In this document: positions 1 through 64,000 of the stretch, piece after piece
Position numbering within the stretch: the first letter of the stretch is position 1
How the letters are laid out: each line of letters starts with the position of its first letter
From: Acutalibacteraceae bacterium
GTDB taxonomy: Bacteria; Bacillota; Clostridia; Oscillospirales; Acutalibacteraceae
Assembly: GCA_045537915.1 (NCBI GenBank)
Contig: JAZSQK010000010.1
Span: 5,717-69,716, forward strand
DNA length: 64,000 nt
Direction of reading: 5' to 3'
Translations under genes and position numbers: made by a program
The notes under the pieces: generated by a model
Database searches by the model: none
Told to the model about the DNA's origin: nothing
Seen by the model: the letters and a program-made list of their open reading frames with translations, nothing else

Positions 1-601
1 AGAACTTAACATCCTCGTACTCGGTTTCAGGAGCAGCAGCTGCAGGAGCCTCTGCACAAGCGGCAGCGGCAGGAGCAACAACGGGATTCTCCATAAGGTT
101 TCTCACGTCACGCTCAATAACTCTTCCGTTAGGACCTGTAGGTGTTGCAAGTGACGCATCAACACCGGCTCTCTCTGCGAGTTTCTTTGCTCTGGGAGAA
201 ACAGCAGCGCCATCTGCACTTGCAGTTGTTGCAACCGGTGCAGGTGTTGGAGCTGGGTCAGGGGCGGCTTCTGCTTTAGGTGTGGGAGCAGCCTCTGCTA
301 CAGGCGCAGGAGCAGCCTCCTCGGCAGCAGCGCCATCAGGACGAAGGGCAGAACAATCATCTCCCGGATTTCCTATAGCGCAAACGTTAACAAGGCAAGG
401 TACCTCTTCTCCGTCGCCGAAGAAAATCTCGAGCAGAGTTCCCTCTTCGGTAGATTCACATTCAAAACTAGCTTTGTCGGTTTCGTATGTAAAGAGTATA
501 TCTCCAACCTTTACAGCGTCGCCGACCTTCTTTTCCCAATTTCCGATAATACAGCTTTCAACAGTTATACCGGCCTTGGGCATGATTACAGCATTTGCCA
601 A
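1..601 (-). CDS. Dihydrolipoamide acyltransferase (E2 of a 2-oxoacid/acetoin dehydrogenase complex), N-terminal part. The 3' end runs off the window.
   Basis: My own reverse translation; the ORF has no stop in the window, so it is absent from the ORF track. (TTG)ANAVIMPKAGITVESCIIGNWEKKVGDAVKVGDILFTYETDKASFE is a lipoyl domain with the ETDKA lipoyl-lysine. An Ala/Pro linker follows, then VSPRAKKLAERAGVDASLATPTGPNGRVIERDV, a peripheral-subunit-binding domain. AAGGAGG lies 7 nt upstream of the TTG at 601. Confidence 0.8.
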   Translation of the reverse strand, partial: MANAVIMPKAGITVESCIIGNWEKKVGDAVKVGDILFTYETDKASFECESTEEGTLLEIFFGDGEEVPCLVNVCAIGNPGDDCSALRPDGAAAEEAAPAPVAEAAPTPKAEAAPDPAPTPAPVATTASADGAAVSPRAKKLAERAGVDASLATPTGPNGRVIERDVRNLMENPVVAPAAAACAEAPAAAAPETEYEDVKF

Positions 602-837
602 AACAATTCCTCCTTAATTGTCGATAACTAAACTACATAGTTACCCAATCTATTACACTTTAATTATACTACTAGTTAAAAATTTGTCAATCACTTTTTG
701 AAAAATGAGCAGATTGTCCAAACCGCAAAGAAAATGAGGTTTTTGCTATGTTTACTTTTTAAAATTTTACGCTCTTTTTAGGGGTAAAACTGTTGACTAT
801 AGCCTCTCGTCAGGTTACAATAAAGTCAGGTGATACT

Positions 838-1827
838 ATGTTAACTCGGTTGCAGGTTTGTATTAGTGACTGCCTTGACCCATACGAAAATCTGGCTTTG
901 GAAAAGCAGCTTTTTGATACCGTTGAAAACGACTGCTGTATTCTTTATTTATGGCAGAACAAGGACACGGTAGTTATTGGTAAGAATCAAAATCCCTGGG
1001 CAGAATGTAAATGCTCTCTTCTTGAAGAGGAGGGTATACGTCTTGCTCGTCGTCTTTCGGGCGGAGGCGCAGTTTTTCACGACCTTGGAAACCTCAATTT
1101 CACCTTTATCTGCCACTCTGAAAACTATGACCTTGCCCGTCAGATGTCGGTTATTGCAAATGCCTGCAGTCTTGCCGGAATAGATACCGAGCTTTCAGGG
1201 CGGAATGATATTCTTGCAAACGGCAGAAAATTTTCAGGCAATGCATTCTATAAATCAAACGGGCGTTCCTATCATCATGGCACCATCCTCATTGATGCCG
1301 ACACCGAAAGAATGTCCCGTTATCTTACTCCCTCAACCGCAAAGCTTGAAGCAAAGGGGGTAAAATCGGTTCGGTCACGGGTGGTTAATCTCAAGGAGTT
1401 CTCCCCTACCCTTACGGTCGATAAAATGAAGCAGAATATGATCCTTGCATTTGGAAAGGTCTACCAGCTCGAGCCTATAGTAATAAACACAATAGATAAA
1501 ACTTCCGTTTCACTTAAGGCAGCAGAGTTTCAAAGCTGGAAATTCGTTTACGGAACCCCTATTCCCTGTACTTTGTCCTGTGAAAAACGTTTTGACTTAG
1601 GAACGATAAATCTCAGGCTGCAAATAAAGAGCGGAGTTATTGAGGCTCTGGAGGTCTACACCGACGCTATGGACCACGAGTTGCCCGACAAAATTAAGGC
1701 AGCTATTTTAGGGGTTGCCTTTGACAGAGGTTCTGTTTTGGCCGCTCTGACAGAAAAACTTCCCGCCGATTATACCAAGGCTATATCCGAGCTTCTGCAA
1801 AACGAATTATCCTTAAAAAACACTTGA
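838..1827 (+). CDS. lplA: Lipoate-protein ligase A
   Basis: LYLWQNKDTVVIGKNQNPWAEC, RRLSGGGAVFHDLGNLNFTF, GRKFSGNAF and HHGTILIDAD are LplA/BPL_LplA_LipB motifs. Start trimmed from the ORF-track 793 to the ATG at 838 (MLTRLQVCI). Confidence 0.85.
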   Translation: MLTRLQVCISDCLDPYENLALEKQLFDTVENDCCILYLWQNKDTVVIGKNQNPWAECKCSLLEEEGIRLARRLSGGGAVFHDLGNLNFTFICHSENYDLARQMSVIANACSLAGIDTELSGRNDILANGRKFSGNAFYKSNGRSYHHGTILIDADTERMSRYLTPSTAKLEAKGVKSVRSRVVNLKEFSPTLTVDKMKQNMILAFGKVYQLEPIVINTIDKTSVSLKAAEFQSWKFVYGTPIPCTLSCEKRFDLGTINLRLQIKSGVIEALEVYTDAMDHELPDKIKAAILGVAFDRGSVLAALTEKLPADYTKAISELLQNELSLKNT

Positions 1828-1867
1828 CACTAGGCCCAAAATATAATACAATTTGACCATACGCCAC

Positions 1868-1954
1868 GCCGCTGTGGTGGAATAGGCAGACACAAGGGAC
1901 TTAAAATCCCTCGTTGGCGACAACGTACCGGTTCAAGTCCGGTCAGCGGCACCA
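1868..1954 (+). tRNA. tRNA-Leu (anticodon UAA), class II with long variable arm, encoded CCA
   Basis: Acceptor stem GCCGCTG/CAGCGGC. Anticodon loop CTTAAAA within GGGACTTAAAATCCC. Long variable arm, T-arm GGTTCAAGTCC, 3' ACCA. Confidence 0.9.
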
Positions 1955-1962
1955 AAGCATTC

Positions 1963-2011
1963 AAACCCGAACCTACAACCTATCGGTGAAACGTTCGGGT
2001 TTGTTGTTTTC
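1963..2011 (+). terminator. Hairpin plus T-rich tail downstream of tRNA-Leu
   Basis: AAACCCGAAC (1963-1972) pairs with GTTCGGGTTT (1993-2002), followed by GTTGTTTTC. Confidence 0.55.
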
Positions 2012-2082
2012 TTAAAAGATGTTAAATAGCCTTTGTTTGTGTCAGTACAGAGTTAGTCGCTCTGCACTGCCACTTCTTTGTT

Positions 2083-2310
2083 TCAATGAATTTTCGAACA
2101 TATTTCTATAAGCATATGTATATGGTCAGGACACGCCTCGGCTTCTATTATATTTACACCTTTTTGTTCACATAATTTCCTTAAGATTTTTCCTATGTCT
2201 GTTTTTATCTCTTTGTATATTGCTTGTCTGCAATATTTAGGCGCAAATACAATATGGTATTGACATCTCCACTTAGTATGTTCTAAACTATTTATGTCCT
2301 TCTCTTTCAT
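2083..2310 (-). pseudogene. tnpA: Truncated IS200-type Y1 transposase TnpA (75 aa; C-terminal part missing)
   Basis: MKEKDINSLEHTKWRCQYHIVFAPKYCRQAIY...ACPDHIHMLIEI matches the HUH (HIH) N-terminal two-thirds of IS200 TnpA. It stops right after the HUH motif, before the region that should carry the catalytic Tyr. AAGGAGG lies upstream of the ATG at 2310. Confidence 0.75.
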
Positions 2311-2430
2311 GCCTAGGACCTCCTTGGTATATTTTGTTGGGTTGGCGAACCTCAACTTCAATATACCAAGGAGTTTTTATTATGTCCATAGCTAAAGCTC
2401 TTTTGCCCACTGGCAGAGCCAGTGGTTCTT
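2083..2430 (-). mobile_element. IS200/IS605-family element remnant: 5' UTR structures plus a truncated tnpA
   Basis: Contains the truncated Y1-transposase ORF. A 13-bp inverted repeat CTCCTTGGTATAT (2320-2332) / ATATACCAAGGAG (2361-2373) covers the SD. A CCACTGG/CCAGTGG hairpin lies at 2407-2425. Confidence 0.7.
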
Positions 2431-2440
2431 ATACGAAAAG

Positions 2441-2474
2441 ATAAACGGCAAACGGAATTCCGTTTGCCGTTTAT
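2441..2474 (-). terminator. Rho-independent terminator at the end of the long minus-strand array
   Basis: Perfect palindrome ATAAACGGCAAACGG-AATT-CCGTTTGCCGTTTAT, followed on the minus strand by CTTTTC. Confidence 0.7.
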
Positions 2475-2492
2475 TATTTACTTTAAGTAGTA

Positions 2493-3755
2493 TTAGAAAA
2501 GTATTACAAGGAATTGTGATACAAGAACAACTGCTATCAGGGCTATCGGATAGGTTGCAGCATAAGCAGCGGCAACATCCTCTGTTCCTGCGGTTTTGAT
2601 AAGTGTTCCGAGGGCAGGTGTGCTTGTCATGCCACCGGTAATTGAACCGAGGTTGTTAAGCAGACTGAGCTTAAGCACATATTTTGCAAACAGATATCCG
2701 ATAATCATCGGAACTATAGTCATTACTATTCCGTAGACAAAGTACATCGGGTCAAAGTTTGCTACAAACTCTGCGCCTCCGGGAATTCCTGCACCAACGA
2801 GGAACAGCACAAGTCCTAATTCTCTGAAAAGTTTGAGGGTGCTCTGATTTGGCATAATGCTCACCGAGCCTACACGTCCAAAGTGTCCGAGGATGAGGCT
2901 TACAAGCAGACAGCCGCCCGTTGTGGTCAGCGAGAAACAGGTTCCGCTAAGTCCTTGGTTTGAGAGAGGTATCTTTATCTGACCTACAAATGTTCCAAGC
3001 ACTGCGGCAAGTGAAAAGGCCGCTATGCCCATATGGTCAAGTTCGAAAAGCTTGGCTACTACTTTTGCTTTATCATCTTCCTCCTTGACTACAAGTTTTG
3101 CTCTTTCTTCATCCATATTAGCTTTGCTGAGCTTAGGAATTATCTGAACAAAGAGGACAACTCCTATTACGCCGAAGATATACGCTATACCGTGGCCAAC
3201 CGAAACAAGACCTGTAAACTCCGGGGCAACGGTTGCCTTTGCTGCCGAAAAAGCAGGTGTTGATGTCAGTGAACCTGACAGCAATCCTACTATCATTGCT
3301 ACAAAGCCGTCCTGGCTTTCTATTGTTGCGCCATAGCCAACCAGTTCGCCTGCATAAATACAACCAGCTGCAGAAAGTCCGCCGGCGATAATGATTATAA
3401 GACCAAGCAGCACATAGGACTTAAAGTTCTTTTTGAAATTGCCAAAAAACTTTGGTCCTGCAATATAGCCTACAGAGGTCACAAAAAGCACAAGTCCGAG
3501 GCTTTCGATTATTGAAAGTCCGCCAGAGAAGTCATAGGGTTTTGCAGAGCCGCTAAAAAGAAGCTCTCCTCCATCCCCTATTCCAAAGAAAAGGGCTCCG
3601 AAGACAAGGGCTATTATAAAAACCCCTGCATCTCCAAGAGAAATGCCCTTTATTGTAATTCTTCCAAGGGCGTATCCTACAAAGAGGACCGAGAAAGCCA
3701 CAAATAAAAGGGTTGAAATATTACTTATAGAAATAACACCATTAAAAAGACTCAT
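2493..3755 (-). CDS. AAE-family (AspT/YidE/YbjL/SucE-like) anion transporter, short form; candidate succinate/C4-dicarboxylate exporter
   Basis: 420 aa and highly hydrophobic, with two homologous halves. The N-terminal GRITIKGISLGDAGVFIIALVFG is typical of the Asp-Al_Ex duplication. The central loop is only about 30 charged residues. Last gene of the mdh-fumC-hdr-flx-frd array. Confidence 0.6.
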   Translation of the reverse strand: MSLFNGVISISNISTLLFVAFSVLFVGYALGRITIKGISLGDAGVFIIALVFGALFFGIGDGGELLFSGSAKPYDFSGGLSIIESLGLVLFVTSVGYIAGPKFFGNFKKNFKSYVLLGLIIIIAGGLSAAGCIYAGELVGYGATIESQDGFVAMIVGLLSGSLTSTPAFSAAKATVAPEFTGLVSVGHGIAYIFGVIGVVLFVQIIPKLSKANMDEERAKLVVKEEDDKAKVVAKLFELDHMGIAAFSLAAVLGTFVGQIKIPLSNQGLSGTCFSLTTTGGCLLVSLILGHFGRVGSVSIMPNQSTLKLFRELGLVLFLVGAGIPGGAEFVANFDPMYFVYGIVMTIVPMIIGYLFAKYVLKLSLLNNLGSITGGMTSTPALGTLIKTAGTEDVAAAYAATYPIALIAVVLVSQFLVILF

Positions 3756-3776
3756 TTAAAAAGACTCCTTTTCGCC

Positions 3777-5375
3777 TTAAACCTTACGGGTATAGTCGGG
3801 AAGCAGCTTGGGCGATACGGTTGCAGTTTCGATTCCTGCAGACTTAATCTGGTTTTCAAACTCTTCAATATGTGAAAGGGTAAGTTTGCCTACCTTTACA
3901 TTTTTAGCCTTGGCAGCCGCATTCATACCTGCGCTTCTGCCGAAAACGATGATATCAAGAAGAGAGTTGCCCATAAGGCGATTTCTTCCGTGAATTCCTC
4001 CTACCGCTTCTCCTGCTACAAACAGATTTTCAACATTTGTAGTCATACAGTCAGAGCCGATATCAAGGCCGCCGTTCTGGTAGTGGAGTGTGGGGTAAAC
4101 AAGAATGGGCTCCTTACGAATGTCGATTCCGTATTTTTCAAACATTCTCCACATTGCAGGAATTCTCTTCATAATGGTTCCCTCTCCGCCGATCTTTTCA
4201 ATCATAGGAGTATCAAGCCATACGCCCTTGCCGTTGCCGGTTTCTACGCCGTTGTTTCTCTCGTTACATTCACGGATAATTGAGGCTGCAGAAACATCTC
4301 TGGTTTCGAGCGGATGCATAAACACCTCGCCCTTTTCATTAACCAGCTTTGCGCCCAGAGAGCGAACCTTCTCGGTAACAAGCGCACCGAAAATCTGCTC
4401 TGGATATGCAACACCTGTAGGATGATACTGCAGAGTTTCGGCATAAAGCAGCTTTGCGCCTACCCTGTAGCCAAGAACAAGGCCGTCAGCCGTTGCGCCG
4501 TAATGGTTAGAAGTCGGGAAGCCCTGATAGTGCATACGTCCTGCGCCGCCCGTTGCAATAATAACCGTTTTAGCTTTTGCAACAAGCAGTTCCTTGGTTT
4601 CCATATTCATAAGCACTGCGCCGGCAGCATTGCCGTTTTCATCCAAGATAAGCTCAACCGCAGCAGTAAAATCAACTACCGGAATATTGCGGTTAAAGAC
4701 CTCATCACGAAGGGTTCTCATTATTTCGGCACCCGAATAGTCCTTTGCGGCGTGCATACGCTTACGGGAGGTTCCTCCGCCGTGGGTTGTAACCATTGTG
4801 CCGTCGGCATCCTTATCGAACTCAACCCCTAAATTGCTTAGCCACTGAATTGCCTCTGGAGCATCGCAAACAAGCTTTGACAAAAGCTCTCTCTTTGCGG
4901 CAAAGTGACCGCCTCCGAAGGCATCTACAAAGTGGATTGCGGGAGAATCATTGGGCTTGTCGGCCGCCTGAATGCCGCCCTCGGCCATCATTGTGTTGGC
5001 ATCGCCTATACGAAGCTTGGTAACGATCATTACGTCTGCTCCGGCTTCGTTTGCCTCAATAGCAGCCGATGCGCCTGCTCCGCCGCCGCCGATTATAAGA
5101 ACATCGGTTTCATAATCGGGCGCCGAAAGGTCAACGCTTTCGGCAGTAATGCGGCTATGCGCCTGAAGAATTTCGGCTAGCTCCTTCGGCACCTTTTCTC
5201 CCTTGTTGGCGCCGATTTTAAGGACATCAAATTCTTCCTTTTTGTAGTCCGGATGGAAAGCCGCAAGAAGATCTTCCTTCTGCTTTGCTGTCATTCGGTC
5301 GGGCTCAAGAGCAATATTTTTTTCTCTTGCCGCTTCAACTGCAGCAATAGATTTCTGAAAATTTTCCGAATACAT
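3777..5375 (-). CDS. Soluble fumarate reductase/succinate dehydrogenase-type flavoprotein (FrdA/TfrA-like)
   Basis: DVLIIGGGGAGASAAIEA dinucleotide fold, LQYHPTG, LVTEKVRSLGA, TLHYQNGGL and LFVAGEAVGGIHGRNRLMGNSLLDIIVFGR match FAD_binding_2/succ_DH_flav_C motifs. About 90 aa of N-terminal extension. Confidence 0.75.
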   Translation of the reverse strand: MYSENFQKSIAAVEAAREKNIALEPDRMTAKQKEDLLAAFHPDYKKEEFDVLKIGANKGEKVPKELAEILQAHSRITAESVDLSAPDYETDVLIIGGGGAGASAAIEANEAGADVMIVTKLRIGDANTMMAEGGIQAADKPNDSPAIHFVDAFGGGHFAAKRELLSKLVCDAPEAIQWLSNLGVEFDKDADGTMVTTHGGGTSRKRMHAAKDYSGAEIMRTLRDEVFNRNIPVVDFTAAVELILDENGNAAGAVLMNMETKELLVAKAKTVIIATGGAGRMHYQGFPTSNHYGATADGLVLGYRVGAKLLYAETLQYHPTGVAYPEQIFGALVTEKVRSLGAKLVNEKGEVFMHPLETRDVSAASIIRECNERNNGVETGNGKGVWLDTPMIEKIGGEGTIMKRIPAMWRMFEKYGIDIRKEPILVYPTLHYQNGGLDIGSDCMTTNVENLFVAGEAVGGIHGRNRLMGNSLLDIIVFGRSAGMNAAAKAKNVKVGKLTLSHIEEFENQIKSAGIETATVSPKLLPDYTRKV

Positions 5376-5387
5376 AAACTTTCCTCC

Positions 5388-6062
5388 TTACTTCTCGATT
5401 TCTCTGGTATTATAGAGTTCTTTCATCTCATCTATCGGCTTGTTCATAAGAGCCTCAATAAGCTCATTAAAGTCGCCGTTTTTGATTTCCTTTACTCTAT
5501 CCTCAAGATGTCCGCAACCGGGCGCAAGATATTTGCCGTTGATTCTTCTGGCAAGCATTGCAACCTGAGGGTGCGAAATTCCTGCTGGGCATCTCGCTGA
5601 GCAAACGCCGCACATTACACAGTCAAAGGACTCCTCTGCGCACTTTTCAAAATCTCCACGCTGAGCATAGGCTATGTACTGCATAACGTTAAGCTTCTGT
5701 GTGCAGATCTTTGTACAGGCGTTACAGCCTACACAGGCATAAATTTCGGGATAAAGCTGCATCATAACCGTCTCGGTTACAGGAATTTTTTCAATGTCAT
5801 AAACCTGCTTTACAAGGGGGAAGAAGGGCAATGTTGCAATATACATATTGTCCTCAACCTTGGTCTGACAAGCAAGACAGGCCTTAAGCTCTCTGTCCCC
5901 TTTTATGCGATAAACAGTGGCACAGGCACCGCAGAAGCCGTTACGGCAACCGCAACCACGCACCAGCTGATATCCGGCATATTCCATAGCGGTCATAATC
6001 GTTAAATTTTCGGGCACTTCATACTTCTTGCCGAAAAGAAAAATGTTAACCATTTTTTCCAT
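5388..6062 (-). CDS. SdhB/FrdB-type iron-sulfur subunit (2Fe-2S plus two cubane-cluster motifs)
   Basis: CGCRNGFCGACATVY...C (plant-type 2Fe-2S as in SdhB), CVGCNACTKIC and CVMCGVCSARCP. Confidence 0.7.
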   Translation of the reverse strand: MEKMVNIFLFGKKYEVPENLTIMTAMEYAGYQLVRGCGCRNGFCGACATVYRIKGDRELKACLACQTKVEDNMYIATLPFFPLVKQVYDIEKIPVTETVMMQLYPEIYACVGCNACTKICTQKLNVMQYIAYAQRGDFEKCAEESFDCVMCGVCSARCPAGISHPQVAMLARRINGKYLAPGCGHLEDRVKEIKNGDFNELIEALMNKPIDEMKELYNTREIEK

Positions 6063-6074
6063 ATTACCTCTCCT

Positions 6075-6908
6075 TTAATACTCACTGGGAAGTTCTTCCA
6101 GCTCATCACAGCGGAAAACAGGTCCGTCTTTGCAAACATATTTAGAACCGACGTTGCATCTGCCGCACTTACCGACTCCACACTTCATTCGAAGCTCAAG
6201 AGTTGTGTAAACATTGGTTTTCTCAAAGCCGAGCGCTACAAGTCCCTCTAAAGTAAACTTTATCATTATAGGCGGTCCGCAAAGCACTGCAACCTTGTCG
6301 GTATCAAAGCCGAGTTCCTTTACAAAGTTGGGAACAAAGCCTACATGTCTGTCCCAGCCCTCCTGAGCATTATCAATAGTCAGGTGGACATTAACTCCCG
6401 CATCGGTCGACCATTCCTCAATTATTTCCTTGTAATCAAGAAGGTCGTCCTTGCTTCTTGAGCCGTATACTATATCGATTTTACCGTAACGGTCACGGTA
6501 GTGACGGCAATAGTTAATTACCGAACGAAGAGGCGCAAGGCCCACGCCACCCGCAATGAAAAGCAGATTTTTACCTGCGAACACATCATCAACAGGGAAA
6601 GGCTTTCCGTAGGGTCCTCTGATTGTAATCTGCTGACCTACCTCTGCCTGATGTAACCACTCGGTAACGCAACCGCACTTCTTTATGGAGAACTCCATAA
6701 ACTCTTCGTTTGTCGGAGAGGAGGTTATAGAGAACATTGCCTCGCCCACACCGGGTACCGAAAGCATAGCGCACTGACCTGGCATATGGTCGAATGCCTT
6801 TTTGCCGTCGGTTGTGACCACTCTGAAGGTTTTAATGTCAGGAGTGTCTATTCTGACATCAGTAATGACGCCAATCTTTGGAATTAAGGTTTCGTCGTAG
6901 TTATTCAT
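6075..6908 (-). CDS. flxA: FAD/NAD(P)H-binding oxidoreductase with C-terminal 2Fe-2S (FlxA / AsrB / hydrogenase-gamma / PyrK-like)
   Basis: FRVVT...PGQCAML (FAD barrel), LLFIAGGVGLAPLRS (NAD fold), CGPPIM and CGVGKCGRCNV...C cluster. Start trimmed to the ATG at 6908, which overlaps the upstream stop (ATGA). Confidence 0.7.
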   Translation of the reverse strand: MNNYDETLIPKIGVITDVRIDTPDIKTFRVVTTDGKKAFDHMPGQCAMLSVPGVGEAMFSITSSPTNEEFMEFSIKKCGCVTEWLHQAEVGQQITIRGPYGKPFPVDDVFAGKNLLFIAGGVGLAPLRSVINYCRHYRDRYGKIDIVYGSRSKDDLLDYKEIIEEWSTDAGVNVHLTIDNAQEGWDRHVGFVPNFVKELGFDTDKVAVLCGPPIMIKFTLEGLVALGFEKTNVYTTLELRMKCGVGKCGRCNVGSKYVCKDGPVFRCDELEELPSEY

Positions 6909-7930
6909 TTTCCAAGACCTCCAAGCTTCTTCATTACTTTTACTATATTCATAGAAATAGGACACCTTGAAAGGCAACGTCCGCAGCCCACACAGCTAAA
7001 CAGTCCGTCATTATTTTCGGGATAATAAACAAGCTTATGCATAAAGCGTTGACGGAAACGCTCCATCTGTGTATTTCGGTTGTTTCCGTGTGCCATTCTT
7101 GTAAAATCGGAATACATACAGGAATCCCAACATCTGTAGCGGATAACTCCCTTGCCTGTGTTGAAATCCTTAATGTCATAGCACTGGCAGGTAGGACAGA
7201 CAAAGGTACATGTTCCGCAACCGAGACAGGCTTCGGACAGCTCATTCCATTCAGGCGCATTAAAGAACTTATTTGTCTTACCGCCGCCGAAGGAATCTGT
7301 CTTAAGGTCCTTAAGAGGCAGTTTTTCCATAATGGCGGAAATTTTCTTTTTCATATTATCTGCGGCATTTTCAGAGCATTCCTCGGTAATATCCGAGAGT
7401 GTCTTTAAAAGGGCCTCTCCCTTTTCGGTATTAGCCTTTAAAAACAGTTCGCTTTCATTTTTCCATACGCTGATATCCCCTGCAGGTTCGGCAGGGTCAA
7501 TGCCGAAGGTTTTACAAAAACAGGTTTCGGCAGGTTTTGAACAAGCGACCGACACGAGTATGCCGTGTTCTCTCCTTGCCGCATAAAAGCTATCGACCGG
7601 CTCACTAAGGAACACTCTGTCGAGTATATCAAAGCTCTTTACATCACAGGCTCTGATTCCGAAAATCACAAAATCCTCGGTAGCGCTTCTTGTGTCGATA
7701 ACCTCGATATTTTTTCCCGAAGTCTTGAATTCCATCAGGTTTTCGGTCTGGGGGAAGAAGAAATCCTTGGGACTTCTTACGGTATTGAGGGCATTGCTCC
7801 AGGTTGTGCCCTCCTCCCACTTTTTGAAGGCGGCGGTGCCGTCATTCTGGTCTACAGGAAGATAAAGGGTGGCACTCTCGGCAATTCTTTCAAAAAGAGT
7901 ATTTACAGAGTCAAGAGAACATTTACGCAT
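6905..7930 (-). CDS. flxB: Fe-S protein, FlxB / AsrA / sulfhydrogenase-beta-like
   Basis: CLGCGTCTFVCPTCQCYD and CVGCGRCLSRCP motifs. Start trimmed to the ATG at 7930 (MRKCSLD), overlapping the flxC stop (ATGCGTAA). Confidence 0.65.
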   Translation of the reverse strand: MRKCSLDSVNTLFERIAESATLYLPVDQNDGTAAFKKWEEGTTWSNALNTVRSPKDFFFPQTENLMEFKTSGKNIEVIDTRSATEDFVIFGIRACDVKSFDILDRVFLSEPVDSFYAARREHGILVSVACSKPAETCFCKTFGIDPAEPAGDISVWKNESELFLKANTEKGEALLKTLSDITEECSENAADNMKKKISAIMEKLPLKDLKTDSFGGGKTNKFFNAPEWNELSEACLGCGTCTFVCPTCQCYDIKDFNTGKGVIRYRCWDSCMYSDFTRMAHGNNRNTQMERFRQRFMHKLVYYPENNDGLFSCVGCGRCLSRCPISMNIVKVMKKLGGLGK

Positions 7931-8921
7931 CGGTATTCCTCCTCTCAAAAGCCTCGCCGGGTTCGATATCCTCGGTGGTATAGTCGACAAGCGGCGCTCT
8001 GGAGCCTACCTCGGCTCCAGCCTGATATTCTCCGTAAAATTCATTTATATCCTTAATAAACTTGCGGTTTAAAAGATGTAGAGGAATATTCTGCGGACAA
8101 ACTCTTGAACATTCGCCACAGTCGGTACAACGTCCCGCAACATGATAGGCTCTGATAATATGGAACATCTTTTCTTCAAAGCTGTTTGCAGGAGATTTGT
8201 TTTCAACCCCCGAATCAGCGTTTCCAAAGACACACTTTTCGCAGGTACAGGCAGGACATACGTCACGACAGGCATTGCAGCGGATACAGCGTGAAAGCTC
8301 ATTCTGCCAGAAGGCAAATCTTTCTTCCGCCGTCATTGCCTCAAGTTTTGCAACCTCGTCAAAGCGGTTTGAATCCAGAATCTCGCCCTCCTCGCCGAGC
8401 AGCTCGTCATAGGCGACATGCTTTTTGCTCTTGCAGTTTAGGCATCTTTCGGCAAGAACATCCTTTATATCAATCAGAACAGGCTCATCATCATAAAGGG
8501 TTGTAACAGAAAGTTTATCCCCTACCGATTCTATCGAAGAGATTCCCTCCCCTGCTACCGCCTTTACCTTTGCTATATCAACCATTCCCTCACAGCCAAC
8601 GCCGACGGCATAGACCTTTTCTCTGTCAAAACGGTGCTCGGTCAGAAGCTGATTAAAGCTATATGTATCGCAGGGCTTTAAGAAAACGAGTATCTTACCC
8701 TCTGTTTTCTGGGTTTTTGAAACGAGATATTTTGAGAAGTTTGCTCCGCAAAAATCGTTCCATACAAAATTTTCTCTGATTTCTTGCTCGGTAGTGAAAA
8801 CGGCGGGTGTAATATCGTAATCGAACTCGCCCTTACTCCAACCGAGAATAGCGGTCACGGTTCCCTCTTTGAGTAAAGAAACCGCCCTTTCAACCAGTTG
8901 TTCACGGGTTACTTTTTGCAT
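7923..8921 (-). CDS. flxC: Fe-S protein, FlxC-like (4Fe-4S dicluster C-terminal half)
   Basis: CIRCNACRDVCPACTCEKC and CTDCGECSRVCPQNIP. Lies between the mvhD-like and flxB-like genes, as in flx clusters. Confidence 0.6.
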   Translation of the reverse strand: MQKVTREQLVERAVSLLKEGTVTAILGWSKGEFDYDITPAVFTTEQEIRENFVWNDFCGANFSKYLVSKTQKTEGKILVFLKPCDTYSFNQLLTEHRFDREKVYAVGVGCEGMVDIAKVKAVAGEGISSIESVGDKLSVTTLYDDEPVLIDIKDVLAERCLNCKSKKHVAYDELLGEEGEILDSNRFDEVAKLEAMTAEERFAFWQNELSRCIRCNACRDVCPACTCEKCVFGNADSGVENKSPANSFEEKMFHIIRAYHVAGRCTDCGECSRVCPQNIPLHLLNRKFIKDINEFYGEYQAGAEVGSRAPLVDYTTEDIEPGEAFERRNTDA

Positions 8922-9343
8922 CTCAGGTCCTCCAATCTCTTGTTTTCTCCAAGACCTGCTACCGTCTTTACAAAGTCATTCATAGTGGCTGCAAATTTTG
9001 CGCCCTCTGCCGCAGAAACCCACTCAACACGGGTTCTTTCCTTCTCAATTCCGAGAAAATCAAGCATTGAGAAGAGGGCGGTCATTCGGCGGCGTGTATA
9101 GTAGTTGCCCGAGGTGTAGTGACAGTCTCCCGGGTGGCAACCGCAGATTATAACTCCGTCTGCGCCCCTCTGGAATGCCCTAAGGACAAACATTGGGTTA
9201 ACACGACAAGAACAGGGTACTCTGATTATCTTAACATCGGCAGGATAATTAAGGCGGTTGTTTCCTGCAAGGTCGGCTCCGGCATAGGAGCACCAGTTAC
9301 AACAAAAAGCAACAATCAAGGGCTTATATTCATTTACTTGCAT
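8909..9343 (-). CDS. mvhD: MvhD/FlpD-family protein (methyl-viologen-reducing hydrogenase delta subunit-like; FlxD)
   Basis: IVAFCCNWCSYAGADLAG, IRVPCSCRVNP and ADGVIICGCHPGDCHY are the FlpD signature. Start trimmed to the ATG at 9343 (MQVNEYKPL), overlapping the hdrA stop (ATGCAAGTAA). Confidence 0.85.
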   Translation of the reverse strand: MQVNEYKPLIVAFCCNWCSYAGADLAGNNRLNYPADVKIIRVPCSCRVNPMFVLRAFQRGADGVIICGCHPGDCHYTSGNYYTRRRMTALFSMLDFLGIEKERTRVEWVSAAEGAKFAATMNDFVKTVAGLGENKRLEDLRCKK

Positions 9344-11328
9344 ATTGCATCTACCTCCGCCATAATCTGTCGGCTTGCAAAGCCTCTGAGGTCCATCGCT
9401 CCCGAAGGACAGGCAACCGTACAAGCACCGCAGCCCTGACAAACAGCAGGATTAACCACCGCTACCCTTCTGGTCTTGGTTGTTCTGTCGGGCATACGGA
9501 AATCCTTATCCTCATAGGAAATAGCGCCGTAAGGGCAAACTCTTTCGCAAGAGGAGCAGCCGTTACACATAAGCTCATTACTACTTGCTATACAGGGGTT
9601 GCCCATAAGCTTATCCTTGGCAAGAAGTCCTATTACCTTGGATGCCGCAGCGCCCGCCTGAGAAACAGTTTCGGGGATATCCTTCGGTCCCTGACAGGCT
9701 CCCGACAGGAAAACTCCCGCAGTCGGACTCTCAACCGGTCTGAGCTTGGGGTGAGCCTCGGTAAAGAAGTCATTTGTATCCATACTTGCAGTCAGCATTG
9801 TGGCTAACGGACGGGCCGATTTATCGGGCTCTATAGCCGCCGCTAAGACCACCAGATCGGCATCTATATGGAGCTGCTTGTTATTAAGAAGGTCTGAAGC
9901 CTGAACCAAAAGCTTATCTCCCTGAGGAGTTACCTTTCCGACCATTCCCTTTATGTATTTTACGCCATACTCTTCAACTGCACGACGGTAAAACTCATCA
10001 AAGTTCTTACCCGGAGTTCTTACATCTATATAGAATACATAAACCTCGGTATCGGGATATTTATCCCTTGTGAGCATTGCGTGTTTTGCAGTATACATAC
10101 AGCAGATTTTAGAGCAATACTCCTTTCCCTTCTCGGCGCAGGAATCACAGCGTGAACCCACACACTGAACAAAGACTATTGTATGGGGGTGCTTACCGTC
10201 AGATGGGCGTACAAGCTTTCCTGCAGAGGGTCCTGCCGCATTCGTAAGACGCTCAAACTCGAGAGAGGTAATAACATCCTTCGACTGACTGTAGGCAAAC
10301 TCGTCAAATTTATCAAGGCTAATCGGATTAAAGCCTGTCGCAACCACGATGGCGCCGTATTTTTCCTCTATATACTCGTCCTTCTGGGTATAATCTATAG
10401 CCCCTGCGGTACAAACTCTGGCGCAAAGGCCGCACTTTCCGTTTTTAAGCATATTACAGGCGTTCGGGTCAATAGTAGCAACCTTTGGAACTGCCTGTGC
10501 AAAGGGAATATAGATTGCGCTTCGGTTATCCATACCGAGATTAAACTCGTTAGGAATTTTCTTCATAGGACATTTTTCAACACAGGCTCCGCATCCTGTA
10601 CAAACGTCCTCTTTAACATAACGGGCATTCTTCTTGATTGTAACGTCAAAGTTACCAACAAAGCCCTTTATTTCAGATACCTCACTATAGGAGAAAATTC
10701 TGATTTTCTCATTCTGCGCAACATCAACCATTTTAGGTGTGAGGATACATGCCGCACAGTCAAGGGTCGGGAAGGTTTTGTCAAGCTGAGCCATCTTTCC
10801 GCCGATTGTGGGCTTTGTTTCAACTATATCAACAGGAAAACCTGCATCGGCAATATCAAGTGCAGTCTGAATACCTGCAATACCGCCACCGATAACAAGC
10901 GCCCTCTTTGTTACGGGAGATTCTCCAGGTGTAAGAGGTGTGTTAAGGTTAACCTTTGCTATTGCGGCTCTTCCGAGTATGATTGCCTTTTCGGTACCTG
11001 TTGCAATATCCTTATGTACCCAGGAGCACTGCTCACGGATATTGGCAATTTCAACCATATAAGGATTGAGTCCCGCAGCAGCGGCAGTCTTACGGAAGGT
11101 TGCCTCGTGCATTCTCGGAGAGCAGGAGCAGACAACGATTCCCGTAAGCTTATGCTCGGCAACCGCTTCCTTTATCATATCCTGTCCTGCCTGAGAACAC
11201 ATATACTGATAATTGGTGGAAAAGACGACGCCCGGCTCGTTTTTCAAGGCTTCAGACACTGCCTGTACATCTACAGTACCCGCAATATTGCTTCCGCACC
11301 AACATACAAAAACACCAACTCTTTGCAT
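9334..11328 (-). CDS. hdrA: Heterodisulfide reductase subunit A-like flavoprotein
   Basis: VGVFVCWCGSNIAGTVD, ALVIGGGIAGIQTALDIADAGFPV...GGKMAQLDKTFPTLDCAACILTPKM, and several CxxCxxCxxxCP ferredoxin motifs. 664 aa. Confidence 0.9.
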   Translation of the reverse strand: MQRVGVFVCWCGSNIAGTVDVQAVSEALKNEPGVVFSTNYQYMCSQAGQDMIKEAVAEHKLTGIVVCSCSPRMHEATFRKTAAAAGLNPYMVEIANIREQCSWVHKDIATGTEKAIILGRAAIAKVNLNTPLTPGESPVTKRALVIGGGIAGIQTALDIADAGFPVDIVETKPTIGGKMAQLDKTFPTLDCAACILTPKMVDVAQNEKIRIFSYSEVSEIKGFVGNFDVTIKKNARYVKEDVCTGCGACVEKCPMKKIPNEFNLGMDNRSAIYIPFAQAVPKVATIDPNACNMLKNGKCGLCARVCTAGAIDYTQKDEYIEEKYGAIVVATGFNPISLDKFDEFAYSQSKDVITSLEFERLTNAAGPSAGKLVRPSDGKHPHTIVFVQCVGSRCDSCAEKGKEYCSKICCMYTAKHAMLTRDKYPDTEVYVFYIDVRTPGKNFDEFYRRAVEEYGVKYIKGMVGKVTPQGDKLLVQASDLLNNKQLHIDADLVVLAAAIEPDKSARPLATMLTASMDTNDFFTEAHPKLRPVESPTAGVFLSGACQGPKDIPETVSQAGAAASKVIGLLAKDKLMGNPCIASSNELMCNGCSSCERVCPYGAISYEDKDFRMPDRTTKTRRVAVVNPAVCQGCGACTVACPSGAMDLRGFASRQIMAEVDAICK

Positions 11329-11342
11329 TAGTCCTTTCCTCC

Positions 11343-11729
11343 CTACTTAGTATATTTTCTGAACATGCTGACAAGCAGCTGTTGAGGTGTATCCCCATCA
11401 ACAATCTCAGGTATATTGTCGGCAGTTAAATGATTTTCGCCCTGTTTTCTTACTGCGGCAAGGCGGACTGCCTCAACCAGCTTTGCAGGTTCGACACCTC
11501 TGGGGCATCTTTCAATACATGCAAAACAGGAAAGACATTTATATAACGACTCTGATTTAAGCAGAGGTTCAATATCGCCGCTTTCGACCATATTTACGAA
11601 CTGATGAGGATGGTATTCCATCTCGTCATATGCGGGACAGGTTGCCGAACACTTTCCGCAGCGCATACATTTTCTGGGATTAACTCCGCTTATGCGCACA
11701 ATTTCTTCCTGAAGATACTTATTTTCCAT
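11343..11729 (-). CDS. hdrC: Heterodisulfide reductase subunit C-like (2x 4Fe-4S)
   Basis: CMRCGKCSATCP and CLSCFACIERCP. 128 aa. Overlaps hdrB by 11 nt. Confidence 0.85.
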   Translation of the reverse strand: MENKYLQEEIVRISGVNPRKCMRCGKCSATCPAYDEMEYHPHQFVNMVESGDIEPLLKSESLYKCLSCFACIERCPRGVEPAKLVEAVRLAAVRKQGENHLTADNIPEIVDGDTPQQLLVSMFRKYTK

Positions 11730-12513
11730 TTGTATCCTCCTTTACACCGAGGGCCTGTGCCAAAAGCTCGGTAAAATATACAACCGGAATGTCTGTGCCG
11801 TTTTTAATAAGGTTAAAGCGGCAAAGAGGACATGCGGTTATTATCATTTCGGCGCCCTGTGCCTTTGCATTTTCAACTACTGCATTGCTGTTCTTTTTAG
11901 CAAGTTCAGGGCTCTCTGTAGATATGTATCCGCCGCAGCATTCGTTGCGTCTTGCATAGATTACTGCCTCGGCGCCGAGCGCTCTGATAAAATCCTCCAT
12001 AATGGTAGGATTTTCGGGGTCGTCCATCTTCATAACACCGCTCGGTCTTAAAAGCAGGCAGCCGTAATATGCTGCGATTTTTTTGCCCTTAAAGGAATTT
12101 ACAACCCTTTCTTTAAGGGTATCAAAGCCAACCATATCACGGAGCATTTCGAGATAATGTAAAACCTCGGTCTGACCGTTATATTCTGCCTCATCAGACA
12201 TATATCTGTTTACCTTGTCGGCAAACTCTTTGTTATCTGACAAGGCATAATTTGTCTGCTTTATTACATTGTGACAGGCCGAGCATACCGTAACAAGCGG
12301 CTGTTCCTTATCATATGCAGCTTTAAGCGCACGAACAGATGAAAGCTTTGTTGCTATCTCGTCTGTAGCGGTTGTAAACACACCGCCGCAGCACTGCCAA
12401 TTTTCAATTTCTTCCAGAGTAACACCCAGAGCCTCTGCCGATTTACGAGCATAGATATCAAGGTCTTTAGCCTTATTCTTAAGGGTGCAGCCCGGAAAAT
12501 AACTAACCTTCAT
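11719..12513 (-). CDS. hdrB: Heterodisulfide reductase subunit B-like (two CCG domains)
   Basis: Two Cys-rich CCG motifs (WQCCGGVF...CSACH and NECCGGYIS...ACPLC). Confidence 0.85.
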   Translation of the reverse strand: MKVSYFPGCTLKNKAKDLDIYARKSAEALGVTLEEIENWQCCGGVFTTATDEIATKLSSVRALKAAYDKEQPLVTVCSACHNVIKQTNYALSDNKEFADKVNRYMSDEAEYNGQTEVLHYLEMLRDMVGFDTLKERVVNSFKGKKIAAYYGCLLLRPSGVMKMDDPENPTIMEDFIRALGAEAVIYARRNECCGGYISTESPELAKKNSNAVVENAKAQGAEMIITACPLCRFNLIKNGTDIPVVYFTELLAQALGVKEDTNGK

Positions 12514-12527
12514 TAGATTACCTCCGA

Positions 12528-13904
12528 TTACGCCATCTCTTCGGGATGGAAAACTTCATCAAATCTCTCGGCAGTTAAAAATCCGAGTTCAACACAGGCC
12601 TCTTTGAGAGAAATATTATCCTTAAAGGCCTTTTTTGCTGTCTTAGCGGCATTTTCATAACCGATATAGGGGTTAAGCGCCGTAACAAGCATTAAGGAGT
12701 TGTGCAGATTATGGTGCATCTTCTCCTTATTCGCCTTAATTCCCACCGCACAATTCTTATTAAATGAGGTTATTGCCTCAGCCAAAAGTCTTGCTGACTG
12801 GAGGAAGTTGTAAATGCATACAGGCATAAATACATTCAGTTCAAAATTGCCCTGAGAAGCCGCCAGGCCGACCGCAACATCGTTACCCATTACCTGAACC
12901 GCAACCATAGTTACCGCTTCGCACTGTGTGGGATTTACCTTGCCGGGCATTATAGAAGAACCGGGTTCGTTCTCGGGAATAAATATCTCGCCGAGTCCGT
13001 CACGTGGACCTGATGCTAACCAACGGATATCGTTTGCTATCTTCATCATATCGCAGGCGAGAGCCTTGATTGCGCCGTGGGCAAAAACAAGCTCATCCTT
13101 TGAGGTTAATGAATGGAATTTATTTGCCGCAGTTATAAAGGGCTTTCCTGTGATTTTTGCAACCTCTGCCGCTACCCCTGTATCAAAGCCGTCGGGCGCA
13201 TTAAGTCCGGTTCCGACAGCAGTTCCACCGAGGGCAAGTTCATAAAGAGGCTCTATAGAGCGCTTTACAAGCTCGATATCCTTCTCTAAACTTGAACGCC
13301 AACCGCTTATCTCCTGGCTGAACTTTATGGGTGTTGCATCCTGCAAATGTGTTCTTCCGCTTTTTACTATTCCTTCATTCTCAGCCTCAAGTCTTTTAAA
13401 GGTTTGGATAAGCTCCTTTGCCGCAGGAATAAGCTTATCCTCCAGAATAAGCACAGCAGCAATATGCATTGCGGTTGGGAAGGTATCGTTTGAGGACTGG
13501 CTCATATTTACATCATCGTTAGGATGAAGAAGCTTTTTGCCTAATATCTGATTACCTCTGTTGGCGATAACCTCGTTGGCATTCATATTGGACTGGGTTC
13601 CCGAGCCTGTCTGCCAGACAACCAGCGGAAAATGTCCGTTCAGTTTGCCCTCTCTTATTTCGTCACAGGCAACCGAGATTGCCTTCATTTTTTCCTCGGT
13701 CATCTTTTCGGGACGAAGGGCGTGATTGGCAATAGACGCCGCCTTCTTAAGAATTCCGAATGCATTGATTATTTCGGCCGGCATGGTTTCGATTCCAACG
13801 CCGATTTCGAAGTTTTCGTGGCTTCTCTGTGTCTGAGCCGCCCAAAGACGATCTGCGGGGACCTTCATTTCTCCCATTGAGTCATGTTCGATACGATATT
13901 CCAT
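12528..13904 (-). CDS. fumC: Class II fumarate hydratase
   Basis: GSSIMPGKVNPTQCEA lyase-1 signature. MEYRIEHDSMGEMKVPADRLWAAQTQRS N-terminus. 458 aa. Confidence 0.95.
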   Translation of the reverse strand: MEYRIEHDSMGEMKVPADRLWAAQTQRSHENFEIGVGIETMPAEIINAFGILKKAASIANHALRPEKMTEEKMKAISVACDEIREGKLNGHFPLVVWQTGSGTQSNMNANEVIANRGNQILGKKLLHPNDDVNMSQSSNDTFPTAMHIAAVLILEDKLIPAAKELIQTFKRLEAENEGIVKSGRTHLQDATPIKFSQEISGWRSSLEKDIELVKRSIEPLYELALGGTAVGTGLNAPDGFDTGVAAEVAKITGKPFITAANKFHSLTSKDELVFAHGAIKALACDMMKIANDIRWLASGPRDGLGEIFIPENEPGSSIMPGKVNPTQCEAVTMVAVQVMGNDVAVGLAASQGNFELNVFMPVCIYNFLQSARLLAEAITSFNKNCAVGIKANKEKMHHNLHNSLMLVTALNPYIGYENAAKTAKKAFKDNISLKEACVELGFLTAERFDEVFHPEEMA

Positions 13905-13922
13905 TTATTGTAACCTCACTTA

Positions 13923-14864
13923 TTAAAACTGAATACTGTTGATTACCTGCTTGAGACTCTCTGCGCTCTTGTGTAAAGCGGCAACTTCACTGTCGTTTAG
14001 CGGAAGCATTACCTTGCCGTTAACCGTCTTATTTCCCACAACGGTCAAAAGGCTAAGACAGACATCGTCTATTCCGTACTCACCGTGAAGCATGGTTGAA
14101 ACGGTCAGGGTGGTATCAAGATTGCTGAGCAGACATTTGCAAACGTGGCAAACCGACACCGATACTGCGTAATAGGTGGCTCCCTTGCGCTGAATTACAC
14201 GGGCGCCCGATTTGCGAACGTAGTTTTCAACCTCTTCGATATCAAAATTAGGATATTCCTCATCTGTTACAACTGCTTTGCTGAAATCTGTTATCGGAAC
14301 ATTCGAAATGTTGGCAATAGACCAGGGAATAAATGAGGAATCGCCGTGCTCTCCAAGCACATATGCGTGAACATTCTTCTGGTTGACCGAATAGTATTCA
14401 GCTACCCTTGCACGAAGCCTTGCGGTATCCAGAATGGTTCCCGAACCGATTACACGGTTTTCGGGAATTCCCGAGCATTTGCAAAAAACATATGTGAGAA
14501 CGTCAACGGGATTGCTTACTATTATGTAGGTTGCATCAGGTGCGTGTTTTACTATCTGAGAGGCAACCGCTTTAATTACGTTTACATTGGTCTGGGCAAG
14601 GTCAAGCCTTGACTGGCCCGGCTTTCTGGCAAGACCCGAAGTAATAATAACTATGTCTGAATTTTCGGCATCCGCATATGTACCTGCATAAACAAAGGTG
14701 GGATTGCAGAAAGGAACACCCTGTCTGATATCCAGAGCCTCTCCCAAGGATTTTTCTTCATTTATGTCGATCATAACTATTTCGGAGGCAATTCCCATAA
14801 TGGTCAAGGTGTAGGCAATGGTTGAGCCTACGCTTCCCGAGCCGACTATTGTAATTTTATTCAT
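13923..14864 (-). CDS. mdh: Malate dehydrogenase (LDH-like MDH subfamily)
   Basis: KITIVGSGSVGST Rossmann fold. The substrate-discriminating position reads GLARKPGQSRLDL, with Arg as in MDH (PRKPGMSR) rather than the Gln of LDH. GEHGDS active-site His. Confidence 0.75.
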   Translation of the reverse strand: MNKITIVGSGSVGSTIAYTLTIMGIASEIVMIDINEEKSLGEALDIRQGVPFCNPTFVYAGTYADAENSDIVIITSGLARKPGQSRLDLAQTNVNVIKAVASQIVKHAPDATYIIVSNPVDVLTYVFCKCSGIPENRVIGSGTILDTARLRARVAEYYSVNQKNVHAYVLGEHGDSSFIPWSIANISNVPITDFSKAVVTDEEYPNFDIEEVENYVRKSGARVIQRKGATYYAVSVSVCHVCKCLLSNLDTTLTVSTMLHGEYGIDDVCLSLLTVVGNKTVNGKVMLPLNDSEVAALHKSAESLKQVINSIQF

Positions 14865-14899
14865 ATAAAAACCTCTTTTCTTTTTGTATGGTTTGTTTT

Positions 14900-16072
14900 T
14901 TAAAAATAACTTACATTTACCCTTTTACCCATTTGCTTAAGACATAATGCAAGTTCATCCACTAAATTCATTTTAATTATAAAGGTTATTGGCAGGTCGG
15001 GACTTTGATGTGCAGGATTAACCGCAGTTCCGACAAAAATCTTTATATCTGTGGCTTCCTCAAACAACAACCTGCACATACGGGAGGCTCCGTCATCCTG
15101 AACACTCCAGTTTTTGTACTCGATATTGTCGGCAAGATAATCCTTGGCAAGTTCAAGCACCCTGTTTACAGTAATAATTCCCTCTGTCACAAGGTCAACT
15201 CCCTCGATGGTTGCAACCGGAGGCATACCCGACTCGCTGAAATCAAGAGATGCCTTTAAGGGTTTATTGAGATACCTTGCCGCAATCGACGAGGTTGTTC
15301 CGCCACAGACTATATACTTACCCTTTTGAGCAAAGAACTGCGCCATCATGCGATTGGTGTCCTCGTGGTCGGCAGGAGGTCCGAAAAGCATATTCATAGG
15401 CAACCTGTTTTTGACCCTTATAACACAGGCGGTCGCATCATCTCCGGGTGTGTACCCGTATAGTCTGTCGCACTCATCTATAAGATTGGTTGCCAGAACC
15501 TTTGCGGTGTGATTATCTTTAGCCAGGCCCTGAGTATACTTTGCGATCTCTTCCCGTCTCCAACCGAAATTGAAGCTTCTGCCTATACCCGCATGAGAAC
15601 AGCCGTCTGTTATTGCAACAATAACATCCTCTTCCTTAAGTTCAATCTGAGAGCAGAAAACAGGTTTTCCGCAGATAATCTCTTTTGTTTTAGGATAATC
15701 CCAGACCTCGCCGTCACGTATGATTATTATCTCGGGATTGTCGTACTGAAATATCTGGGCTGTTTTATTGTTCTTTAAATGTATTACTGTAAAGGTTGAA
15801 TATGCGACTCCACGGACAGAGCATACAGGCAGTATTTCATCAATTGTTGAAATACATTCCTCCAGAGATGCCCCCTTCGCAATCATCGAAGAAAGGGTTT
15901 TTGAGGTTAAGGTTGCAAGGACATTCGCCTTTACTCCGCTGCCCAGACCGTCGCAAAGCACGATAATCTTTGAGTTTTCATCGGTCTCAAGGATATCGAT
16001 ATTGTCGCCGCAAAGCTTTTCGCCGTAATGAAGTATGCTTTTATATCCGATTTCAACACATAAATCACTCAT
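14900..16072 (-). CDS. PP2C/SpoIIE-family serine phosphatase with an additional ~190 aa C-terminal domain (HfsC-like partner of sensory hydrogenases)
   Basis: GEKLCGDNIDIL...VLCDGLGSGVKANVLA...ITDGCSHAG matches the SpoIIE/PP2C metal-binding Asp motifs. Overlaps the hydS stop by 8 nt. Confidence 0.7.
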   Translation of the reverse strand: MSDLCVEIGYKSILHYGEKLCGDNIDILETDENSKIIVLCDGLGSGVKANVLATLTSKTLSSMIAKGASLEECISTIDEILPVCSVRGVAYSTFTVIHLKNNKTAQIFQYDNPEIIIIRDGEVWDYPKTKEIICGKPVFCSQIELKEEDVIVAITDGCSHAGIGRSFNFGWRREEIAKYTQGLAKDNHTAKVLATNLIDECDRLYGYTPGDDATACVIRVKNRLPMNMLFGPPADHEDTNRMMAQFFAQKGKYIVCGGTTSSIAARYLNKPLKASLDFSESGMPPVATIEGVDLVTEGIITVNRVLELAKDYLADNIEYKNWSVQDDGASRMCRLLFEEATDIKIFVGTAVNPAHQSPDLPITFIIKMNLVDELALCLKQMGKRVNVSYF

Positions 16073-17741
16073 CTGCCGCAGACTCCTTCAGTTTTGAAAG
16101 CTTAACCTTTGTCTCGGCAACGGTCTCTCCCAAAAGGGATGCTACCTGCTGAACCATATTCATATGCAGCTCAAGCACCTCATCGGCCGTTTGCGCCGTC
16201 ATATGACCGATTTTTTCTTTCTCTTCCCTCTCGTTTTCATCGTCGGTAACGTCCCTGATAATTCCAATGATAAGGTGGGAAGCTTTATCATAGATTACAG
16301 TGCGCTCTACATATTTGTTATATCGGTCAAGATATACCCGTTCATTACGGGCAAACCTTTTGTTTTCCAAGGCGTTTATGAAAACCGTAGGGTCAAGAAT
16401 TCTCATTACCTCTGAACCTATTACTTCAGAAGCAGAAGCAATGTTCAGAATTTTTTTTGCAGCCTCATTTATCTGACAAACCTCAAGGCTTTCGTTTAAA
16501 AGTATTATTCCGTCGGGGAAATTTTTAATAATATTGTTTGAAAAGCTTTCATTGTTTCCTTTTAAAAGGGGTAAACACATTGAAATATCAGCCTTACCCT
16601 GACATACTGCCTCGGCCTTTTGTCTGCAGGTGTCGTAACCGCAAATTCCGCAGTCAAGCTGTTTTTCCTTTTCTACTCTTCCCATCTGAGAGAGAACCTT
16701 TTCAATTTCTTTTGCCGACGGTGTAGCCCGTTTAAGCAGAGTTTTATTAAACTGCTTTTTTATTCCATCAGTTTGGGCATTATATATCTTTAAATTATCC
16801 TCTGATGCAGAGTTTAATATTTTTAAATAATCCTCTACAGGTTTTGAAGCGTATTTTTTCTCCATAGCGTGACTGCCTATACATCCGCCTTCGCACGCCC
16901 ACATCTCAATAAAGCAATTATTCACGCTGTTATTTTCTATTTCACAAAGGGCGGCAATGCAGTCTTCTATTCTGTCAAGAGAGATGTATGTAAACTTTTG
17001 AGGTTTATCTTCCATCGACTTTATAATTCCGCCCGAAGTAGCCATCAGACGTTCTTTTGCGCCCTTTTGGATATCGCTTTCGGGGCTAAGCTTTATGTTT
17101 GCTTCACCCAGCAAGGCCGAAAGCTCCCCAAAGGTAATCGCCGCATCGACGGCCCCGCCGCATTCCTGCAGTTCGTCCTTTGCGGCTATGCAAGGGCCTA
17201 TGAAAACAGTCTTTGCATCAGGATATCTCCTCTTTATATCGGTACAATGAGCCTGCATAGGCGAGACAACCTGAGCAAGATATTTTTGATTTTCCGGAAA
17301 ATACTTCCTTATAAGAAGATTCACAGAGTGGCAGACCGAGGATATTACAATACCGCTTGTTTTCTCGCAAAGTGTTTTTTCATATTCAGCCTTAACCATT
17401 GCTGCGCCGACAACAGTTTCCTCGACCTCAAAGAAGCCCAGTTTTTTAAGGGCATTTTCCATTGAGCTTATGCCCACCGAATAATTTGCGATAAAGGCGG
17501 GAGATATACTGGCTATTACAGGGGCATCCCCTTGTAACAGACCCTTTACCCTCTCTACATCGTTTGCAACCTCTTTTGCGTTCTGTGGACAAAAGGTTAC
17601 GCATCTGCCGCAGATTATACAGTCTTTATAGTTTATGTACGCCTGATTTGAAGCAAAGCCTATTGCTTTTACAGGACAGTTCCGAATGCACTTATAACAG
17701 TCTTTGCAGTTTGATTTTTTTGTAGTCAAACAAATAGACAT
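16065..17741 (-). CDS. hydS: Putative sensory [FeFe]-hydrogenase (group C, HydS/HfsB-like) with C-terminal PAS domain
   Basis: N-terminal CKDCYKCIRNCP/CIICGRCVTFCP ferredoxin motifs. H-cluster motifs are altered as in HydS: SSVCHSV (instead of TSCCP), GPCIAAKDE and EMWACEGGCIGS. An extra Cys cluster CGICGYDTC...C...C is followed by a PAS-like ~110 aa. Confidence 0.8.
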   Translation of the reverse strand: MSICLTTKKSNCKDCYKCIRNCPVKAIGFASNQAYINYKDCIICGRCVTFCPQNAKEVANDVERVKGLLQGDAPVIASISPAFIANYSVGISSMENALKKLGFFEVEETVVGAAMVKAEYEKTLCEKTSGIVISSVCHSVNLLIRKYFPENQKYLAQVVSPMQAHCTDIKRRYPDAKTVFIGPCIAAKDELQECGGAVDAAITFGELSALLGEANIKLSPESDIQKGAKERLMATSGGIIKSMEDKPQKFTYISLDRIEDCIAALCEIENNSVNNCFIEMWACEGGCIGSHAMEKKYASKPVEDYLKILNSASEDNLKIYNAQTDGIKKQFNKTLLKRATPSAKEIEKVLSQMGRVEKEKQLDCGICGYDTCRQKAEAVCQGKADISMCLPLLKGNNESFSNNIIKNFPDGIILLNESLEVCQINEAAKKILNIASASEVIGSEVMRILDPTVFINALENKRFARNERVYLDRYNKYVERTVIYDKASHLIIGIIRDVTDDENEREEKEKIGHMTAQTADEVLELHMNMVQQVASLLGETVAETKVKLSKLKESAADE

Positions 17742-17786
17742 ATCCCGTTACATCCTTTCAAGAAATAAAGCTAATCTTTTCACAGA

Positions 17787-18038
17787 TTATAATTTTGCCA
17801 ATACCTCTTTGTTGAAGAACTCCTCAGCTGTGTCGGGCGATACCGAATGAAAGTTATCGTCAACCGAAACGCAAACGCCCTCCTGACATCTTCCCATGCA
17901 GAAAGTGCCGCCAAGATCCACCTGTTCTTCAAGCTTATGCTGAGCAATTAAATCCTTAAGCTTTTCGACCACCTGTCTGGAGCCTTTTACGTGACAAGAG
18001 CTTCCGATACATACAGTAATTTTCATTTGATAATTCAT
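17787..18038 (-). CDS. Thioredoxin-like [2Fe-2S] ferredoxin (NuoE/HfsA-like)
   Basis: KITVCIGSSCHVKGS...GGTFCMGRCQEG has the four Cys in the NuoE-type spacing. 83 aa. Confidence 0.7.
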   Translation of the reverse strand: MNYQMKITVCIGSSCHVKGSRQVVEKLKDLIAQHKLEEQVDLGGTFCMGRCQEGVCVSVDDNFHSVSPDTAEEFFNKEVLAKL

Positions 18039-18112
18039 CCTTTCAAATAGGGTTTATCGAATTAAAGACAATTAACTACAGGATTAGAGGTAAAACCACC
18101 CCAATTATTAAA

Positions 18113-18141
18113 ATTATACAGCATAAAAGCCCTAATATCAA
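18113..18141 (-). promoter_or_regulatory. Sigma-70-type promoter for the 2Fe-2S/hydS array
   Basis: Minus strand reads TTGATA-17 nt-TATAAT (complement of 18136-18141 and 18113-18118), about 75 nt upstream of the ATG at 18038. Confidence 0.55.
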
Positions 18142-18274
18142 TATAAAAAAACGCTAATTGTTATTTTTTTAACATTTTTTAAAGTTTTTCCGTAATATTC
18201 TCTTTGATTTTGGTATAAATGTTTAGTAGGGCAGATTTCCCGTCCTGTTTTAAGCTAACTTTTCTTGTTTTTTA

Positions 18275-18316
18275 CAGTAAAAATTCAACACCGTTCGGAT
18301 AATACCGAACGGTGTT
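18275..18316 (-). terminator. Rho-independent terminator after the mrp-like gene
   Basis: AACACCGTTCGG / CCGAACGGTGTT 12-bp stem, followed on the minus strand by GAATTTTTAC. Confidence 0.7.
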
Positions 18317-18323
18317 TTCTGTT

Positions 18324-19169
18324 TTACAGTTTTATATTTTCTTCTACAATATCTGCCGCATTATCCATATAGCCCTGGTCAAACTTTTCGAACTCTCCCT
18401 TATCGGCAAGTTCGGCAAGTTTTACATCAATAGGAACACTTGCAAGAAGCAAGGTCTCGAGCTCTTCGGCAATAGATTCGGTCTTTCCTTCTCCGAAAAT
18501 ACGGAACTCGGCGCCGCAATCAGGACAGCAGACATAGCTCATATTCTCCACAATTCCAAGAACGGGAACATCCATCATAGCCGCCATATTGTAGGCCTTT
18601 TTCACTATCATTGAAACAAGGTCCTGCGGAGAGGTTACGATGACTATTCCGTCAATCGGCAGGGATTGGAAAACGGTAAGCGGAACATCACCTGTTCCTG
18701 GAGGCATATCAACAAACATATAATCAATATCTCCCCAAACGACATCGGTCCAGAACTGAGTTACCGCTCCTGCGATAACTGGGCCTCTCCAGACAACAGG
18801 GGTTTCTTCTGTTTCCAAAAGAAGATTTATTGACATTATCTTTATTCCACCGTCTGTTTCCTTAGGCAAAATTCCAAACTCGGTCGCCTCGGCCCTACCC
18901 TGAAGGCCAAACATTTTAGGTATTGACGGACCTGTGATATCGGCATCAAGTATACCTACCTTATAGCCCTTTCTTTTCATAAGAACGCTGAGCATAGCGG
19001 TAACCAGTGACTTTCCTACGCCACCCTTTCCGCTTACAACGCCGATAACCTTTTTTACGTTACTGTTCACATTTGACTCGGCTTTTTGGGGCTTTGTGCT
19101 ACCTGCCTTTGAACAACTCGAGCAGTCGCCGCTGCAAGAGGTATCGTTACATTTTCTTTCTTCTGCCAT
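18324..19169 (-). CDS. Mrp/NBP35/ApbC-family Fe-S cluster carrier ATPase
   Basis: VVSGKGGVGKS deviant Walker A, DMPPGTGD, and a CCPDCG Cys pair. Confidence 0.85.
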   Translation of the reverse strand: MAEERKCNDTSCSGDCSSCSKAGSTKPQKAESNVNSNVKKVIGVVSGKGGVGKSLVTAMLSVLMKRKGYKVGILDADITGPSIPKMFGLQGRAEATEFGILPKETDGGIKIMSINLLLETEETPVVWRGPVIAGAVTQFWTDVVWGDIDYMFVDMPPGTGDVPLTVFQSLPIDGIVIVTSPQDLVSMIVKKAYNMAAMMDVPVLGIVENMSYVCCPDCGAEFRIFGEGKTESIAEELETLLLASVPIDVKLAELADKGEFEKFDQGYMDNAADIVEENIKL

Positions 19170-19231
19170 TTTTCATTCCTCCGAGGATATAAAATTCATT
19201 GTAACTATTATAACCCCAAGCTAAAGGATTT

Positions 19232-20161
19232 TCAATTGTTATTGTTAAAAACCGTTTCTATTTTTTTAGAGGCTCCCTCGGGAGAATAGACAAATCGGTC
19301 TATGTGGTCCCCGTTGTAAAAATAATTTATCTCTTTTGGATAATAAGAATCAAAGCTATCAATTATTATCAGCTTTATCTTCATCTTATCGGGAATTATA
19401 TTTTTTATGTAGACCGAAGTGCTTTGTCCTACATATACATCCCCTCTTGCTTCGGCAAGTCCCGCAAGATTGGGCGCAAGTTCTATGAATACGCCGTAAC
19501 TTTCAACGCTTCTTACAACCCCGTAGACCGTCTGTCCCTGTGAAAACCGAGCAGCATTTTCCTCCCAGGTGCCAAGCAGCTCCTTATGAGAAAGGGTAAT
19601 TCTCCCGTCCTCTATCTGTTTTATTATTACCCTTATATCATCTCCGACATTAAAACGGTCTTTTGGATGGGATATTCTCGATACCGAAATTGAGTCTATT
19701 GGAAGCAGGGCAATATTTCCGCAGCCGATATCGCAAAAAGCGCCAAAGTTTTCAAGATGGGTTACTCTTGCTTCTATTATATCTCCGACTCTGTGGTTTT
19801 CCAAAATATAACTGCGGCAAAGCTCCTGAGCGTGAGAACGGGAAAGAAGGGCATATTCCTTGCCTAAAGCATCTGTCCTTATCTCCTTTACCGTAAAGCA
19901 GACCGACTTGCCTACACGGGATATAAGGGCTATATCCCGTGTTTTGCCCTCCCTTATTCCGATAGCCCCCTCTTCTCTGGGTATTATTCCTTTCATTGAG
20001 CCGAGATTTACAAAGAGGTTATGCTCGTTGTCGCACATATAGGCCGTAGCCTCAAGGATTTCGTTTTTTTCCTTAGCCTCCTCGAGCATCGTTTTAGTAT
20101 AGTTACCTCTCTTATTAGCGGATATCTCTCCCAGACGGCCTTCGGGACAACAGACCTTCAT
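19232..20161 (-). CDS. S1 RNA-binding domain protein
   Basis: Repeated S1-like segments (GDIIEARVTHLENFGAFCDIG; GQTVYGVVRSVESYGVFIELA). Start chosen at M25 (AAAGGAAAGG upstream); the start is uncertain. Confidence 0.6.
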   Translation of the reverse strand: MKVCCPEGRLGEISANKRGNYTKTMLEEAKEKNEILEATAYMCDNEHNLFVNLGSMKGIIPREEGAIGIREGKTRDIALISRVGKSVCFTVKEIRTDALGKEYALLSRSHAQELCRSYILENHRVGDIIEARVTHLENFGAFCDIGCGNIALLPIDSISVSRISHPKDRFNVGDDIRVIIKQIEDGRITLSHKELLGTWEENAARFSQGQTVYGVVRSVESYGVFIELAPNLAGLAEARGDVYVGQSTSVYIKNIIPDKMKIKLIIIDSFDSYYPKEINYFYNGDHIDRFVYSPEGASKKIETVFNNNN

Positions 20162-20355
20162 TATTATCAACCTTTCCTTTAACATAAATCTTAAGTCGGT
20201 AAGCGAAGCCGCAACGGATTCGACTCTCGCCAACCTAACGACAGGCTTTTTCTGTCACACTAAAGATATATGCCAGAAAAAAAAGAATAATGATTGATTA
20301 AAGCGTAAAAAACTGTGAATGATATTTGTAAAAAGTTCTTGCGGTGGGAAGGTAA

Positions 20356-21276
20356 ATGACGGTTATTATTCTTTGTGTATTTTCGTTTGTGATCATATAT
20401 GCTATCGCCTCTCTTATAGCGCTTAAGGCGGCCACAGGCAGATCACGCCCCAAAAAAAGCTCGGCGCAGCTTCCTCTCTTTGATGCAGATACAGCCTTCA
20501 AAAACCAGTTTGAAAGCGGCGCTGAGTATATGAAATCCCTAGGCTATGAGGAGTGGTTTACAGAGAGCTTTGACCGATTAAAGCTTTACGGCAGATTTTA
20601 TAAAAACGGCGATTCCAAACGAACAATGGTACTTTTTCACGGCTTTCGTTCGAGCGGAGAGCACGATTTTTCCTGCGCCGTATCAACCTATCTTGAAAAG
20701 GGTATGAATCTTCTTATCCCCGACCAGAGAGCCCACGGCAAAAGTGAGGGTAGCTATATCGGATACGGGGTGCTTGAGAGGTACGATGTCCTTAAATGGA
20801 TAGAGAAGATAATTGATGAGCTTGGGGAAGACTCCATAATATACCTCAGTGGAATTTCGATGGGTGCTTCGACCGTTTTGATGGCTTCGGGACTGAATCT
20901 TCCCGATAATGTAAAGGGAATAGTTGCAGACTGCGGCTTTACCTCCCCCGAAGAGATTATTAAAAAGGTTATGAAAAAGGACCTTCATATACCCGTCTTT
21001 CCGCTTTATTACACAACCCGTTTTTTAGCAAAGCTTTCGGCTCATTATGATTTTTCCTACTCAACGGTTGATGCTCTTAAAAACTGTAATATACCCGTTC
21101 TTTTTGTTCACGGTAAAAGCGATGCCTTTGTTCCCATTGATATGAGCCTCAAAAATTTTGAAAACTGTGCCTGTCAAAAGCGCTCGGTCTGGGTCGACGG
21201 CGCAGATCACGGTTGCTCCTTTCTTATCGACAAAAACCGTTATATAACCGAATTCGAAGAGTTCTTTAAAATATAA
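20356..21276 (+). CDS. Membrane-anchored alpha/beta hydrolase
   Basis: N-terminal TM helix, HGFRSSGEHDF, nucleophile elbow GISMGAS, C-terminal HG...D. Confidence 0.7.
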   Translation: MTVIILCVFSFVIIYAIASLIALKAATGRSRPKKSSAQLPLFDADTAFKNQFESGAEYMKSLGYEEWFTESFDRLKLYGRFYKNGDSKRTMVLFHGFRSSGEHDFSCAVSTYLEKGMNLLIPDQRAHGKSEGSYIGYGVLERYDVLKWIEKIIDELGEDSIIYLSGISMGASTVLMASGLNLPDNVKGIVADCGFTSPEEIIKKVMKKDLHIPVFPLYYTTRFLAKLSAHYDFSYSTVDALKNCNIPVLFVHGKSDAFVPIDMSLKNFENCACQKRSVWVDGADHGCSFLIDKNRYITEFEEFFKI

Positions 21277-21278
21277 AA

Positions 21279-21306
21279 AACAGACCTGGACAGGTCTGTT
21301 TTTTAC
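21279..21306. terminator. Bidirectional terminator hairpin between convergent genes
   Basis: AACAGACCTG-GAC-AGGTCTGTT, flanked by A-run and T-run. Confidence 0.7.
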
Positions 21307-21312
21307 GTTTTA

Positions 21313-22230
21313 TTATCTTAAAAATCCGTTTACTATCTGCTCTTCAGCCTGGCTTTCGGTAAGTCCGAGAGTCATAAGCTTAATAAGCTGTTCTCCTGCG
21401 ATCTTTCCTATTGCCGCCTCGTGAATAAGTGAGGCTTCGGCGTGGTTTGCCAAGATTTCAGGCACTGCGCTGACCGAGGCAGAGTCCATAATAATAGCAT
21501 CACATTCGGTATGTCCCGAGCAGACATTGTTTCCGTTCACATGGGACACAAAAAGCTGTTTTGAATTATCCTTTGCAACCGAGCGGGAAATCACATGAGT
21601 ACTTGAATTCTCGCCGTCGAGGTCAACGGTAAATCTCGTTTCGGCATACTGCTCGCCGTGTGTCATTATCTTTTCGCCGACAACAAGGGTTGCTCCCTTT
21701 TTGAGCTTTGCATGAGTTTCCCTTATTGTACTGTCAACGCCTTTTATCTGGGCGGTTTCCATTTCCATATAAGCGTTTTCGTCGAGCTCGACAATGGTGG
21801 TCGGGTTCATTATATTTTTACCCTTTCCGTCACCCTCGCCGTAATGCTTTTCAATATACTTAAGTCTTGCATTTTTTTGGAGGTAAAAGGCGTGAATTCC
21901 GCTATGCTCACTCGACTCATCTCCGCCATTGTGAATTCCGCAACCTGCAACGATAGTAATATCGCAGTCCTCGCCGACGTGAAAATCATTATAGACAAGC
22001 TCTTTTAGTCCTGTCTGGGAGAGCAGCACGGGTATGTGAACGCTTTCATTTTTTGTTCCCGCCTTGATGTAAATATCTATTCCGGGCTTGTCCTCTTTTT
22101 TAACTATTTCGATATTTTCAGAGGAGTTTTTGCCGTGGAGCGCACCGTTTATACGAAGGGAATAAGCACCCTGCGGTACCTCATGGATACCCGCTACCTG
22201 TTCTAACAGATTCTTCTGTATAGCGTCCAT
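21313..22230 (-). CDS. SufB/SufD-family Fe-S assembly protein (short form)
   Basis: C-terminal HEAAIGKIAGEQLIKLMTLGLTESQAEEQIVNGFL is the SufBD signature. Adjacent to sufC. Confidence 0.75.
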   Translation of the reverse strand: MDAIQKNLLEQVAGIHEVPQGAYSLRINGALHGKNSSENIEIVKKEDKPGIDIYIKAGTKNESVHIPVLLSQTGLKELVYNDFHVGEDCDITIVAGCGIHNGGDESSEHSGIHAFYLQKNARLKYIEKHYGEGDGKGKNIMNPTTIVELDENAYMEMETAQIKGVDSTIRETHAKLKKGATLVVGEKIMTHGEQYAETRFTVDLDGENSSTHVISRSVAKDNSKQLFVSHVNGNNVCSGHTECDAIIMDSASVSAVPEILANHAEASLIHEAAIGKIAGEQLIKLMTLGLTESQAEEQIVNGFLR

Positions 22231-22231
22231 T

Positions 22232-22942
22232 TTATTCTCCCTCCTGTACAAGACGGCAACCCGAATTCACAAGAATTCTCGGAAGAATCTCGTCCTTTGT
22301 GCCAATCTTATCTATCTCTCCGCCTTTAAGGAGGATTATCTTATCGGCGATATTAAGTATTCTCTCCTGATGAGAGATTATCATTATACTGCCGTGATTG
22401 CGCTCATACATTTTTTCAAAAACCTTGATAAGACTGTTGAAGCTCCAAAGGTCAATTCCTGCTTCCGGCTCATCAAAAATAGAAAGCTTGGTGCCTCTGG
22501 CATTTATCATTGCAATCTCTATTCTTTTAAGCTCGCCACCTGAAAGAGAGGCATCAATCTCACGATTAATATAGTCCTTTGCGCACAGACCAACCTGCGA
22601 AAGATATTCACAAGCGGCGGCGGCTGAAAGCTTTTTACCCGATGCAATCGATATAAGGTCTAGCACGGTTATGCCCTTGAACCGAACAGGCTGCTGAAAG
22701 GCAAAGCTTATACCCGAATTTGCACGGTCGGTTATAGACATATCGGTAATATCCACCCCGTCAAGATAAATCTTTCCTGTGGTTGCGGGAAGAATTCCTG
22801 CTATTACCTTGGCAAGAGTTGACTTACCGCTGCCGTTAGGACCGGTAATTGCAATAAATCTTTCATCAATTTCAAGGTTAATGTTTTTAAGTATCTGTAT
22901 ATCCCCTACGCTGTATGAGATATTTTCAAGTTTTAACATCAA
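22232..22942 (-). CDS. sufC: SufC-like ABC ATPase
   Basis: GPNGSGKST Walker A, LSGGELKRIEI signature, SIFDEPEAG Walker B. Confidence 0.85.
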   Translation of the reverse strand: MMLKLENISYSVGDIQILKNINLEIDERFIAITGPNGSGKSTLAKVIAGILPATTGKIYLDGVDITDMSITDRANSGISFAFQQPVRFKGITVLDLISIASGKKLSAAAACEYLSQVGLCAKDYINREIDASLSGGELKRIEIAMINARGTKLSIFDEPEAGIDLWSFNSLIKVFEKMYERNHGSIMIISHQERILNIADKIILLKGGEIDKIGTKDEILPRILVNSGCRLVQEGE

Positions 22943-22960
22943 TTTCCTCCGTGGAAATAA

Positions 22961-24319
22961 TTATTTTTTGAGCTCGGCCAGTATCTCCTTACCGCAATCG
23001 ACAATTGCCTCTGCAACTCCCGACTTATAGCGTGAGGTTCTTGCTTCATAGCCGCCCTCATCAAATGCAGCTTTTACGGGGAAATATCCCTCGTATCCGT
23101 TTGTAAGGCCGCAGGGCATTATCATATCAAAGCCCTCAGTATCCTTAATTTTTACGCCGACCTCTGTAAAAGGCTCGCCGGGTATTCCGACAAGAACGAC
23201 ATTACCGAGCCTGATTCCCGACATGCCGAGATTAAACTCATAGGGTCCGTGCTCAAGGTCGCACATGCGAATGGCCTCAGCAACGACCGTTGTAAGCTGC
23301 ATAGCCTTATACGGTATCTCGTCATCTTTTCCTGCCTCGTGAAGCTCCTTGTATTTTCTGGCTAAGGGCATATCGGCAGGGTCGGGCACATTTGCGGGAA
23401 CGGTTACGGTCTTCTCTATCATATCGATAGAATCAACATCGACATACTCGACCTTATCGTAGACCTGAAGAACAGTTCCTGCAAGAGCACGTCCGACAAA
23501 TCTCGCCATTCCGGGACTCTTCATCTCATTATCAAAGCTGATTTCGGTGTCGTTCATATCTCCGCCCGAGGGATGAACATTGGTAGAGCCTACATCGCCC
23601 TGTGCTCCGGGAATAAAGATGCACTTTACTCCGTCAAGAGCCTTGTCAAGTGTCTTGTACATCCAGTGCGGCCAGTCGGCAGAAATCATCTCTCCGTTAA
23701 CAGTATCTGCATGAACACCGTAGTTTACTATTACAACATCCTCTGCGCCCTCTCTTGTAAAGCGAAGCACGTGAACTCTCTGGTCGAGCTCACCGATAGG
23801 ACCTACTATGTTCGGGTCATTAATTGGAGGGCAGGTAAAGGTTGAGCCGTCCTTCATTCTGTAGCGGCGGATATAAGCCACTCTTTCCGGCGCCCATCCT
23901 GTAGCATAACCCATCTTTGCGGGTTTTAAATCATTAAGCGCTAAAATAGATGCATCTACCATACGCTCAGCGACAAATCGGGAATATTTATTGATAACCT
24001 CATTTTTGCTACCGTCAAGAGTAGAACCCACATCGGCGGCGGTATGGCTATGGGTTGCGTTAATGAAAATATTTCCACTCTCAACACCTGTTGCCTCTGC
24101 AATTTTTTCAATGCAAAGCTTTATGTAAGAGGTTTTGAGGGTGCAGACATCAACGCTCAGAATAAGTATCTTCTTGCCGTCACACTCGAAAGCGATACCG
24201 CTGATATTAGTATCGTCCAAAAATCCCTTTGCAAAACGGGGAATATAATATCCCGCAACGCTAATTCCAAGCGGCGGATTAATATTTACCTTTGAAAAAC
24301 CTACATATAACTTATTCAT
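22961..24319 (-). CDS. Conserved hypothetical protein, possibly neutral/alkaline ceramidase-N-like hydrolase
   Basis: The N-terminus VGFSKVNINPPLGISVAGYYIPR...ATHSHTA resembles ceramidase_alk-type domains. Recognition is from memory only. Confidence 0.4.
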   Translation of the reverse strand: MNKLYVGFSKVNINPPLGISVAGYYIPRFAKGFLDDTNISGIAFECDGKKILILSVDVCTLKTSYIKLCIEKIAEATGVESGNIFINATHSHTAADVGSTLDGSKNEVINKYSRFVAERMVDASILALNDLKPAKMGYATGWAPERVAYIRRYRMKDGSTFTCPPINDPNIVGPIGELDQRVHVLRFTREGAEDVVIVNYGVHADTVNGEMISADWPHWMYKTLDKALDGVKCIFIPGAQGDVGSTNVHPSGGDMNDTEISFDNEMKSPGMARFVGRALAGTVLQVYDKVEYVDVDSIDMIEKTVTVPANVPDPADMPLARKYKELHEAGKDDEIPYKAMQLTTVVAEAIRMCDLEHGPYEFNLGMSGIRLGNVVLVGIPGEPFTEVGVKIKDTEGFDMIMPCGLTNGYEGYFPVKAAFDEGGYEARTSRYKSGVAEAIVDCGKEILAELKK

Positions 24320-24389
24320 TTTTATTTCTCCTTTATCGAATTTAAACTATTTTTCCTTGAAACATATTATAATGATTTCAATTGAAAGA

Positions 24390-24413
24390 GACAAATTTTA
24401 CAAAAAATTTGTC
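24390..24413. promoter_or_regulatory. Perfect 10-bp inverted repeat (candidate operator) overlapping the -35 of the 22961..24319 gene
   Basis: GACAAATTTT-ACAA-AAAATTTGTC. On the minus strand TTGTCT-17 nt-TATAAT follows. Confidence 0.4.
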
Positions 24414-24547
24414 GCAAAAAGAAAGATTTTGCCGCAAAACAGGCCTGTCTTGCCTAGCCTATTCAATTATAATACACAAATAATTTAAATGCAATATCCA
24501 AAGGTTGATAAATTGGGCTAGTTTTAAAATAAATTGACCTATTTACA

Positions 24548-24580
24548 CGGAAAAAGAGGAGTCCCAAGCGGACTCCTCTT
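24548..24580 (-). terminator. rplL terminator
   Basis: AGAGGAGTCC/GGACTCCTCT stem followed by TTTTT on the minus strand. Confidence 0.8.
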
Positions 24581-24606
24581 AAATGTAGCATTAAATAATA
24601 ATTTAA

Positions 24607-24984
24607 TTACTTAAGCTCAACAGCTGCGCCAACCTCTTCGAGCTTAGCCTTCATAGCGTCAGCCTCATCCTTAGCAACTGCTTCCTTAAGGGTCTTGGGA
24701 GCGCCGTCAACGAGAGCCTTAGCCTCAGCAAGTCCAAGACCGGTGATCTCACGAACTGCCTTAATAACCTTAATCTTCTCTGCGCCTGCGTTTGCGAGAA
24801 CTACGTCAAACTCAGTCTTCTCCTCAGCAGCTGCTGCGCCGCCTGCTACGGGAGCTGCTACTGCTACAGCAGCTGCTGCAGATACGCCAAACTCCTCTTC
24901 TACTGCCTTTACGAGCTCAGAAAGCTCAAGAACGGTAAGAACTTTAAGTTCTTCAATGATAGCTGTTACTTTCTCAGATGCCAT
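24607..24984 (-). CDS. rplL: 50S ribosomal protein L7/L12
   Basis: [34 protein letters not shown]...[30 protein letters not shown] upstream of the ATG at 24984. Confidence 0.95.
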
Positions 24985-25039
24985 TGTAATTTCCTCCAAT
25001 AATAAATTTAGTTTTGATTTTTAATAATTTGTTTGCTGA

Positions 25040-25549
25040 TTATTCAGCTGCAGCTTCGCCGTTTTTATCAACGATAGCCTGTACGGCACGTGCGAAGGAT
25101 GCCATAGGTGCCTGGAAAGCACCGAGAACGGTTGCGAGAAGAACGTCTCTTGAGGGAAGCTTTGCGAGAGACTCAACCATAGCAACATCAATAGCTTTAC
25201 CGTCGAGGTAACCAGCCTTGATCTTGAAATTGTCGTGAGCGTCTGCGAACTTCTTAAGAATTCTTGCAGCTGCAACGTGGTCGTCCTTAGAGATTGCAAT
25301 TGCTGTTGTGCCTTCGAGAACCTCGCCCATAGACTCGAGCTCAGTACCGTTAATAGCACGTTTTAAAAGGGTATTCTTGACTACAGAATAGTCAACTCCT
25401 GCCTCACGAAGCTCCTTACGGAGAACTGTATCGTCGGCAACGGAGGTACCGGAATAGTCAACAACAACTCCGGCAACGGAATTTGAAAGCTTGTCAGAAA
25501 GCTGGGCAACGATTGCCTGCTTAGCTTCAAGGACCTTTGCGGTCGGCAT
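25040..25549 (-). CDS. rplJ: 50S ribosomal protein L10
   Basis: MPTAKVLEAKQAIVAQL...DYSGTSVADDTVLRKELREAG. GGAGGTG SD. ORF-track N-terminal extension removed. Confidence 0.95.
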   Translation of the reverse strand: MPTAKVLEAKQAIVAQLSDKLSNSVAGVVVDYSGTSVADDTVLRKELREAGVDYSVVKNTLLKRAINGTELESMGEVLEGTTAIAISKDDHVAAARILKKFADAHDNFKIKAGYLDGKAIDVAMVESLAKLPSRDVLLATVLGAFQAPMASFARAVQAIVDKNGEAAAE

Positions 25550-25762
25550 AATTTTCACCTCCGAAAAATGTAGGAAAAGTCTTCTTTTCCAAATAATAAA
25601 ACCTGTCCCCCGAAGACAATAGAGGACAGGCATAAACATCACTTAAAAAGTTTGTTTAGGAACCTCGGTAGGCGTTAAATCCTTATCGCAAATGCGACCT
25701 ACTGTCTTCGGCTATGACATAATAACACACATACTGTGCTTTGTCAACTAATTTTTTCTTGA
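25550..25762 (-). promoter_or_regulatory. Long structured 5' leader upstream of rplJ, in the position of the L10 autoregulatory leader
   Basis: 213 nt non-coding gap with hairpins (for example CCTGTCC...GGACAGG at 25603-25631). Assignment is by position only. Confidence 0.35.
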
Positions 25763-26458
25763 TTAATTGCCGTATTTAGAGGTAGCCACCTTAATTCCGG
25801 GGCCCATTGTTGTAGCAATTACGCAAGACTTGATATACTGACCCTTTGCAGCGGCAGGCTTTGCCTTTGCAATAGCGGTCATAAGGGTGTCGATGTTCTC
25901 AACAAGCTTATCCTTACCGAAGGAAGCCTTTCCTACGGGGCAGTGGATAATGTTTGTCTTGTCAAGACGGTACTCAATCTTACCTGCCTTTGCTTCGGCA
26001 ACAGCCTTAGCAACGTCAGGTGTAACGGTACCTGCCTTAGGAGTAGGCATAAGTCCACGAGGTCCGAGAACCTTACCAAGACGTCCTACCTGTCCCATCA
26101 TGTCAGGAGTTGCAATAACTACATCGTAATCGATCCAGCCTTCGTTGGCAATCTTTGCGATGAGCTCTTCTGCTCCTACATAATCTGAACCTGCCTCTTC
26201 GGCAGCCTTAGCCTTATCGCCCTTTGTAAGAACGAGGGTTCTTACCTTTTTACCTGTTCCGTTGGGGAGAACTACTGCTCCTCTGACCTGCTGGTCAGCG
26301 TGACGTGAGTCAACGCCCAGACGAACGTGAATTTCTACAGTCTCGTCGAACTTTGCGGTTGCACTCTTTACAGCAAGCTCACAAGCATCGCCGAGATCGT
26401 AAAGCTTACCTGTTTCGATAAGCTTTGCGCTTTCGTTATACTTTTTTCCGTGTTTCAT
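25763..26458 (-). CDS. rplA: 50S ribosomal protein L1
   Basis: MKHGKKY...[14 protein letters not shown]...[13 protein letters not shown]. Confidence 0.95.
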
Positions 26459-26516
26459 TGTTAATATCCTCCCAATAAGTGGTTAAATCGGAATTTTCCT
26501 CCCACGAGAGAGCCAA

Positions 26517-26942
26517 TTAGTCGACGACTTCAATGCCCATGCTGCGAGCGGTACCGGCTATCATAGACATAGCGGTTTCAATGCTTGCTGCATTAAGGTC
26601 GGGCATCTTCTGCTCGGCGATCTTCTTAATCTGCTCACTGGTGATCTTTGCAACTTTGTTCTTGTTCGGTACGCCCGATCCGCTCTCGATGCCGCAAGCC
26701 TTCTTAATAAGGACTGCTGCAGGCGGAGTCTTGGTGATGAAGCTGAACGAATGGTCTGCATATACGGTAATAACTACCGGAATAAGAAGACCTACGTCAT
26801 TCTTAGTGCGTTCATTGAATTCCTTTGTGAACGCCATAATGTTGACGCCGTGCTGTCCCAGTGCCGGACCAACCGGGGGAGCCGGAGTGGCTTTGCCGGC
26901 CGGAATCTGCAGTTTGATGTAACCAATAATTTTCTGAGCCAT
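26517..26942 (-). CDS. rplK: 50S ribosomal protein L11
   Basis: [55 protein letters not shown]-track extension removed. Confidence 0.95.
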
Positions 26943-27094
26943 TTTTTGCACCTCCAATATTCGTGGTAACAGTGTTTTTACACCTGGCGGAACGGTCGTA
27001 TACCCGCTCCTCCCACCGTGATACCCTTTTGGGTATCGGCGGCAAAAATGCCGCAAGGTAATAAAGCAGAATTATCTGCGTATTACTGTTTTTA

Positions 27095-27625
27095 TCAGTC
27101 AGCCTTAGCTATCTGATCAAGCTCAAGCTCAGCAGGTGTTTCTCTGCCGAACATTGAGATGTTGACATTGACGCTTCCAGCGTCGGTATCAACTCCGGTA
27201 ACCGTTCCCGAATAGCCGCTCAAGGGGCCGTCTATAATGTTTACACGGTCGCCGACCTTGTATCCAACCTCTACGCTACGCTTATCAACACCGATTGAAG
27301 CAACCTCCTCATCGGTAAGCGGCACAGGCTTGGATCCGGGGCCGACAAATCCCGTAACACCGTGAATATTACGGACAACATACCAGGAATCATCGGTTAC
27401 TATCATCTTTATCATAACATAACCGGGGAAAATCTTTCTCTCATATTCCTTTGTTGTTCCATTATCCTTTACTTCGGTAACAGTTTCGGTAGGAATTCTT
27501 ATATCAACTATAAGATCCTGCATTTTTCGGTTTTCTACCATCTTTTCAAGGTCAGATGCAACCTTGTTTTCGTAGCCCGAATAGGTATGAACTACATACC
27601 ATCTTGCTTCATTTGTTCCTGACAT
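27095..27625 (-). CDS. nusG: Transcription termination/antitermination factor NusG
   Basis: ARWYVVHTYSGYENKV (NGN) and a C-terminal KOW (GDRVNIIDGPLSGYSGTV). Confidence 0.95.
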   Translation of the reverse strand: MSGTNEARWYVVHTYSGYENKVASDLEKMVENRKMQDLIVDIRIPTETVTEVKDNGTTKEYERKIFPGYVMIKMIVTDDSWYVVRNIHGVTGFVGPGSKPVPLTDEEVASIGVDKRSVEVGYKVGDRVNIIDGPLSGYSGTVTGVDTDAGSVNVNISMFGRETPAELELDQIAKAD

Positions 27626-27642
27626 ATCAAGCCTCCGTCAGA

Positions 27643-28320
27643 TTAGGCTATTGAGCTGATGAGCTGCATCAGCAAACCTAAGCCCCAATCCAAAAGCCAA
27701 ATGAACACGCCGACCAATGCGCTGAGAATCAGAACGATAAGTGTGTTCTTTGCGACATCACGAATGCCGGGCCATACGATCTTCTTGACCTCACTCTTGT
27801 AGTCACGAAGGAACTGGATGAATCTCTGAATTATTGTGCGCTTTCCCTTGTTTTCTCTAACGAAAATAAGGTCATCTACAAACAGATGAGCAGCACCTGC
27901 AGCGAACGCAGCAAACAGAGCAATTGAGATTGCGAGCGGCGCCCAGGTATAAGCAACCGAGGTAACCGATTCAAAAGGTCTGTAGTCGACAAAAGTAGCC
28001 GGACTGTTTAGTGCTATAACCAGCATATAAACAGCATCAACGACTGCTACTACAGGAGCGGCATATCTCATTCCCTTAAACTTAAAGGTAAGCGCTGCGA
28101 AAAGAACAGAGAAAAGGGTCAAAAAGAAGCAGAACCAAATGTGCGCAGATTTGAAAAGTCCGCCGATACCCTCAATGTTACCTCCGAAAGCAAGCTGAGC
28201 GCCTACGATTTCGTAAGCTGCCTCGGCTACTATGGTAACGAAAGGCACGAAGAAGAGGACTAAAGCTGCCGCAGAAAGTGCGATAGCCAAAATCTGACAA
28301 GCTTTATTGATAGCCTTCAT
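27643..28320 (-). CDS. secE: Preprotein translocase SecE with a ~160 aa multi-TM N-terminal extension
   Basis: The C-terminal FLRDYKSEVKKIVWPGIRDVAKNTLIVLILSALVGVFIWLLDWGL is a canonical SecE. The preceding ~160 aa contain about 4-5 hydrophobic helices. Confidence 0.8.
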   Translation of the reverse strand: MKAINKACQILAIALSAAALVLFFVPFVTIVAEAAYEIVGAQLAFGGNIEGIGGLFKSAHIWFCFFLTLFSVLFAALTFKFKGMRYAAPVVAVVDAVYMLVIALNSPATFVDYRPFESVTSVAYTWAPLAISIALFAAFAAGAAHLFVDDLIFVRENKGKRTIIQRFIQFLRDYKSEVKKIVWPGIRDVAKNTLIVLILSALVGVFIWLLDWGLGLLMQLISSIA

Positions 28321-28332
28321 ATTTTAACCTCC

Positions 28333-28482
28333 TTACTTTGTTTCCTTGTGAACTGTGTGTTTTTTGCAGAACCTGCAGTACTTATTCATCTCAAGTCTGT
28401 CAGGATCATTTTTCTTGTTTTTCATTGTGTTGTAGTTGCGCTGCTTGCACTCTGTACAAGCGAGTGTAATTTTAACTCTCAT
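28333..28482 (-). CDS. rpmG: 50S ribosomal protein L33
   Basis: [59 protein letters not shown]. Confidence 0.95.
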
Positions 28483-28684
28483 GACGGCACCTCCCGTTTT
28501 ACGGAAATAATTTGTGTTCATCGGTTTGTCGTCCGACGAACCGGTTGGCCTCCCTCAGACGAAGCTTCACATACACAACCTTACACCACATATTGCAGTA
28601 TCAGGGAAAACACATACTGTATGTTGTTAGCCTCGCTTTGAACCGAATTCTTTGCAAAAAAAAAGAACCCACAGAGGTAGAATG

Positions 28685-28713
28685 ATTATATCACAAACTA
28701 CCACTGGGGTCAA
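28685..28713 (-). promoter_or_regulatory. Sigma-70-type promoter upstream of rpmG-secE-nusG
   Basis: Minus strand reads TTGACC-17 nt-TATAAT, which implies a ~195 nt 5' UTR. Confidence 0.5.
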
Positions 28714-28738
28714 GTATTTTTTTGTAAATTATTTTACA

Positions 28739-29221
28739 CTATTTATGATATCTTGCGCCCTCGTTTATTTTAAACCCTCTGTATATCTGCTCTAAAAGCA
28801 TAATTCTGAACAGCTGGTGCGGAAAGGTCATCTGCGAGAAGGAAATTTTAAGATTTGCCCTTTGTTTAACCGATTCGTGCAGACCGTAAGAGCTTCCTAT
28901 AATAAATGTAAAGCTCCCGACTCCGTCATTTGTCTTTTGCTCTATAAGCCTTCCGAATTCGTTGCTGTCGGTCTGTATGCCCTCGATGCACATAGCAACG
29001 GTGTAAGAGCCCTGTTCGATTCTTTTAATTATTCTCTCGGCTTCGCTCTTGAGGGCGGCCTCAATTTGTGAGGCTGACGGCGCCTCCGACAAGCGTTCTG
29101 GCTCAAGCTCGACTATTTCAAGCTTAGCGTATCCCGATATTCTCTTCTCATATTCTGCCGACGCTTCTCTGAGATATTTTTCCTTCAGTTTGCCGAGAGA
29201 GATTATCTTTATTTTTATCAC
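28739..29221 (-). CDS. rlmH: 23S rRNA (pseudouridine1915-N3)-methyltransferase RlmH
   Basis: SPOUT-type 160 aa protein. IKIISLGKLKEKY...FIIGSSYGL...SFSQMTFPHQL. Confidence 0.85.
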   Translation of the reverse strand: MIKIKIISLGKLKEKYLREASAEYEKRISGYAKLEIVELEPERLSEAPSASQIEAALKSEAERIIKRIEQGSYTVAMCIEGIQTDSNEFGRLIEQKTNDGVGSFTFIIGSSYGLHESVKQRANLKISFSQMTFPHQLFRIMLLEQIYRGFKINEGARYHK

Positions 29222-30015
29222 AGATTTATCATCCTTCCGTTGTGCGGCGGCGCTACATATAATATATAGTCATTATCCTTTGCCCCTGCATCGACAAGAG
29301 CCGCTCTGACCGCCGACTCTGCCTTCTCGGGCGTGTTGTTTTTCTCTGACAGATGGGCAAGTACAAATCTTCTCGTTCCGTTTTTAAAGAGCCTTGCCGC
29401 AAGCTCTGCGCTTACCGCATTCGAGAGGTGTCCCTCCTCTGAGCTTATTCTAAGCTTAAGCTCGGGCGGATAGGGTCCGAGTCTCAGCATTACGGGATCG
29501 TGATTTGCCTCGAGCATTACAAGATTGCAGCCGCAAAGGCTTTCAAAGACCTGCGGTGTGACCTTTCCGAGATCGGTGCAGACCGCAACCTTAATATCCT
29601 CGGATATGCCGACCGTATATCCGCTTGAGCCCTTAGCGTCGTGGCTTGTAGCAAACCTTCTTATATTGAACCCACATAGCTCATATTCATTTATTTCGTC
29701 TATGTAAACCCTCTCTGTGCTGTCCTCAATCGCCTTTTGGAATTCGAGCGCATATACCGTGTCCCTTGAGGCAATAACAGGAACCTTTATTTTCTTTAAA
29801 AGGGACCTGAGCCCCTTTATATGATCTGTATGCTCGTGGGTAATGAGCACTCCTTTTATATTTTCTAAAGGTATTCCCTCTGCAGACAGAGCCTCTTTTA
29901 TTCTTTTAAAGGAAACGCCGACATCAACAAGTAACCCGCCCGAAGCGTTTCCTATATATGTACAGTTCCCGCTGCTTGATGAGAACATAGGCAAAAACTT
30001 TGCCAAGGCCGACAC
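29218..30015 (-). CDS. MBL-fold metallo-hydrolase (YycJ/WalJ-like)
   Basis: HEHTDH (HxHxDH) motif. GSSSGNCTYIG-type N-terminus. Start ambiguous (GTG at 30015 or ATG at 29988). Confidence 0.75.
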   Translation of the reverse strand: MSALAKFLPMFSSSSGNCTYIGNASGGLLVDVGVSFKRIKEALSAEGIPLENIKGVLITHEHTDHIKGLRSLLKKIKVPVIASRDTVYALEFQKAIEDSTERVYIDEINEYELCGFNIRRFATSHDAKGSSGYTVGISEDIKVAVCTDLGKVTPQVFESLCGCNLVMLEANHDPVMLRLGPYPPELKLRISSEEGHLSNAVSAELAARLFKNGTRRFVLAHLSEKNNTPEKAESAVRAALVDAGAKDNDYILYVAPPHNGRMINL

Positions 30016-30063
30016 CCCCTTTAAATATGATTACAGGGAAGGGACAAGCCCTTCCCCTGCTTT

Positions 30064-31350
30064 TTAGTTTGCTTTCAGAGTTACCGTACCGTCGGGAACA
30101 GAAATTCTTTTTATATCAGCGCCTAGCGCCGAGAACTTTTCGACCACCATTTCATAGCCTCGGTCGATATAATCGATAGAGTCAATTTCGGTCCGGCCTT
30201 CTGCGATAAGACCTGCGATTATCATTGCAGCGCCGGCACGAAGGTCGTTAGCCGAAACCTTTGCCGCTTTCAGTCCTTTGACCCCCTTGATAACGGCGGT
30301 CTTTCCGTCAACCTTGAAATCAGCGCCCATAAAGGTAAGCTGCTCGGCATAGCGGAAACGGCTGTCCCAAACCCCTTCGGTTACAACGCTTGTCCCCTCG
30401 GCTATTGCGAGTAGGGTGGCGAACTGGGGCTGCATATCGGTCGGAAAGCCGGGATGAGGCATTGTTTTAACATTACAGCTTGACGGTCTGCCGCTCATCT
30501 TTACCCTGACAAACTCGTCGCCCTCTTCAACCGTAGCGCCTGCCTCACGAAGCTTTGCGGTAATGGACTCAAGGTGCTTGGGAGTAACCGAGCAGATTGT
30601 AACATCCCCTCGGGTTGCGGCTGCGGCTACCATATATGTTCCTGCTTCTATCTGGTCGGGAATAATGCTGTATGTGGTTCCGCTTAAGTGCTCGACTCCA
30701 CGGATTTTAATAACCGAGGTTCCGGCGCCCATTATATCTGCGCCCATACTGTTCAGGAAGTTTGCGAGGTCAACTATATGCGGTTCTCTGGCGGCATTTT
30801 CAATAACCGTCATTCCTCTTGCCCTTGCCGCAGCAAGCATAATATTTACCGTTGCGCCTACCGAGACCATGTCGAGATAGACACTGCTTCCGCCAAGTCG
30901 TTCGGCTCTGGCCTCAACCATACCGCTGTCGATTCTTACCCTTGCGCCAAGAGCCTCAAAGCCTTTTATATGCTGGTCTATGGGACGAAGTCCGATATCA
31001 CAGCCTCCGGGAGGGGCAACCTTTGCCCTTCTGCAGCGTCCGAGCAGAGCGCCAAGGAAATAAGAAGAGGCTCTCATTCCCTGTGTCATTTCTTTATTTA
31101 CAATATAAGAATGAACCCCCGTTGGATCTATCTCAAAGGAGGTTCTTGTAAGTCGACGAACAGAAGCGCCCAAGACCTTAAGGGCACTGAGTATTGCATT
31201 GACATCCGAAATGTCAGGAACATTTTCAATTATACAGGGACTGTCAGCCAATAAAACTGCCGGTAATATGGCAACGGCTGCATTTTTTGCGCCGCTGATA
31301 TCAACCCGTCCGCAAAGACGGTTGCCGCCGTTTACAACAAATTTTTCCAA
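30064..31350 (-). CDS. murA: UDP-N-acetylglucosamine 1-carboxyvinyltransferase
   Basis: VNGGNRLCGRVDISGAKNAAVAILPA, and the GGCDIGLRPID active-site Cys loop. TTG start. Confidence 0.95.
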   Translation of the reverse strand: MEKFVVNGGNRLCGRVDISGAKNAAVAILPAVLLADSPCIIENVPDISDVNAILSALKVLGASVRRLTRTSFEIDPTGVHSYIVNKEMTQGMRASSYFLGALLGRCRRAKVAPPGGCDIGLRPIDQHIKGFEALGARVRIDSGMVEARAERLGGSSVYLDMVSVGATVNIMLAAARARGMTVIENAAREPHIVDLANFLNSMGADIMGAGTSVIKIRGVEHLSGTTYSIIPDQIEAGTYMVAAAATRGDVTICSVTPKHLESITAKLREAGATVEEGDEFVRVKMSGRPSSCNVKTMPHPGFPTDMQPQFATLLAIAEGTSVVTEGVWDSRFRYAEQLTFMGADFKVDGKTAVIKGVKGLKAAKVSANDLRAGAAMIIAGLIAEGRTEIDSIDYIDRGYEMVVEKFSALGADIKRISVPDGTVTLKAN

Positions 31351-31516
31351 TTCGGCACTAACCCTTCTGATTTAATAATACCAATCAATAATTAGTATAC
31401 CCACATTACATATCACACCACATATTATATACTCAAAGGATAACATTGTCAAACCAAATTTTCTGTAGCTTTTTGCTGTATTGTGACAAAACCTTTATTT
31501 TATTGCTTTCAGTATA

Positions 31517-31545
31517 TTGACTTTTACATTTTACAAGTATATAAT
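31517..31545 (+). promoter_or_regulatory. Sigma-70-type promoter for the esterase gene
   Basis: TTGACT-17 nt-TATAAT. Confidence 0.6.
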
Positions 31546-31579
31546 TTAAAAAATATTGTAAAGAATTGGGTGATTCTTT

Positions 31580-32572
31580 GTGCTAAAATTAAATCAGCTT
31601 TTTACAGATCATATGGTAGTTGCCGCAGGAAAACCGATAAGGGTTTTCGGCACCGGAAAGGGTCATATTTGCGTTAAGTTTTGTTCAAACACCGCCGAAT
31701 GTATTTCAAAAGAGGACTCCTGGCTTGTTGAGCTTCCTGCAATGGAATACGGCGGCCCCTATGAGATGGTGATAACCCTTGATGACCAAAAAATTGTCCT
31801 TAAGGATATCTATGTCGGAGAGGTGCTTCTTTTGGGCGGACAGTCCAATAATCAGATGAAGGTTATGGACAGCACAAAGGAGCGTCATCTAATAGAAAAT
31901 AATTCCTTGCTTCGTTTCTTTATGCTTTTAAGAATTGAAGATGAGGAGCTTGTTCATCCCGAAGACGGTTGGGTAACCGGTGACGGTCTGCTTGACGGAT
32001 GGCCGCTGCTCGGCACCTTTATGGCCCTCGAGATTTACAAAAGAAAAGGAATTGCAGTCGGTCTTATAGGCTGTTATCAGGGTGCTTCGAACGTAGAATC
32101 CTGGTTGCCTGAGGAAATTTGTAATCTTCCCGAATTTCAGTTGCCACTAGACCAAAAAACTCCCGGTCATACACCGGGCCACCCTTATAGCGCATGGAAT
32201 GTTAATGGCAGACTTTATAATTTTATGTTTAAAAAGATTATTCCCTACCCGATCTCAAATGTTATCTGGTATCAGGGTGAATCAGACTCTTCGGTAGCCG
32301 AAGCAGAAATTTACGACAAAGAGGTTGCCGCTCTGATAAACCGTTGGAGGACCGACCTTTTGCAGCCTGAGTTGCCCTTTATAGTTGTACAAATACATAA
32401 TCACCGCAACGATGACGGTTGGAAAGGAATTCAGGCGGCCCAGCTGCGTGTTCCTGACCTTGTTTCAAACACAAAGACTGTTGTGTCAGGCGACCTTTGT
32501 GAAACCGACGATATACATCCTCAGTCAAAACACGCCCTGGCGCTTCGCATTGTCAACACCCTCGAATATTAA
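31580..32572 (+). CDS. SGNH/sialate O-acetylesterase-like carbohydrate esterase
   Basis: LLLGGQSNNQM (GQSN block) and VIWYQGESD block. GTG start. Confidence 0.65.
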   Translation: MLKLNQLFTDHMVVAAGKPIRVFGTGKGHICVKFCSNTAECISKEDSWLVELPAMEYGGPYEMVITLDDQKIVLKDIYVGEVLLLGGQSNNQMKVMDSTKERHLIENNSLLRFFMLLRIEDEELVHPEDGWVTGDGLLDGWPLLGTFMALEIYKRKGIAVGLIGCYQGASNVESWLPEEICNLPEFQLPLDQKTPGHTPGHPYSAWNVNGRLYNFMFKKIIPYPISNVIWYQGESDSSVAEAEIYDKEVAALINRWRTDLLQPELPFIVVQIHNHRNDDGWKGIQAAQLRVPDLVSNTKTVVSGDLCETDDIHPQSKHALALRIVNTLEY

Positions 32573-32579
32573 AAATATT

Positions 32580-32612
32580 ACGGTCCGAACAAAGATGTTC
32601 GGACCGTTTTTT
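32580..32612. terminator. Bidirectional terminator between convergent genes
   Basis: CGGTCCGAAC-AAAGAT-GTTCGGACCG followed by TTTTTTAT. Confidence 0.75.
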
Positions 32613-33978
32613 ATTTACCAATAAGTTCTCTTGCCTGTTTTATCTGTCGTTCTACCGACTCTACCGCTGTTCCACCCTCGCTTGTTCGTCTGAAGGTGCA
32701 GTTCTCAAGGTTTATCGCATCGTAGATATCTTCATCAAAAAGCTCGGAAAACTTTTTGAATTCATCGAGAGAAAGCCTTTCAAGAACCGTGTTATGCTCA
32801 ATACAGAAAGCCACAAGCGTTCCCGAAATTTTATAAGCGCTTCTGAAGGGAAGTCCCTTTTTGGTCAGATAATCGGCAACATCGGTTGCATTTATAAAGC
32901 CGCCTGCCGCCGCATCACGCATTTTTTGTTCGTTGACACTCATAGTCTTTATCATTTGCTCAAAAATGGGCAGACATTGCTTTACGGTATCAAAGCTGTC
33001 GAAAACAGCCTCCTTATCCTCCTGCATATCCTTATTATATGCGAGGGGCAGTCCCTTAAGCATTGTCAGCAAGGTTACGAGATTTCCGTATACTCTGCCC
33101 GTCTTGCCACGCACCAGCTCGGCAATATCGGGATTCTTCTTCTGGGGCATAATAGACGAGCCTGTAGAATAGGCATCATCAAGCTCTATGAATTTAAACT
33201 CAAAGCTGCACCAGAGAATAATCTCCTCACTAAAACGGGAGAGGTGTGTCATAAGCAGGGCACAGGCTGAGCCTAGCTCTACCGCAAAATCACGGTCGGA
33301 AACTCCGTCAAGACTGTTCTCACTTATCCCGTCCATCGAGAGCAGCTCTGCCACTCTTCTTCGGTTGGTGGGGTAGGTTGTTCCCGCCAGCGCGCAGGAG
33401 CCGAGGGGAGAATAATTCATACGGGCGACGGCATCTTCCAGTCGACCGATATCCCTTAAAAGCATCTGGGCATAGGCCATAAGATGATGACCGAAGGTTA
33501 TGGGTTGAGCCCTCTGAAGATGGGTATATCCGGGCATTACGGTTGCCTTATACTCTTCTGCCGTATCGCAAAGCGTGTTTATAAGGGATTTTACAAGTCC
33601 TATTATTTCCTCGGTTTCATCTCTGAGATAAAGCCTTACATCAAGGGCAACCTGGTCATTACGGCTTCTTGCGGTATGAAGCTTTTTGCCGACATCGCCT
33701 ATTCTTTTTGTCAGCTCGGCCTCAATAAACATATGTATATCCTCGGCCGTCATATCAAACTCAAGCCTTCCGCCCTCAAGGTCGCAAAGAATTTCGCCGA
33801 GTCCGTCTATAATCTTGGTTGCATCCTCACTCGAAATAATGCCCTGTTCACTAAGCATTGTCGCATGAGCAATCGAGCCGCCGATATCCTGTTTATACAT
33901 ACGGCAGTCTACCCTTATAGATGAATTGAAATCGTTTACATTTTGGTCAAGCTGCTTCGTAAAGCGACCAGCCCACAT
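32611..33978 (-). CDS. argH: Argininosuccinate lyase
   Basis: MWAGRFTKQLD...GYTHLQRAQPITFGHH...GSSIMPQKKNPD. Confidence 0.95.
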   Translation of the reverse strand: MWAGRFTKQLDQNVNDFNSSIRVDCRMYKQDIGGSIAHATMLSEQGIISSEDATKIIDGLGEILCDLEGGRLEFDMTAEDIHMFIEAELTKRIGDVGKKLHTARSRNDQVALDVRLYLRDETEEIIGLVKSLINTLCDTAEEYKATVMPGYTHLQRAQPITFGHHLMAYAQMLLRDIGRLEDAVARMNYSPLGSCALAGTTYPTNRRRVAELLSMDGISENSLDGVSDRDFAVELGSACALLMTHLSRFSEEIILWCSFEFKFIELDDAYSTGSSIMPQKKNPDIAELVRGKTGRVYGNLVTLLTMLKGLPLAYNKDMQEDKEAVFDSFDTVKQCLPIFEQMIKTMSVNEQKMRDAAAGGFINATDVADYLTKKGLPFRSAYKISGTLVAFCIEHNTVLERLSLDEFKKFSELFDEDIYDAINLENCTFRRTSEGGTAVESVERQIKQARELIGK

Positions 33979-34153
33979 TTTTTCTCCCAAAAAAATCACC
34001 TTTTAAAAATGTTTTTACTTCTTAAAATCATTATATACTTTTATTTCTCTCTTGTAAATAAATATTTAGTCAAAAATAATACTTCTATTTTCAATTGTTA
34101 TTTGGTATAATAAATAATAATGCAATTTTTACGCCTTAAAGGAAGTGAGCAAG

Positions 34154-34909
34154 ATGTTTGTAACGGTTGACGGTTTAAAGATAAATTACACCGACGAGGG
34201 ACAAGGTATTCCCGTATTATTACTGCACGGATGGGGCTCTTCCAATACTGTGTATACAGGTATCATAAATACCCTTAAGGACCGTTGCCGTCTTGTTGCT
34301 CCCGATTTTCCCGGTTGTGGCGGGTCGGACACTATGAGCCAGCCTTGGAATCTCGAAAATTATGCCGACTTTGTTTTAAAATTTATGGCGGCTGTTGGTC
34401 TTGAAAATCCTATTATGTTCGGTCATTCCCACGGCGGCAGGGTTACACTCTATATGACCGCAAAGGGCATGGTGGCTCCGCCAAAGATAGTTTTGCTCGA
34501 TGCGGCAGGGCTGATACCCCAAAAAAGCGCAAAGCAAAAGTTCAGGGCCAAAAGTTTTAAGGCTATAAAATCGGTGCTGACGCTCCCCATAATAAAGAAC
34601 TACTCAGCCGACCTTCTTGATAAAGCAAGAAAACACTACGGCTCGGCCGACTATAACAATGCTCCCGAGGTGCTGCGAAAAACACTTGTTTCCCTCGTCA
34701 ACACCGATATCAGAGAGCTTCTGCCAAACATAAAATGTCCCTCTCTTCTCATCTGGGGCGAAAACGATACTGCGACCCCCCTTTCAGATGCAAAAATAAT
34801 CGAAAAGCTTATCCCCGACGCTGGGCTCTGTGTTATAAAGGGCACAGGTCACTATTCCTTCTGCGAGAGGCCTTTTGAGGTTCACGCAATACTAAACAGT
34901 TTTATCTGA
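34154..34909 (+). CDS. Alpha/beta hydrolase
   Basis: VLLLHGWGSS and GHSHGG nucleophile elbow. C-terminal GTGHYS. Start at the ATG at 34154 after AAAGGAAG. Confidence 0.75.
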   Translation: MFVTVDGLKINYTDEGQGIPVLLLHGWGSSNTVYTGIINTLKDRCRLVAPDFPGCGGSDTMSQPWNLENYADFVLKFMAAVGLENPIMFGHSHGGRVTLYMTAKGMVAPPKIVLLDAAGLIPQKSAKQKFRAKSFKAIKSVLTLPIIKNYSADLLDKARKHYGSADYNNAPEVLRKTLVSLVNTDIRELLPNIKCPSLLIWGENDTATPLSDAKIIEKLIPDAGLCVIKGTGHYSFCERPFEVHAILNSFI

Positions 34910-34922
34910 GGAGTAACAGGGT

Positions 34923-36500
34923 ATGATATTAGAAATCTTGTGGTTAGCGCTCGGTCTTTTGGCAGCCTTTTTAAATCTTGTCCGTCAGTTCCAGATGCTT
35001 CAGCAAAACTCCTATTTTGCCTCCCGTTATCACGGTTGGCTTAAATCCTCTTTCTCGCCCCTTACTTCTATTGTAAAAGGGGCTGTCTTCATACTTATAG
35101 TATGGGCGGTATTTTTCGGCAACGAGACCTTTTCGGCAAGTATGTTGCTTTTTTCGGTGCTCGGCCTTTATTTTGGCTGGAAGGGCTTTTCAGAAAATTC
35201 CCGTTCGATAAAAATGCTGGTCTATACAGCTCGAGTAAAGAGAATGTTCTGCTTTGCTCTCGGTCTTTTAGCCGCAATCGGCACGGTCGGTCTTTTAACA
35301 GAAAAGGTTATCCAACTGTCCTTTTACACAGTTTTCTATCTTCTTCTCATTTTCCCCGAGGCACTTTGTCTTGTCACACTCTTTGCTTTAAAGCCTCTGG
35401 AAAAAATGATTGCCAACCGATATGTTAAGGATGCAAAGAGGATTCTGCGGTCGGTTCCCTCACTAAAGGTAGTCGGTATTACCGGTTCCTACGGAAAAAC
35501 AGGCACAAAATATATTCTCTCCAAAATACTCAGTGAAAAATACAATGTTCTTCATACCCCTGAAAGCTTTAATACTCCGATGGGTGTTGTACGCACCGTT
35601 CGGGAGTCAATGAGAGCCGACACAGAGATTTTTGTATGTGAAATGGGAGCAAAGAAAAAGGGCGATATAAAGGAGATTTGCAATATCGTCCATCCCGATT
35701 ACGCTCTTATTACCTCGGTAGGTCCTCAGCATCTTGACACCTTCGGTTCAATCGAAACGGTAGCTGCAACAAAGTTTGAACTTGCCGATTCTGTAGCAGA
35801 TAAAGCAAATGTTTTTGCAAACGGCGATAATGAAATAATTAAAGAGAAAGTGCAGAATACCGATATTTTCCTCTACGGCACAAAGTCGACACTCTCCTTC
35901 CGAGCCGAAAGCATAAAGGGCAGCCGAAACGGAGCAACCTTCGACCTTGTTTTAGGAGAAGAAAGAATTTCGGTTTCTACAAAGCTGCTCGGCAAACACA
36001 ATGTTCTCAATATCGTAGGCGCCGCCGCCCTCGCATATAAGCTTGGGGTTGATATAAAGGATATCGCCTTTGCAATATCAAGGCTTACCCCCACCCCACA
36101 TCGACTCGAAATGAAATCCTCGATGGCAGGTTCACTGCTTATTGACGATGCATATAACGCAAACCCCGAGGGCTGTCTGGAAGCAGTAAATGTTCTCGGC
36201 TCCTTTACAGGCATGAAAAAGGCAATTATTACCCCCGGACTTGTTGAACTGGGAGAAAAGGAATATGAATGTAACAAGGCTCTCGGTGCCGCTGCTGCAA
36301 AGGTCTGTGATAAAATCATTCTGGTCGGAAAACAGCGCTCGGTACCCCTTGCAGACGGAGTTCGTGAACAAGGCTTTAATGAGGATAACCTCTTTGTTGC
36401 AGATTCATTTAAAAATGCTATGGAAATCTATTCGCAGTTTGCCGATAGCAATACTGTCGTGCTGCTTGAAAACGATCTTCCCGATAATTATTTAAGCTGA
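34923..36500 (+). CDS. murF: Mur ligase (MurF-like UDP-MurNAc-tripeptide--D-Ala-D-Ala ligase) with a ~170 aa membrane N-terminal region
   Basis: VVGITGSYGKTGTK P-loop at about residue 187, EMGAKKKGDI and DDAYNANP. Located immediately upstream of ddl. The N-terminus is strongly hydrophobic. Confidence 0.75.
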   Translation: MILEILWLALGLLAAFLNLVRQFQMLQQNSYFASRYHGWLKSSFSPLTSIVKGAVFILIVWAVFFGNETFSASMLLFSVLGLYFGWKGFSENSRSIKMLVYTARVKRMFCFALGLLAAIGTVGLLTEKVIQLSFYTVFYLLLIFPEALCLVTLFALKPLEKMIANRYVKDAKRILRSVPSLKVVGITGSYGKTGTKYILSKILSEKYNVLHTPESFNTPMGVVRTVRESMRADTEIFVCEMGAKKKGDIKEICNIVHPDYALITSVGPQHLDTFGSIETVAATKFELADSVADKANVFANGDNEIIKEKVQNTDIFLYGTKSTLSFRAESIKGSRNGATFDLVLGEERISVSTKLLGKHNVLNIVGAAALAYKLGVDIKDIAFAISRLTPTPHRLEMKSSMAGSLLIDDAYNANPEGCLEAVNVLGSFTGMKKAIITPGLVELGEKEYECNKALGAAAAKVCDKIILVGKQRSVPLADGVREQGFNEDNLFVADSFKNAMEIYSQFADSNTVVLLENDLPDNYLS

Positions 36501-36513
36501 GAAGGAGTATTTT

Positions 36514-37701
36514 ATGAAAACCACCGTTGCGTTTATCTTTGGTTGCCGCTCGGTCGAGCACGAGGTGTCGATCATTTCTGCCGTTCAGGCTATGAGGGCT
36601 GCCGATAAGGAAAAGTATGACATCATTCCTATTTACGTTTCTAAAAACGGGGAAATGTATACGTCATCTGAAATGTTTGAAATAGAGCCCTTCAGAGATA
36701 TGAAGGCTCTTATCGCATCCGCTTCTCCCGTTACCCTTATAAAACAGGGTAATGATGTTGTAATGCATTATCTCGACTCAAAGCTCTTCTCAAAGAAAAA
36801 GGACATTATTATAAATGTAGCATTTCCTGTTGTTCACGGAACCAACTGTGAGGACGGCACACTTCAGGGCTACCTTGAATTTTTAGGACTTCCCTATGTC
36901 GGCTGTGATGTTCTCTCTTCTGCTGTTGGAATGGATAAGGCGGTATTCAAGTCGGTTCTAAAAGATGCGGGGCTTCCCGTTCTCCCCTGTATTACCTTTA
37001 AGGCCAGAGAATATTCAGAGGATAAAGAGGCGATAATTGAAAAGTGTGAAAAGGAATTCGGCTATCCCGTTATCGTAAAGCCTGTCAATCTTGGCTCCTC
37101 TGTAGGAATTTCAAAAGCCGTCGATAAAAATGCCCTCTTAGATGCTATTGACCTTGCAGTTTCCTTTGCTGATACGGTACTGGTTGAACACGCCGTATCT
37201 GCTATCCGTGAAATTAACTGCTCGGTTTTAGGCGATACTGACTCCTGCGAAGCCAGTGTCTGCGAAGAGCCCTTTATGAACGATGAAATTCTCTCCTATG
37301 AGGATAAGTATACCTCTAATTCAAAGGGCGGTTCAAAGGGTATGGCATCTCTGCAAAGAAAGATACCCGCAGATATAAGTGAGGAAAAGAGCAACGAGAT
37401 AAGAGAACTTGCAAAAAAGATATTTAAGGCTATGGGCGGTTCGGGTGTCTGCCGTATCGACTTTATAATTGATACCGAGACCGACGCCGTATATGCAAAC
37501 GAGGCAAACACCATACCCGGTTCGCTTTCCTTCTATCTATGGGAGGCTACCGGTATGAAATACAGTGAACTTATTGACCGCCTTATCTCACTTGCCTTCA
37601 GGCGAAACCGCAACCGTGAGAATCTGACCTTTACCATAGATACAAACATTCTTTCGGGCGTTTCTTTCGGTGCCAAGGGTTCGAAGGGAAGTAAACTGTA
37701 A
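36514..37701 (+). CDS. ddl: D-alanine--D-alanine ligase
   Basis: FGCRSVEHEVSIISA, HGTNCEDGTLQGYLEFLGLPYVG, ATP-grasp GSSVGISK, EANTIPGS. Confidence 0.9.
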   Translation: MKTTVAFIFGCRSVEHEVSIISAVQAMRAADKEKYDIIPIYVSKNGEMYTSSEMFEIEPFRDMKALIASASPVTLIKQGNDVVMHYLDSKLFSKKKDIIINVAFPVVHGTNCEDGTLQGYLEFLGLPYVGCDVLSSAVGMDKAVFKSVLKDAGLPVLPCITFKAREYSEDKEAIIEKCEKEFGYPVIVKPVNLGSSVGISKAVDKNALLDAIDLAVSFADTVLVEHAVSAIREINCSVLGDTDSCEASVCEEPFMNDEILSYEDKYTSNSKGGSKGMASLQRKIPADISEEKSNEIRELAKKIFKAMGGSGVCRIDFIIDTETDAVYANEANTIPGSLSFYLWEATGMKYSELIDRLISLAFRRNRNRENLTFTIDTNILSGVSFGAKGSKGSKL

Positions 37702-38867
37702 TGACCGCCCTGCTTTTAAAGCTTTTTATAAAAAAGGACGAAAACCACCCCGACTACAGAGCCCGGTGCGGTAACCTTACGGGTATAGTTGGTATTTTTT
37801 GCAACCTCTTTCTCTTTGTAATAAAGCTTACGGTTGGAGTTTTATCCTCCTCTATTTCAATAACAGCCGACGCCCTTAACAATCTTTCGGATATGGGCTC
37901 ATCGGTCGTAACTATGCTCGGTTTCCGCCTGGCCTCCAAGCCTGCTGATCCCGACCACCCCTACGGTCACGGAAGATTCGAATATGTTTCGGCATTTATC
38001 GTTTCGGGGCTTATAATTCTTGTTGGATTTGAGCTTCTGAAAAGCTCGGTGGACAAAATACTCCATCCGCAGCAGCTTGAATTTACCCTCTGGTCTGTAA
38101 TTATTCTTGTCTGCTCGGTTGTCGTAAAGCTCTGGATGTTCCTCTTTAACCGCAAGATAGGAAGAAAAATTGATTCAGACGCAGTTCTCGCAACGGCGGC
38201 CGACTCGAGAAACGACGCTCTTACTACAACCGCCATTCTCGCCTCTGTAGTAATTATGATGCTGACAGAAATAAACCTAGACGCTTATATCGGACTTCTA
38301 ATTTCTCTGTTTATTCTCTGGTCGGGCTTCAAGACAGCAAAGGACACCCTTGATCCGCTTCTGGGTGAGGCGCTTGACTCAGAAACCGCAAAGGAATTGG
38401 AACGGGAGATAATGTCATTTGACGGTTTTCTGGGGGTTCACGACCTTATTGCTCACAATTACGGTCCGGGCAGAAGCTTTGCCTCTGTTCATGTAGAGGT
38501 CCCAAGCAACACCGATATAGTAAAGTGCCACGAGCAGATAGACCTCTGCGAAAAGCTTGTCTTTGAGCGCACAGGCGTTCATCTTACAATTCATATGGAC
38601 CCTGTTGAGACCGATAATGAAAAACTAAATCTTGCAAAATCGGTAATCGCCGAAAGGATAAAGGAAATACATAGCTCTCTGACTATACACGATTTTCGTA
38701 TGACACCAAAAAGCGATGAGCGCACAAATCTCATTTTTGATGTTGTCATCCCCGCCGATTTGAACATAAAAAACTCCGAGCTCAAGACAAAAATTGAAGC
38801 TATAGCAAAACAGATAGACCCCACCTATTGCTGTGTTATTGAGTTTGATATTGATTTTGTAAAATAA
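37701..38867 (+). CDS. Cation diffusion facilitator family transporter
   Basis: ITADALNNLSDMGSS...DHPYGHGRFE...AADSRNDALTT are CDF signatures. C-terminal cytoplasmic domain. Confidence 0.85.
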   Translation: MTALLLKLFIKKDENHPDYRARCGNLTGIVGIFCNLFLFVIKLTVGVLSSSISITADALNNLSDMGSSVVTMLGFRLASKPADPDHPYGHGRFEYVSAFIVSGLIILVGFELLKSSVDKILHPQQLEFTLWSVIILVCSVVVKLWMFLFNRKIGRKIDSDAVLATAADSRNDALTTTAILASVVIMMLTEINLDAYIGLLISLFILWSGFKTAKDTLDPLLGEALDSETAKELEREIMSFDGFLGVHDLIAHNYGPGRSFASVHVEVPSNTDIVKCHEQIDLCEKLVFERTGVHLTIHMDPVETDNEKLNLAKSVIAERIKEIHSSLTIHDFRMTPKSDERTNLIFDVVIPADLNIKNSELKTKIEAIAKQIDPTYCCVIEFDIDFVK

Positions 38868-38930
38868 AGAAAGCCAAAAGCAAAAATTTGACTATCATAA
38901 ATGTCGGTAGTTTCGATTTGGATAAAATTT

Positions 38931-38960
38931 AAGCCGTGTGAATAATCACACGGCTTTTTG
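38931..38960. terminator. Bidirectional terminator
   Basis: AAGCCGTGTG-AATAAT-CACACGGCTT followed by TTTG. Confidence 0.7.
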
Positions 38961-39710
38961 TTATGCGTATTTTATTGGAGAAAAGTGAAAGGCTACGACC
39001 TTTATTTCGGGGAAGGCTTTTCTCATTTCCTCGCATAGCGGTTCTATTACAACATCCTCGGTATTGAAGTGTCCCGCATCGATAAGGGTTATCCCCGCCT
39101 CATGCGCCTCCATAAAGACATTATGCTTTACATCTGCGGTAACGAAGGCATCTGCTCCAGTTTTTAAAACATCGCCGAGCATACTGCCGCCCGAACCCGA
39201 ACAGACAGCCACCCTTTTTATAAATGAGGACTCTCCGACATATTTCGTCACTACAGACAGTTTTTCGCCGACAAATTTCGCAAACTCATCGCTTGTCATT
39301 GCCTCGCAAAGCTCACCTGTTCTGTAGGCAAAGCCCTCCGAATCCAAAACCTTTTCGACACTCTTTAGCCCTAACACATTGCAAAGGATATCATTTACTC
39401 CGCCGTCGGCCTGATCTAGATTTGTGTGCGCAGATATTACCGAAATTCCGTTTCTTATAAGTCTGTAAACGAGGGATTGCTCGGTAACCGATTTAAGTGG
39501 GTCGAAAATTACAGGATGGTGGGTAACGATGAGGTTTGCGCCTAGTCTTACCGCTTCGGTTACAGCCTCATCGGTTAAGTCCAGGCAGACAAGTATTCCC
39601 TCAATCCTTTGCCTCCCATCGCCGACAAGAAGACCTACGTTATCATATTCGAGGGCAGATGAAAAATCATACTTTTCATCTAAAAAATCATAAACATCGT
39701 AAACTATCAT
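38961..39710 (-). CDS. Nif3-like dinuclear metal centre protein
   Basis: LIVTHHPVIFDPLKS...ISAHTNLD... Confidence 0.85.
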   Translation of the reverse strand: MIVYDVYDFLDEKYDFSSALEYDNVGLLVGDGRQRIEGILVCLDLTDEAVTEAVRLGANLIVTHHPVIFDPLKSVTEQSLVYRLIRNGISVISAHTNLDQADGGVNDILCNVLGLKSVEKVLDSEGFAYRTGELCEAMTSDEFAKFVGEKLSVVTKYVGESSFIKRVAVCSGSGGSMLGDVLKTGADAFVTADVKHNVFMEAHEAGITLIDAGHFNTEDVVIEPLCEEMRKAFPEIKVVAFHFSPIKYA

Positions 39711-41398
39711 TTCTTAAACGAATCCTTTAGTGCTACCGTACGGTTGAAAATAAGATTGTCTGCTGTTGAATCCTTATCAAGACAGAAATAGCCCTGACGC
39801 ATAAACTGGAAGCCGTCACCAACCTTGGCGTTAGCGAGGGAAGCCTCTAACTTACAGCCCGAAAGAACGGTTAAGGACTCGGGATTCAGGTTATCAGCAA
39901 AAGAGGAAACTCCCTCCTCGTCAGACGGGTTTTCTACATTGAAAAGCCTATCATAAAGACGGACGGTAGCGTCTACAGCATGGTCGGCAGATACCCAGTG
40001 GAGCGTTCCCTTGACCTTTCTTCCGTCAGGGCTTTCTCCGCCGTAGGATTCGGGGTCATAGGTTACGTGAACACAGGTAATGTTACCATTCTCATCCTCT
40101 TCGTGAGAGGCGTATTTTACAAAATAGGCGCCCTTGAGTCTAACTTCCTTTGTTGGACAAAGTCTGAAATACTTTCCGGGAGGATCGAGCATAAAGTCGT
40201 CCTGTTCGATAAAAAGATTTTTCGAAAAGGTAACGGTTTTATTTCCAAGTTCCGGCTTATTGGGGTTAATCTCGACCGAAATTTCCTCGCACTTGCCGTC
40301 AGGATAGTTGTCAACGACCACTTTTAATGGACGAAGTACCGCCATAGCCCTGTCGGCATTAAGATTTAAATCATCACGTACACAGGACTCAAGAAGTGCA
40401 TAATCAATAACGCTGTAAGCCTTGCTGACACCGATTTTTTCAACAAAACTGCGGATAGCGGCGCTCGGGTAGCCTCTTCTTCTCATACCGCATATGGTAG
40501 CCATTCTCGGATCATCCCAACCCGAAACCAGACCGTCGTTAACGAGCTTTAAGCACTTTCTCTTCGACGTGAGAGTGTAGTTTACATTCATTCTCGCAAA
40601 CTCAATCTGACGGGAGGGCTCGGCAAGCTCTAACTTCTCTAAAAACCAGTTATAAAGGGGTCTGTGGTTTTCAAACTCCAGAGAGCAGAGCGAGTGGGTA
40701 ACCCCCTCTTTAGTATCCGAGAGAGGATGAGCAAAGTCGTACATAGGATAAACGCACCATTTATCCCCTGTTCTGTGATGGGAAACCTTCATAATTCTGT
40801 AGATTATGGGGTCACGCATATTGATGTTTGAGGATGCCATATCAATCTTTGCACGAAGTACCATAGCTCCGTTTTCAAACTCACCTGCGGTCATTCTTGC
40901 AAAGAGGTCACGGGACTCCCCGATAGGTCTGTTTCTGTAGGGGCTCTCCTTACCCGCTTCGGTCAGGGTTCCCCTCATTTCTCTTATCTCATCGGGAGTA
41001 GACTCATCAACATAGGCAAGGCCCTTATCAATAAGCTTATAGGCGCACTCGTGGATAAAATCGAAATAGTCGGAAGCAAAGTAGACGTTATCCCACTTAA
41101 AGCCGAGCCACTCGATATCCTCCTTAATGGCATCGACATACTCAACGTCCTCTTTTGTGGGGTTGGTGTCGTCAAGGCGGAGATTACATTTGCCGTTATA
41201 CTTTTCGGCAGTACCGAAATCTATGCAAATAGCCTTGGCGTGACCGATATGAAGATATCCGTTAGGCTCGGGCGGAAAACGGGTCTGAACCCTGTTGTAG
41301 ACACCCTCGGCTAAATCCTTATCAATAAAATCGTAAATAAAATTGGAGGGGGCAAGAGCTTCCTCTGCGCCTTCTTCTCTTATAATTTCTTCTGCCAT
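39707..41398 (-). CDS. glnS: Glutamine--tRNA ligase
   Basis: RFPPEPNGYLHIGHAK (HIGH) and LTSKRK (KMSKS-like). 563 aa. Confidence 0.9.
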   Translation of the reverse strand: MAEEIIREEGAEEALAPSNFIYDFIDKDLAEGVYNRVQTRFPPEPNGYLHIGHAKAICIDFGTAEKYNGKCNLRLDDTNPTKEDVEYVDAIKEDIEWLGFKWDNVYFASDYFDFIHECAYKLIDKGLAYVDESTPDEIREMRGTLTEAGKESPYRNRPIGESRDLFARMTAGEFENGAMVLRAKIDMASSNINMRDPIIYRIMKVSHHRTGDKWCVYPMYDFAHPLSDTKEGVTHSLCSLEFENHRPLYNWFLEKLELAEPSRQIEFARMNVNYTLTSKRKCLKLVNDGLVSGWDDPRMATICGMRRRGYPSAAIRSFVEKIGVSKAYSVIDYALLESCVRDDLNLNADRAMAVLRPLKVVVDNYPDGKCEEISVEINPNKPELGNKTVTFSKNLFIEQDDFMLDPPGKYFRLCPTKEVRLKGAYFVKYASHEEDENGNITCVHVTYDPESYGGESPDGRKVKGTLHWVSADHAVDATVRLYDRLFNVENPSDEEGVSSFADNLNPESLTVLSGCKLEASLANAKVGDGFQFMRQGYFCLDKDSTADNLIFNRTVALKDSFKK

Positions 41399-41400
41399 AA

Positions 41401-43053
41401 TTAAAGCTCCTTTATTGCAGAATCTATTCTCTTAATACACTCGTCATAGCCCAACACCTGCATTATACTGCAAAGGTCGGGGGTATTTCTTCTGCCTGTA
41501 ACAGCAAGGCGGAGAACGGTGGATAAATCTCCTGCGCTGCCCTTATAGGCCTCCTTGTTTGCCTTATATTCCTTAGTATCGGCGGCAAAGCCAAGCGGTA
41601 CACAAAGCTCTTTTATTCTGCCGAACCATTCTTCCTTAGTATCCTCGGCTTTGTATACCTTTTTATACTCCATAAGAAAGGCTTTTGCATCGGCAGCGGC
41701 TATATTTTCGGGCAACTCGAAGCCCTGCTCATAATATTCGGGATAAAAGTATGCGCAATATGCCTTCGCCTCGTTCCACTTTGCTATGTCCTTACGGGGC
41801 TTGGGTACATCACGGTCGATTGCGAATACCTTTTTGGTGTATTCGATATCCCTTGTTAAAACACCGTAAAACTCGCCATCAAACTCTTTCGCCCAATCGC
41901 AAAGCTTCTCTACAACCGTTTGGCTGTTCATTTTTGAAACTATATTCTTTGAAACATCATTTAACTTATCGTTATCGAAAAGGGCTCCCGAAACCGACAT
42001 TTTTTTAATATTGAACTTAAATTTCTTGTAAGATTCATCGGGGTTGGCTCGGCGCCAATCCTCAAACTCACTTGAGGCTACCGTCATAAGATATTCAATA
42101 ACGCTTAAAGCATCGTAGCCCTCCTCGGCAAAATAATGAACTGCCGCCTCGGGATCCTTACGCTTTGATATCTTTCTCTTAGCTCCGTTATCAAGCTTCA
42201 TAATGGGGGCAACGTGACAGAACTTGGGCACCTTGAAGCCAAGCAGCTTGAAAAGCTGAATGTGCTTGGGAACACTAGAAATCCACTCATCTCCCCTTAT
42301 AACGTGGGTGGTTCTCATAAGGTGGTCATCTACTGCGTGGGCAAAATGATAGGTGGGAATTCCGTCGGATTTTAAAAGGACAAAATCTTCATCATTTTCG
42401 GGCATTTCGACCTTACCCTTAATTCCGTCCTCAAAGAAAATTCTGTTTTCCTCTTTTCCGGGGGATTTCAGCCTGATTACATAGGGCTTTCCCTCATCAA
42501 TCAGGGCCTTTGCCTCATCGACCGTAATATTTCTATGAACGGCATACTCTGTGTGATAGCCTGTCCTTACCTTGTTCTTCTCCTGCTCAGCTCTGACCGC
42601 TTCAAGCTCCTCCGCAGTGCAAAAACAGGGATAAGCCAGTCCCTCTTTAATAAGCTTTTTCACATAGCACTGATATATCTCGGCACGCTTGCTCTGCTTA
42701 TAAGGGCCGTAGTTTCCCCTCTCTTCACTCGGAGTAACAAATCCCTCGTCGATATTTATCCCGAAACGGATAAGTCCGTTTATAATATCATCGATACCGC
42801 CCTCAATCTCACGCTTTTTATCGGTATCCTCTATCCTTGTGAAGAAAATACCGCCTGTTGAGTCGGCAGTTATTCGGTTAACAAGGGCCATAAAAAGTGT
42901 ACCAAGGTGGAGATAACCCGTAGGACTGGGGGCAATTCTGACCACCCTCGCACCCTCGTTAAGCTCCCTTACGGGATATAGGGCCTCATAGTATTCAGGT
43001 TCTTTTGTAATATTGGGAAGCAGAAGCTCCGCCATTCTTATTTGCTCGTTCAT
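41401..43053 (-). CDS. gltX: Glutamate--tRNA ligase (long form)
   Basis: RIAPSPTGYLHLGT (HIGH-like) and KISKRK (KMSKS). 550 aa. Confidence 0.9.
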   Translation of the reverse strand: MNEQIRMAELLLPNITKEPEYYEALYPVRELNEGARVVRIAPSPTGYLHLGTLFMALVNRITADSTGGIFFTRIEDTDKKREIEGGIDDIINGLIRFGINIDEGFVTPSEERGNYGPYKQSKRAEIYQCYVKKLIKEGLAYPCFCTAEELEAVRAEQEKNKVRTGYHTEYAVHRNITVDEAKALIDEGKPYVIRLKSPGKEENRIFFEDGIKGKVEMPENDEDFVLLKSDGIPTYHFAHAVDDHLMRTTHVIRGDEWISSVPKHIQLFKLLGFKVPKFCHVAPIMKLDNGAKRKISKRKDPEAAVHYFAEEGYDALSVIEYLMTVASSEFEDWRRANPDESYKKFKFNIKKMSVSGALFDNDKLNDVSKNIVSKMNSQTVVEKLCDWAKEFDGEFYGVLTRDIEYTKKVFAIDRDVPKPRKDIAKWNEAKAYCAYFYPEYYEQGFELPENIAAADAKAFLMEYKKVYKAEDTKEEWFGRIKELCVPLGFAADTKEYKANKEAYKGSAGDLSTVLRLAVTGRRNTPDLCSIMQVLGYDECIKRIDSAIKEL

Positions 43054-43109
43054 AACTACTCCTCTTACTCGGGTAAAAGAGCCGTCTTGATTAAAGACAG
43101 CTCTCTGAA

Positions 43110-43562
43110 TTACTTTTGCAACAGCTTGTTAAGCTCTTCCATAAAGGTGTTTATATCCCTGAACTGACGGTACACGCTTGCAAAACGAACATAGGCTACC
43201 TCGTCTATCTCGGAAAGTTTTTTCATAACAAGTTCGCCAATCTTCTCACTTGAAACCTCTCGGTCAAGGGAATTCTGAATCTCGCTCTCAATGTCATCAA
43301 TAGCCCTTTCAAGTGTTTCGAGAGAAACAGGCCTTTTCTCACAGGCACGAACCATACCGTTTAAGAGCTTCTCTCTTGAGAACGCCTGTCTGGTCTTGTC
43401 CTTTTTGATAACAATAATCGGAAGGCTCTCTATTATCTCGTAGGTAGTAAACCTCTTCTGACAGGATAAACACTCTCTTCTTCGACGGATGCGTTCGCCC
43501 TCATCTGTGGGACGGGAATCAATTACCTTGCTTTCTTCAAATGCGCAAAACGGACACTTCAT
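43110..43562 (-). CDS. nrdR: Transcriptional repressor NrdR
   Basis: [18 protein letters not shown]...[17 protein letters not shown] zinc ribbon plus ATP-cone. Confidence 0.95.
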
Positions 43563-43699
43563 AAACAAAGCCACCCCTATAAAAGTATATTATTAAAAAT
43601 ATATTAACATATTTTTCCCCTAAAAACAAGATTTTTGTATTGATAAAAGGAATAAATACTGCTAAAATAGGCTTATAAATCAACTTTGAGGTGAATATA

Positions 43700-44299
43700 A
43701 TGACTTTTCAGACCAAAAAACCCCTGCAGGGCGACACCGTTGCCGTTATGCACACCAATATGGGCGACATTAAAATAAAGCTTTTTGTAGACGAGGTCCC
43801 CAGAACAACAAAAAACTTCATTGAACTTGCAAAAAAGGATTATTATAACGGAATAATCTTCCACAGGGTTATAAAAGACTTTATGATTCAGGGCGGCGAC
43901 CCCACCGGAACCGGAATGGGCGGAGAGAGCATCTACGGAGAGAAATTTGAGGATGAATTCGATGCAAGACTCCATAATATAAGAGGCGCTCTTTCTATGG
44001 CAAACGCAGGGCCCAACACAAACGGTTCACAGTTCTTCATCGTTCAGTCGGGCGGAGAAATCCCCGAGCATCTTCTTTCCCAGATGGAAGATTTGAAGGA
44101 CAGAGGCTTCCCTGAAGATACCATCGAGGACTATAAGGCTCTCGGAGGCACCCCCTGGCTCGACTTCAAGCATAGCGTTTTCGGTCAGGTTTATGAGGGA
44201 ATGGATACGGTGGACAATATCGCAAATGTCCGCACAGGCCCAATGGACAAGCCCTTACACGATGTAGTGATAGAAGGTATTGAAATAATAGAGTTATAA
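43700..44299 (+). CDS. ppiB: Cyclophilin-type peptidyl-prolyl isomerase
   Basis: [27 protein letters not shown] and [15 protein letters not shown]. Confidence 0.9.
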
Positions 44300-44306
44300 T
44301 AATGAC

Positions 44307-44338
44307 AAAAGCGTAGCAGTTCTGCTACGCTTTTATTT
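44307..44338. terminator. Bidirectional terminator
   Basis: GCGTAGCAG-TT-CTGCTACGC flanked by AAAA and TTTT. Confidence 0.7.
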
Positions 44339-44815
44339 TACCCTTACAATGCTCGGCATAATTCCCTTCTCGGTTATATCAACAAGGGCAAAGCTTGTGT
44401 ACCCGAGGGTTCCCGAACCAATGGACCCCGGATTCACAAAATATATCCCGTCTGCATATTCTGTTTTAGCGGTATGTGTGTGTCCGTAGAGCACAAGGTC
44501 TGCTCCCCTCGCACTTGCGGCTGCGTAAAGCTTTTCCATCGACTGCTTAACATAGTAGGAATGACCGTGGGTAAAGAATATTTTTTTACCGTAAAGGGTT
44601 ATCATATCCTCGCTTTTGAAAAGTGTATGACCGTCACAGTTACCCTGGGCTATATGAAAGGTTCGGTCGGAATATATATACTGACAGTCCTCTATATCCG
44701 AAACGCAGTCCCCCAAAAAGAAAATATGCTTTACCTCGGGGTAGGCCTCTATTACCTTTTCAATCTCGCCCACCCTCCCGTGAGAATCCGATATTACAAG
44801 TATGTACACACTCAT
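44333..44815 (-). CDS. YfcE/MJ0936-family metallophosphoesterase
   Basis: ILVISDSHG, FLGDCV, THGHSY, YGHTH. Confidence 0.85.
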   Translation of the reverse strand: MSVYILVISDSHGRVGEIEKVIEAYPEVKHIFFLGDCVSDIEDCQYIYSDRTFHIAQGNCDGHTLFKSEDMITLYGKKIFFTHGHSYYVKQSMEKLYAAASARGADLVLYGHTHTAKTEYADGIYFVNPGSIGSGTLGYTSFALVDITEKGIMPSIVRVK

Positions 44816-44870
44816 ACCTCCCTGCCTTCAATCATATTATTTAGTATACCTTTAAAACGTGGTGATTTCA

Positions 44871-45053
44871 ATGAATAATAACGATTTCTCGAAAATACTA
44901 AACGGCGTTGATCCCGTAAACCTTATGTCCAAGCTAGATGATAAGGACAAAATGCTCTTTGATTCTCTGATGAAGGATAAAGCCGCAAGGGAAAAGTTTC
45001 TCTCCTCCGACGAAGCGCAAAAAATAATCAAAGAAATTCTTGGAGGCCAGTGA
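44871..45053 (+). CDS. Small hypothetical protein (60 aa)
   Basis: ORF only. First of three tightly packed small ORFs. Confidence 0.4.
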   Translation: MNNNDFSKILNGVDPVNLMSKLDDKDKMLFDSLMKDKAAREKFLSSDEAQKIIKEILGGQ

Positions 45054-45054
45054 T

Positions 45055-45408
45055 ATGTCCGACCTTACAGAGCAACTCTCCTCTATTCTCTCCGACCCTG
45101 CGGGAATGGAGCGGATAAAGGCGATGGCGCAGAGTCTTCTCTCCTCAAACAGCGGTCAGTCTGACCAAGCGGGGGAGCCAGATACTGTCCCCTCGCCCCA
45201 AACACCGCCGCAGCCAGACCTTTCGGGTATTGCTAATATGGCAAAAATGCTCGGCTCCCGTAAGGACGATAGCAGAGTAAATCTTCTTTTGGCACTCCGC
45301 CCCCATCTTTCACAGGAAAAACAGCTACGTGTAGATAAGGCGGTAAAAATGCTGCGGCTTCTTGACCTTGCGCCTCTGCTCAGTCAGGCGGGAATTTTTG
45401 AATTGTAG
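45055..45408 (+). CDS. Small hypothetical protein (117 aa), Pro/Ser/Gln-rich middle
   Basis: GGAGG 7 nt upstream. The start abuts the previous stop (TGATATG). Confidence 0.5.
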   Translation: MSDLTEQLSSILSDPAGMERIKAMAQSLLSSNSGQSDQAGEPDTVPSPQTPPQPDLSGIANMAKMLGSRKDDSRVNLLLALRPHLSQEKQLRVDKAVKMLRLLDLAPLLSQAGIFEL

Positions 45409-45423
45409 GAGGTATATTGCCTT

Positions 45424-45783
45424 ATGAGTGATTTTAGTAAGGAGGATTTTGAGCGGATGAAGCAGACGGCGGCAGAGCAGGTAATGCAGATGCACAAAAA
45501 CCGTCCCGATATGCCTCCATTTCCAAGCTTTGTCCGTGTGCCGACAAAGGACTCTCGCCCTTCTGAAAATTCCCCTTCGCCCTCTAACCATAGCGCATCG
45601 CAACAGAATGTAACCACCTCGGCTGTGCAAAAAAGCAGACTCAATTCCCTTTTAAAATACATAAATCTGCCCGAACTTGCAAAGAACAATGACTCTCTTC
45701 TGCTTTTGGGGCTGATTTTTCTTCTTTCTTCGGAATCGGCAGACGAAAAGCTTATTCTGGCTCTTGCATATATTTTACTTTAA
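45424..45783 (+). CDS. Small hypothetical protein (119 aa) with hydrophobic C-terminus
   Basis: AGGAGG SD. The C-terminal LLLLGLIFLLSS...LILALAYILL is hydrophobic. Confidence 0.5.
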   Translation: MSDFSKEDFERMKQTAAEQVMQMHKNRPDMPPFPSFVRVPTKDSRPSENSPSPSNHSASQQNVTTSAVQKSRLNSLLKYINLPELAKNNDSLLLLGLIFLLSSESADEKLILALAYILL

Positions 45784-45798
45784 ATGATTTTTTTCTTA

Positions 45799-45860
45799 AA
45801 AATTGTAGCCCGAAAGCGCTTATAAACGGCGCTGAAAAGGTTACAATTTTTTATCTTTTC
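45799..45860 (+). terminator. Compound hairpin plus T-run after the three small ORFs
   Basis: AAAATTGTAGCC...GGTTACAATTTT encloses AGCGC...GCGCT, then TTTTTATCTTTTCC. Confidence 0.55.
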
Positions 45861-46161
45861 CGACAAAAAATAAATCTTATGTAAACAGATAAAACCTTTA
45901 AAGTTATTAAGGTTTTCCACCGTTTAATTAACATTTTCGAGCTTAAAAGCCGATAATATGGCTGATTTTTTTCTAAATATGTTAATAACTCGGTTAATAA
46001 TGTTAAAAAATTCAACTTTTCAAAAGGTAATATAAAAACATTATGTAAAGCTATTAAGGTTTTGCGACGTCTTGACATTGACTACAAAAGCATTTACTTT
46101 CCTTTTATTTTAATGTATAATCTTTTTGGCGTCTACAAAAGGTCATTTAGGATGTGAAAAG

Positions 46162-46644
46162 ATGAAATTACTGATTCGGTCCGGCGCTCTGTTAGTACTT
46201 CTTTGTTGTTTGGTTATCACAACGGTCGGTTGTTCTTCCGATAGCAATCTCAGCGCAAAGACCATTGCGAACGAAATTAAAAGCTACTCTGCCGATACAA
46301 TTTCCTGGCAGGAGCTTTCGGCAACCCAGTTATCCTCTTACTTCGGTTTTACCGATGAGAATGTTGACGAGTACACAGTATATGTAAACGGTGCAGACGA
46401 CCATTTTGACATAATTGCCGCAGTGAGACCGGCACAGAGTGAGGATCATTCTAAAATAGTAGAGGGCTTTACCTTTGCGGTCAACAATGCTTCGGCAAAT
46501 TACAAGGCATCAAACACTACAGAATATAAAAAAATTTCCTCCGCTCTTATAAAAGAGGCCGACGGAATTCTTATTCTGGTTGCGCTGGATAGTTATGATT
46601 TGGTTAACGCCTATCTTAATGAAATCGGAGCTAAAAATCCTTGA
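46162..46644 (+). CDS. Lipoprotein, unknown function
   Basis: MKLLIRSGALLVLLCCLVITTVGCSS lipobox. Confidence 0.65.
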   Translation: MKLLIRSGALLVLLCCLVITTVGCSSDSNLSAKTIANEIKSYSADTISWQELSATQLSSYFGFTDENVDEYTVYVNGADDHFDIIAAVRPAQSEDHSKIVEGFTFAVNNASANYKASNTTEYKKISSALIKEADGILILVALDSYDLVNAYLNEIGAKNP

Positions 46645-46656
46645 TTTATTTAAAGT

Positions 46657-46690
46657 AAAAAGTGTGTGGATTTCTCCACACACTTTTTTA
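46657..46690. terminator. Bidirectional terminator
   Basis: AAAAGTGTGTGGA-TTTC-TCCACACACTTTT. Confidence 0.75.
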
Positions 46691-47149
46691 ATCTTTATAT
46701 TTTAAATCCTCTGTTTGCCAGTTTTCGAGTACTCCTGCCATTTCGGCGGCTATCCGTCTTGCGCCCTCAAGGTCGTGCTCTTTGTAATTTCCACACTCGG
46801 CAGCCGTAGCTCCGGGTATCTCGCCCTCGAAATCTGCCGCAAACTCCATAGACTGTCTTACTATTTCAATGGCTCTTTTGTAAGAAACAGTATCTCGGGT
46901 AAGAAAATAAAATCCCGTTCTGCAACCCATCGGCCCAACATATATTACCGATTCTGCCTCAGCGGTGTTTCTCGCATAGGTCGCAAAAAGGTGCTCTAAT
47001 GTATGGGCGGCGGCAATCGGCAGATAATCATTATTGTTAGGTTTTTTCATTCTTATATCATAGGTTATGATATCTCCGTCTATTCTTGATATATACATAC
47101 CCTTATCGAGTGTATCGTGGTTGACGGTGAAACTTGCTATCTTTTTCAT
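46688..47149 (-). CDS. luxS: S-ribosylhomocysteine lyase
   Basis: SFTVNHDTL...HTLEHLFATYARN...GPMGCRTGFY (HxxEH plus Cys metal ligands). AGGAG SD before the ATG at 47149. Confidence 0.9.
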   Translation of the reverse strand: MKKIASFTVNHDTLDKGMYISRIDGDIITYDIRMKKPNNNDYLPIAAAHTLEHLFATYARNTAEAESVIYVGPMGCRTGFYFLTRDTVSYKRAIEIVRQSMEFAADFEGEIPGATAAECGNYKEHDLEGARRIAAEMAGVLENWQTEDLKYKD

Positions 47150-47254
47150 AAGCGCTCCTAATCGTTGTTCACTAAATTTTATTGTATCATAAATTAGTTT
47201 CAATGTAAAGTTTTCATTTTTTGAATATTTTTCACAAAAGTTTTTAACTTTTAC

Positions 47255-47283
47255 TTGACAAATTGTGAATTATGTGGTATATT
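47255..47283 (+). promoter_or_regulatory. Strong sigma-70-type promoter (extended -10)
   Basis: TTGACA-17 nt-(TGg)TATATT. Confidence 0.7.
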
Positions 47284-47289
47284 AAAAAC

Positions 47290-47552
47290 ACAGAAAGAGA
47301 GATGAGTGAAAAAAATCTTAGGAAAGGAAAGGACTGATGCCCAGTGATTTGGGGAATCGAACCGAACTTAAAACTTAGAATCTGAATGAAAGAGGTGAGT
47401 CCAAAGTTCTATTAAGTCCATATTCCAAAAAACAGAATATTTCAAACAGGTGAGTCCAATGAAATAGTACCTTTCTTTTAAAATAGTGAAAGGAACAACG
47501 GTCCAATGTACAAATAAATTTTAACGACTGCGTTTATCGCAGTCGTTTTTTT
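47290..47552 (+). ncRNA. Candidate structured RNA: stand-alone sRNA or cis-acting 5' leader of the DUF2752/TM2 genes. Family not recognised.
   Basis: No credible ORF between the strong promoter and the intrinsic terminator AACGACTGCG-TTTAT-CGCAGTCGTT+TTTTTT (47523-47552). A 12-nt exact repeat AGGTGAGTCCAA occurs at 47393 and 47448, with a third GTCCAATG at 47501. Each copy is followed by a hairpin. Confidence 0.5.
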
Positions 47553-47588
47553 GTTGCAAACAGTCTGTAAATATGCTATTATTCAGAT

Positions 47589-47942
47589 ATGAAAAGAAAG
47601 ATTAGTTATCCTATACCAAAGCTTTGCTTTTTGGCAGCATTTATCGCTTTAGCGATTATTTTTTATTTTAATAATATCCCCTGTATAACCAAGACCGTTA
47701 CGGGCATTGATTGTATCGGTTGCGGTCTTACCCGAGCCTTTATCTCGCTTTTAAAGCTTGATATTGCCGCTGCTTTTTCCTACCACCCTGCCTTCTGGAC
47801 GGTGCCTATCCTTTTCGCCGAGCTTTTCTTTGATATAAGGCTTTTCGGCAAACCAAAGGTTGACCTTGCGCTTTTAGGTGTTTCGGTAGCGGCGCTTATC
47901 ATAACATATATTGTAAGGGTAATCCTTCCTTTAATTTTTTAA
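47589..47942 (+). CDS. DUF2752-family membrane protein
   Basis: The CIGCGLTRAF motif is typical of DUF2752. Several TM helices. Confidence 0.65.
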   Translation: MKRKISYPIPKLCFLAAFIALAIIFYFNNIPCITKTVTGIDCIGCGLTRAFISLLKLDIAAAFSYHPAFWTVPILFAELFFDIRLFGKPKVDLALLGVSVAALIITYIVRVILPLIF

Positions 47943-47961
47943 CTTTTTCGGAGGTTTCTTT

Positions 47962-48396
47962 ATGTATTGCAGAAATTGCGGTAAGCAAATGAATGAAAAT
48001 CAGGCTGTTTGCCTTGGTTGCGGAGTATCTAAAGGGGTCGGCTCTTCCCACTGCGCTAATTGCGGAGCCGAGATAAATCCCGCCGCCGCAATATGCCTTT
48101 CCTGTGGTGTTGCGGTTACAAAATCCGCAGGTAAGGATGCAAAATCCAAAATTATAGCTGCGCTTTTTGGGTTTATTCTGGGTGCATTCGGTGCGCACAA
48201 CTTCTACCTCGGATATACAGGCAAGGCAATCGCACAGCTTGTGCTTACAATTATTGGCTTTTTGACCTATTGCTTTTATATCGGTGTTTTCATTATCCTC
48301 GGGGTTAGCATCTGGACACTTGTCGAATCGGTAATGATACTAACCGGAAAAATAGCAACCGATGCAAACGGCAATCTGCTCAAAAACGATTTTTAA
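47962..48396 (+). CDS. Zinc-ribbon plus TM2-domain membrane protein
   Basis: Double zinc ribbon (CRNCG...CLGCG; CANCG...CLSCG), then the TM2 motif FGFILGAFGAHNFYLGYTGKAIAQL. Confidence 0.75.
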   Translation: MYCRNCGKQMNENQAVCLGCGVSKGVGSSHCANCGAEINPAAAICLSCGVAVTKSAGKDAKSKIIAALFGFILGAFGAHNFYLGYTGKAIAQLVLTIIGFLTYCFYIGVFIILGVSIWTLVESVMILTGKIATDANGNLLKNDF

Positions 48397-48412
48397 TCTT
48401 AAACAAATATAT

Positions 48413-48446
48413 AACGCCGATAGGAATTCCTATCGGCGTTTTTCTT
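48413..48446. terminator. Bidirectional terminator
   Basis: AACGCCGATAGG-AATT-CCTATCGGCGTT followed by TTTCTTT. Confidence 0.75.
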
Positions 48447-49432
48447 TAAAGCATTGTTTTACGGAGGGTTTGTCCGTCAAGTGCACTCAAATACGCAGGA
48501 GGTATATCAAATACCGTTTTACAGCCTATAGCGCCCTCATTTTTCATTCGTACAGCAGCTCTTGCATAGGCTACAATCACACTTGCCGTAAATTCGGGGT
48601 TGGAATCAAGCTTCAGACTATATTCAATAATGTGGTTATTGTTGCCAGAAAGTCCCGTCTTGCCGCTTCTTATAACAAAGCCGCCGTGGGCAATTCCCGA
48701 ATGGTCACGGTCAAGCTCCTCTTTAGATATAAAGTGAACAACCGTTTTGTAATCGGCAAAATAGTTGGGCATTGTCTTAATCTCCCTTTCTATCCTTGCC
48801 TTATCTGCTCCGTCTTTTGCGACAACAAAGCATTCTCTTAGATGCTTCTCCCCTGTTTTAAGCTCGGGATTTTTACCGCTTCTGACCGCCTCAAGAGCCT
48901 CTTCTATCGGTATTGTGTACTGCTTTGCATCAAGAACACCCTCTATTCTGCGAATAGCGTCACTATGTCCCTGGCTTACCCCCTTGCCCCAAAAGGTATA
49001 ATCCTTTCCGTCGGGGAGAATTGCCGATGCATAAAGTCTGTTTACCGAAAACATTCCGGGATCCCATCCGCAAGAAATAACGGCAATATTACCGCCCTTT
49101 CTTGCCGCAAAATCTACATTATCAAAATGCTCGGGTATTTTTGCGTGGGTGTCAAAGCTGTCTACAACATTAAAATGCTCTGCATAAAGAGGAGTCTGAA
49201 CAGGAAGGTCGGTTGCACTTCCGCCGCAAAGGATAAGCACATCAATCTCGTCCTTATGCTTTAATGCATCCTCTGCAGAATAAACCGGCACACCATCGGT
49301 CAGAAGCTTAACTGTTTTTGGATCTCTTCTTGAAAATACGGCAACCAGTTCTAGATCCTCATTCTGCCGCACCGCCGCCTCTATGCCACGGCCGAGATTT
49401 CCGTATCCCATAATTCCAATTCTTACAGTCAT
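48446..49432 (-). CDS. ddh: meso-diaminopimelate D-dehydrogenase
   Basis: RIGIMGYGNLGRGIEAAV N-terminus, 328 aa, matching the Ddh family as remembered from Corynebacterium. Confidence 0.8.
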   Translation of the reverse strand: MTVRIGIMGYGNLGRGIEAAVRQNEDLELVAVFSRRDPKTVKLLTDGVPVYSAEDALKHKDEIDVLILCGGSATDLPVQTPLYAEHFNVVDSFDTHAKIPEHFDNVDFAARKGGNIAVISCGWDPGMFSVNRLYASAILPDGKDYTFWGKGVSQGHSDAIRRIEGVLDAKQYTIPIEEALEAVRSGKNPELKTGEKHLRECFVVAKDGADKARIEREIKTMPNYFADYKTVVHFISKEELDRDHSGIAHGGFVIRSGKTGLSGNNNHIIEYSLKLDSNPEFTASVIVAYARAAVRMKNEGAIGCKTVFDIPPAYLSALDGQTLRKTML

Positions 49433-49562
49433 TAAACATCATCCTTTAAATCAACGTTCACTTTCATATTATAATACACATTTTTTAATATTTCCACTTT
49501 TTTATTATAAAAAGCAAAAAAGCTACCGATCGTAAACTCGATAGCTCTTTTCAATACTATTA

Positions 49563-50681
49563 TTAACCGACATTCCCGAGAAAATGTATATTCAACACCG
49601 TCTCGTCTCCGCCTTTATTATCCTGAATTGTAATGATATCTTTGCCGACACTTATCTTCCTGTCATTACAACCATAATCAATGTGTGCATCAAGCATTTT
49701 ATATCCCGAGCCGTCCTTTTGATAAATATAGTAATTAGGCTGACGATAAACCAGCAAACACTCACCTGCCATATCCATTGACTGTCCTCCCACCGGCACC
49801 GGATATTCTTCAAGTGTCCTTGTATCGTAAAAATAGTTGGCGGGAATCTTTGTTGCGTCAAAGAAGTCTTTTGTTCCAAGGAACATTATTATTCCATTAT
49901 TGTAAAATGTGTTGTGGCTGTAGGTATGTGAGGTTTGGTAGCTTGAAATCTTTTTTGTCTCGGTATCATAAAGGAACAAAACGCCCTTCCCGTCTATGGT
50001 TTCATTCCAAACAACCTTGCCCTGTGAGCTCCTTACCGCAAGATTATATAAATGTATGTTCTCCAGTCGGGCTATAACAGATTTGCTTTTACTTTCACAG
50101 TCATATGAATATAATGTTCCGTAAATTAAATCATTTTCGATACCCTCTTCGACAATGTAGTATACAACCCCATCCATTAAAGACGGAATTATAACCGAAG
50201 CCGCTTGCGGCGTAAAATGCTCAAGCAAAACAGCCTCTTCTGTCTTTAAGTTCATTACATAAACATCACATGCCGCACCCCACGCCTGTACATCGGTCCA
50301 TACAAGCCAATTTCCATCACAGCTTATCTGCTGAATATTTGCCTCGTCATAGCTACTGGTAAATAAAAGCTCGGTCTGCTTTGTATCTAAATCGTAAGAA
50401 ACAAGTTGTATGGCGTCTTTATATCCGGTTGGGTTATCCTTTACAGATACCGCCATATACAAGGTCCTCCCGCATAGCTCGGGCGAAAGTACTTTCTGAT
50501 ATGGAAGGCGCACTTCTAGGAATTTTTCATCTCTTTGAACCTCAGGAAACTGATATTCTACATTCGATATGTTCCCAGATGAAATATCATCAATATTATC
50601 ACTTGTAGAATTGCTGTTGTTTGCCGAACAGGCAGACAGTAGAAAGACAAACGATATAATACAAACCATAATTTTTTTCAT
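49563..50681 (-). CDS. Lipoprotein, probably beta-propeller-like, unknown function
   Basis: MKKIMVCIISFVFLLSACSANNS lipobox. Repetitive Tyr/Asp-rich beta-strand-like segments. Confidence 0.6.
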   Translation of the reverse strand: MKKIMVCIISFVFLLSACSANNSNSTSDNIDDISSGNISNVEYQFPEVQRDEKFLEVRLPYQKVLSPELCGRTLYMAVSVKDNPTGYKDAIQLVSYDLDTKQTELLFTSSYDEANIQQISCDGNWLVWTDVQAWGAACDVYVMNLKTEEAVLLEHFTPQAASVIIPSLMDGVVYYIVEEGIENDLIYGTLYSYDCESKSKSVIARLENIHLYNLAVRSSQGKVVWNETIDGKGVLFLYDTETKKISSYQTSHTYSHNTFYNNGIIMFLGTKDFFDATKIPANYFYDTRTLEEYPVPVGGQSMDMAGECLLVYRQPNYYIYQKDGSGYKMLDAHIDYGCNDRKISVGKDIITIQDNKGGDETVLNIHFLGNVG

Positions 50682-50803
50682 TATTCTGCGCCTCCTCTTA
50701 TGCGACTACAATATTACGCTATTTTTTTCTTCCTTTTTAAATTCTCATCAGCCCTTTCCTTTATCCATATTATAGCATTTTTATAAGCGAATAGCAATGC
50801 ATA

Positions 50804-50843
50804 AAGAACCCCCCGAAACCAAAAATGGTTTCGGGGGGTTCTT
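50804..50843. repeat. Palindromic hairpin, copy 1 of a 26-nt exact repeat
   Basis: CCCCGAAACCAAAAATGGTTTCGGGG at 50811-50836, identical to 53089-53114. Confidence 0.9.
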
Positions 50844-50850
50844 TTTAATA

Positions 50851-51034
50851 AATGAAGTATTTTGCCGAGGCAAAATATGAAGTAACTCTAAAGAGTTATG
50901 ATGTATTCCGCTCTTTGCTGAATATGAAGTGAAGTAAATCCCTCATACGCCCGTGGGCGTACTTCATATTGCGATAGCAATACTTCATATTCCGTATGGG
51001 ATACTTCATAAATCCCGTAAGGGATTTACTTCAT
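50851..51034. repeat. Array of 9-mer TATGAAGTA / TACTTCATA motifs interleaved with mini-hairpins
   Basis: Forward copies ((A/T)ATGAAGT[A]) start at 50851, 50876 and 50923. Reverse copies (TACTTCAT[A]) start at 50960, 50981, 51002 and 51027, spaced 21, 21 and 25 nt. GAAGTAAATCCC (50931-50942) is complementary to GGGATTTACTTC (51021-51032). Confidence 0.85.
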
Positions 51035-51113
51035 TCGCAGCTTTGCCGCAATACAGAGAACCGTCCCCTGTCTTTCCTGTCTTTGGGGAGGGCACAGAAA
51101 TCCTCCCCTACAT

Positions 51114-51938
51114 TTATAAATTCAAAAGTTCCTGTTTCTTTTGTTCAAACTCTTCAACAGTGATTATATTATTATCCAAAAGCTCCTTATATTTTTGAAT
51201 TTGGGTAAATTTATCATTAGTTTCTTCTGCTATGTTATTGCCAATAGAGTTTATATATTCATATTCTTTTTCAGGAAACCATTTTTCAAACAATGCATAG
51301 GCTGAGTAATCAATGGTTTTTTTAAGAGTTTTTTGGTTTTCTCTATAAAACAGTTCCAAATATCTTTCATCGTGATGCGTTGTGGACGTGAATGTTTTGA
51401 CCTCTCTTTTATGATTGCTTCCGATGATTGCTCCAGCGCCTCCTGCTAATATTCCGCCAACAACAGCACCTTTTAAATTAATGCCTCCACCGCTACTATA
51501 TGAATCGGTTGAATCCCACTCGCTACCTTTAACAATATAATAATCGATGTCGTTTCTATGGATTTTTATCAATTGAAAATCCATTGAATCGGAATATTTT
51601 CTTAAATCCGAAATATTTTTACAGAGTTCAAAAGAATTTTCACTAAATGTTTCTTCAGATGGAAAAAAATATAAAATATCATTTTCAAACCAACAATAAA
51701 ATTGATTGTTCTCCATATAAATCAAATCACAGTTCAAAGGAATGGAGATGTTTTTTCTAACACTTTCGTATCGTTCAGATAAATCGAGCCGTGTTTCGTT
51801 TATGGCGTTTTTTCTGATTCTGTTTTGTTCATTTTCAAGTCTTCGCTGCTCATCGGCCTTTTTTTGTTCTGAGATTTGATCAACTGCAGCGACTATACCT
51901 ATTATACAAACGATAATAAGAACTATATACCAACCCAT
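51114..51938 (-). CDS. Membrane protein with glycine-zipper segment and C-terminal SHOCT domain; unknown function
   Basis: N-terminal TM helix, charged coiled segment, GAVVGGILAGGAGAIIG glycine zipper. The C-terminal KYKELLDNNIITVEEFEQKKQELL is SHOCT-like. Confidence 0.6.
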   Translation of the reverse strand: MGWYIVLIIVCIIGIVAAVDQISEQKKADEQRRLENEQNRIRKNAINETRLDLSERYESVRKNISIPLNCDLIYMENNQFYCWFENDILYFFPSEETFSENSFELCKNISDLRKYSDSMDFQLIKIHRNDIDYYIVKGSEWDSTDSYSSGGGINLKGAVVGGILAGGAGAIIGSNHKREVKTFTSTTHHDERYLELFYRENQKTLKKTIDYSAYALFEKWFPEKEYEYINSIGNNIAEETNDKFTQIQKYKELLDNNIITVEEFEQKKQELLNL

Positions 51939-51961
51939 TTTTAATGGCCTCCTATGTTTTG

Positions 51962-52582
51962 TTAAGTAAGCTGAGGAAAGTTATAAAATCCTAAATCATA
52001 AAGGCAAATATCAACACTTGCTATTAGAAATGTATCTACTTGACTCATAAGATGATCGGCTTGAGTTATGAACATTTCTCTGCATGTTGATTTGTGAGAT
52101 TCATAATTTATATCTTCGTATTCAATGGAAAATTTGATATCATCTTTTAAAATGCTTTTGTCTATAGTCGCCTTAGCAAGATAGCCAACGATATCAATTT
52201 GCATAGCATAACTGATTTTTAAAGACGATGCGCCATCGACAAAATCCAAAAATATTAACGTTTCTGCTTTATTTAAACTAGTAGAATAATCGCCTAACAA
52301 ACTAAATCGAATTTGCCCGTTAGGCTGCAATTGAATGGTTAAACTCTCTGCGATGACGCTAGATAGTACATATGTATATTCATAGCTTCCGTTGGTAGAT
52401 GTGTATTTGCCGTTGGTTTTTACGAACTCACAAAGTTGTTCATATGGAGAAGCTTTCGATGGCTCCGAAACCGTTGAGCTTGTAGAACTTGACGTAACTG
52501 ATGGTTCCGAACTATTATCAGCGCACCCTATAAGGCATACCAACAATGCAAGAACCAATAATAAACAGGAAACTTTTTTCAT
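51962..52582 (-). CDS. Lipoprotein, unknown function
   Basis: MKKVSCLLLVLALLVCLIGCADNSS lipobox. Confidence 0.6.
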   Translation of the reverse strand: MKKVSCLLLVLALLVCLIGCADNSSEPSVTSSSTSSTVSEPSKASPYEQLCEFVKTNGKYTSTNGSYEYTYVLSSVIAESLTIQLQPNGQIRFSLLGDYSTSLNKAETLIFLDFVDGASSLKISYAMQIDIVGYLAKATIDKSILKDDIKFSIEYEDINYESHKSTCREMFITQADHLMSQVDTFLIASVDICLYDLGFYNFPQLT

Positions 52583-52693
52583 ATGAATAATCCTTTCTAT
52601 TTGTATTAAAATGTTATTAGTTAAATAATTATACTCAATATTTTGAGTATTGTCAAGATGTTAAGTATGATAATATTAAAATGGTGTTGGAAT

Positions 52694-52894
52694 ATGATTA
52701 GTTATAAACCATTTTATAGTACATTATTTAAAAAGGGTGTTACGGAATATCACTTGATTTTCAAACAGGGCTTTTCCGCAAACACACTGCATAGAATAAA
52801 AAAAGGTGAAGCAATAAGCACGAAAACACTTGATGCTCTTTGCTACACCCTAGATTGTTCTGTAAGCGATATAATTGAATTTGTAAAAGAATAG
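52694..52894 (+). CDS. Small XRE/Cro-C1-type HTH protein (66 aa)
   Basis: MISYKPFYSTLFKKGVTEYHLIFKQGFSANTLHRIKKGEAISTKTLDALCYTLDCSVSDIIEF is an HTH_26-like pattern. Start trimmed from 52643. Confidence 0.65.
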   Translation: MISYKPFYSTLFKKGVTEYHLIFKQGFSANTLHRIKKGEAISTKTLDALCYTLDCSVSDIIEFVKE

Positions 52895-53084
52895 CACTCA
52901 ATTTATTTTTTGTAAAAAGAGTGCTATTCTTTATTTATAATTGTTAATTAAAGATAAATCGTTTGACTCGATAAAAATCACAATTTAGAATCGAATACCT
53001 TATTCAAAAAGAGTGTTAGGAAGTCAAAGTTACCGACAAATAATTCATTTTTTTGCTATTTGATGGATAGGCGCATAGAAGCAA

Positions 53085-53118
53085 GAAAACCCCGAAACCA
53101 AAAATGGTTTCGGGGTTT
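53085..53118. repeat. Palindromic hairpin, copy 2 of the 26-nt exact repeat
   Basis: CCCCGAAACCAAAAATGGTTTCGGGG at 53089-53114. Confidence 0.9.
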
Positions 53119-53243
53119 TTGTAATCTTCGAAATAATACAGATTATCTCTTGGAGAACTGTCGGAGCGTTAAGAAAATAGTCCGGTGGACTATTTTTAGT
53201 TCCGACCGCAACGGCTATGCCGTGAGGACACCACAGTTGAACA

Positions 53244-53278
53244 TAAAAAAACAAGCCTCGCATATCTGCAAGGCTTGT
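53244..53278 (-). terminator. rplM-rpsI operon terminator
   Basis: ACAAGCCT...AGGCTTGT stem followed by TTTTTTT on the minus strand. Confidence 0.8.
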
Positions 53279-53297
53279 AAATAAATTTTGGAAACGA

Positions 53298-53696
53298 CTA
53301 ACGCTTCGAGAACTGAGGTGCACGACGTGCAGCCTTGAGTCCGTACTTCTTTCTTTCCTTCATTCTCGGGTCACGAGTGAGGAGTCCTGCCTTCTTGAGA
53401 GTAGAACGAAGTTCCTCGTCGTACTGGAGAAGTGCACGGGAGATACCGTGACGGATAGCACCAGCCTGACCTGTAACGCCGCCGCCTGCAACACGACAGA
53501 TAATGTCGAACTTGCCGAGGGTGTCGGTAAGGTTGAGGGGCTGACGAACGATGAGCTTTAAGGTTTCAAGTCCGAAATAATCGTCGATCTCACGGTCGTT
53601 GATTATAATCTTTCCTGTACCGTTGTAAACACGAACACGGGCAACAGAGCTCTTTCTTCTGCCGGTTCCGTAAAAATAAGGCTTTCCTTCAATCAT
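53298..53696 (-). CDS. rpsI: 30S ribosomal protein S9
   Basis: [17 protein letters not shown]...[19 protein letters not shown]...[24 protein letters not shown]. Confidence 0.95.
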
Positions 53697-53713
53697 TACT
53701 CTGTGCTCCTTTC

Positions 53714-54139
53714 TTATTCGATTACTTCGGGCTTCTGAGCGGCATGAAGATGCTCAGCACCCTTGTAGATGCGAAGTCTGGTTAAAGCCTTGCGGCCGAT
53801 TGTGGTATCGGGAACCATTCCCTTAACAGCAAGCTGCATTGCAAACTCAGGCTTGTTAGCCATAAGAGTTGCATACTTAACTTCCTTGAGGCTTCCGATA
53901 TAGCCGGTGTGATGACGGTAGAACTTTTTGTCAAGCTTCTTACCGGTAAGAACGGCTTTTTCTGCATTGATAACGATTACATGGTCTCCGCAATCAACAT
54001 GGGGAGTAAACTCGGGCTTACCCTTACCACGAAGAAGGTCGGCAACTCTGACAGCTGTGCGTCCGAGGGGCTTTCCTGCAGCATCGATCACGTACCACTT
54101 ACGCTGAACTTCAGCGGGTTTTGCCATAAAAGTGGACAT
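53714..54139 (-). CDS. rplM: 50S ribosomal protein L13
   Basis: [27 protein letters not shown]...YYRHTGY-like motif ([13 protein letters not shown]). GGAGGAA SD. Confidence 0.95.
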
Positions 54140-54353
54140 AGGTCTTTCCTCCAATAAATTTCTTTTTAAAGTGCTTGACTATTATAACAACCACAATTTC
54201 TTTTGTCAACATTTATTTAATATTTTTTTAAAATAACAAATTAGTTCTCTGTTTTCCTTTGATTTTCTCCAAATTTCTCGTTTTATCTAATTTATGATTT
54301 TTAAAAAATTTTGCAAAAAATATAGGTGGAATATAAATTCCACCCTTTAAAAG

Positions 54354-55187
54354 TTATTTTGCAATCAGTCCGAAATAAATCAGCACAAGCAGACCGAGTG
54401 CGATACGATACCAACCGAAGAAGGTAAAATCCTTTTTCTTGATATAACCCATAAGAAATTTAATAACAATTATCGACACGATAAATGCGGTTATCATTCC
54501 GACAGCGAGAATCACTGTTTCAAGGCCGCCTATATTAAATCCAACCTCGGCTATGTACTTAACTATTTTTAGCAGACTTGCGCCGAACATTACAGGTACT
54601 GCAAGATAGAAGCTGAACTCAGCAGAAACGGTTCTCGAAACGCCGAGCAGCATAGCGCCGAGAATGGTAGCGCCCGAACGGGAGGTTCCGGGAATCAGCG
54701 ACAGCACCTGAAAAGAACCGATGAGCAGAGCCGTTTTATAGGAAAGACCCTTAATGCAGGTGGTTTTGGGCTCACGGTTTTTATTTATTGCTTCTACAAC
54801 AAGGAACAAAACGCCATATATTATAAGTGTTGCCGCAACCGTCTTATAGTTGAAAAATTTTTCGTTAATCCAGTCGTCAAGCAGAATACCTATAACCGCC
54901 GCAGGCAAACAGGCAACAATTACCTTTGACCAGAGGGATATACTTTTTTTCTTTATATATCCGTTTTCCTTGGTTGTAAAGGGCCAGAGCTTGTTCCAGA
55001 AAATTACAACTACAGCCAGTATGGCTCCGAGCTGTATAACAACCTCGAACATTTCTTTAAACTCATCGCTTGTGCCGAGCTTTAAAAACTCATCAGCCAA
55101 AATAAGATGACCCGTACTGCTTATCGGCAGCCATTCGGTTATACCCTCAATTATGCCGAGGATTACAGATTTTATAATATCAAACAT
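54354..55187 (-). CDS. uppP: Undecaprenyl-diphosphate phosphatase
   Basis: EWLPISSTGHLIL and PGTSRSGATI motifs. Confidence 0.9.
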   Translation of the reverse strand: MFDIIKSVILGIIEGITEWLPISSTGHLILADEFLKLGTSDEFKEMFEVVIQLGAILAVVVIFWNKLWPFTTKENGYIKKKSISLWSKVIVACLPAAVIGILLDDWINEKFFNYKTVAATLIIYGVLFLVVEAINKNREPKTTCIKGLSYKTALLIGSFQVLSLIPGTSRSGATILGAMLLGVSRTVSAEFSFYLAVPVMFGASLLKIVKYIAEVGFNIGGLETVILAVGMITAFIVSIIVIKFLMGYIKKKDFTFFGWYRIALGLLVLIYFGLIAK

Positions 55188-55199
55188 AATATCACCCTT

Positions 55200-56621
55200 T
55201 TATTTAGCGCAAAGCTCCTTGTAAAGTCCAATATATGAACCGGCAGATGCATTCCAACTATTGTCGCACTCCATCGCCCTTTTTACAAGTATATTCCAAC
55301 CCTCTTTATCCTTATAACCCTCAAGCGCACGTTCGACCGCATACTTCATATCGTGTGCGTTATAGTTTGCAAAGGTAAAGCCGTTGCCTTTACCGTCGCC
55401 CGAGTCGGATATTGTGTCGTTAAGTCCGCCCGTCTTACGCACTATCGGAATAGTGCCGTACCGAAGAGCAATCATCTGGGCAAGGCCGCAGGGCTCACTC
55501 TTTGAGGGCATAAGGAAGATATCGGCACCCGCATATATCTTTCTTGCAAGGTCGGGGATAAAGCCGAGCTTAAAGGCAACCTTTTCGGGATGCTTTTTTG
55601 CCATTTCATAGAAAAAGGTTTCAAACTCCCAATCTCCCGAGCCGAGTATCGCAAACTGGACATCATTTTGCAGTAGCTCCTCAAAGACACACTTTACAAG
55701 ATCAAAGCCCTTGTGTCCGACAAGACGGGAAACAATTCCGATAAGGGGGGTATCTGCCTTTATGGGCAGTCCCATATATTTTTGAAGCTCCGCCTTATTT
55801 ACAGCCTTGTTTGAGAAATCCTCTGCGCTGTAACCTGCAAAGATATTTTTATCGGTTTCGGGGTTATAAACGACAGTATCTATTCCGTTTACTATTCCGC
55901 AAAGCTTATAGGTATATTCCTTAAGAATCGGGTCCAGTCCGTGTGAATAATAAGGATCAAGTATCTCCTTTGCATATGTGGGAGACACGGTTGTTACCTT
56001 TTCTGAGCACTGTATTGCCGCCTTCATCATATTTACGCAGCCGTCATATTCTATAAGCCCCACCGCTTCATTCGGGAGCCCCAGAACATCTCCTATAAGG
56101 TCGTGCCCGTACTTGCCCTGATACTGTATATTATGGATAGTGAAAACCGTTTTGATATTGGCATACATCGGCTCACTCTTATAGAATATATCGTGGAAAA
56201 CGGGTATCATTGCCGTCTGCCAATCGTTGCAGTGTATTATATCCGGAACATAATCTATGCATCTTATTGTTTCGAGTACCGCTCTGGAGAAAAAGGCAAA
56301 CCTCTCGGCGTCGTCATAAAAGCCGTAAAGAGAATCCCTCTTGAAATAGTACTGATTATCAAGCAGATAATATGTCACTCCGTCGTAACGGGCTTCAAAA
56401 ATTCCACAGTACTGTCTTCTCCAGGAAACAGGCACCGTTATGCTTGTTATAAAATTCATATTTGCCCTGAGCTCATCGGGAACCGACGAATAGAGCGGCA
56501 TTATCACTCTGCAGCCAACAAGTCTTCTGCGAAGCGCCTTGGGCAGTGCTCCCGCCACATCGGCAAGACCGCCAGACATCGCAAAGGGATAGGCTTCGCT
56601 TGTAGCATATAAAACCTTCAT
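55200..56621 (-). CDS. glgA: Glycogen synthase
   Basis: MKVLYATSEAYPFAMSGGLADV...(KTGGL-type SGGLADV)...PSKSEPCGLAQM. Confidence 0.95.
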   Translation of the reverse strand: MKVLYATSEAYPFAMSGGLADVAGALPKALRRRLVGCRVIMPLYSSVPDELRANMNFITSITVPVSWRRQYCGIFEARYDGVTYYLLDNQYYFKRDSLYGFYDDAERFAFFSRAVLETIRCIDYVPDIIHCNDWQTAMIPVFHDIFYKSEPMYANIKTVFTIHNIQYQGKYGHDLIGDVLGLPNEAVGLIEYDGCVNMMKAAIQCSEKVTTVSPTYAKEILDPYYSHGLDPILKEYTYKLCGIVNGIDTVVYNPETDKNIFAGYSAEDFSNKAVNKAELQKYMGLPIKADTPLIGIVSRLVGHKGFDLVKCVFEELLQNDVQFAILGSGDWEFETFFYEMAKKHPEKVAFKLGFIPDLARKIYAGADIFLMPSKSEPCGLAQMIALRYGTIPIVRKTGGLNDTISDSGDGKGNGFTFANYNAHDMKYAVERALEGYKDKEGWNILVKRAMECDNSWNASAGSYIGLYKELCAK

Positions 56622-56635
56622 TTAGTCCTCCGTAT

Positions 56636-57745
56636 TTAAACCGTTTCTTTCTTTCCTACTATTTTTTTAGTAATTCTTCCGTCGAGCTTTTTATCCTTTG
56701 TAATGGTTGCAAAGCGGTCGCAAACCATATAGCTTACCTCACTGCCGACACCGACAGTAGTGCCCTCCATAAGAATACTGTTCTCTACGACTGCACCTGC
56801 CGCTACTATAACATCTCTGAAAAGTATACTGTTTTTGACCGTGCCCTCAATGATACAACCGTCCGAAATAAGACAGTTAGCCGTCTTGGATTCTATTTCA
56901 TATTTGGCAGGCATATCGTCACGGCTGTTTGTATGGATAGGTCTTTCGGGATTGAATAAATCCTTTCTCACTTGGGACTCAAGCAGACTCATATTAGCCT
57001 TAAAGTAGCTCTCAAGTCCATCCATTACGGCGACGAAACCGTCATGGCGGTATCCGAATATACGGAGCTCTTTATATTTTGCGTGAATAATTCCGTGTGA
57101 AAAGCTGACAGAGCCTATATCATAGGCATCGTTTACAAGCTTTATAAGAAGCTCTCTTTTTATAATAATTACATCAAGGCCGTAGTTACAGGACTCATTC
57201 TCTTCAAAGCCGATACCTACTATTCTACCCTCATCGTCAAAGGTAAAATCCATTACATCCTGCTGACCATGAGGCTTCTTACCGTGGGCGTAAACCACAG
57301 TTATATCGGCTTTATTTTTATTATGGAATTTCTTGACCTTTTTAAGATCGATATTTGCTATAACATCGGTATCACAGAGGATAACATACTCCTCCTGAGC
57401 TTCTACAAGGCACTCCATAATTCCGTAAAGCGCCTCAACCCTTCCTTTGTAGACGGGCGCCTCGTTAGAGGCATAGGGCGGAAATATGAAAAGTCCCCCT
57501 CTTTTACGGTCAAGGTCCCAGGGCTTTCCGCTTCCCACATGGTTCATCAGCGAAAAGTAGTTAGCCTTTGTAATAAGGCCGACATTGCTGACACCTGCAT
57601 TTGTGAGGTTTGAAAGCATAAAGTCAACAAGCCTGTATCTTGCGCCGAAGGGCACCGACGCCATTGAACGAGCGGCGGTAAGGTCCTTGAGCAGAGCATC
57701 GTGAGAGTTGGCAAAAATAATACCTAAAACATTATTGGTTTTCAT
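56636..57745 (-). CDS. glgD: Glucose-1-phosphate adenylyltransferase regulatory subunit GlgD
   Basis: GlgC paralogue lacking the GGxGxRL motif (GIIFANSHDALLKDLT...). Located between glgC and glgA. Confidence 0.85.
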   Translation of the reverse strand: MKTNNVLGIIFANSHDALLKDLTAARSMASVPFGARYRLVDFMLSNLTNAGVSNVGLITKANYFSLMNHVGSGKPWDLDRKRGGLFIFPPYASNEAPVYKGRVEALYGIMECLVEAQEEYVILCDTDVIANIDLKKVKKFHNKNKADITVVYAHGKKPHGQQDVMDFTFDDEGRIVGIGFEENESCNYGLDVIIIKRELLIKLVNDAYDIGSVSFSHGIIHAKYKELRIFGYRHDGFVAVMDGLESYFKANMSLLESQVRKDLFNPERPIHTNSRDDMPAKYEIESKTANCLISDGCIIEGTVKNSILFRDVIVAAGAVVENSILMEGTTVGVGSEVSYMVCDRFATITKDKKLDGRITKKIVGKKETV

Positions 57746-58971
57746 TATATTCTGCCTCCCTCTTCAATATCTTCGGTAATCATTTTCTTGGCCGAAACTA
57801 CCGCATTTTTGCCGACCTTAAGGCCGTCTCCGATTACCGTAATGCCCCAGTCCTTAATATCCTTTATCTCTTCAGGGCTCTCTCCTACTACTGCGCCCTC
57901 TTCTATAACAGAATTTTCTGCTACTATTGAATATCTGACACAGGCTCCCTTTTTGATTACCGTTCCGGGCATAATGAGAGAGTACTCAACTACTGCCCCT
58001 TCTTCGACCGTTACATTTGAAAAAAGTATCGAAAAGTCAAGCTTTCCCGCAACACTGCAGCCGACCGTAACAAGAGAGTTTTCGACGTTTGCCGTATCGG
58101 TTATATGCTGGGGCGGCAGTCCCTTTGTCGAACAGTATATCGGCCAGGCATCATCATAAAGATTGAGGTCACTTCTGGGATTTAAAAGGTCAAGATTTGC
58201 GTCCCACAAAGAATCTATCGTTCCGACATCCTTCCAGTATCCGTCAAAACGGTATGCCATCATTTTCTGATTATCACAAAGCATTGCAGGAATTACATCC
58301 TTGCCGAAATCGTTTGAGGAGTCACTCTTTTGCTCATCCTCGCAGAGATATTTGCGAAGCTTATCCCAAGAGAATACATAAATTCCCATAGAAGCAAGGT
58401 TGCTCTTTGGCTCCTTGGGCTTTTCCTCAAACTCGTAGATAACGCCATCCTCTCTGGCGTTCATAATACCGAAGCGGGAGGCCTCCTCCATAGGAACCTC
58501 GATTACCGCAATCGTACAGTCGGCATCGGTTTCCTTGTGAAACTCTATCATTTCAGAATAGTCCATTTTATAAATATGGTCGCCCGAAAGTATAAGAACA
58601 TACTCGGGGTTATATCTCTCAATAAACCTTAAGTTCTGATAAATAGCGTTAGCCGTACCCTTGTACCAACCAGCATTGTCGGTATCTCTGTAGGGAGGAA
58701 GAATATGGACACCTCCGTTTACACGGTCAAGGTCCCAGGCCTTACCGCTTCCGATATAATCTGCCAGTTCAAGCGGCTGATACTGGGTAAGAATTCCGAC
58801 CGTATCAATACCCGAATTGGTGCAATTTGAAAGAGGAAAATCTATTATCCTGTATTTTCCGCCGTAGGGTACTGCCGGCTTAGCTATCTTTTTTGTAAGA
58901 ATGCCGAGTCTGCTTCCCTGACCTCCTGCCAGAAGCATTGCCACACATTCAGTTTTCTTCAAATCTCTCAT
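57745..58971 (-). CDS. glgC: Glucose-1-phosphate adenylyltransferase
   Basis: [40 protein letters not shown]. Confidence 0.95.
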
Positions 58972-59164
58972 CCCCGAATAGTTTATTATGGTTTATATAA
59001 TTGAAATGCATATCTCTATATATCATACCAAACCACTTTAGGTTTTTCAAGAGCGTTTTGTTAGTTTTCCAAAATAACGGTATAATTTTAGCGTGGTTTT
59101 TTGTGAATTTTATACATATTTTGTAGTTTTTCTACATTTTGCACCTAAATTCGTGGGCTTTTTT

Positions 59165-59204
59165 CAAAAAACTAAAACAGAACGGCTCGCAATATTGCGA
59201 GCCG
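59165..59204 (-). terminator. trpB terminator
   Basis: CGGCTCGC-AATATT-GCGAGCCG, followed on the minus strand by TTCTGTTTTAGTTTTTT. Confidence 0.75.
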
Positions 59205-59221
59205 AATCCTTTGTCCTTTGA

Positions 59222-60442
59222 CTAGCGAATTCCAAAGTTTTCAATAATGTAATCCATATCCTTGTCGCCTCTGCCCGAAAGGTTTATCAGTACAGAGCCA
59301 TGCTCCATTGTCTTTGCAAGCTTCATACCGAAGGCTACGGCGTGGGAGCTTTCAATAGCGGGGATTATTCCCTCAAGACGAGCGAGTTTATAAAATGCGT
59401 CGACCGTTTCCTCGTCGTTTATAACATCGTATTTTACCCTTCCGATTTCCTGTAAAAAAGCGTGTTCGGGGCCTGAAGAGGGGTAATCGAGTCCACTTGC
59501 AACCGAGTACACAGGGGCAGGCTCGCCCTTTTCGTCCTTGAGCATAATACTGTTAAAGCCGTGCATAATGCCCTCGGTTCCATATTTCAGACTTGCCGCA
59601 TGGTCGCCGAGCTTTTCCCCACGACCTAACGGCTCAACACCGTAAATATCAACAGGATCGTTAAGGAAGCCTGCGAAAAGTCCCGCCGCATTGGAGCCGC
59701 CTCCTACACAGGCGACAATAGCGCTCGGAAGATGGCCTGTCATCTCGATAAACTGTTCTCTTGCCTCAATGCCTACAACGCTCTGGAAATCACGGACCAT
59801 CATCGGAAATGGGTGTGGGCCTAAAACCGAGCCTATGCAGTAGATGGCGGTTTCATATTCCTTGCTGTATGCATCAAAGGCAGCGTCAACTGCCTCCTTT
59901 AAGGTCTGGAGTCCGTGTGTTACCTCGATAACGTTTGCGCCGAGTATCTTCATACGGGCAACATTAGGAGCCTGTTTCTTTATATCGACAGAGCCCATAT
60001 AAATATCGCACTCAAGACCGAAATAAGCGGCGGCGGTAGCAAGTGCAACGCCGTGCTGACCGGCTCCCGTTTCGGCTATGACCTTCTTCTTACCCATATA
60101 CTTTGCAAGAAGAGCCTCGCCCATACAGTGATTAAGCTTGTGTGCGCCCGAGTGGTTTAAGTCCTCACGCTTTGCATAAAGCTGAACCTTGCCGCCCAGA
60201 GCATCCGAAAGCCTTTCAAGATGAGTAACAGGGGTAGGTCTGCCCTGAAACTCCTTTCTGATTCTGCGGAGCTCGGCAATAAACTTCCTCGACTGGCAGA
60301 TTGAATAATAAGCCTCGGTTATCTCTGCCATTGCGGCCTTGAGCTTATCCTCGACATACACTCCGCCGTACCTTCCGAAATAACCGTCCTTATCGGGATA
60401 ATTGTTAAAATAGGTATCAAAATCTACATTATTTATTTTCAT
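59222..60442 (-). CDS. trpB: Tryptophan synthase beta chain (stand-alone)
   Basis: [23 protein letters not shown] (PLP-Lys), [15 protein letters not shown] 8 nt upstream of the ATG at 60442. Confidence 0.85.
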
Positions 60443-60529
60443 TTTTATTTCCTCCAAAAATTTTGTTTCAGCCTTTTAAATTTACCTGAAACGCCATCGG
60501 CCAACCAACAAAAACATAAAATCACCTTT

Positions 60530-60805
60530 ACAAAAAAATAAAATCTTATCCCAGACAATAGGGACAAGATTTGAAAATCCTGCGGTGCCACCCAAATTGA
60601 TGAAAAATCATCCGCTCTGCGCTGTACTATCATACAGCCCCACGATGTAACGGTCGTGCCCCGTCAACTGCTACTCAAACCATCGGTTTTTTCGGTTGCC
60701 CTCATAAGTCCATTCGCCAAAGGTTTCACTGCTGTCATCCCACCGCCGACAGCTCTCTTTGAGTTTCTCGCTTTAGTTACTACTCTCAATCACAGGTTTT
60801 TTCTT
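60530..60805 (-). promoter_or_regulatory. T-box riboswitch leader, Trp-specific (specifier UGG)
   Basis: The minus strand shows AGAGAG in stem I and GCGAAUGGAC with UGG (complement of 60710-60712). The T-box sequence AAUUUGGGUGGCACCGCAG is at 60579-60598. The terminator is AAUCUUGUCCC...GGGAUAAGAUU plus a U-run. Confidence 0.8.
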
Positions 60806-60812
60806 TTAATAC

Positions 60813-60841
60813 ATATTAGCACTTTAAAAATAAAATGTCAA
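60813..60841 (-). promoter_or_regulatory. Sigma-70-type promoter of the T-box/trpB unit
   Basis: Minus strand reads TTGACA-17 nt-TAATAT. Confidence 0.65.
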
Positions 60842-60851
60842 TAGGAAGTTA

Positions 60852-60896
60852 AGGGCCAAGGGAAGAGGGAAAAGGGAAAAGGGAAAGGGGAAAGGG
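60852..60896. repeat. Homopurine (GGGAAA[A])n tract A (G-rich on + strand)
   Basis: AAGGGAAGAGGGAAAAGGGAAAAGGGAAAGGGGAAAGGG. A 39-nt pure purine run (60858-60896) with six G3+ runs. Confidence 0.95.
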
Positions 60897-60912
60897 CCTG
60901 AGCTGACTTTTT

Positions 60913-61134
60913 TTATCTTTTAGGATAATTCATTCCTTTCGGCAATCCTAACAGATAGTCAGCAGAAACATTAAAAAATGAACAAAGCTCCCGTATATCG
61001 TTTAACGAGGGTTCTGCACTACCGGTTTCCATTCGTGAAATTTTCATCTGGTGCATGTTTAACTTTTCCCCAAGTTGTGTTTGAGTTAGATTTTTTTCTT
61101 CTCTTAAATATCTGATTTTTTCGTTAAATTCCAT
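60913..61134 (-). CDS. XRE-family HTH transcriptional regulator (73 aa)
   Basis: MEFNEKIRYLREEKNLTQTQLGEKLNMHQMKISRMETGSAEPSLNDIRELCSFFNVSADYLLG is a canonical HTH_3. AGGAG lies 9 nt upstream of the ATG at 61134. Confidence 0.85.
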   Translation of the reverse strand: MEFNEKIRYLREEKNLTQTQLGEKLNMHQMKISRMETGSAEPSLNDIRELCSFFNVSADYLLGLPKGMNYPKR

Positions 61135-61165
61135 ATTATTCATCTCCTACGAAAATAATATTAAC

Positions 61166-61209
61166 ATAAACGAAAACTGTTTATTGACTTTTAAACGAAA
61201 ATCGTTTAA
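61166..61209. promoter_or_regulatory. Two operator-like palindromes in the divergent promoter region
   Basis: ATAAAC-GAAAACT-GTTTAT (61166-61184) and TTAAACG-AAAAT-CGTTTAA (61191-61209). The second lies between a TTGACT (61184-61189) and a TAAAAT (61206-61211). Confidence 0.5.
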
Positions 61210-61234
61210 AATTGTTTTCAAGGAGTTGATTAAA

Positions 61235-61522
61235 ATGACAATACTTGAAGAGCTGTATTACGGGAATATATGTCCGGCAGTAAAATCCATAAAGAAAAAT
61301 AGCGAGTTTTCAAAAATTTTAGAGGAAATTGTTAATCTGGAAACAAGTTTTACTGATAAGTTTGATAATGAAGAAAAGAAAGACTTTGAAAAGTTTTGCG
61401 AACTAAATAGCGACCTTAATGACATTCGCAATCTTGCTGTATTTAAGAATGGTTTTCAGTTAGGCTTGGGCCTTGCCGTAAATGCATTTTTGGACGAGGA
61501 TGCAAATTTCGAAGATTTGTAA
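61235..61522 (+). CDS. Small acidic hypothetical protein (95 aa) divergent from the XRE gene
   Basis: AAGGAG 9 nt upstream. MTILEELYYGNICPAVKS... No recognisable catalytic motif. Confidence 0.6.
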   Translation: MTILEELYYGNICPAVKSIKKNSEFSKILEEIVNLETSFTDKFDNEEKKDFEKFCELNSDLNDIRNLAVFKNGFQLGLGLAVNAFLDEDANFEDL

Positions 61523-61541
61523 AAGCAAAGAGAACAATTTA

Positions 61542-61574
61542 TTCCTTTCCCCCTTCCCCTTTCCCTCTGCCCTT
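61542..61574. repeat. Homopyrimidine tract B, the inverted counterpart of tract A
   Basis: TTCCTTTCCCCCTTCCCCTTTCCCTCTGCCCTT. Its reverse complement is of the same GGGAAA type as tract A. Confidence 0.9.
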
Positions 61575-61610
61575 GCAAAACAAAAAGCCGTCTGCTCAAA
61601 GCAGACGGCT
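61575..61610 (-). terminator. rpsR terminator
   Basis: AGCCGTCTGC-TCAAA-GCAGACGGCT, followed on the minus strand by TTTTTGTTTTGC. Confidence 0.8.
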
Positions 61611-61623
61611 TTAGCTTTGCTTA

Positions 61624-61863
61624 TTAGTCGTTTACGTAAGGAAGAAGAGCTACCTGACGTGCACGCTTGATGGCAGAGGTGAGCTCTCTCTGGTGAGCTG
61701 CACAGGTGCCGGTTGCACGGCGGGGAAGAATCTTTGCACGCTCAGAAATGAACTTGCGAAGACGAGCTACGTCCTTGTAATCGATAACTTCAACACGGTC
61801 AACGCAGAAGTGACAAACCTTTTTATGAGGTTTTCTGCGCATGGGTCTATCCATTTTCTCCAT
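61624..61863 (-). CDS. rpsR: 30S ribosomal protein S18
   Basis: [12 protein letters not shown]...[43 protein letters not shown]. Confidence 0.95.
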
Positions 61864-61925
61864 TTTTAACGCCTCCTATTAAAATTTAGGGCAATATGAA
61901 CAGCGGTTGTCCGCTTAAAATTAAA

Positions 61926-62354
61926 TTAGAACGGCAAATCGTCATCGGCCCCGCCCGAGAGGTCGGTGAATTCGGATGCACCTGCGTTTGAGAACGAAGT
62001 GGGAGCCTCACCTGCAGGAGCTGCTGCTCCGTCACGCTTGGACTCTACAAACTGAACATTGTTTGCAACAACTTCAAAAGCAGTGCGGTTTTTGCCGGTT
62101 TCTTTATCGACATAACGACGGGTCTGAATAGAGCCCTCGATACCGATAAGACTTCCCTTCTGGAAGTACTTTGTTACGAATTCTGCAGTCTGGCGCCAGG
62201 CAACAATATTGATAAAATCAGCCTCTGCCTGCTCGCCTGCTTTATAGCGGCGTGAAACTGCGATGGAGAAGGTCGTTACCGGAATGTTGCTGGGTGTGTA
62301 ACGCAGCTCCGGATCTGCGGTAAGTCTTCCTGTAAGAACAACAAGATTGAACAT
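61926..62354 (-). CDS. ssb: Single-stranded DNA-binding protein
   Basis: MFNLVVLTGRLTADPELRYT...ADFINIVAWRQTAE. Acidic tail DDDLPF. Confidence 0.95.
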   Translation of the reverse strand: MFNLVVLTGRLTADPELRYTPSNIPVTTFSIAVSRRYKAGEQAEADFINIVAWRQTAEFVTKYFQKGSLIGIEGSIQTRRYVDKETGKNRTAFEVVANNVQFVESKRDGAAAPAGEAPTSFSNAGASEFTDLSGGADDDLPF

Positions 62355-62372
62355 AATTTTTTCTCCTCCGAA

Positions 62373-62654
62373 TTACTTTCTGACGGTCATTACACGAAGA
62401 ACGCCTTCGGTAATTCCGGCAACACGCTCAAGCTCTGCGGGGAACTCGGGAGCGCTTTCAAATGTTGTGAAAACATAGTAGCCTTCGGCTTCGTCGTTCA
62501 CGAGATAAGCAAGTCTGCGCTTGCCCCAATCGTCAACGTTTACGACTGTTCCGTTATCGGCAATAAGAGCTGCGAACTTATCCTTGAGTTCGCCTACCTT
62601 TTCCTCTCCTCCTGCTACGGAGAATACCATGCATGCCTCATACTTATTTGTCAT
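62373..62654 (-). CDS. rpsF: 30S ribosomal protein S6
   Basis: MTNKYEACMVFSV...VDDWGKRRLAYLV. GGAGGTG SD. Confidence 0.95.
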   Translation of the reverse strand: MTNKYEACMVFSVAGGEEKVGELKDKFAALIADNGTVVNVDDWGKRRLAYLVNDEAEGYYVFTTFESAPEFPAELERVAGITEGVLRVMTVRK

Positions 62655-62832
62655 TTCGTTGCACCTCCTTCTGGACATTAGGCCCTATATTTTTAATATA
62701 GAGCAAGGGGCTAAAGATAAAAAATTTCATTAGCACACGACATTATAACAGACTTTTTTATTAAAGTCAACCTTTTTTCAGTATTGAAAAATGTATACAA
62801 TAGTGCTATACTACACTAAAAGGAGTGATATT

Positions 62833-63597
62833 ATGCTCTTAACCATTGATATCGGAAACACAAATATTACACTCGGACTCTTTGATGACTCGATTCTTCA
62901 GATGACAGGAAGAATTGCCACCGATGCAAAAAAGACCGCCGACCAGTACGCCATAGAGATAAAGGATATTCTCTCGCTTCACGCTCAGAGCGTTGCCTCG
63001 GTTGAGGACTGCATAATCAGCTCGGTTTCTCCCGTTGTTGCCGCCTCGGTAAGCGCTGCGGTCGCCATTCTTTGCGATACCGTTCCCCTTATGCTCGGCC
63101 CCGGTGTCAAAACAGGGCTTAATATAAAGATTGATAACCCCGCTCAGCTCGGCGCAGACCTTGCCGCAGGGGCTGTAGGAGCATTGGCAGAATACACAAT
63201 GCCCTGTATAGTTATTGATATGGGTACCGCAACCACCATTTCGGTTCTTGATGAGGATGGAAACTTCCTCGGCGGCTCTATCTGTGCAGGAATGAATCTT
63301 ACTTTGAGCGCCTTAGCTTCGGGCACCGCCGCTCTGCCTTCAATCAGTATATCCAATCCCAAATCGGTGATCGGACATAACACGGTCGACTGTATGCAGT
63401 CGGGTATCGTTTACGGCACCGCCGCCATGCTTGACGGACTTATTGAGCGCATCGAGGAGGAGCTTGGTCAGACGGCTACGGTCGTCGCTACGGGCGGTCT
63501 TTCAAAGGACATTATAAACTACTGCCGCAAGGATATCATATATAATGAAAACCTTCTTCTTGACGGCCTTCGCATAATTTACGAGAAGAATAATTAA
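62833..63597 (+). CDS. coaX: Type III pantothenate kinase
   Basis: MLLTIDIGNTNITLGLF...IVIDMGTATT...VATGGLS. AAGGAG SD. Confidence 0.9.
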   Translation: MLLTIDIGNTNITLGLFDDSILQMTGRIATDAKKTADQYAIEIKDILSLHAQSVASVEDCIISSVSPVVAASVSAAVAILCDTVPLMLGPGVKTGLNIKIDNPAQLGADLAAGAVGALAEYTMPCIVIDMGTATTISVLDEDGNFLGGSICAGMNLTLSALASGTAALPSISISNPKSVIGHNTVDCMQSGIVYGTAAMLDGLIERIEEELGQTATVVATGGLSKDIINYCRKDIIYNENLLLDGLRIIYEKNN

Positions 63598-63634
63598 AAG
63601 GGCCGAGGGAAATGTGTCTGCGACACCATCCTTA

Positions 63635-63690
63635 CCCCCCTTTTCCCTTTCCCTTTTCCCCTTTCCCTTTTCCCCTTTCCCTTTTCCCTT
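63635..63690. repeat. Homopyrimidine (CCCTTT[T])n tract C
   Basis: 56-nt pure pyrimidine run with eight C3+ runs and a ~14-nt periodicity (CCCTTTCCCTTTTC). Confidence 0.95.
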
Positions 63691-63792
63691 ATTTAATCCT
63701 GCCGAAAGGCAGATTAAAATATTATGAACTGCACCAAAGGTTTCTTATTTGGGCAAAACGGAAATTAAAGAAATGATGCCTCGGCACATTTA

Positions 63793-63836
63793 CTTTTCCC
63801 CTTTCCCTTTTCCCCTTTCCCCTTTCCCCTTTCCCT
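63793..63836. repeat. Homopyrimidine (CCCTTT[T])n tract D
   Basis: 44-nt pure pyrimidine run with six C3+ runs. It ends 34 nt upstream of the next ATG. Confidence 0.95.
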
Positions 63837-63869
63837 AAAACCCTATGGGCAGTATCGGAGGTAGAATTT

Positions 63870-64000
63870 ATGAAAACAAAAAAACAAAATCTCTTTAGGC
63901 TGACTCTGGTCAGTCTGTTCATTGCCTTAATGATGGTAATGAACTTCACACCTATCGGTTATATTACTACGGGTCTCTTTTCAATTACCCTTATGACCAT
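63870..64000 (+). CDS. Membrane protein, N-terminal fragment; possibly an ECF-transporter S component. Runs off the window.
   Basis: GGAGG 8 nt upstream. MKTKKQNLFRLTLVSLFIALMMVMNFTPIGYITTGLFSITLMT resembles ECF S-component N-termini. Adjacency to coaX suggests pantothenate, but this is speculative. Confidence 0.45.
   Translation, partial: MKTKKQNLFRLTLVSLFIALMMVMNFTPIGYITTGLFSITLMT

What the first reader, a model, noticed from the sequence alone, without database searches (positions are those of the whole stretch)
2493..14864. Reductive TCA branch physically fused to an HdrABC-FlxABCD module: candidate NADH-dependent, electron-bifurcating soluble fumarate reductase
Seen in sequence:
- Twelve co-directional genes are packed with gaps of 21 nt or less, or with overlaps.
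- The order is mdh (Arg-type specificity loop ARKPG), fumC, hdrB (2 CCG motifs), hdrC, hdrA, mvhD/flxD, flxC, flxB, flxA (NAD/FAD/2Fe-2S), an SdhB-like Fe-S protein, a FrdA-like flavoprotein and an AAE transporter.
- No membrane anchor (FrdC/D-like) or cytochrome b gene is present in the array.

Established knowledge:
- FlxABCD-HdrABC of Desulfovibrio is an NADH-oxidising Hdr complex proposed to perform flavin-based electron bifurcation.
- Methanothermobacter TfrAB is a thiol:fumarate reductase whose TfrB fuses an FrdB-like part to HdrB-like CCG domains.
- Fumarate/succinate is a high-potential couple, suitable as the exergonic branch of a bifurcation.

Inference:
- This locus encodes a self-contained OAA -> malate -> fumarate -> succinate -> export route.
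- In it, fumarate reduction would be driven by NADH through Flx-Hdr, possibly coupled to ferredoxin reduction, instead of by a quinone-linked membrane enzyme.
- I know of no biochemically characterised Hdr/Flx-linked fumarate reductase in Firmicutes.
- It would explain succinate formation in quinone- and cytochrome-free Clostridia.
Basis: partly seen in the sequence, partly recalled or inferred. Interest (0 to 1): 0.88.

Follow-up and report, generated by a model that had tools for sequence, protein, structure and literature searches.

The report
Hdr/Flx-linked soluble fumarate reductase operon
This gut Clostridia locus is a well-conserved "succinate operon" that most likely lets a quinone-free bacterium reduce fumarate with NADH and make reduced ferredoxin as well; the idea was already published for a related bacterium and has not been tested biochemically.

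Summary
Twelve co-directional minus-strand genes (14864 to 2493) encode an LDH-like malate dehydrogenase, class II fumarase, HdrB, HdrC, HdrA, MvhD/FlxD, FlxC, FlxB, FlxA, a [2Fe-2S]+2x[4Fe-4S] protein, a FrdA-like flavoprotein and an AAE-family transporter. Gaps are 21 nt or less, or the genes overlap. No redox subunit has a membrane segment.

The flavoprotein keeps every fumarate-reductase catalytic residue, lacks the covalent-FAD histidine, and folds like E. coli FrdA. HdrA aligns end to end with the bifurcating methanogen HdrA.

The order fumC-hdrBCA-mvhD-flxCBA-frdBA is complete and colinear in 50 of 53 related species genomes with enough flank, including Ruminococcus flavefaciens and Yeguia hominis. 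In environmental relatives, FrdBA sits next to Hdr genes in 32 of 35 loci, and often next to a ferredoxin-dependent 2-oxoacid oxidoreductase.

The reading as an NADH-driven, probably ferredoxin-reducing soluble fumarate reductase is therefore the best explanation. It is not new: the same "succinate operon" and the same hypothesis were published for Pseudoclostridium thermosuccinogenes (2019/2020), and for tubeworm symbionts. I found no biochemical proof.

New here:
- the breadth of the operon in gut Oscillospirales;
- the modular Hdr-FrdBA core;
- recurrent adjacency to an H2-sensor/hydrogenase/Rex cluster.

The parts
18113..18141 (-). Promoter-like site (TTGATA-17-TATAAT), the only strong candidate upstream of the whole co-directional run. 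A Rex-operator-like palindrome lies at 18158-18175.
   Evidence: 11 of 12 matches. A consensus match only. The Rex-like site is not significant window-wide.
17787..18038 (-). Small thioredoxin-like [2Fe-2S] ferredoxin, first gene of the H2-sensor module.
   Evidence: PF01257, 1.8e-8. Orthologues sit next to hydS in L046, L052, L053 and L055.
16065..17741 (-). HydS-type sensory [FeFe]-hydrogenase with a C-terminal PAS domain.
   Evidence: Fe_hyd_lg_C 3.6e-39, PAS_9, FeS. The 3' end overlaps the next gene by 8 nt.
14900..16072 (-). PP2C/SpoIIE-type phosphatase, partner of HydS. It ends 35 nt before mdh with no terminator between them.
   Evidence: The same junction is seen in L016.
13923..14864 (-). 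LDH-like malate dehydrogenase (oxaloacetate to malate), inferred from Arg at the substrate-specificity position.
   Evidence: Present upstream of fumC in 45 of 53 related loci.
12528..13904 (-). Class II fumarate hydratase FumC (malate to fumarate).
   Evidence: TIGR00979 708.6 bits, cut-off 664.75.
11719..12513 (-). HdrB-like subunit. It has two complete CCG motifs, and all 10 of its cysteines are motif cysteines.
   Evidence: PF02754 x2; full-length alignment to methanogen HdrB; equal score to SdhE/MfrE (152.6 bits) and HdrB (150 bits)..
11343..11729 (-). HdrC-like 2x[4Fe-4S] subunit.
   Evidence: TIGR03290 3.8e-17.
9334..11328 (-). HdrA, the FAD/Fe-S subunit that is the bifurcation site in methanogen Hdr.
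   Evidence: 675 bits; residues 3-661 align to 5-648 of 5ODC_A..
8909..9343 (-). MvhD/FlxD-like [2Fe-2S] connector.
   Evidence: PF02662 1.5e-54. The most conserved gene of the operon, median 91% identity.
7923..8921 (-). FlxC-like Fe-S protein.
   Evidence: Fer4_8 and related domains.
6905..7930 (-). FlxB-like Fe-S protein (AsrA / sulfhydrogenase beta-like).
   Evidence: PF17179 6.8e-30; ShyB 4.7e-56.
6075..6908 (-). FlxA-like NAD(P)H-binding FAD/[2Fe-2S] subunit, the presumed electron entry point.
   Evidence: NAD_binding_1, FAD_binding_6, DHODB_Fe-S_bind; AsrB/ShyC-like.
5388..6062 (-). Fumarate reductase Fe-S subunit (FrdB/TfrB N-terminal-like). It has 12 invariant Cys: one [2Fe-2S] motif plus two CxxCxxCxxxC motifs.
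   Evidence: Naturally fused to the flavoprotein in P0122.
3777..5375 (-). Fumarate reductase flavoprotein. It has an 88-residue N-terminal extension, no Succ_DH_flav_C domain and no covalent-FAD histidine.
2493..3755 (-). AAE-family (Asp-Al_Ex x2) membrane transporter, the presumed succinate exporter.
   Evidence: C. glutamicum SucE is an AAEx-family succinate exporter (PMC7419537). Present downstream in 47 of 68 related loci.
2441..2474 (-). Strong bidirectional intrinsic terminator that closes the unit.
   Evidence: 15-16 bp stem, 7 GC pairs.

Best explanation
The locus encodes a complete cytoplasmic route from oxaloacetate to exported succinate. Its last step is catalysed by a soluble, quinone-independent fumarate reductase (FrdBA) wired to an HdrABC-MvhD core, with FlxABC as the NAD(P)H-oxidising input module.

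Proposed electron path:
1. NADH reduces FlxA (FAD, [2Fe-2S]).
2. Electrons pass through the FlxB/FlxC Fe-S clusters and the FlxD/MvhD [2Fe-2S] cluster to the HdrA FAD.
3. At the HdrA FAD the electron pair is split.
4. The high-potential electron runs through HdrC and the HdrB non-cubane clusters into FrdB ([4Fe-4S] x2, [2Fe-2S]), then to the non-covalent FAD of FrdA and on to fumarate.
5. The low-potential electron leaves through the ferredoxin-like domains of HdrA to ferredoxin.

Net reaction: 2 NADH + fumarate + oxidised Fd give 2 NAD+ + succinate + reduced Fd. Reduced ferredoxin is then re-oxidised by a hydrogenase or Rnf. Succinate leaves through the AAE transporter.

Shown here: gene content, intact cofactor and catalytic motifs, solubility, and deep conservation of the Hdr-FrdBA linkage.

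Inferred: a physical complex, NADH as donor, bifurcation to ferredoxin, direct Fe-S wiring without a thiol intermediate, and the direction of flux.
For: Gene content and tight packing.

Flavoprotein:
- It retains the E. coli FrdA catalytic set: H232/T244/E245/R248/R287/H355/R390 correspond to H318/T334/E335/R338/R359/H431/R466.
- It keeps the Glu49-type residue.
- His44 is replaced by Asn, so FAD is probably non-covalent, as in soluble fumarate reductases. These residues are invariant in the family.
- The AF2 model has pLDDT 89.3. Its best PDB match is E. coli FrdA 1kf6_A (E 3e-36, TMq 0.71).
- The nearest curated family is TfrA.

The Fe-S subunit is fused to the flavoprotein in P0122. HdrA is 675 bits and full length against the structurally defined bifurcating HdrA. 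HdrB has both CCG motifs. There are no membrane segments.

Synteny: 50 of 53 related species genomes have the complete colinear set. In a more distant environmental clade, 32 of 35 loci have Hdr genes next to frdBA, and 16 of 35 also have a ferredoxin-dependent 2-oxoacid oxidoreductase.

A ferredoxin-dependent-type [FeFe]-hydrogenase and/or Rex are recurrent neighbours.

Literature:
- The equivalent operon of P. thermosuccinogenes was about 4-fold higher in expression under CO2 limitation (1% versus 20% CO2), though this was not statistically significant for every subunit (PMC7282089).
- High H2 abolishes succinate formation in that organism (same paper).
- R. flavefaciens makes less succinate when a methanogen removes H2 (PMC7174568).

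Thermodynamics (my own calculation from standard potentials): NADH -320 mV, fumarate +30 mV and Fd about -450 mV give roughly -40 kJ per reaction.
Against: - No biochemical or structural datum exists for any member in the literature I could search.
- A close FrdBA pair (L029, 83% identical) and a fused FrdB-FrdA (L083) occur without Hdr/Flx within the DNA available. FrdBA may therefore be able to work with another donor.
- HdrB keeps a complete disulfide-reducing site, so a thiol/disulfide intermediate is not excluded.
- NADH versus NADPH cannot be read from FlxA.
- The source genome outside these 64 kb was not available. A conventional quinol:fumarate reductase, menaquinone synthesis, Rnf or hydrogenases elsewhere could not be checked.
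- Transcription as one unit is inferred only from spacing and terminator positions.
Confidence: 0.65

Rival explanations
1. The complex is a plain, non-bifurcating NAD(P)H:fumarate oxidoreductase. Flx-Hdr serves only as an electron wire, no ferredoxin is reduced, and the large free-energy drop is wasted, as in the five-subunit soluble NADH-fumarate reductase of Hydrogenobacter thermophilus.
For: A soluble multi-subunit NADH-dependent fumarate reductase exists and is described as irreversible (Miura 2008, as summarised in PMC13147460). A relative of FrdBA is paired simply with a NuoF-like NADH-binding subunit in L084/L085, which shows that the module can be fed by a simple NADH dehydrogenase.
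Against: HdrA is conserved end to end with the bifurcating methanogen enzyme, including both ferredoxin-like domains. Keeping seven extra Fe-S/flavin subunits under strong purifying selection (HdrA 88% and MvhD 91% median identity) is hard to justify for a simple wire. The co-location with ferredoxin-consuming 2-oxoacid oxidoreductases (16 of 35 loci) and ferredoxin-type hydrogenases points to a ferredoxin product.
Confidence: 0.15
2. Two separate enzymes communicate through a diffusible thiol/disulfide couple. Flx-Hdr reduces a disulfide (a small molecule or a DsrC-like protein) while bifurcating to ferredoxin. FrdBA then re-oxidises the thiol to reduce fumarate, as methanogens do with Mvh-Hdr plus TfrAB.
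For: HdrB has both intact CCG motifs. TfrA is the nearest curated family. The published models for P. thermosuccinogenes and Endoriftia leave room for thiols or a DsrC-like carrier.
Against: In TfrB the thiol-oxidising CCG domains are part of the reductase. Here FrdB has no CCG domain and the operon has only one CCG protein, so the reductase has no evident thiol-oxidation site. No candidate carrier gene lies in the operon. In many relatives hdrC-hdrB-frdB-frdA are immediate neighbours, as expected for one split TfrAB-like assembly.
Confidence: 0.08
3. The system runs in the oxidative direction. Succinate plus reduced ferredoxin are confurcated to NADH (followed by fumarate to malate to oxaloacetate), and the AAE protein imports succinate.
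For: Hdr-type and Frd/Sdh-type enzymes are reversible in principle. The gene set is symmetrical with respect to direction.
Against: Carriers include classical succinate producers (R. flavefaciens loci L070 and L077; P. thermosuccinogenes). The flavoprotein has the Glu typical of fumarate reductases at the FrdA-E49 position. The AAE relative SucE is an exporter. Oxidation would spend low-potential ferredoxin to make NADH, which has no obvious benefit in a fermenter.
Confidence: 0.05
4. The flavoprotein acts on a different substrate. It might be an L-aspartate oxidase (NadB) or a reductase for another unsaturated acid, with mdh/fumC only neighbours.
For: NadB shares the same catalytic residues and scores 270 bits. 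Like the window protein, short family members of about 400 residues lack the C-terminal domain, and they score similarly to NadB and TfrA models.
Against: The NadB score is far below its cut-off (452.75). An obligatory Fe-S partner, even fused to the flavoprotein, is not a NadB trait. There is no nadA/nadC nearby. fumC is linked in 50 of 53 genomes.
Confidence: 0.04

Closest known systems
'Succinate operon' of Pseudoclostridium thermosuccinogenes (CDQ83_RS03365-03315; Koendjbiharie & van Kranenburg 2019 preprint; PMC7282089)
   Same: The gene content and order are the same as described: fumarate hydratase, a seven-gene Flx-Hdr block, two fumarate reductase genes and a putative succinate transporter. 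Both are quinone-free Clostridia. The published hypothesis is the same: fumarate reduction coupled to ferredoxin reduction.
   Different: The window adds an LDH-like mdh in front and, unusually, an H2-sensor module directly upstream. It comes from an uncultured ruminant-gut Oscillospirales lineage.
FlxABCD-HdrABC of Desulfovibrio vulgaris (Ramos et al. 2015)
   Same: All seven subunit types are present, each with the expected domains. NADH is the proposed donor and HdrA the proposed bifurcation site.
   Different: The gene order is hdrB-hdrC-hdrA-flxD-flxC-flxB-flxA rather than flxABCD-hdrABC. The proposed acceptor in Desulfovibrio is a DsrC-type disulfide. Here a dedicated fumarate reductase pair is encoded in the same operon and no DsrC-like gene is present.
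Thiol:fumarate reductase TfrAB plus Mvh-Hdr of methanogens
   Same: The flavoprotein's nearest curated family is TfrA. The TfrB model is matched piecewise by FrdB (positions 19-94), HdrC (124-221) and HdrB (262-487), so FrdB+HdrC+HdrB together resemble a split TfrB. The overall chemistry (bifurcating Hdr plus fumarate as final sink) is the same.
   Different: It is not a member. The TfrA score is 348 against a cut-off of 718. The C-terminal domain is missing and an 88-residue N-terminal extension is added. CCG domains are on a separate HdrB. The donor is NAD(P)H through Flx rather than H2 through Mvh. No CoM/CoB thiol carrier is expected in a Clostridium.
hdr-flx-kor-tfrAB cluster of Endoriftia and other tubeworm symbionts (PMC6315080, PMC11636981)
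   Same: An AB-type soluble fumarate reductase is co-located with Hdr-Flx, and the same bifurcation model was proposed. The environmental relatives found here (L119, L125, L127, L128) have that same kor-interleaved layout.
   Different: There the cluster serves autotrophic CO2 fixation (rTCA) and includes 2-oxoglutarate:ferredoxin oxidoreductase. Here it serves fermentation, with mdh, fumC and an exporter.
Membrane quinol:fumarate reductase / succinate dehydrogenase (complex II, e.g. E. coli FrdABCD)
   Same: The flavoprotein fold and catalytic residues are shared. The Fe-S subunit has an N-terminal [2Fe-2S] domain.
   Different: There are no anchor subunits and no quinone site. There is no covalent-FAD histidine and no C-terminal flavoprotein domain. 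The Fe-S subunit has two four-Cys motifs instead of the [3Fe-4S] signature.

Membership tests
FlxABCD-HdrABC NADH dehydrogenase/heterodisulfide reductase | HdrA, HdrB (two CCG motifs) and HdrC homologues encoded together | tested here: met
   HdrA 675 bits to 5ODC_A; HdrB full length with both CCG motifs; HdrC matches TIGR03290.
FlxABCD-HdrABC NADH dehydrogenase/heterodisulfide reductase | FlxD (MvhD-like), FlxA (NAD(P)H/FAD/[2Fe-2S]) and FlxB/FlxC Fe-S proteins adjacent to hdr | tested here: met
   PF02662; PF00175 + PF00970 + PF10418; PF17179 and Fer4 families. The match is by domain content only. No Flx-specific curated model exists in the libraries searched.
FlxABCD-HdrABC NADH dehydrogenase/heterodisulfide reductase | NADH oxidation coupled to reduction of ferredoxin and a high-potential acceptor | not testable with these tools
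   This needs an anaerobic enzyme assay.
P. thermosuccinogenes-type succinate operon (Flx-Hdr-linked fumarate reductase) | Fumarate hydratase + seven Flx-Hdr genes + two-gene soluble FR + putative succinate transporter in one co-directional cluster | tested here: met
   Window, compared with the description in PMC7282089. The same layout is found in 50 of 53 related genomes.
P. thermosuccinogenes-type succinate operon (Flx-Hdr-linked fumarate reductase) | Sequence orthology to CDQ83_RS03315-03365 | not tested
The single genome-contig scan returned only the 80 closest loci.
Thiol:fumarate reductase TfrAB | TfrA-type flavoprotein reaching the curated score, with the C-terminal domain | tested here: not met
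   NF004900 348 bits against a cut-off of 718; only model positions 6-427 of 546 are matched; no PF02910.
Thiol:fumarate reductase TfrAB | TfrB: one polypeptide joining FrdB-like Fe-S domains to CCG domains | tested here: not met
   FrdB has no CCG domain. The CCG domains are on a separate HdrB. The TfrB model is matched in three pieces by three proteins.
Quinol:fumarate reductase / succinate:quinone reductase (complex II) | Flavoprotein with the conserved His/Arg catalytic set | tested here: met
   alignment to E. coli FrdA; invariant columns; fold match.
Quinol:fumarate reductase / succinate:quinone reductase (complex II) | Covalent 8-alpha-histidyl FAD (His44 in E. coli FrdA) | tested here: not met
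   the aligned residue is Asn (..DANTMMAEGG..).
Quinol:fumarate reductase / succinate:quinone reductase (complex II) | Membrane anchor subunit(s) with a quinone site | tested here: not met
   no hydrophobic segments in any redox subunit; no anchor gene in the 64 kb. The rest of the genome was not available.
L-aspartate oxidase NadB | Reaches the nadB curated score; stand-alone flavoprotein in a nadA/nadC context | tested here: not met
   TIGR00551 270 bits against a cut-off of 452.75. There is an obligatory adjacent or fused Fe-S subunit and no nad genes nearby.
Malate dehydrogenase (LDH-like group) | Arg at the substrate-discriminating loop position (Gln in LDH) | tested here: met
   the loop is GLARKPGQSR, and the Arg is kept in all but one operon-linked orthologue. 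Caveat: the NCBIfam L-LDH models are also passed.
AAE (aspartate:alanine exchanger) family dicarboxylate exporters such as SucE | Two Asp-Al_Ex membrane repeats | tested here: met
   The central TrkA-C domains of the roughly 560-residue members are absent (420 residues). Succinate as substrate is inferred from context and from SucE (PMC7419537).

The most novel reading that the evidence does not exclude
Fumarate would be the first non-thiol terminal acceptor of an Hdr-type bifurcating enzyme. The HdrB non-cubane clusters would act purely as an electron relay into FrdB, with no disulfide intermediate. The operon would be one half of an H2- and NADH-sensing electron-sink switch. The HydS-PP2C sensor (here directly upstream) and Rex (in relatives) would tune it against the neighbouring ferredoxin-dependent hydrogenase. 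In that arrangement, the exergonic reduction of fumarate drives the otherwise uphill NADH-to-H2 route, or ion pumping by Rnf, in quinone-free gut and rumen Clostridia, including the cellulolytic R. flavefaciens.
Probability: 0.3. Interest if true: 0.75.

Novelty: new member of a known kind. Interest (0 to 1): 0.5.

Why it matters
If the mechanism is right, it explains how quinone- and cytochrome-free Clostridia make succinate and still conserve energy from the large NADH-to-fumarate potential drop. These include abundant rumen and gut fibre degraders. It would also add fumarate to the short list of acceptors for flavin-based electron bifurcation. That bears on hydrogen and methane budgets in the rumen, on succinate cross-feeding in the gut, and on engineering succinate producers.

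The survey here gives three practical points:
- Cultured carriers exist for a direct test.
- The conserved core is Hdr plus FrdBA, with Flx only one of several input modules.

The central idea itself is already in the literature.

Tried and rejected
- I looked for a biochemical characterisation with seven literature searches and found none. The 2019 preprint and Miura 2008 are not held.
- A metagenome scan with the PP2C protein, meant to count how often the sensor precedes mdh, found no relatives.
The SdhB-like fold of FrdB therefore rests on weak sequence matches, its cysteine pattern and its fusion to the flavoprotein.
- A Rex operator search gave one well-placed hit at 18158-18175, but the count (3 against 1.8 expected) is not significant.
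- A named-reference phylogeny of the flavoprotein against FrdA/SdhA/TfrA/NadB/AprA could not be built because no named reference sequences can be imported. I used curated HMM scores, catalytic residues and fold comparison instead.
- NadB, AprA-type and complex II membership were considered and rejected (see the membership table).
- A scan of the rest of the window for men genes, frdCD, rnf or PEP carboxykinase found only housekeeping genes. The whole genome could not be examined.

Full report
**1. What is in the sequence**

Between 2493 and 14864 the minus strand carries twelve co-directional genes. Pfam and NCBIfam assign them as follows:
- an Ldh-family dehydrogenase (13923-14864);
- class II fumarase (12528-13904; TIGR00979 708.6 bits, above its cut-off);
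- HdrB with two CCG domains (11719-12513);
- HdrC (11343-11729);
- HdrA (9334-11328);
- MvhD/FlxD (8909-9343);
- two Fe-S proteins of FlxC and FlxB type (7923-8921, 6905-7930);
- an NAD(P)H/FAD/[2Fe-2S] protein of FlxA type (6075-6908);
- a 224-residue Fe-S protein (5388-6062);
- a 532-residue FAD_binding_2 flavoprotein (3777-5375);
- a 420-residue transporter with two Asp-Al_Ex repeats (2493-3755).

With the likely ATG starts for three genes, every junction is an overlap or a gap of at most 21 nt. A hydropathy scan finds no membrane segment in any redox subunit.

**2. The flavoprotein and its Fe-S partner**

Aligned to E. coli FrdA, the flavoprotein keeps the substrate-binding and proton-delivery residues: H318, T334/E335/R338, R359, H431 and R466, equivalent to H232, T244/E245/R248, R287, H355 and R390. 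It also keeps the Glu of the FrdA-E49 position. The histidine that carries covalent FAD is replaced by Asn.

These residues are invariant in an alignment of family members down to 38% identity. There is no Succ_DH_flav_C domain. Instead the family has a conserved N-terminal extension of about 88 residues.

An AlphaFold model is confident (pLDDT 89.3, pTM 0.90). Its best match among solved structures is E. coli FrdA (1kf6_A, E 3e-36, TMq 0.71), with about 449 alignment columns for the 532-residue model.

Among curated families the best score is to thiol:fumarate reductase TfrA (348 bits), ahead of SdhA/FrdA (279) and NadB (270). All three are below their cut-offs. A representative 42% identical to the window protein passes the TfrA cut-off.

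The Fe-S protein has twelve invariant cysteines: one C-x4-C-x2-C-x17-C motif and two CxxCxxCxxxC motifs. This predicts one [2Fe-2S] and two [4Fe-4S] clusters rather than the [3Fe-4S] cluster of quinone-linked enzymes. In one representative (P0122) it is fused to the N-terminus of the flavoprotein, a natural fusion that argues for a heterodimer.

**3. The Hdr and Flx parts**

HdrA aligns from residue 3 to 661 with the structurally characterised bifurcating HdrA of a methanogen (5ODC_A, 675 bits). All its domains are therefore present, including the inserted and C-terminal ferredoxin-like domains.

HdrB aligns full length with methanogen HdrB, and all ten of its cysteines are the CCG-motif cysteines. 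HdrB scores equally well against the SdhE/MfrE 'anchor' of type E fumarate reductases (152.6 bits) and against HdrB (150 bits).

The NCBIfam TfrB model is hit in three consecutive pieces: by FrdB (model positions 19-94), HdrC (124-221) and HdrB (262-487). FrdB+HdrC+HdrB thus look like a TfrB split into three genes. No bacterial Flx-Hdr or Hdr-linked fumarate reductase appears among solved structures.

**4. Conservation**

The 80 best are 74-93% identical to the flavoprotein. Nearly all come from gut or rumen Clostridia labelled Oscillospiraceae, Acutalibacteraceae, Ruminococcus and similar names. They include R. flavefaciens MAGs and the isolate Yeguia hominis NSJ-40.

| Set examined | Result |
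|---|---|
| 53 loci with at least 9.6 kb upstream of frdA | 50 have fumC-hdrB-hdrC-hdrA-mvhD-flxC-flxB-flxA-frdB-frdA complete and colinear |
| Same 53 loci | 45 also have mdh upstream |
| 68 loci with enough downstream sequence | 47 have the AAE gene |

Median identity to the window is highest for MvhD (91%), HdrA (88%), FrdB (85%), FumC (84%) and FrdA (82%).

The exceptions are informative. L029 (83% identical) has only a CitMHS-type transporter gene followed by frdB-frdA, with no Hdr/Flx within 10 kb.

**5. More distant relatives**

Looking up representatives at 40-59% identity, and scanning metagenomes with one of them, gave a second, environmental clade. Among 35 loci with at least 3.5 kb upstream:
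- all have frdB next to frdA;
- 32 have Hdr/MvhD genes within 10 kb;
- 16 also have a four-subunit 2-oxoacid:ferredoxin oxidoreductase;
- only 6 have flxA/B.

Recurrent layouts are:
- kor-hdrA-mvhD-hdrC-hdrB-frdB-frdA;
- hdrB..kor-hdrA-mvhD-flxCBA-frdBA, the layout described for tubeworm symbionts;
- plain hdrC-hdrB-frdB-frdA.

Further out, FrdBA is paired with a NuoF-like NADH-binding subunit (L084/L085) or stands alone.

The conserved core is therefore Hdr plus FrdBA. Flx is one of several electron-input modules. The frequent company of a ferredoxin-consuming enzyme fits ferredoxin as a product.

**6. Surroundings in the window**

The co-directional run continues upstream of mdh with three more genes: a PP2C phosphatase (14900-16072; 35-nt gap, no terminator), a HydS-type sensory [FeFe]-hydrogenase with a PAS domain (16065-17741), and a small [2Fe-2S] ferredoxin (17787-18038). 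The only strong terminators are at 18287-18316 and 2441-2474. The best promoter-like site is at 18141-18113.

In relatives the same sensor module, a ferredoxin-dependent-type [FeFe]-hydrogenase of about 474 residues, and the NADH-sensing repressor Rex lie next to the operon:
- The hydrogenase gene ends about 40 nt upstream of mdh in L001; partial hydrogenase 3' ends lie at the same upstream edge in L030, L006, L026, L039 and L024.
- An aae-rex-fdx-hydS-pp2c-hydA2 arrangement lies downstream in L052; L053 has rex-fdx-hydS-pp2c-hydA2 without the aae gene.
- Rex is adjacent in 16 of the 80 loci, including upstream of fumC in the R. flavefaciens-type loci, although those four matches are weak (27-29% identity).

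The window itself lacks hydA2 and rex. It has an IS200 remnant just downstream (2083-2361), so a local rearrangement is likely. This linkage is circumstantial. It fits the physiology: R. flavefaciens makes less succinate when a methanogen keeps H2 low (PMC7174568), and H2 affects succinate formation in P. thermosuccinogenes (PMC7282089).

**7. Mechanism**

The best-supported model has these steps:
1. NAD(P)H is oxidised at FlxA.
2. Electrons pass through FlxB/C and FlxD to the HdrA flavin.
3. One electron descends through HdrC and HdrB into FrdB and the FrdA flavin, and on to fumarate.
4. The other electron is raised to ferredoxin.

By my own calculation from standard potentials the overall reaction is exergonic by about 40 kJ. 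Because FrdB has no CCG domain and the operon has only one CCG protein, direct Fe-S wiring is more likely than a thiol shuttle, but it is not shown.

The rivals are a non-bifurcating NADH:fumarate reductase, a thiol-mediated two-enzyme system, oxidative operation, and another substrate. They are weighed in their own sections of this report.

**8. Comparison with what is known, and novelty**

The same cluster was named the 'succinate operon' in Pseudoclostridium thermosuccinogenes. It was proposed to couple fumarate reduction to ferredoxin reduction through Flx-Hdr, and it showed an approximately 4-fold increase in expression under CO2 limitation, not statistically significant for every subunit (PMC7282089 and its reference 15).

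An equivalent proposal exists for tfrAB next to hdr-flx-kor in tubeworm symbionts (PMC6315080, PMC11636981). A 2026 review still treats it as a suggestion (PMC13147460).

I found no enzyme assay or structure. The window is thus a new member of a kind that is known as a prediction.

What this analysis adds:
- the scale of its distribution in gut and rumen Oscillospirales;
- the definition of Hdr-FrdBA as the conserved core with exchangeable input modules;
- the distinguishing features of the flavoprotein: non-covalent FAD, an N-terminal extension, and no C-terminal domain;
- the recurrent neighbourhood of H2-sensor, hydrogenase and Rex genes.

**9. Verdict**

- Interest: 0.5. The open question is important and directly testable in cultured carriers, but a specialist would already know the hypothesis.
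- Most novel reading not excluded: direct Hdr-to-Frd wiring inside an H2/NADH-sensing electron-sink switch. Probability about 0.3.

Noticed in passing
window 14900-18038 (-): A [2Fe-2S] ferredoxin, a HydS-type sensory [FeFe]-hydrogenase with a PAS domain, and a PP2C phosphatase lie directly upstream of mdh (35-nt gap, no terminator). The ferredoxin-dependent hydrogenase gene that follows this module in relatives (L052, L053) is missing here, as is rex; in L001 a hydrogenase of that type ends about 40 nt upstream of mdh.
   Followed up: partly
window 18158-18175: A Rex-operator-like palindrome (ATGTTAAAAAAATAACAA on the minus strand, 2 mismatches) lies just upstream of the -35 box of the best promoter-like site. 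The hit count in the window is not above chance.
   Followed up: partly
window 2083-2361 (-) and 1868-1954 (+): A truncated IS200-type Y1 transposase ORF (92 residues, matching positions 2-62 of a 121-position model) and a tRNA-Leu(TAA) lie immediately downstream of the operon terminator. This hints at a past rearrangement at this boundary.
   Followed up: no
L029 8079-11605: A Congzhengia MAG has a CitMHS-family transporter gene followed by frdB-frdA (83% identical to the window FrdA), with no Hdr or Flx genes within 10 kb on either side. The reductase pair may be able to use another electron donor, or its partners are encoded elsewhere.
   Followed up: partly
L084/L085 9366-12891: In a contig that also carries cytochrome c, DsrE-like and rhodanese genes, frdB-frdA (47% identical) is followed by a NuoF-like subunit (Complex1_51K, NADH_4Fe-4S). 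This suggests a three-subunit soluble NADH:fumarate reductase variant.
   Followed up: no
L082, L090, L092-L094, L154; L119, L125, L127, L128: Environmental relatives place a four-subunit 2-oxoacid:ferredoxin oxidoreductase inside or next to the hdr-frdBA cluster, with or without flxABC. This is the rTCA-type layout reported for tubeworm symbionts.
   Followed up: partly
L137, L138, L122, L153, L166/L167: Some environmental loci carry three or more HdrA-like paralogues in a row upstream of mvhD-(hdrCB)-frdBA. Their roles are unknown.
   Followed up: no
window 39707-43053 (-): Two class I Glu/Gln-type aminoacyl-tRNA synthetase genes (563 and 550 residues) sit in tandem.
   Followed up: no
window 60557-60802 (-) and 25587-25729 (-): A T-box leader lies upstream of a PLP-dependent enzyme gene (59222-60457). 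A ribosomal protein L10 leader is also present. Both are ordinary regulatory RNAs.
   Followed up: no
window 22961-24319 (-) and 49563-50681 (-): Two sizeable ORFs (452 and 372 residues) have no Pfam match at E 1e-8 or better.
   Followed up: no

Follow-up and report, generated by a model that had tools for sequence, protein, structure and literature searches.

Gene content and boundaries of the locus

The stretch of DNA analysed here (the window, 64 kb) carries on its minus strand a promoter, genes for a 2Fe-2S protein, a PAS-containing [FeFe]-hydrogenase homologue and a PP2C phosphatase, and then an mdh-fumC-hdr-flx-frd-permease array. In order of transcription, the features are:

18287..18316, bidirectional: strong intrinsic terminator, 12-bp stem with 7 G-C pairs, then a T-run
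18158..18175, palindrome: Rex-operator-like, ATGTTAAAAAAATAACAA in the minus-strand reading, 16 nt upstream of the -35 hexamer
18113..18141, minus: sigma-70-type promoter TTGATA-17-TATAAT
17787..18038, minus: hfsA-like thioredoxin-like [2Fe-2S] ferredoxin (PF01257, E = 1.8e-8)
16065..17741, minus: hydS/hfsB-like group C [FeFe]-hydrogenase homologue, 558 aa, from domains and motifs
14900..16072, minus: hfsC-like PP2C/SpoIIE-family phosphatase, 390 aa (PF07228)
14865..14899, minus: 35-nt junction with ribosome-binding site AAGAGG, the site of hfsD in the closest relatives
13923..14864, minus: mdh, LDH-like malate dehydrogenase (Ldh_1_N and Ldh_1_C; Arg at the substrate-specificity position, GLARKPG)
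12528..13904, minus: fumC, class II fumarate hydratase (TIGR00979, 708.6 bits, cut-off 664.75)
11719..12513, minus: hdrB-like, two CCG domains (PF02754; NCBIfam likeness also to TfrB and SdhE)
11343..11729, minus: hdrC-like 4Fe-4S dicluster protein (Pfam/NCBIfam profile matches)
9334..11328, minus: hdrA-like flavoprotein, candidate electron-bifurcating subunit (NF040770 HdrA2, E = 8.5e-234)
8909..9343, minus: mvhD/flxD-like (PF02662, E = 1.5e-54), start inferred from 144-aa relatives
6075..8921, minus: flxC-, flxB- and flxA-like, two FeS proteins and an FAD/NAD-binding protein (Fer4 families, Fer4_22, NAD_binding_1, DHODB_Fe-S_bind)
3777..6062, minus: frdB-like (2Fe-2S and 4Fe-4S) and frdA-like (FAD_binding_2), soluble fumarate reductase (Pfam)
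2493..3755, minus: Asp-Al_Ex family permease, candidate succinate exporter (PF06826, E = 1.5e-52)
2441..2474, bidirectional: strong terminator at the operon end, 15-16-bp stem with 7 G-C pairs

Every intergenic gap in this array is at most 45 nt, and several genes overlap. A terminator scan placed strong terminators only at the two ends, at 2441-2474 and at 18287-18316, which closes the upstream mrp/apbC gene and forms the upstream limit of the transcription unit. Between the phosphatase stop (14900) and the start of mdh (14864) lies a spacer similar to that between hfsD and mdh in two related loci (L036 and L001). The preliminary description had reported this junction to be free of terminators and promoters, and our scanner likewise detected neither signal type in 14865-14899. 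The fold of 14835-14965 has a z-score of -0.74 relative to shuffles, and its sole stem is AU-rich (2 G-C pairs), ending in a T5 run of conserved ..SYF-stop codons. Relatives share that T-run, and their hfsD starts 10-15 nt further on. The promoter called earlier was also recovered, with 11 of 12 positions matching the consensus. Because of the short gaps, the gene overlaps, the unstructured junction and the strong terminators at the two ends only, we read the locus as a single operon of 15 genes and ~15.7 kb, from the Rex-box-like site and promoter (~18175-18113) to the terminator at 2441-2474. This reading belongs to the overall explanation given below, which as a whole we consider somewhat better than an even bet. 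Judged by the layout, the hydS module and the succinate genes are almost certainly co-transcribed. A search for Rfam elements in the locus returned none.

The Rex-box-like palindrome at 18158-18175 was overlooked in the earlier reading. It differs from TTGTTAANNNNTTAACAA at two positions. The 64 kb contain two such sites, against 0.65 expected, although by count alone at least two occur in 15% of shuffles of the window. Related loci have near-identical boxes 40-150 nt ahead of adhE or rex. Rex would probably supply NADH/NAD+ control at the operon promoter.

Within the succinate genes, mdh clears the NCBIfam subfamily models for LDH and MDH alike and is 80% identical to the L001 gene beside fumC. 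The frd genes are 83-93% identical to those of L062, L073 and L074. Downstream of mdh, the window has the same genes as the succinate operon of Pseudoclostridium thermosuccinogenes (fumarate hydratase, Flx-Hdr, fumarate reductase, transporter), whose complex has been suggested to link NADH oxidation with the reduction of fumarate and ferredoxin (PMC7282089). That paper describes no sensory-hydrogenase module heading the operon, whereas one adjoins it in the window and in ~18 related loci.

A sensory-hydrogenase module with its own phosphatase

By Pfam and NCBIfam domains and the conserved HydS-PP2C pair, the first three genes are assigned to an hfsABC-type (group C3) HydS-HfsB sensory-hydrogenase module with its own PP2C, in agreement with the preliminary description. 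The 83-aa ORF at 18038..17787 is indeed a 2Fe-2S protein matching PF01257. Its true start is probably at 18026, giving 79 aa, since relatives are 79 aa long and start with MKIT.., and the second ATG has an AAAGGA ribosome-binding site ahead of it. The protein is 62-75% identical to the first of two 2Fe-2S proteins encoded in relatives; the second gene is absent from the window.

The hydrogenase homologue begins with two [4Fe-4S] (Fer4) motifs, followed by Fe_hyd_lg_C at residues 74-289. The extra 4-Cys motif and PAS domain noted earlier are both seen by Pfam, as PF04060 at 361-391 (cluster motif Cx2Cx4Cx16C) and PAS at 403-500 (PAS_9, 28.5 bits against a cut-off of 27). Against TIGR04105 the protein scores 173 bits, with a cut-off of 450.

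Its H-cluster motifs had been called degenerate in the manner of HydS. All three are present (SSVCHSV, GPCIAAKDE and EMWACEGGC, aligning to CpI TSCCP, MPCTSKKFE and EVMACHGGC), but the changes are lineage-specific, as the 78 closest relatives retain Cys299 and Lys358. Among 136 homologues, no other protein carries A230S, C299V, Trp at 497 or the change of GGP to GSH, while S232A has four other carriers and K358A three. The four H-cluster cysteines and all iron-sulfur ligands are retained. TmHydS of Thermotoga maritima (group C, M2f) has the same domain order, and in both proteins M353 is Gly and Cys299 is absent (PMC10055695, PMC8163306). TmHydS has Ala at 299 and Ser at 497 and conserves the residues hydrogen-bonding [2Fe], whereas the window protein has Val299 and Trp497 plus K358A, S232A, A230S and GSH for GGP. 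Unlike TmHydS, the 78 closest relatives of the window protein keep Cys299.

K358 makes contact with the distal CN ligand, and the cavity lining includes A230, P231 and S232 (PMC10147833). Sensory enzymes normally conserve the residues that hydrogen-bond the [2Fe] cofactor, and in the CpI M497L variant the [2Fe] cluster is not properly integrated (PMC10055695); position 497 is, however, variable in groups C and D (PMC8163306), and S232 is also Ala in the aligned T. maritima HydA chain. K358A, S232A and Trp497 may prevent [2Fe] binding; if so, the label of H2 sensing would be wrong. None of the window ORFs scanned encodes HydEFG.

The phosphatase gene (ORF 16072..14900) overlaps hydS by 8 nt, as first described and as in relatives, and is predicted to be translationally coupled to it. 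The catalytic part spans residues 1-221, with the SpoIIE/PP2C domain at 36-221 (Pfam), and residues 222-390 form a conserved, unnamed alpha/beta domain. This C-terminal domain had been singled out as uncharacterised and as a possible kinase substitute. It does lack a name, but it is not special to this protein: all HfsC-type phosphatases examined (~1020 clusters at 50% identity) have it in highly conserved form, and it showed no kinase-like signal in fold or sequence. Full-length homologues number more than 8000, and the HydS-PP2C pairing, C-terminal domain included, still holds where HydS identity has fallen to 30%. In the PDB the phosphatase is matched best by SpoIIE (5mqh, Foldseek E = 2.5e-14, and 5ucg) and Rv1364c (3ke6), placing its catalytic domain in the PP2C fold of the RsbU/SpoIIE partner-switching phosphatases. 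Unlike those systems, the module takes its regulatory input from a hydrogenase-like protein and carries an extra C-terminal alpha/beta domain without equivalent there, and the window has no gene for a STAS-domain substrate or an anti-sigma kinase. Neither the window nor the literature searched yielded a substrate, kinase or DNA-binding output for the phosphatase.

Partners missing from the window

In 68 of 71 related loci, HfsD is encoded within 1.3 kb downstream of the phosphatase. The window lacks hfsD, and mdh stands directly after the phosphatase gene. The preliminary description took HfsD for a kinase, which is wrong: Pfam domains of the L001 and L002 proteins and the literature (PMC11837493) make it a ferredoxin-linked catalytic [FeFe] hydrogenase like R. 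albus HydA2. The conspicuous absentee at this locus is thus the HfsD hydrogenase. The expected kinase is missing as well. A 249-aa APH/RIO-like kinase gene lies upstream of hfsA in 53/82 relatives and is absent from the window, as is rex, which is directly upstream of hfsA in 25/82. The scan of window ORFs (beyond position 24500, those of at least 150 aa) turned up neither a protein kinase nor a GHKL ATPase or STAS protein, and it placed no adhE or hydrogenase gene near the module.

The hfsABCD clusters of Thermoanaerobacterium saccharolyticum and T. thermosaccharolyticum have the same order of small Fe-S protein, PAS [FeFe]-hydrogenase homologue and Ser phosphatase (PMC5707799, PMC11837493), and both they and the window module have a proposed role in the choice of fermentation electron sink. 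They differ in that Thermoanaerobacterium has hfsD, whereas here the module is fused to the succinate operon and the H-cluster pocket has changed at residues that are conserved elsewhere. The published regulatory output in Thermoanaerobacterium is adhE and ethanol, not succinate. In Ruminococcus albus 7, as Zheng et al. 2014 is relayed in PMC5707799 and PMC10838669, a PAS-bearing putative H2 sensor is likewise co-transcribed with its presumed targets, and the model in PMC5707799 invokes an adjacent Ser/Thr kinase. Compared with the unit so described, the window has neither HydA2/HfsD nor a kinase gene, and the genes accompanying the sensor are instead mdh, fumC, Flx-Hdr and Frd.

Related loci and divergence of the sensor

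The module adjoins the same succinate operon in ~18/82 related Oscillospirales loci and in the distant L087. The succinate genes occur in four geometries relative to it: downstream, interleaved, upstream (L062, L064, L073) and divergent (L042, L022, L027, L029, L040). The order Fd-HydS-PP2C-HfsD-Mdh-FumC-Hdr is found in L001, L005, L036, L046, L055 and L087. An adhE-kinase-hfsABCD layout also occurs in related Oscillospirales loci.

Compared with L001, the window is 94% identical in HdrA and 90% in FumC, but only 52% in HydS and 67% in PP2C. L001 itself shares 93-94% of HdrA, 72-73% of HydS and 79-82% of PP2C with L058, L072 and L074. In the HydS tree the window sensor is sister to all 78-84 relatives on the longest terminal branch, and outgroups are nearer to the relatives than to the window. 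This topology may reflect either replacement of the module from an unsampled lineage or acceleration in place. Of 80 universally conserved HydS columns, the sensor no longer matches 15; the phosphatase keeps its metal-binding motifs and 87% of clade-invariant columns.

A second strain (L165) has a HydS that is 98.9% identical with the same pocket, and 2.3% of hydS nucleotides differ; its sequence stops inside the PP2C gene, and the PP2C-mdh junction is known only from the window assembly. Between the strains, dN/dS is 0.052 for HydS and 0.068 for PP2C. The sensor and phosphatase are under strong purifying selection now, and the shared pocket and low dN/dS imply that the module is functional.

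A module joined to the succinate operon

New here are the recurrent adjacency of the module to succinate genes, the remodelled pocket, the long sensor branch and the Rex-box-like palindrome upstream of the promoter. We lean towards the explanation that an hfsABC-type module was joined directly to an Flx-Hdr-dependent succinate operon and its altered sensor retained by selection; the module may have been re-purposed for steering fermentation electrons. The hfsABCD-mdh-fumC-hdr layout, still present in related Oscillospirales, is most likely ancestral. From it hfsD would have been lost, the second 2Fe-2S gene, Rex and kinase neighbours being likewise absent. Fast divergence of the sensor, following or accompanying these losses, would have rebuilt its [2Fe] sub-cluster pocket while sparing its iron-sulfur ligands. 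The hydrogenase-like protein would report H2, ferredoxin-pool redox state or both via its Fe-S clusters and PAS domain. Its state would alter the activity of the attached PP2C, which would dephosphorylate a putative phosphoprotein and adjust the reducing power sent to fumarate reduction. Under co-transcription, sensor level would track pathway level. HydS/HfsB has been linked to hydA2 and adhE regulation (PMC5707799, PMC10838669), and for the succinate operon ferredoxin reduction has been proposed and H2 sensitivity of succinate formation described (PMC7282089). Of the suggested coupling between H2 and the succinate sink, co-expression (from the operon layout) and a comparative-genomic functional link stand. 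Control could run in either direction: in P. thermosuccinogenes, whose succinate operon is of the same type, no succinate is formed under high H2 (PMC7282089).

The changes at residues framing or hydrogen-bonding the [2Fe] site, unique or rare among the 136 homologues, also fit a protein that has lost [2Fe] and H2 sensing and now signals via PP2C as an Fe-S/PAS redox sensor. An example input would be the ferredoxin pool fed by the bifurcating fumarate reductase. The roles of K358 and the 230-232 cavity, the M497L effect in CpI, the loss of the gene for a partner H2-evolving hydrogenase and the fixation of the new pocket in two strains under purifying selection all point this way. Against it, all four H-cluster cysteines are kept, K358A and the Ala at 232 have precedents, and position 497 varies in groups C and D; we regard this as a possibility of roughly one in five. 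Slightly less probable is that the adjacency is inherited gene order, with Rex (NADH/NAD+) switching the operon and HydS-PP2C acting on a target elsewhere, such as adhE or another hydrogenase. The Rex-box-like site beside the promoter, the rex genes and good Rex boxes of relatives, the pairing of the module with adhE in 35/82 loci versus succinate genes in ~18/82, and the published effects of hfsB deletion on adhE (PMC5707799) favour this. Nevertheless, the module-succinate neighbourhood persists through four rearrangements and recurs in the distant L087, so inheritance alone is hard to invoke; neither adhE nor a hydrogenase gene is nearby, and when hfsD was lost the module was not deleted along with it but ended up precisely fused to mdh.

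Decay of the module after the loss of hfsD, kinase and Rex would account for the longest branch, the lost HydS columns and the missing partner genes. We strongly disfavour it, as the full-length ORFs carry no disruptions, dN/dS is low between strains that do differ in hydS, and cluster ligands, PP2C metal-binding motifs and the coupling overlap are all retained. Least probable, and very improbable, is that the homologue works as a ferredoxin-oxidising hydrogenase in place of HfsD. TamHydS and TmHydS do keep low H+/H2 turnover (PMC8163306), and the closest relatives keep the Cys-Cys pair. The window protein, however, specifically has Val in place of Cys299, lacks Lys358 and has acquired Trp497. 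It also falls far under the TIGR04105 cut-off and keeps its PAS domain and its coupling to the PP2C gene.

Organization of the module and the succinate operon

The hfsABC-type module and the succinate operon lie within a run of 15 closely spaced genes downstream of a sigma-70-type promoter that matches the consensus at 11 of 12 positions. Every gap in this run is 45 nt or shorter, and several genes overlap. Strong terminators bound the run on both sides. A terminator scan found no hairpin of comparable strength between them, the internal candidates having stems of 5-10 bp versus 12-16 bp at both boundaries.

Features of the locus, in the direction of transcription
18287-18316, bidirectional: strong terminator closing an mrp/apbC-like gene, before the promoter
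18175..18158: Rex-like palindrome
18141..18113, minus strand: promoter, TTGATA-17-TATAAT
2Fe-2S gene, minus strand: 83-aa ORF, thioredoxin-like [2Fe-2S] domain (PF01257)
[FeFe]-hydrogenase homologue, minus strand: 558 aa; two Fer4 motifs, Fe_hyd_lg_C, PF04060 and PAS
Phosphatase, minus strand: 390 aa; SpoIIE/PP2C domain at residues 1-221; gene overlaps the hydrogenase gene by 8 nt
13923-14864, minus strand: mdh, followed by fumC
3777-12513, minus strand: hdrB/hdrC/hdrA-like genes, mvhD, three flx-like genes and frdB/frdA-like genes, followed by an Asp-Al_Ex permease gene (array assigned by Pfam and NCBIfam)
2441-2474: second strong terminator, downstream end of the run

The true start of the 2Fe-2S gene is probably the second ATG, at 18026, which would give a product of 79 aa as in its relatives. 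Between the phosphatase gene and the succinate genes lie 35 nt, with an AAGAGG ribosome-binding site ahead of mdh. A sequence scan of this junction found no terminator or promoter match, the 131 nt around it fold no better than shuffled sequences (z = -0.74), and an Rfam search of the locus gave no match. These results confirm the preliminary description, in which the module abuts the array with no terminator or promoter in between. The gene spacing suggests that the module is co-transcribed with the succinate genes. GC and GC3 are uniform over module and array, so composition does not support horizontal transfer of the module. Just past the operon terminator, a 92-aa ORF (2083-2361) encodes a truncated IS200-type Y1 transposase (PF01797 positions 2-62 of 121) and adjoins a tRNA gene (1868-1951). 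Elsewhere in the window, a T-box leader precedes trpB (60557-60802, 112.5 bits) and a ribosomal protein L10 leader precedes rplJ (25587-25729, 65 bits).

The Pseudoclostridium thermosuccinogenes 'succinate operon' was proposed to couple NADH oxidation to fumarate and ferredoxin reduction (PMC7282089). According to Pfam and NCBIfam, the window has the same type of gene content, with fumarate hydratase, hdrABC, mvhD/flx, frdAB and a transporter in one cluster, and its hdrBCA-mvhD-flxCBA-frdBA genes match the proposed electron-bifurcating NADH:fumarate/ferredoxin system of that species (PMC7282089). These genes are 80-95% identical to clusters of many uncultured gut and rumen Oscillospirales. We assign the array to the Flx-Hdr-linked soluble fumarate reductase operons of the P. 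thermosuccinogenes type, with activity and bifurcation as predictions. The mdh product is LDH-like and scores above the NCBIfam cut-offs of both L-lactate dehydrogenase models and of one malate dehydrogenase subfamily model. Its public homologues are named L-lactate dehydrogenase. Because of the Arg at the substrate-discriminating position (GLARKPG) and the neighboring fumC, these names are probably wrong.

Relation of the module to group C3 hydrogenases

In Thermoanaerobacterium, hfsB encodes a PAS-containing [FeFe] hydrogenase and hfsC a serine phosphatase, while hfsD codes for a catalytic hydrogenase that is linked to ferredoxin and resembles R. albus HydA2 (PMC11837493). HfsD is therefore not the kinase that it had been taken for earlier. 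Group C3 enzymes are described as co-transcribed with H2-evolving hydrogenases (PMC6163223), the partner belonging to group B or A (PMC6163223, PMC8163306).

The window HydS matched Fe_hyd_lg_C (E = 3.6e-39), Fer4 families at residues 9-55, PF04060 at residues 361-391, and both PAS_9 and PAS above cut-offs at residues 403-500. All H-cluster cysteines were present in the alignment (C137, C184, C283 and C287, corresponding to C300, C355, C499 and C503 of the reference hydrogenase CpI). The C-terminal Cx2Cx4Cx16C motif, defined for group C enzymes in PMC8163306, was also visible. The altered C299, M353 and M497 of group C are represented by V136, G182 and W281. The [2Fe]-positioning residues that are conserved in group C (PMC10055695) are replaced in the window HydS (K358A, S232A, A230S, and GGP to GSH), and the 64-kb window contains no HfsD/HydA2 homologue that could act as the co-transcribed H2-evolving hydrogenase.

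In the phosphatase, the PF07228 match spans profile positions 6-192 of 192, and the PP2C domain resembles SpoIIE (5mqh; Foldseek E = 2.5e-14). No sequence in the alignment departs from the PP2C metal-binding motifs (D23, D41-G-x-G, D156-G and D211-D212). Like other HfsC-type proteins, it has a conserved C-terminal domain of ~170 aa and a gene that overlaps hydS by 8 nt. The locus is best read as a group C3 module of the HydS/HfsB-HfsC type. This kind of system is known, but its configuration here is new: the module has no catalytic hydrogenase, kinase or Rex neighbors, is fused to an Flx-Hdr/Frd succinate operon, and has a cofactor pocket that is remodelled yet selectively maintained. The general idea of a sensor acting on an electron sink is already published for adhE and hydA2.

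Layouts in related loci

We compared the window with 82 related loci from species-representative genomes and contigs with close homologues, whose genes were mapped by tblastn. They were mostly from Acutalibacteraceae, Oscillospiraceae and Ruminococcus MAGs, plus Yeguia hominis NSJ-40. The commonest layout was [rex]-adhE-(249-aa APH/RIO-like kinase)-2Fe2S-2Fe2S-HydS-PP2C-HfsD. HfsD lay at most 1.3 kb downstream of the phosphatase gene in 68 of the 71 loci with enough flank, adhE was present in 35/82 loci and rex in 25/82. Two 2Fe-2S genes were found in 66/82 loci, whereas the window has only one. A 249-aa APH/RIO-like putative kinase (PF01636, PF01163) was encoded between adhE and the first 2Fe-2S gene in 53/82 loci (for example at 7303-8052 of locus L002). 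This protein is a candidate for two roles, that of the 'adjacent Ser/Thr kinase' in the R. albus model and that of the enzyme opposing the PP2C phosphatase.

With tblastn, no HfsD, APH/RIO-like kinase or Rex was found in the 64-kb window. The window ORFs scanned included no kinase, STAS-domain substrate or GHKL anti-sigma kinase, and thus no RsbU/RsbV/RsbW-type partner-switching set. The reported absence of a partner kinase accordingly holds for these ORFs, as it does for the tblastn search with the APH/RIO-like protein. ORFs at 55200-58971, whose lengths suggested hydEFG, were rejected as such since they are glgA, glgD and glgC.

Three other relatives lack hfsD (L033, L064 and L073). In L073, from the cultured Y. 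hominis NSJ-40, the succinate operon and permease are followed by Rex, one 2Fe-2S gene and an HfsC-type PP2C gene (9056-11173); hydS and hfsD are absent both between these genes and downstream of them. Evidently, an HfsC-type phosphatase can persist beside succinate genes without a hydrogenase-like sensor. In L033, proteins judged by eye as a sigma factor, an anti-sigma kinase-like and a STAS-like protein (12120-13588) are encoded convergently to HydS-PP2C. The trio resembles spoIIAA-spoIIAB-sigF, the classical partner types of SpoIIE-family phosphatases, and its position is probably a coincidence.

Recurring link of the module to succinate genes

Modules adjoined succinate genes in about 18/82 loci, in several arrangements. 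In L001, L005, L036, L046 and L055, mdh directly follows hfsD, and fumC-hdr-flx comes next wherever the contig continues. An Ldh/Mdh-family gene lies between the phosphatase gene and hfsD in L008, L024, L058, L072 and L074, again with the rest of the array next where the contig continues. The array and permease are just upstream of the module in L062, L064 and L073, the array is divergent from it in L042, and mdh is divergent in L022, L027, L029 and L040. Beyond these loci, a distant human-gut contig (L087), whose HydS is only 44% identical to that of the window, has the order Rex-Fd-HydS-PP2C-HfsD-Mdh-FumC-HdrBC. Neighborhoods that survive several rearrangements usually point to functional coupling, and this pattern suggests such coupling for the module and the succinate genes. 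We found no description of this recurrent link between the sensor-phosphatase pair and Flx-Hdr-dependent fumarate reduction in the literature searched. The 35-nt spacer of the window (beginning TAAAAAACAAACCATACAAAAAGAAAAGAGG) is similar to those between hfsD and mdh in L036 and L001, consistent with an L001-like ancestor having lost its hfsD ORF to give the window fusion.

Divergence of the sensor and its H-cluster pocket

The window HydS and PP2C differed from those of L001 far more than the neighboring succinate proteins did.

Identity between the window and related loci
Comparison: HdrA, FumC, HydS, PP2C
Window vs L001: 94%, 90%, 52%, 67%
L001 vs L058, L072 and L074: 93-94%, 95-96%, 72-73%, 79-82%

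In neighbor-joining trees, the window HydS and PP2C were each sister to the entire clade of relatives, and the HydS terminal branch was the longest in its tree (0.27 versus a median of 0.06). The HydS proteins of outgroups L100 and L085 were 56-58% identical to the relatives versus 47-48% to the window, revealing a relative-rate excess in the window HydS. As origins of this divergence, acceleration in place and replacement by an unsampled lineage would look alike. The phosphatase is far less disturbed than HydS, keeping 87% of clade-invariant columns with four conservative changes at 64 universal columns.

Besides a 2.8-kb contig (L165), scans of genomes and metagenomes found nothing above 68% identity for PP2C or 57% for HydS. 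Exact look-ups of the window PP2C, FumC, L1, NusG, Mdh and HdrC proteins found none on record. A 41-aa cluster member (P0391/L166) and a 407-aa Mdh with an internal duplication and about 68% nucleotide identity (P0394/L167) were set aside as irrelevant.

We compared the H-cluster pocket of the window HydS with 136 homologues, using CpI numbering.

Pocket residues of the window HydS and their occurrence in 136 homologues
CpI A230: Ser in the window, 0 others
CpI S232: Ala in the window, 4 others
CpI C299: Val in the window, 0 others; Cys kept in 78/78 closest relatives (SSCCHS/TSCCHS)
CpI K358: Ala in the window, 3 others
CpI 497: Trp in the window, 0 others; Ser in relatives
L3 'GGP': GSH in the window, 0 others

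The columns of K358, S232, A230 and GGP were at least 97% conserved in the 78 relatives and at least 90% in 58 distant homologues. The cofactor cavity is lined by A230, P231 and S232, and K358 is in contact with the distal cyanide (PMC10147833). Sensory enzymes normally conserve the residues that form hydrogen bonds to the [2Fe] cofactor (PMC10055695). The earlier description called the motifs degenerate in the HydS manner. Degenerate they are, but the substitutions at these normally conserved contacts are unique or rare, and the window is more altered than any close relative. The Cys-Cys pair C299-C300 and Lys358 are kept in 78/78 closest HydS relatives, so the absence of Cys299 is not uniform among PAS-bearing group C enzymes. 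In more distant HydS homologues, position 299 is Ser, Ala or Asp.

Purifying selection on the module

In the protein database, the window HydS cluster has one more member, encoded on L165, a contig from a different sequencing run. Its hydS is 97.7% identical to that of the window in nucleotides and 98.9% in protein; the spacer ahead of hydS and the overlapping start of the PP2C gene are also the same. The pocket is identical (S80, A82, V136, A187, W281, S290 and H291). By the Nei-Gojobori method, the two hydS genes showed 31.5 synonymous versus 6.5 non-synonymous differences (dN/dS = 0.052), and the 363 available PP2C codons 44 versus 12 (dN/dS = 0.068). The low ratios and the identical pocket rule out a decaying remnant. 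Judging from these substitutions, the module is functional and held by purifying selection, and the pattern is compatible with an earlier episode of change and constraint thereafter.

Possible control of the succinate operon

To our knowledge, no output has yet been assigned to the group C 'sensory' hydrogenases, and H2 sensing and the choice among H2, ethanol and succinate sinks in gut and rumen fermenters are still largely hypothetical. We propose that the HydS-like sensor would signal to the coupled PP2C phosphatase, and that this signalling would affect the succinate pathway. For a bifurcating fumarate reductase, an H2 gauge and a hydrogenase that depends on ferredoxin (HfsD) would be logical companions. 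In P. thermosuccinogenes under 85% H2, succinate formation was nearly abolished (PMC7282089).

One chief alternative is that the module protein now senses redox state and not H2. Its [2Fe] pocket filled and stripped of cyanide-anchoring residues, a hydrogenase-derived sensor without H2 chemistry would now serve as a dedicated ferredoxin or redox gauge inside the bifurcating fumarate reductase operon. In this reading, all Fe-S ligands, PAS and the coupled PP2C are retained under strong purifying selection. We regard it as unlikely. If true, the sensor would have its eukaryotic parallel in the hydrogenase-like proteins Nar1/NARF. The other chief alternative is that the operon is under the control of Rex alone, the module having its target elsewhere.

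Rex may also be a second regulatory input. Between the palindrome ATGTTAAAAAAATAACAA (18175..18158) and the -35 hexamer downstream of it lie 16 nt, and the palindrome differs from the clostridial Rex operator TTGTTAANNNNTTAACAA at two positions. Related loci have Rex-type boxes with 0-2 mismatches, including the ATAACAA half-site shared with the window, 40-150 nt upstream of adhE or rex. The position of the window site argues for Rex control of the operon, which we consider putative and the evidence suggestive only: the 64 kb contain two such sites versus 0.65 expected, at least two are reached in 15% of shuffles, and tblastn found no rex gene in the window.

For H2 sensing through the sensor-phosphatase pair, the recurrent genomic link to Flx-Hdr-dependent fumarate reduction provides one handle. 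The natural minimal version without hydrogenase, kinase or Rex provides another, as it isolates the pair and its presumed target. The selection-maintained natural active-site substitutions could serve to identify the residues that turn a hydrogenase into a sensor. Succinate linkage, minimal architecture and active-site variant make the sensor function more directly testable. The succinate and H2 output of Oscillospirales bears on propionate formation and methane emission in gut and rumen.

The C-terminal domain of HfsC-type phosphatases

The C-terminal domain of the phosphatase had been presented as a feature of the window protein that might stand in for the missing kinase. It is instead present in all full-length homologues, of which more than 8000 were found (390-397 aa among the matches listed). 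The HydS-PP2C pair occurred in 131 loci, and the domain accompanies HydS down to 30% identity. At residues 222-390, it is better conserved than the catalytic half. Pfam, Foldseek and a profile search of PDB sequences gave no kinase signal for the domain, and thus no support for a role in place of the kinase. The domain may serve in ligand binding or in docking.

AlphaFold confidence was moderate (pLDDT 76.6 for the full-length phosphatase and 66.7 for the domain alone), and the predicted fold is alpha/beta, Rossmann- or flavodoxin-like. Foldseek found no significant neighbor in PDB or BFVD (best E 0.02-0.03), the best sub-threshold matches being generic flavodoxin/Rossmann-like folds such as UbiX, MgsA and SLOG. 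The profile had one weak match among PDB sequences, around the conserved CGGTTS loop, to phosphoheptose isomerase 3trj (E = 0.043), presumably a SIS-type fold; we treat this match as no more than a lead. Searches with 13 members found no Pfam family even at E up to 10; the domain would therefore merit definition as a new domain family. A cluster-representative search returned about 1020 clusters, most of them fusions of ~390 aa and some stand-alone proteins of ~160 aa. The apparently stand-alone proteins include the matches P0144, P0153 and P0167.

Follow-up and report, generated by a model that had tools for sequence, protein, structure and literature searches.

A stand-alone small RNA gene with repeated look-alikes of a translation-initiation region, from a family best represented in gut and rumen Oscillospirales

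The RNA gene and its transcription

The DNA analysed here (the window) is a 64-kb stretch from an Acutalibacteraceae bacterium, in which a first-pass annotation had singled out an RNA element of unrecognised type between a promoter and a terminator of its own, upstream of genes for a 117-aa DUF2752 membrane protein and a TM2 protein. This description was borne out, and no Rfam family fits the element. It forms a gene in its own right that yields an abundant small RNA of about 263 nt (47290-47552; plus strand, like all its parts described below), the start of the predicted primary transcript being placed from the -10 box and its end from the terminator. A sigma-70-type promoter lies at 47255-47283, just where a near-consensus promoter with an extended -10 had been annotated; it consists of TTGACA (47255-47260), a 17-nt spacer and an extended -10, TGg-TATATT (47275-47283). 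In a promoter scan it scored 11/12 plus the TG and was the top promoter-like site within the surrounding 2 kb. Directly 5′ of the -35 box is an A/T-tract inverted repeat, AAAAGTT-TTT-AACTTTT (47236-47252), which resembles an UP element or an operator and may act as one; most close relatives (L043, L103, L161, L172, L162 and others) have the same arrangement, AAAAGTTnnnAACTTTT, ahead of TTGACA. At the other end of the gene, the intrinsic terminator (47523-47552) is made up of AACGACTGCG, the loop TTTAT, CGCAGTCGTT and a T run. It is indeed strong, as first proposed, with a 10-bp stem containing 6 GC pairs (47523-47547) and seven Ts at 47546-47552.

Both boundaries are conserved. The TTGACA-17-TGTGGTATATT promoter type is kept in 15 close relatives, whose promoters were located by anchoring on GGACTGAT, and a terminator is present at this position in every relative, each time with a different sequence in which pairing is retained. 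The 15 close relatives have in common the promoter, a 5′ domain (GGACTGATRCC), two canonical copies of the module described below, an optional degenerate third copy and the terminator. Folding of the ~266-nt stretch gave a minimum free energy of -62.7 kcal/mol (z = -3.4 compared to shuffled sequences).

The RNA is transcribed as its own unit and is highly expressed. The first-pass annotation had reckoned with the case that no transcript exists; instead, contigs from two gut metatranscriptomes, X9 and X17, cover positions 47326-47525 and none lies on the flanking genes. These contigs establish the presence of the RNA rather than its exact ends. In run X9, 54% of the sampled 31-mers of the element were recovered, vs. 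8% for the surrounding 1.7-kb region, and a related variant of the RNA reached a contig depth of 460 in X17. Contig depth was zero on 47555-47950, corresponding to DUF2752/TM2, contigs being a measure of presence and not of absence; LuxS likewise had zero depth, save for one short stretch that unrelated contigs of greater divergence also cover.

A scan of 47255-47552 with the Rfam 15 covariance models returned nothing at the gathering threshold, and scans of 20 related loci gave no match on the element, in agreement with the earlier statement that no riboswitch consensus could be recognised. The best sub-threshold match was to Hrs12 (29.7 bits vs. a threshold of 70) and was driven by the terminator. 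T-box, preQ1 and other riboswitches were rejected, there being no match to their consensus and no tie of the element to one gene. A hammerhead, suggested by CUGAUG...GAA in the 5′ part, was rejected for its misfitting core positions and the lack of a cmscan match. Searches of the literature by sequence and by concept yielded no relevant description of the RNA, only primers, which does not in itself prove that it is unpublished.

A repeated motif and its variation

The first-pass annotation described a three-fold repeat with an exact 12-mer, AGGTGAGTCCAA, in two of its copies. The 12-mer was confirmed at 47393-47404 and 47448-47459, and no further match turned up in the 64-kb window when up to two mismatches were allowed. 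Since only about 0.008 occurrences of one given exact 12-mer are expected per 128 kb, two copies 55 nt apart are not due to chance. The repeat is part of a conserved motif of about 28 nt that resembles a translation-initiation region (TIR), GAAAG-N-GGUGAGUCCAA-W-G-NAC..UAA. A matrix built from 149 unique modules, anchored on GGTGAGTCC, gave the consensus GAAAR-N-GGUGAGUCC-AA-W-G-nAC-WR-nU-WA, in which a Shine-Dalgarno (SD) sequence (GGUGA) is followed by a 5-nt spacer, a start-codon position and a very short frame.

Two of the three copies in the window are canonical. Module 1 (47388-47415; GAAAGAGGTGAGTCCAAAGTTCTATTAA) has an SD-like sequence and AAG in the start-codon position. It scores 37.6 bits against the family matrix and is identical at 28/28 positions in L001, a locus whose DUF2752 protein is only 68% identical. 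Module 2 (47443-47470; CAAACAGGTGAGTCCAATGAAATAGTAC) scores 25.0 bits and is kept in L001, L122, L174, L172 and L150. The third copy, GTCCAATG, is present at 47501-47508 as claimed, but its module (47488-47517; SD-like GAAAGGA and GGTCCAATG) scores less than 8 bits and is therefore degenerate. The mini-ORFs reported after copies 2 and 3 are both there, AUG-AAA-UAG at 47459-47467 and AUG-UAC-AAA-UAA at 47506-47517, and the sequence 'SD, YCC-R-AUG, 1-3 codons, UAA' recurs just 5′ of the terminator in L001, L122, L174, L150, L010, L105 and L162. The only other site in the window to exceed 8 bits on the module matrix is a genuine ribosome-binding site (RBS) at 44855.

Each copy is followed by a stem-loop, as had been noted, and two of the three are conserved structures. 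Hairpin 1 (ATATTC/GAATAT, 47420-47440, with arms at 47420-47425 and 47435-47440) shows no conservation in relatives. In contrast, hairpin 2 (CCTTTC/GAAAGG, 47470-47493, with arms at 47470-47475 and 47488-47493) is kept as a structure while its sequence varies, its counterparts being CATTCTT/AAGAATG in L001, CATTCT/AGAATG in L174 and CATTATTA/TAATAATG in L172; the third is the terminator itself. In L001, modules 1 and 2 are kept, and the intermodule hairpin and terminator have diverged yet still pair.

Mutual information analysis revealed no covarying column pairs within the modules, and the motif therefore behaves as a sequence site and not as a fold, which fits a single-stranded recognition site. 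It is nearly invariant over at least 11 nt across phyla, spacer included, while the SD core GGAGG is not conserved. By thermodynamic prediction, the modules are no more accessible than the RNA is on average. An upstream element, GGACTGAT (47331-47338), is invariant in the close subfamily and complementary to module GUGAGUCC at 7/8 positions; RNAalifold pairs it with module 2, a pairing to be taken as possible only, because all its positions are invariant and hence do not covary. No weight was placed on a possible resemblance to the CR-I region of RNase P (GAGGAAAGUCC).

The start-codon position is occupied by AUG in 63 of the 149 modules, by AAG in 49 and by AAA in 37. A stop codon follows in frame within three codons in 81% of the AUG modules and 63% of the non-AUG modules, the early-stop figures for the other two frames being about 35% and 5%; given the shared ancestry of the modules, these percentages serve as description only. 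Minigenes and start-stop elements, such as the phage lambda bar minigenes, are similarly composed of an SD, an AUG, 1-3 codons and a stop. However, AUG is replaced by AAG or AAA in 58% of the modules across the family, and a canonical AUG module is absent from 35/85 loci. Mini-ORF translation can therefore be neither the common function of the family, as which we rejected it, nor its defining feature.

The layout of promoter, short repeats, terminator and gene is also that of a type III toxin-antitoxin locus with ToxI/CptI-like repeats. Such loci combine near-identical tandem repeats with an endoribonuclease gene. Here, the copies in the window are not tandem identical units and share only a core of 12-16 nt (12-28 nt by the widest figure), and the gene downstream is that of the DUF2752 membrane protein, with nothing resembling ToxN, AbiQ or CptN. 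We give this explanation, like that of a chance repeat, practically no credence.

Relatives, neighbouring genes and a hidden reading frame

A scan for the pattern GGTGAGTCCAA-N30-60-GGTGAGTCCAA returned 93 metagenome contigs and 81 species genomes; after removal of coding tandem repeats, about 35 of the contigs and about 60 of the genomes still had RNA-like loci. A lack of conservation in relatives, the outcome that the first-pass annotation had named as damaging, is thus not what was found, and conservation in some 60 species rules out a chance repeat. The RNA is a member of a large uncurated family, mainly of gut and rumen Oscillospirales. Its members are AT-rich, bounded by a promoter and a terminator, variable in size (0.19-1.2 kb) and equipped with 2-7 copies of the motif each, with variable hairpins in between. 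Most carriers belong to the Acutalibacteraceae, Oscillospiraceae, Ruminococcaceae and Butyricicoccaceae or are among the many ruminant-gut 'Clostridia' metagenome-assembled genomes (MAGs). The others are two Clostridiaceae MAGs, Acidaminococcus, Veillonella and one high-GC Coriobacteriaceae MAG (L132), where the motif is conspicuous against the GC-rich background. No similar sequences were found in phage and plasmid collections.

The location of the RNA allowed us to evaluate whether it is a cis-acting leader or attenuator (a riboswitch, or a ribosome- or protein-mediated device) controlling DUF2752/TM2, the first of three options offered by the first-pass annotation. The terminator indeed ends 37 nt before the DUF2752 ATG (47589), as stated there, and lies at this distance upstream of a co-oriented gene both in the window and in L001; moreover, the mini-ORF stop is 6 nt ahead of the terminator stem. 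With leader-peptide attenuators the RNA shares hairpins, a short ORF behind a strong SD and, in the window, an intrinsic terminator upstream of a gene. A leader would, however, be expected at a constant position upstream of one gene family, and this RNA is not. Its closest full-length relatives, L122 and L174, have the order LuxS(-), RNA(+), DAPDH(-), i.e. the synteny of the window minus DUF2752-TM2, and in L155 the RNA runs straight into DAPDH, again with neither gene. Seven further loci (L010, L043, L103, L110, L114, L131 and L161) have a DUF1292 gene oriented divergently from the RNA and, where checked, 6S RNA after that gene; downstream of the RNA they have convergent or unrelated genes (NadE-like, EF-G-like, AsnA-like or a 76-aa ORF). 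Conversely, the TM2/DUF2752 genes of another lineage (L002-L004) have no such RNA upstream. These loci demonstrate that the RNA is independent of its neighbouring genes.

The DUF2752 gene also appears to have its own promoter. A promoter-like site outside the RNA, TTGCAA-17-TGc-TATTAT (47554-47582), places the ATG 7 nt after the -10 with no SD, a layout that is the same in L001, and judging from these features the DUF2752 mRNA looks leaderless. Read-through into DUF2752 was not seen in the metatranscriptome contigs, which show presence and not absence, and the RNA matches no riboswitch family. Unlike in leader-peptide attenuators, the downstream gene is not conserved and there is no conserved alternative anti-terminator pairing. 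On the strength of synteny (L122, L174 and L155), the leader reading appears to be largely refuted, and we consider it highly improbable; the other two options, a trans-acting sRNA and a sponge with equivalent modules, stay viable.

The first-pass annotation saw no plausible ORF in the element. This was wrong: a predicted short ORF (sORF) of 13 codons plus stop, with a GUG start and a strong SD, is present at 47344-47385 (GUG-IWGIEPNLKLRI-UGA, (M)IWGIEPNLKLRI) and conserved in many relatives. Its SD region is purine-rich (AGGAAAGGAAAGGA, 47320-47333), and its start codon sits in the loop of a small hairpin, CCCA/UGGG (47340-47353), whose stem of 3-4 bp changes compensatorily in the alignment of relatives (CCG/CGG, CCA/UGG, CCCA/UGGG, CCC/GGG). 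At least 30 unique loci have the arrangement AAGGA, 8-11 nt, ATG/GTG/TTG, 10-15 codons and a stop 4-9 nt ahead of module 1. As in a small-protein gene, the start is thus SD-spaced and both frame and length are kept in relatives. Homologues are MTWEIEPNLKLRI in L122, MTWEIEPNFRIRI in L174, MKREIEPQVKLKI in L150, MNREIEPNFIGRIK in L155 (from a GTG start) and MFTETEPNHSAQIFS in L043, and more distant peptides include MFTETEPN..., MKTETPPAK, MKDTPPK... and MYCESQF.... In long family members (L144, L082, L134 and L054), with RNAs of 0.75-1.2 kb, conserved sORFs of 9-30 aa use the canonical module as their TIR, e.g. MGDIIPHHLESFDLIGQSFWKVGSIHSLFH in L144 and MDDSMPQHLNSFGPIGRSFRKKVIVYF in L082.

These data raise the question of whether the RNA is a small mRNA, with the 13-aa peptide (9-30 aa in relatives) as its product and the modules acting as 3′-UTR stabilisers or ribosome retainers akin to STAB-SD, the 5′ stabiliser of Bacillus cryIIIA, a single element that pairs with the extreme 3′ end of 16S rRNA. 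The conserved start, SD and stop-to-module distance of the sORF are consistent with this, as are the substitutions within the clade formed by the window, L122, L174 and L150, all conservative or synonymous (L/F, K/R, L/I, ACC/ACT, AGA/CGA). In Acidaminococcus, furthermore, a gene for a 200-aa secreted protein that is highly expressed (metatranscriptome contig depths of 860-2750) carries two modules in its 3′ UTR. However, the sORF is absent from several branches (the L119, L162, L018 and L168 types) and is much less well conserved than the modules, and within the subfamily the C-terminal halves of the peptides differ. Codon 3 can be Thr, Met, Trp or Arg, following the changes in the hairpin stem; being constrained by a compensatory hairpin, it indicates that selection also acts on the sORF at the RNA level, and here on RNA rather than protein. 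We therefore regard the peptide as an unlikely main product of the gene. A conserved small protein had been anticipated as a finding that would argue against an RNA element; the sORF of 10-15 codons is indeed conserved, but it accounts for only 42 of the ~263 nt of the RNA and some branches do without it.

The sORF gives the RNA some likeness to dual-function sRNAs (SR1/SR1P, RNAIII/hld and SgrS/SgrT), in which a short conserved frame is combined with a non-coding functional part. It differs from them in that the sORF has only 13 codons and is missing in some branches, and in that the non-coding part consists of an array of repeats, where theirs is one pairing region.

Candidate partners of the modules

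We infer that the RNA is a stand-alone decoy composed of TIR look-alikes that acts in trans, titrating either 30S ribosomal subunits or a regulator, a reading that we prefer but hold tentatively. Its parts would be a 5′ genuine-looking TIR with the 13-codon sORF, which may be translated, two canonical modules, a degenerate third and the terminator. The modules would serve as decoy initiation sites in trans and be occupied by 30S subunits, with GGUGA(G)UCCAA pairing to the 3′ tail of 16S rRNA (UUGGA-UCACC) through GGUGA/UCACC, one bulged G and UCCAA/UUGGA. Alternatively, they might be occupied by a regulator that recognises this particular TIR. In either case the RNA would titrate the bound partner, and ribosome occupancy may stabilise or protect the RNA as STAB-SD elements do. 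The likeness to STAB-SD lies in an SD-like GAAAGG... with no real gene after it, which could hold 30S on the RNA; the RNA differs in being multicopy, in its conserved spacer and some start and stop codons, and in the 3′-UTR location of its modules in Acidaminococcus.

Several observations are consistent with the decoy reading. With E. coli rRNA as a proxy, the best pairing of extended module 1 is with the 16S 3′ end (-19.2 kcal/mol), and a search of E. coli 16S, 23S and 5S rRNA for similarity or complementarity found the anti-SD tail alone; we attribute a sense match of 9/11 nt at 23S position 1338 (GGUGAGUCGAC) to chance. The same motif is a real TIR in the long family members L144, L082, L134 and L054, the RBS at 44855 resembles it, and the lack of covariation inside modules fits a single-stranded site. 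Other data fit capture of 30S less well. The near-invariant spacer GAGUCCAA and the kept bulged G are unexplained by ribosome binding alone, the GGAGG core is not conserved, and the pairing of the 11-mer core with rRNA is at the level of shuffled sequences (-14.3 kcal/mol vs. a shuffle mean of -13.3, again with the E. coli proxy). The majority of AAG/AAA modules, the 35 loci with no canonical AUG module and the unexceptional accessibility of the modules also count against decoy initiation sites, and the 3′-UTR location of the Acidaminococcus modules, on an mRNA with high expression, could mean an mRNA-stabilising element.

The invariant spacer, the unconserved GGAGG and the shuffle-level pairing of the core make an RNA-binding regulator almost as likely a partner. 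The RNA would then be a protein sponge, with the repeated GGUGAGUCCAA as operators for a translational regulator, as CsrB/RsmZ are for CsrA. The RNA shares with the CsrB/RsmZ sponges a stand-alone, abundant, terminator-ended transcript of variable length, with many copies of an SD-like motif that is also found at real RBSs. Near-invariance over at least 11 nt across phyla, including a 'spacer' that a ribosome would not read, argues for such a sponge, as do the 2-7 copies per RNA separated by variable hairpins, the absence of internal covariation and the use of the motif as TIR of conserved sORFs in the long members. The RNA is nevertheless unlike CsrB/RsmZ in repeating GGUGAGUCCAA between hairpins rather than GGA in hairpin loops, there being no paired columns within modules, in occurring in Clostridia, Negativicutes and Coriobacteriaceae, and in having no Rfam match. 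No candidate protein is linked to it, its neighbour genes vary, and a range from Firmicutes to Coriobacteriaceae would need a widely shared protein. No modules were found to precede an ORF of at least 40 aa in 556 kb of related flanking DNA; with no other gene bearing the motif at its RBS there, no regulon is visible. A protein sponge is in our view possible, if doubtful.

We also considered whether the RNA pairs with other RNAs. The repeated seed GGUGAGUCCAA would pair with UUGGACUCACC in its targets, and in Acidaminococcus the sRNA would derive from a 3′ UTR. Repeated seeds are established in sRNAs of Firmicutes, e.g. RoxS/RsaE and LhrC, and nucleotide-by-nucleotide conservation of the 11-mer is what base-pairing predicts; the Rho-independent terminator and high abundance are also in keeping with an sRNA of this type. 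However, there are no complementary UUGGACUCACC sites in the 64-kb window or in 556 kb of related loci, no conserved site complementary to the motif in the neighbouring 6S RNA, and none in rRNA beyond the anti-SD tail. Base-pairing with this seed thus seems to us quite improbable.

A wider proposal, which we consider speculative and somewhat unlikely, is that these are cross-phylum 'ribosome-parking' RNAs of gut anaerobes, whose arrays of non-productive initiation sites capture 30S or 70S and thereby set the pool of free ribosomes or protect ribosomes. Each site would combine an SD extended to match the 16S tail with a non-start codon or a start-stop, and the capture would take place in a particular growth state, governed by the very strong, possibly regulated promoter.

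The RNA is not a member of any of the curated families tried (Rfam, T-box and other riboswitches, CsrB sponges, ToxI antitoxins and leader attenuators). Its closest analogues in mode of action would be modular decoy or sponge sRNAs, or dual-function sRNAs. The annotation of the locus can be corrected in two respects: DUF2752/TM2 do not appear to be controlled by the element, and a predicted 13-codon sORF is hidden within it. The 11-nt core provides a clean mutational handle, and carriers in Acidaminococcus are cultured. The architecture, repeated look-alikes of one very specific RBS, matches no curated RNA family and, if functional, points to a regulator of translation acting through the ribosome itself or an RNA-binding factor. 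If the family is real and functional, its members would be among the more abundant unannotated transcripts of the Oscillospirales, dominant and poorly studied bacteria of the gut and rumen.

Sequence features flanking the RNA and the putative DUF2752 promoter

Immediately upstream of the promoter of the new RNA lies an A/T-tract inverted repeat (AAAAGTT-N3-5-AACTTTT; window 47236-47252) that abuts the -35 box, is also present at related loci and is kept in most close family members. This repeat could be an UP element or the operator of a regulator. Two terminator-like hairpins occur further out. One, of 14 bp, separates the DUF4358 gene from the LuxS end (46657-46688). The other is a hairpin formed by a perfect 12-bp palindrome and bordered by T runs on each side; it occupies the space between TM2 and DAPDH, two convergent genes (48413-48440), and looks like a bidirectional terminator.

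Downstream of the RNA, the interval 47554-47591 contains a putative extended -10 promoter (TTGCAA-17-TGc-TATTAT) belonging to the DUF2752 gene itself. The DUF2752 ATG is just 7 nt downstream of the -10 box and lacks a Shine-Dalgarno sequence, suggesting that the mRNA may be leaderless. The same promoter/ATG arrangement is seen in the related locus L001 (bases 160-207). Both the window and L001 contain the DUF2752-TM2/zinc-ribbon gene pair (window 47589-48396), which is missing from the LuxS-RNA-DAPDH position of the closest relatives, L122 and L174; either insertion of the pair or its lineage-specific loss would account for this difference.

Module-like sequences elsewhere

The sole other module-like site in the window, scoring 8.5 bits, is the ribosome binding site of a small ORF (44855-44882, reading GGTGATTTCAATG; ATG at 44871), whose product begins MNNNDFSKILNG. 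Occurrences of the 11-mer in L012, L020, L030, L033, L098 and L113, among others, were rejected as false positives of the pattern scan, being unrelated GC-rich tandem repeats in coding sequence. These encode GEGKCGESK-type Cys/Gly/Glu/Lys repeat proteins and come from metagenome and genome loci of marine and sediment samples.

Two canonical modules were found in a different setting in Acidaminococcus fermentans, in the 3′ UTR of a gene for a 200-aa signal-peptide protein (L140 3523-4218, minus strand). The protein gave no convincing match in a Pfam comparison. In several gut metatranscriptomes of pigs and humans, its gene ranks among the best-represented transcripts (contig depths of 860-2750).

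6S RNA and other structured RNAs

The Rfam scan of the window identified a T-box leader (60557-60802, minus strand; 112.5 bits), a ribosomal protein L10 leader (25587-25729, minus strand; 65 bits) and a tRNA with a long variable arm (1868-1951, plus strand; 57.8 bits). Among the relatives, L101, from a Clostridia MAG of ruminant or human gut origin, carries a ZMP/ZTP riboswitch (3264-3349; 51.8 bits) about 1.8 kb 3′ of the last module of the RNA. In L171, the Gut-1 RNA motif is matched below threshold (33.8 bits vs. a gathering score of 50, E = 0.003) on the strand opposite the family member and about 800 nt away from it (4216-4286, minus strand).

Seven loci, spanning several subfamilies, have a 6S RNA 0.5-2.5 kb from the new RNA (Rfam matches of 49-80 bits): L010 (2359-2563), L029 (1185-1389), L043 (2244-2449), L048 (2415-2611), L097 (8629-8825), L101 (337-542) and L177 (466-661). 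In L043, the 6S RNA is followed by a gene for an AbrB/MazE-fold protein. The usual position of 6S in these loci is directly after a DUF1292 gene divergent from the new RNA, and the 6S/DUF1292/new RNA neighbourhood is a recurrent synteny.
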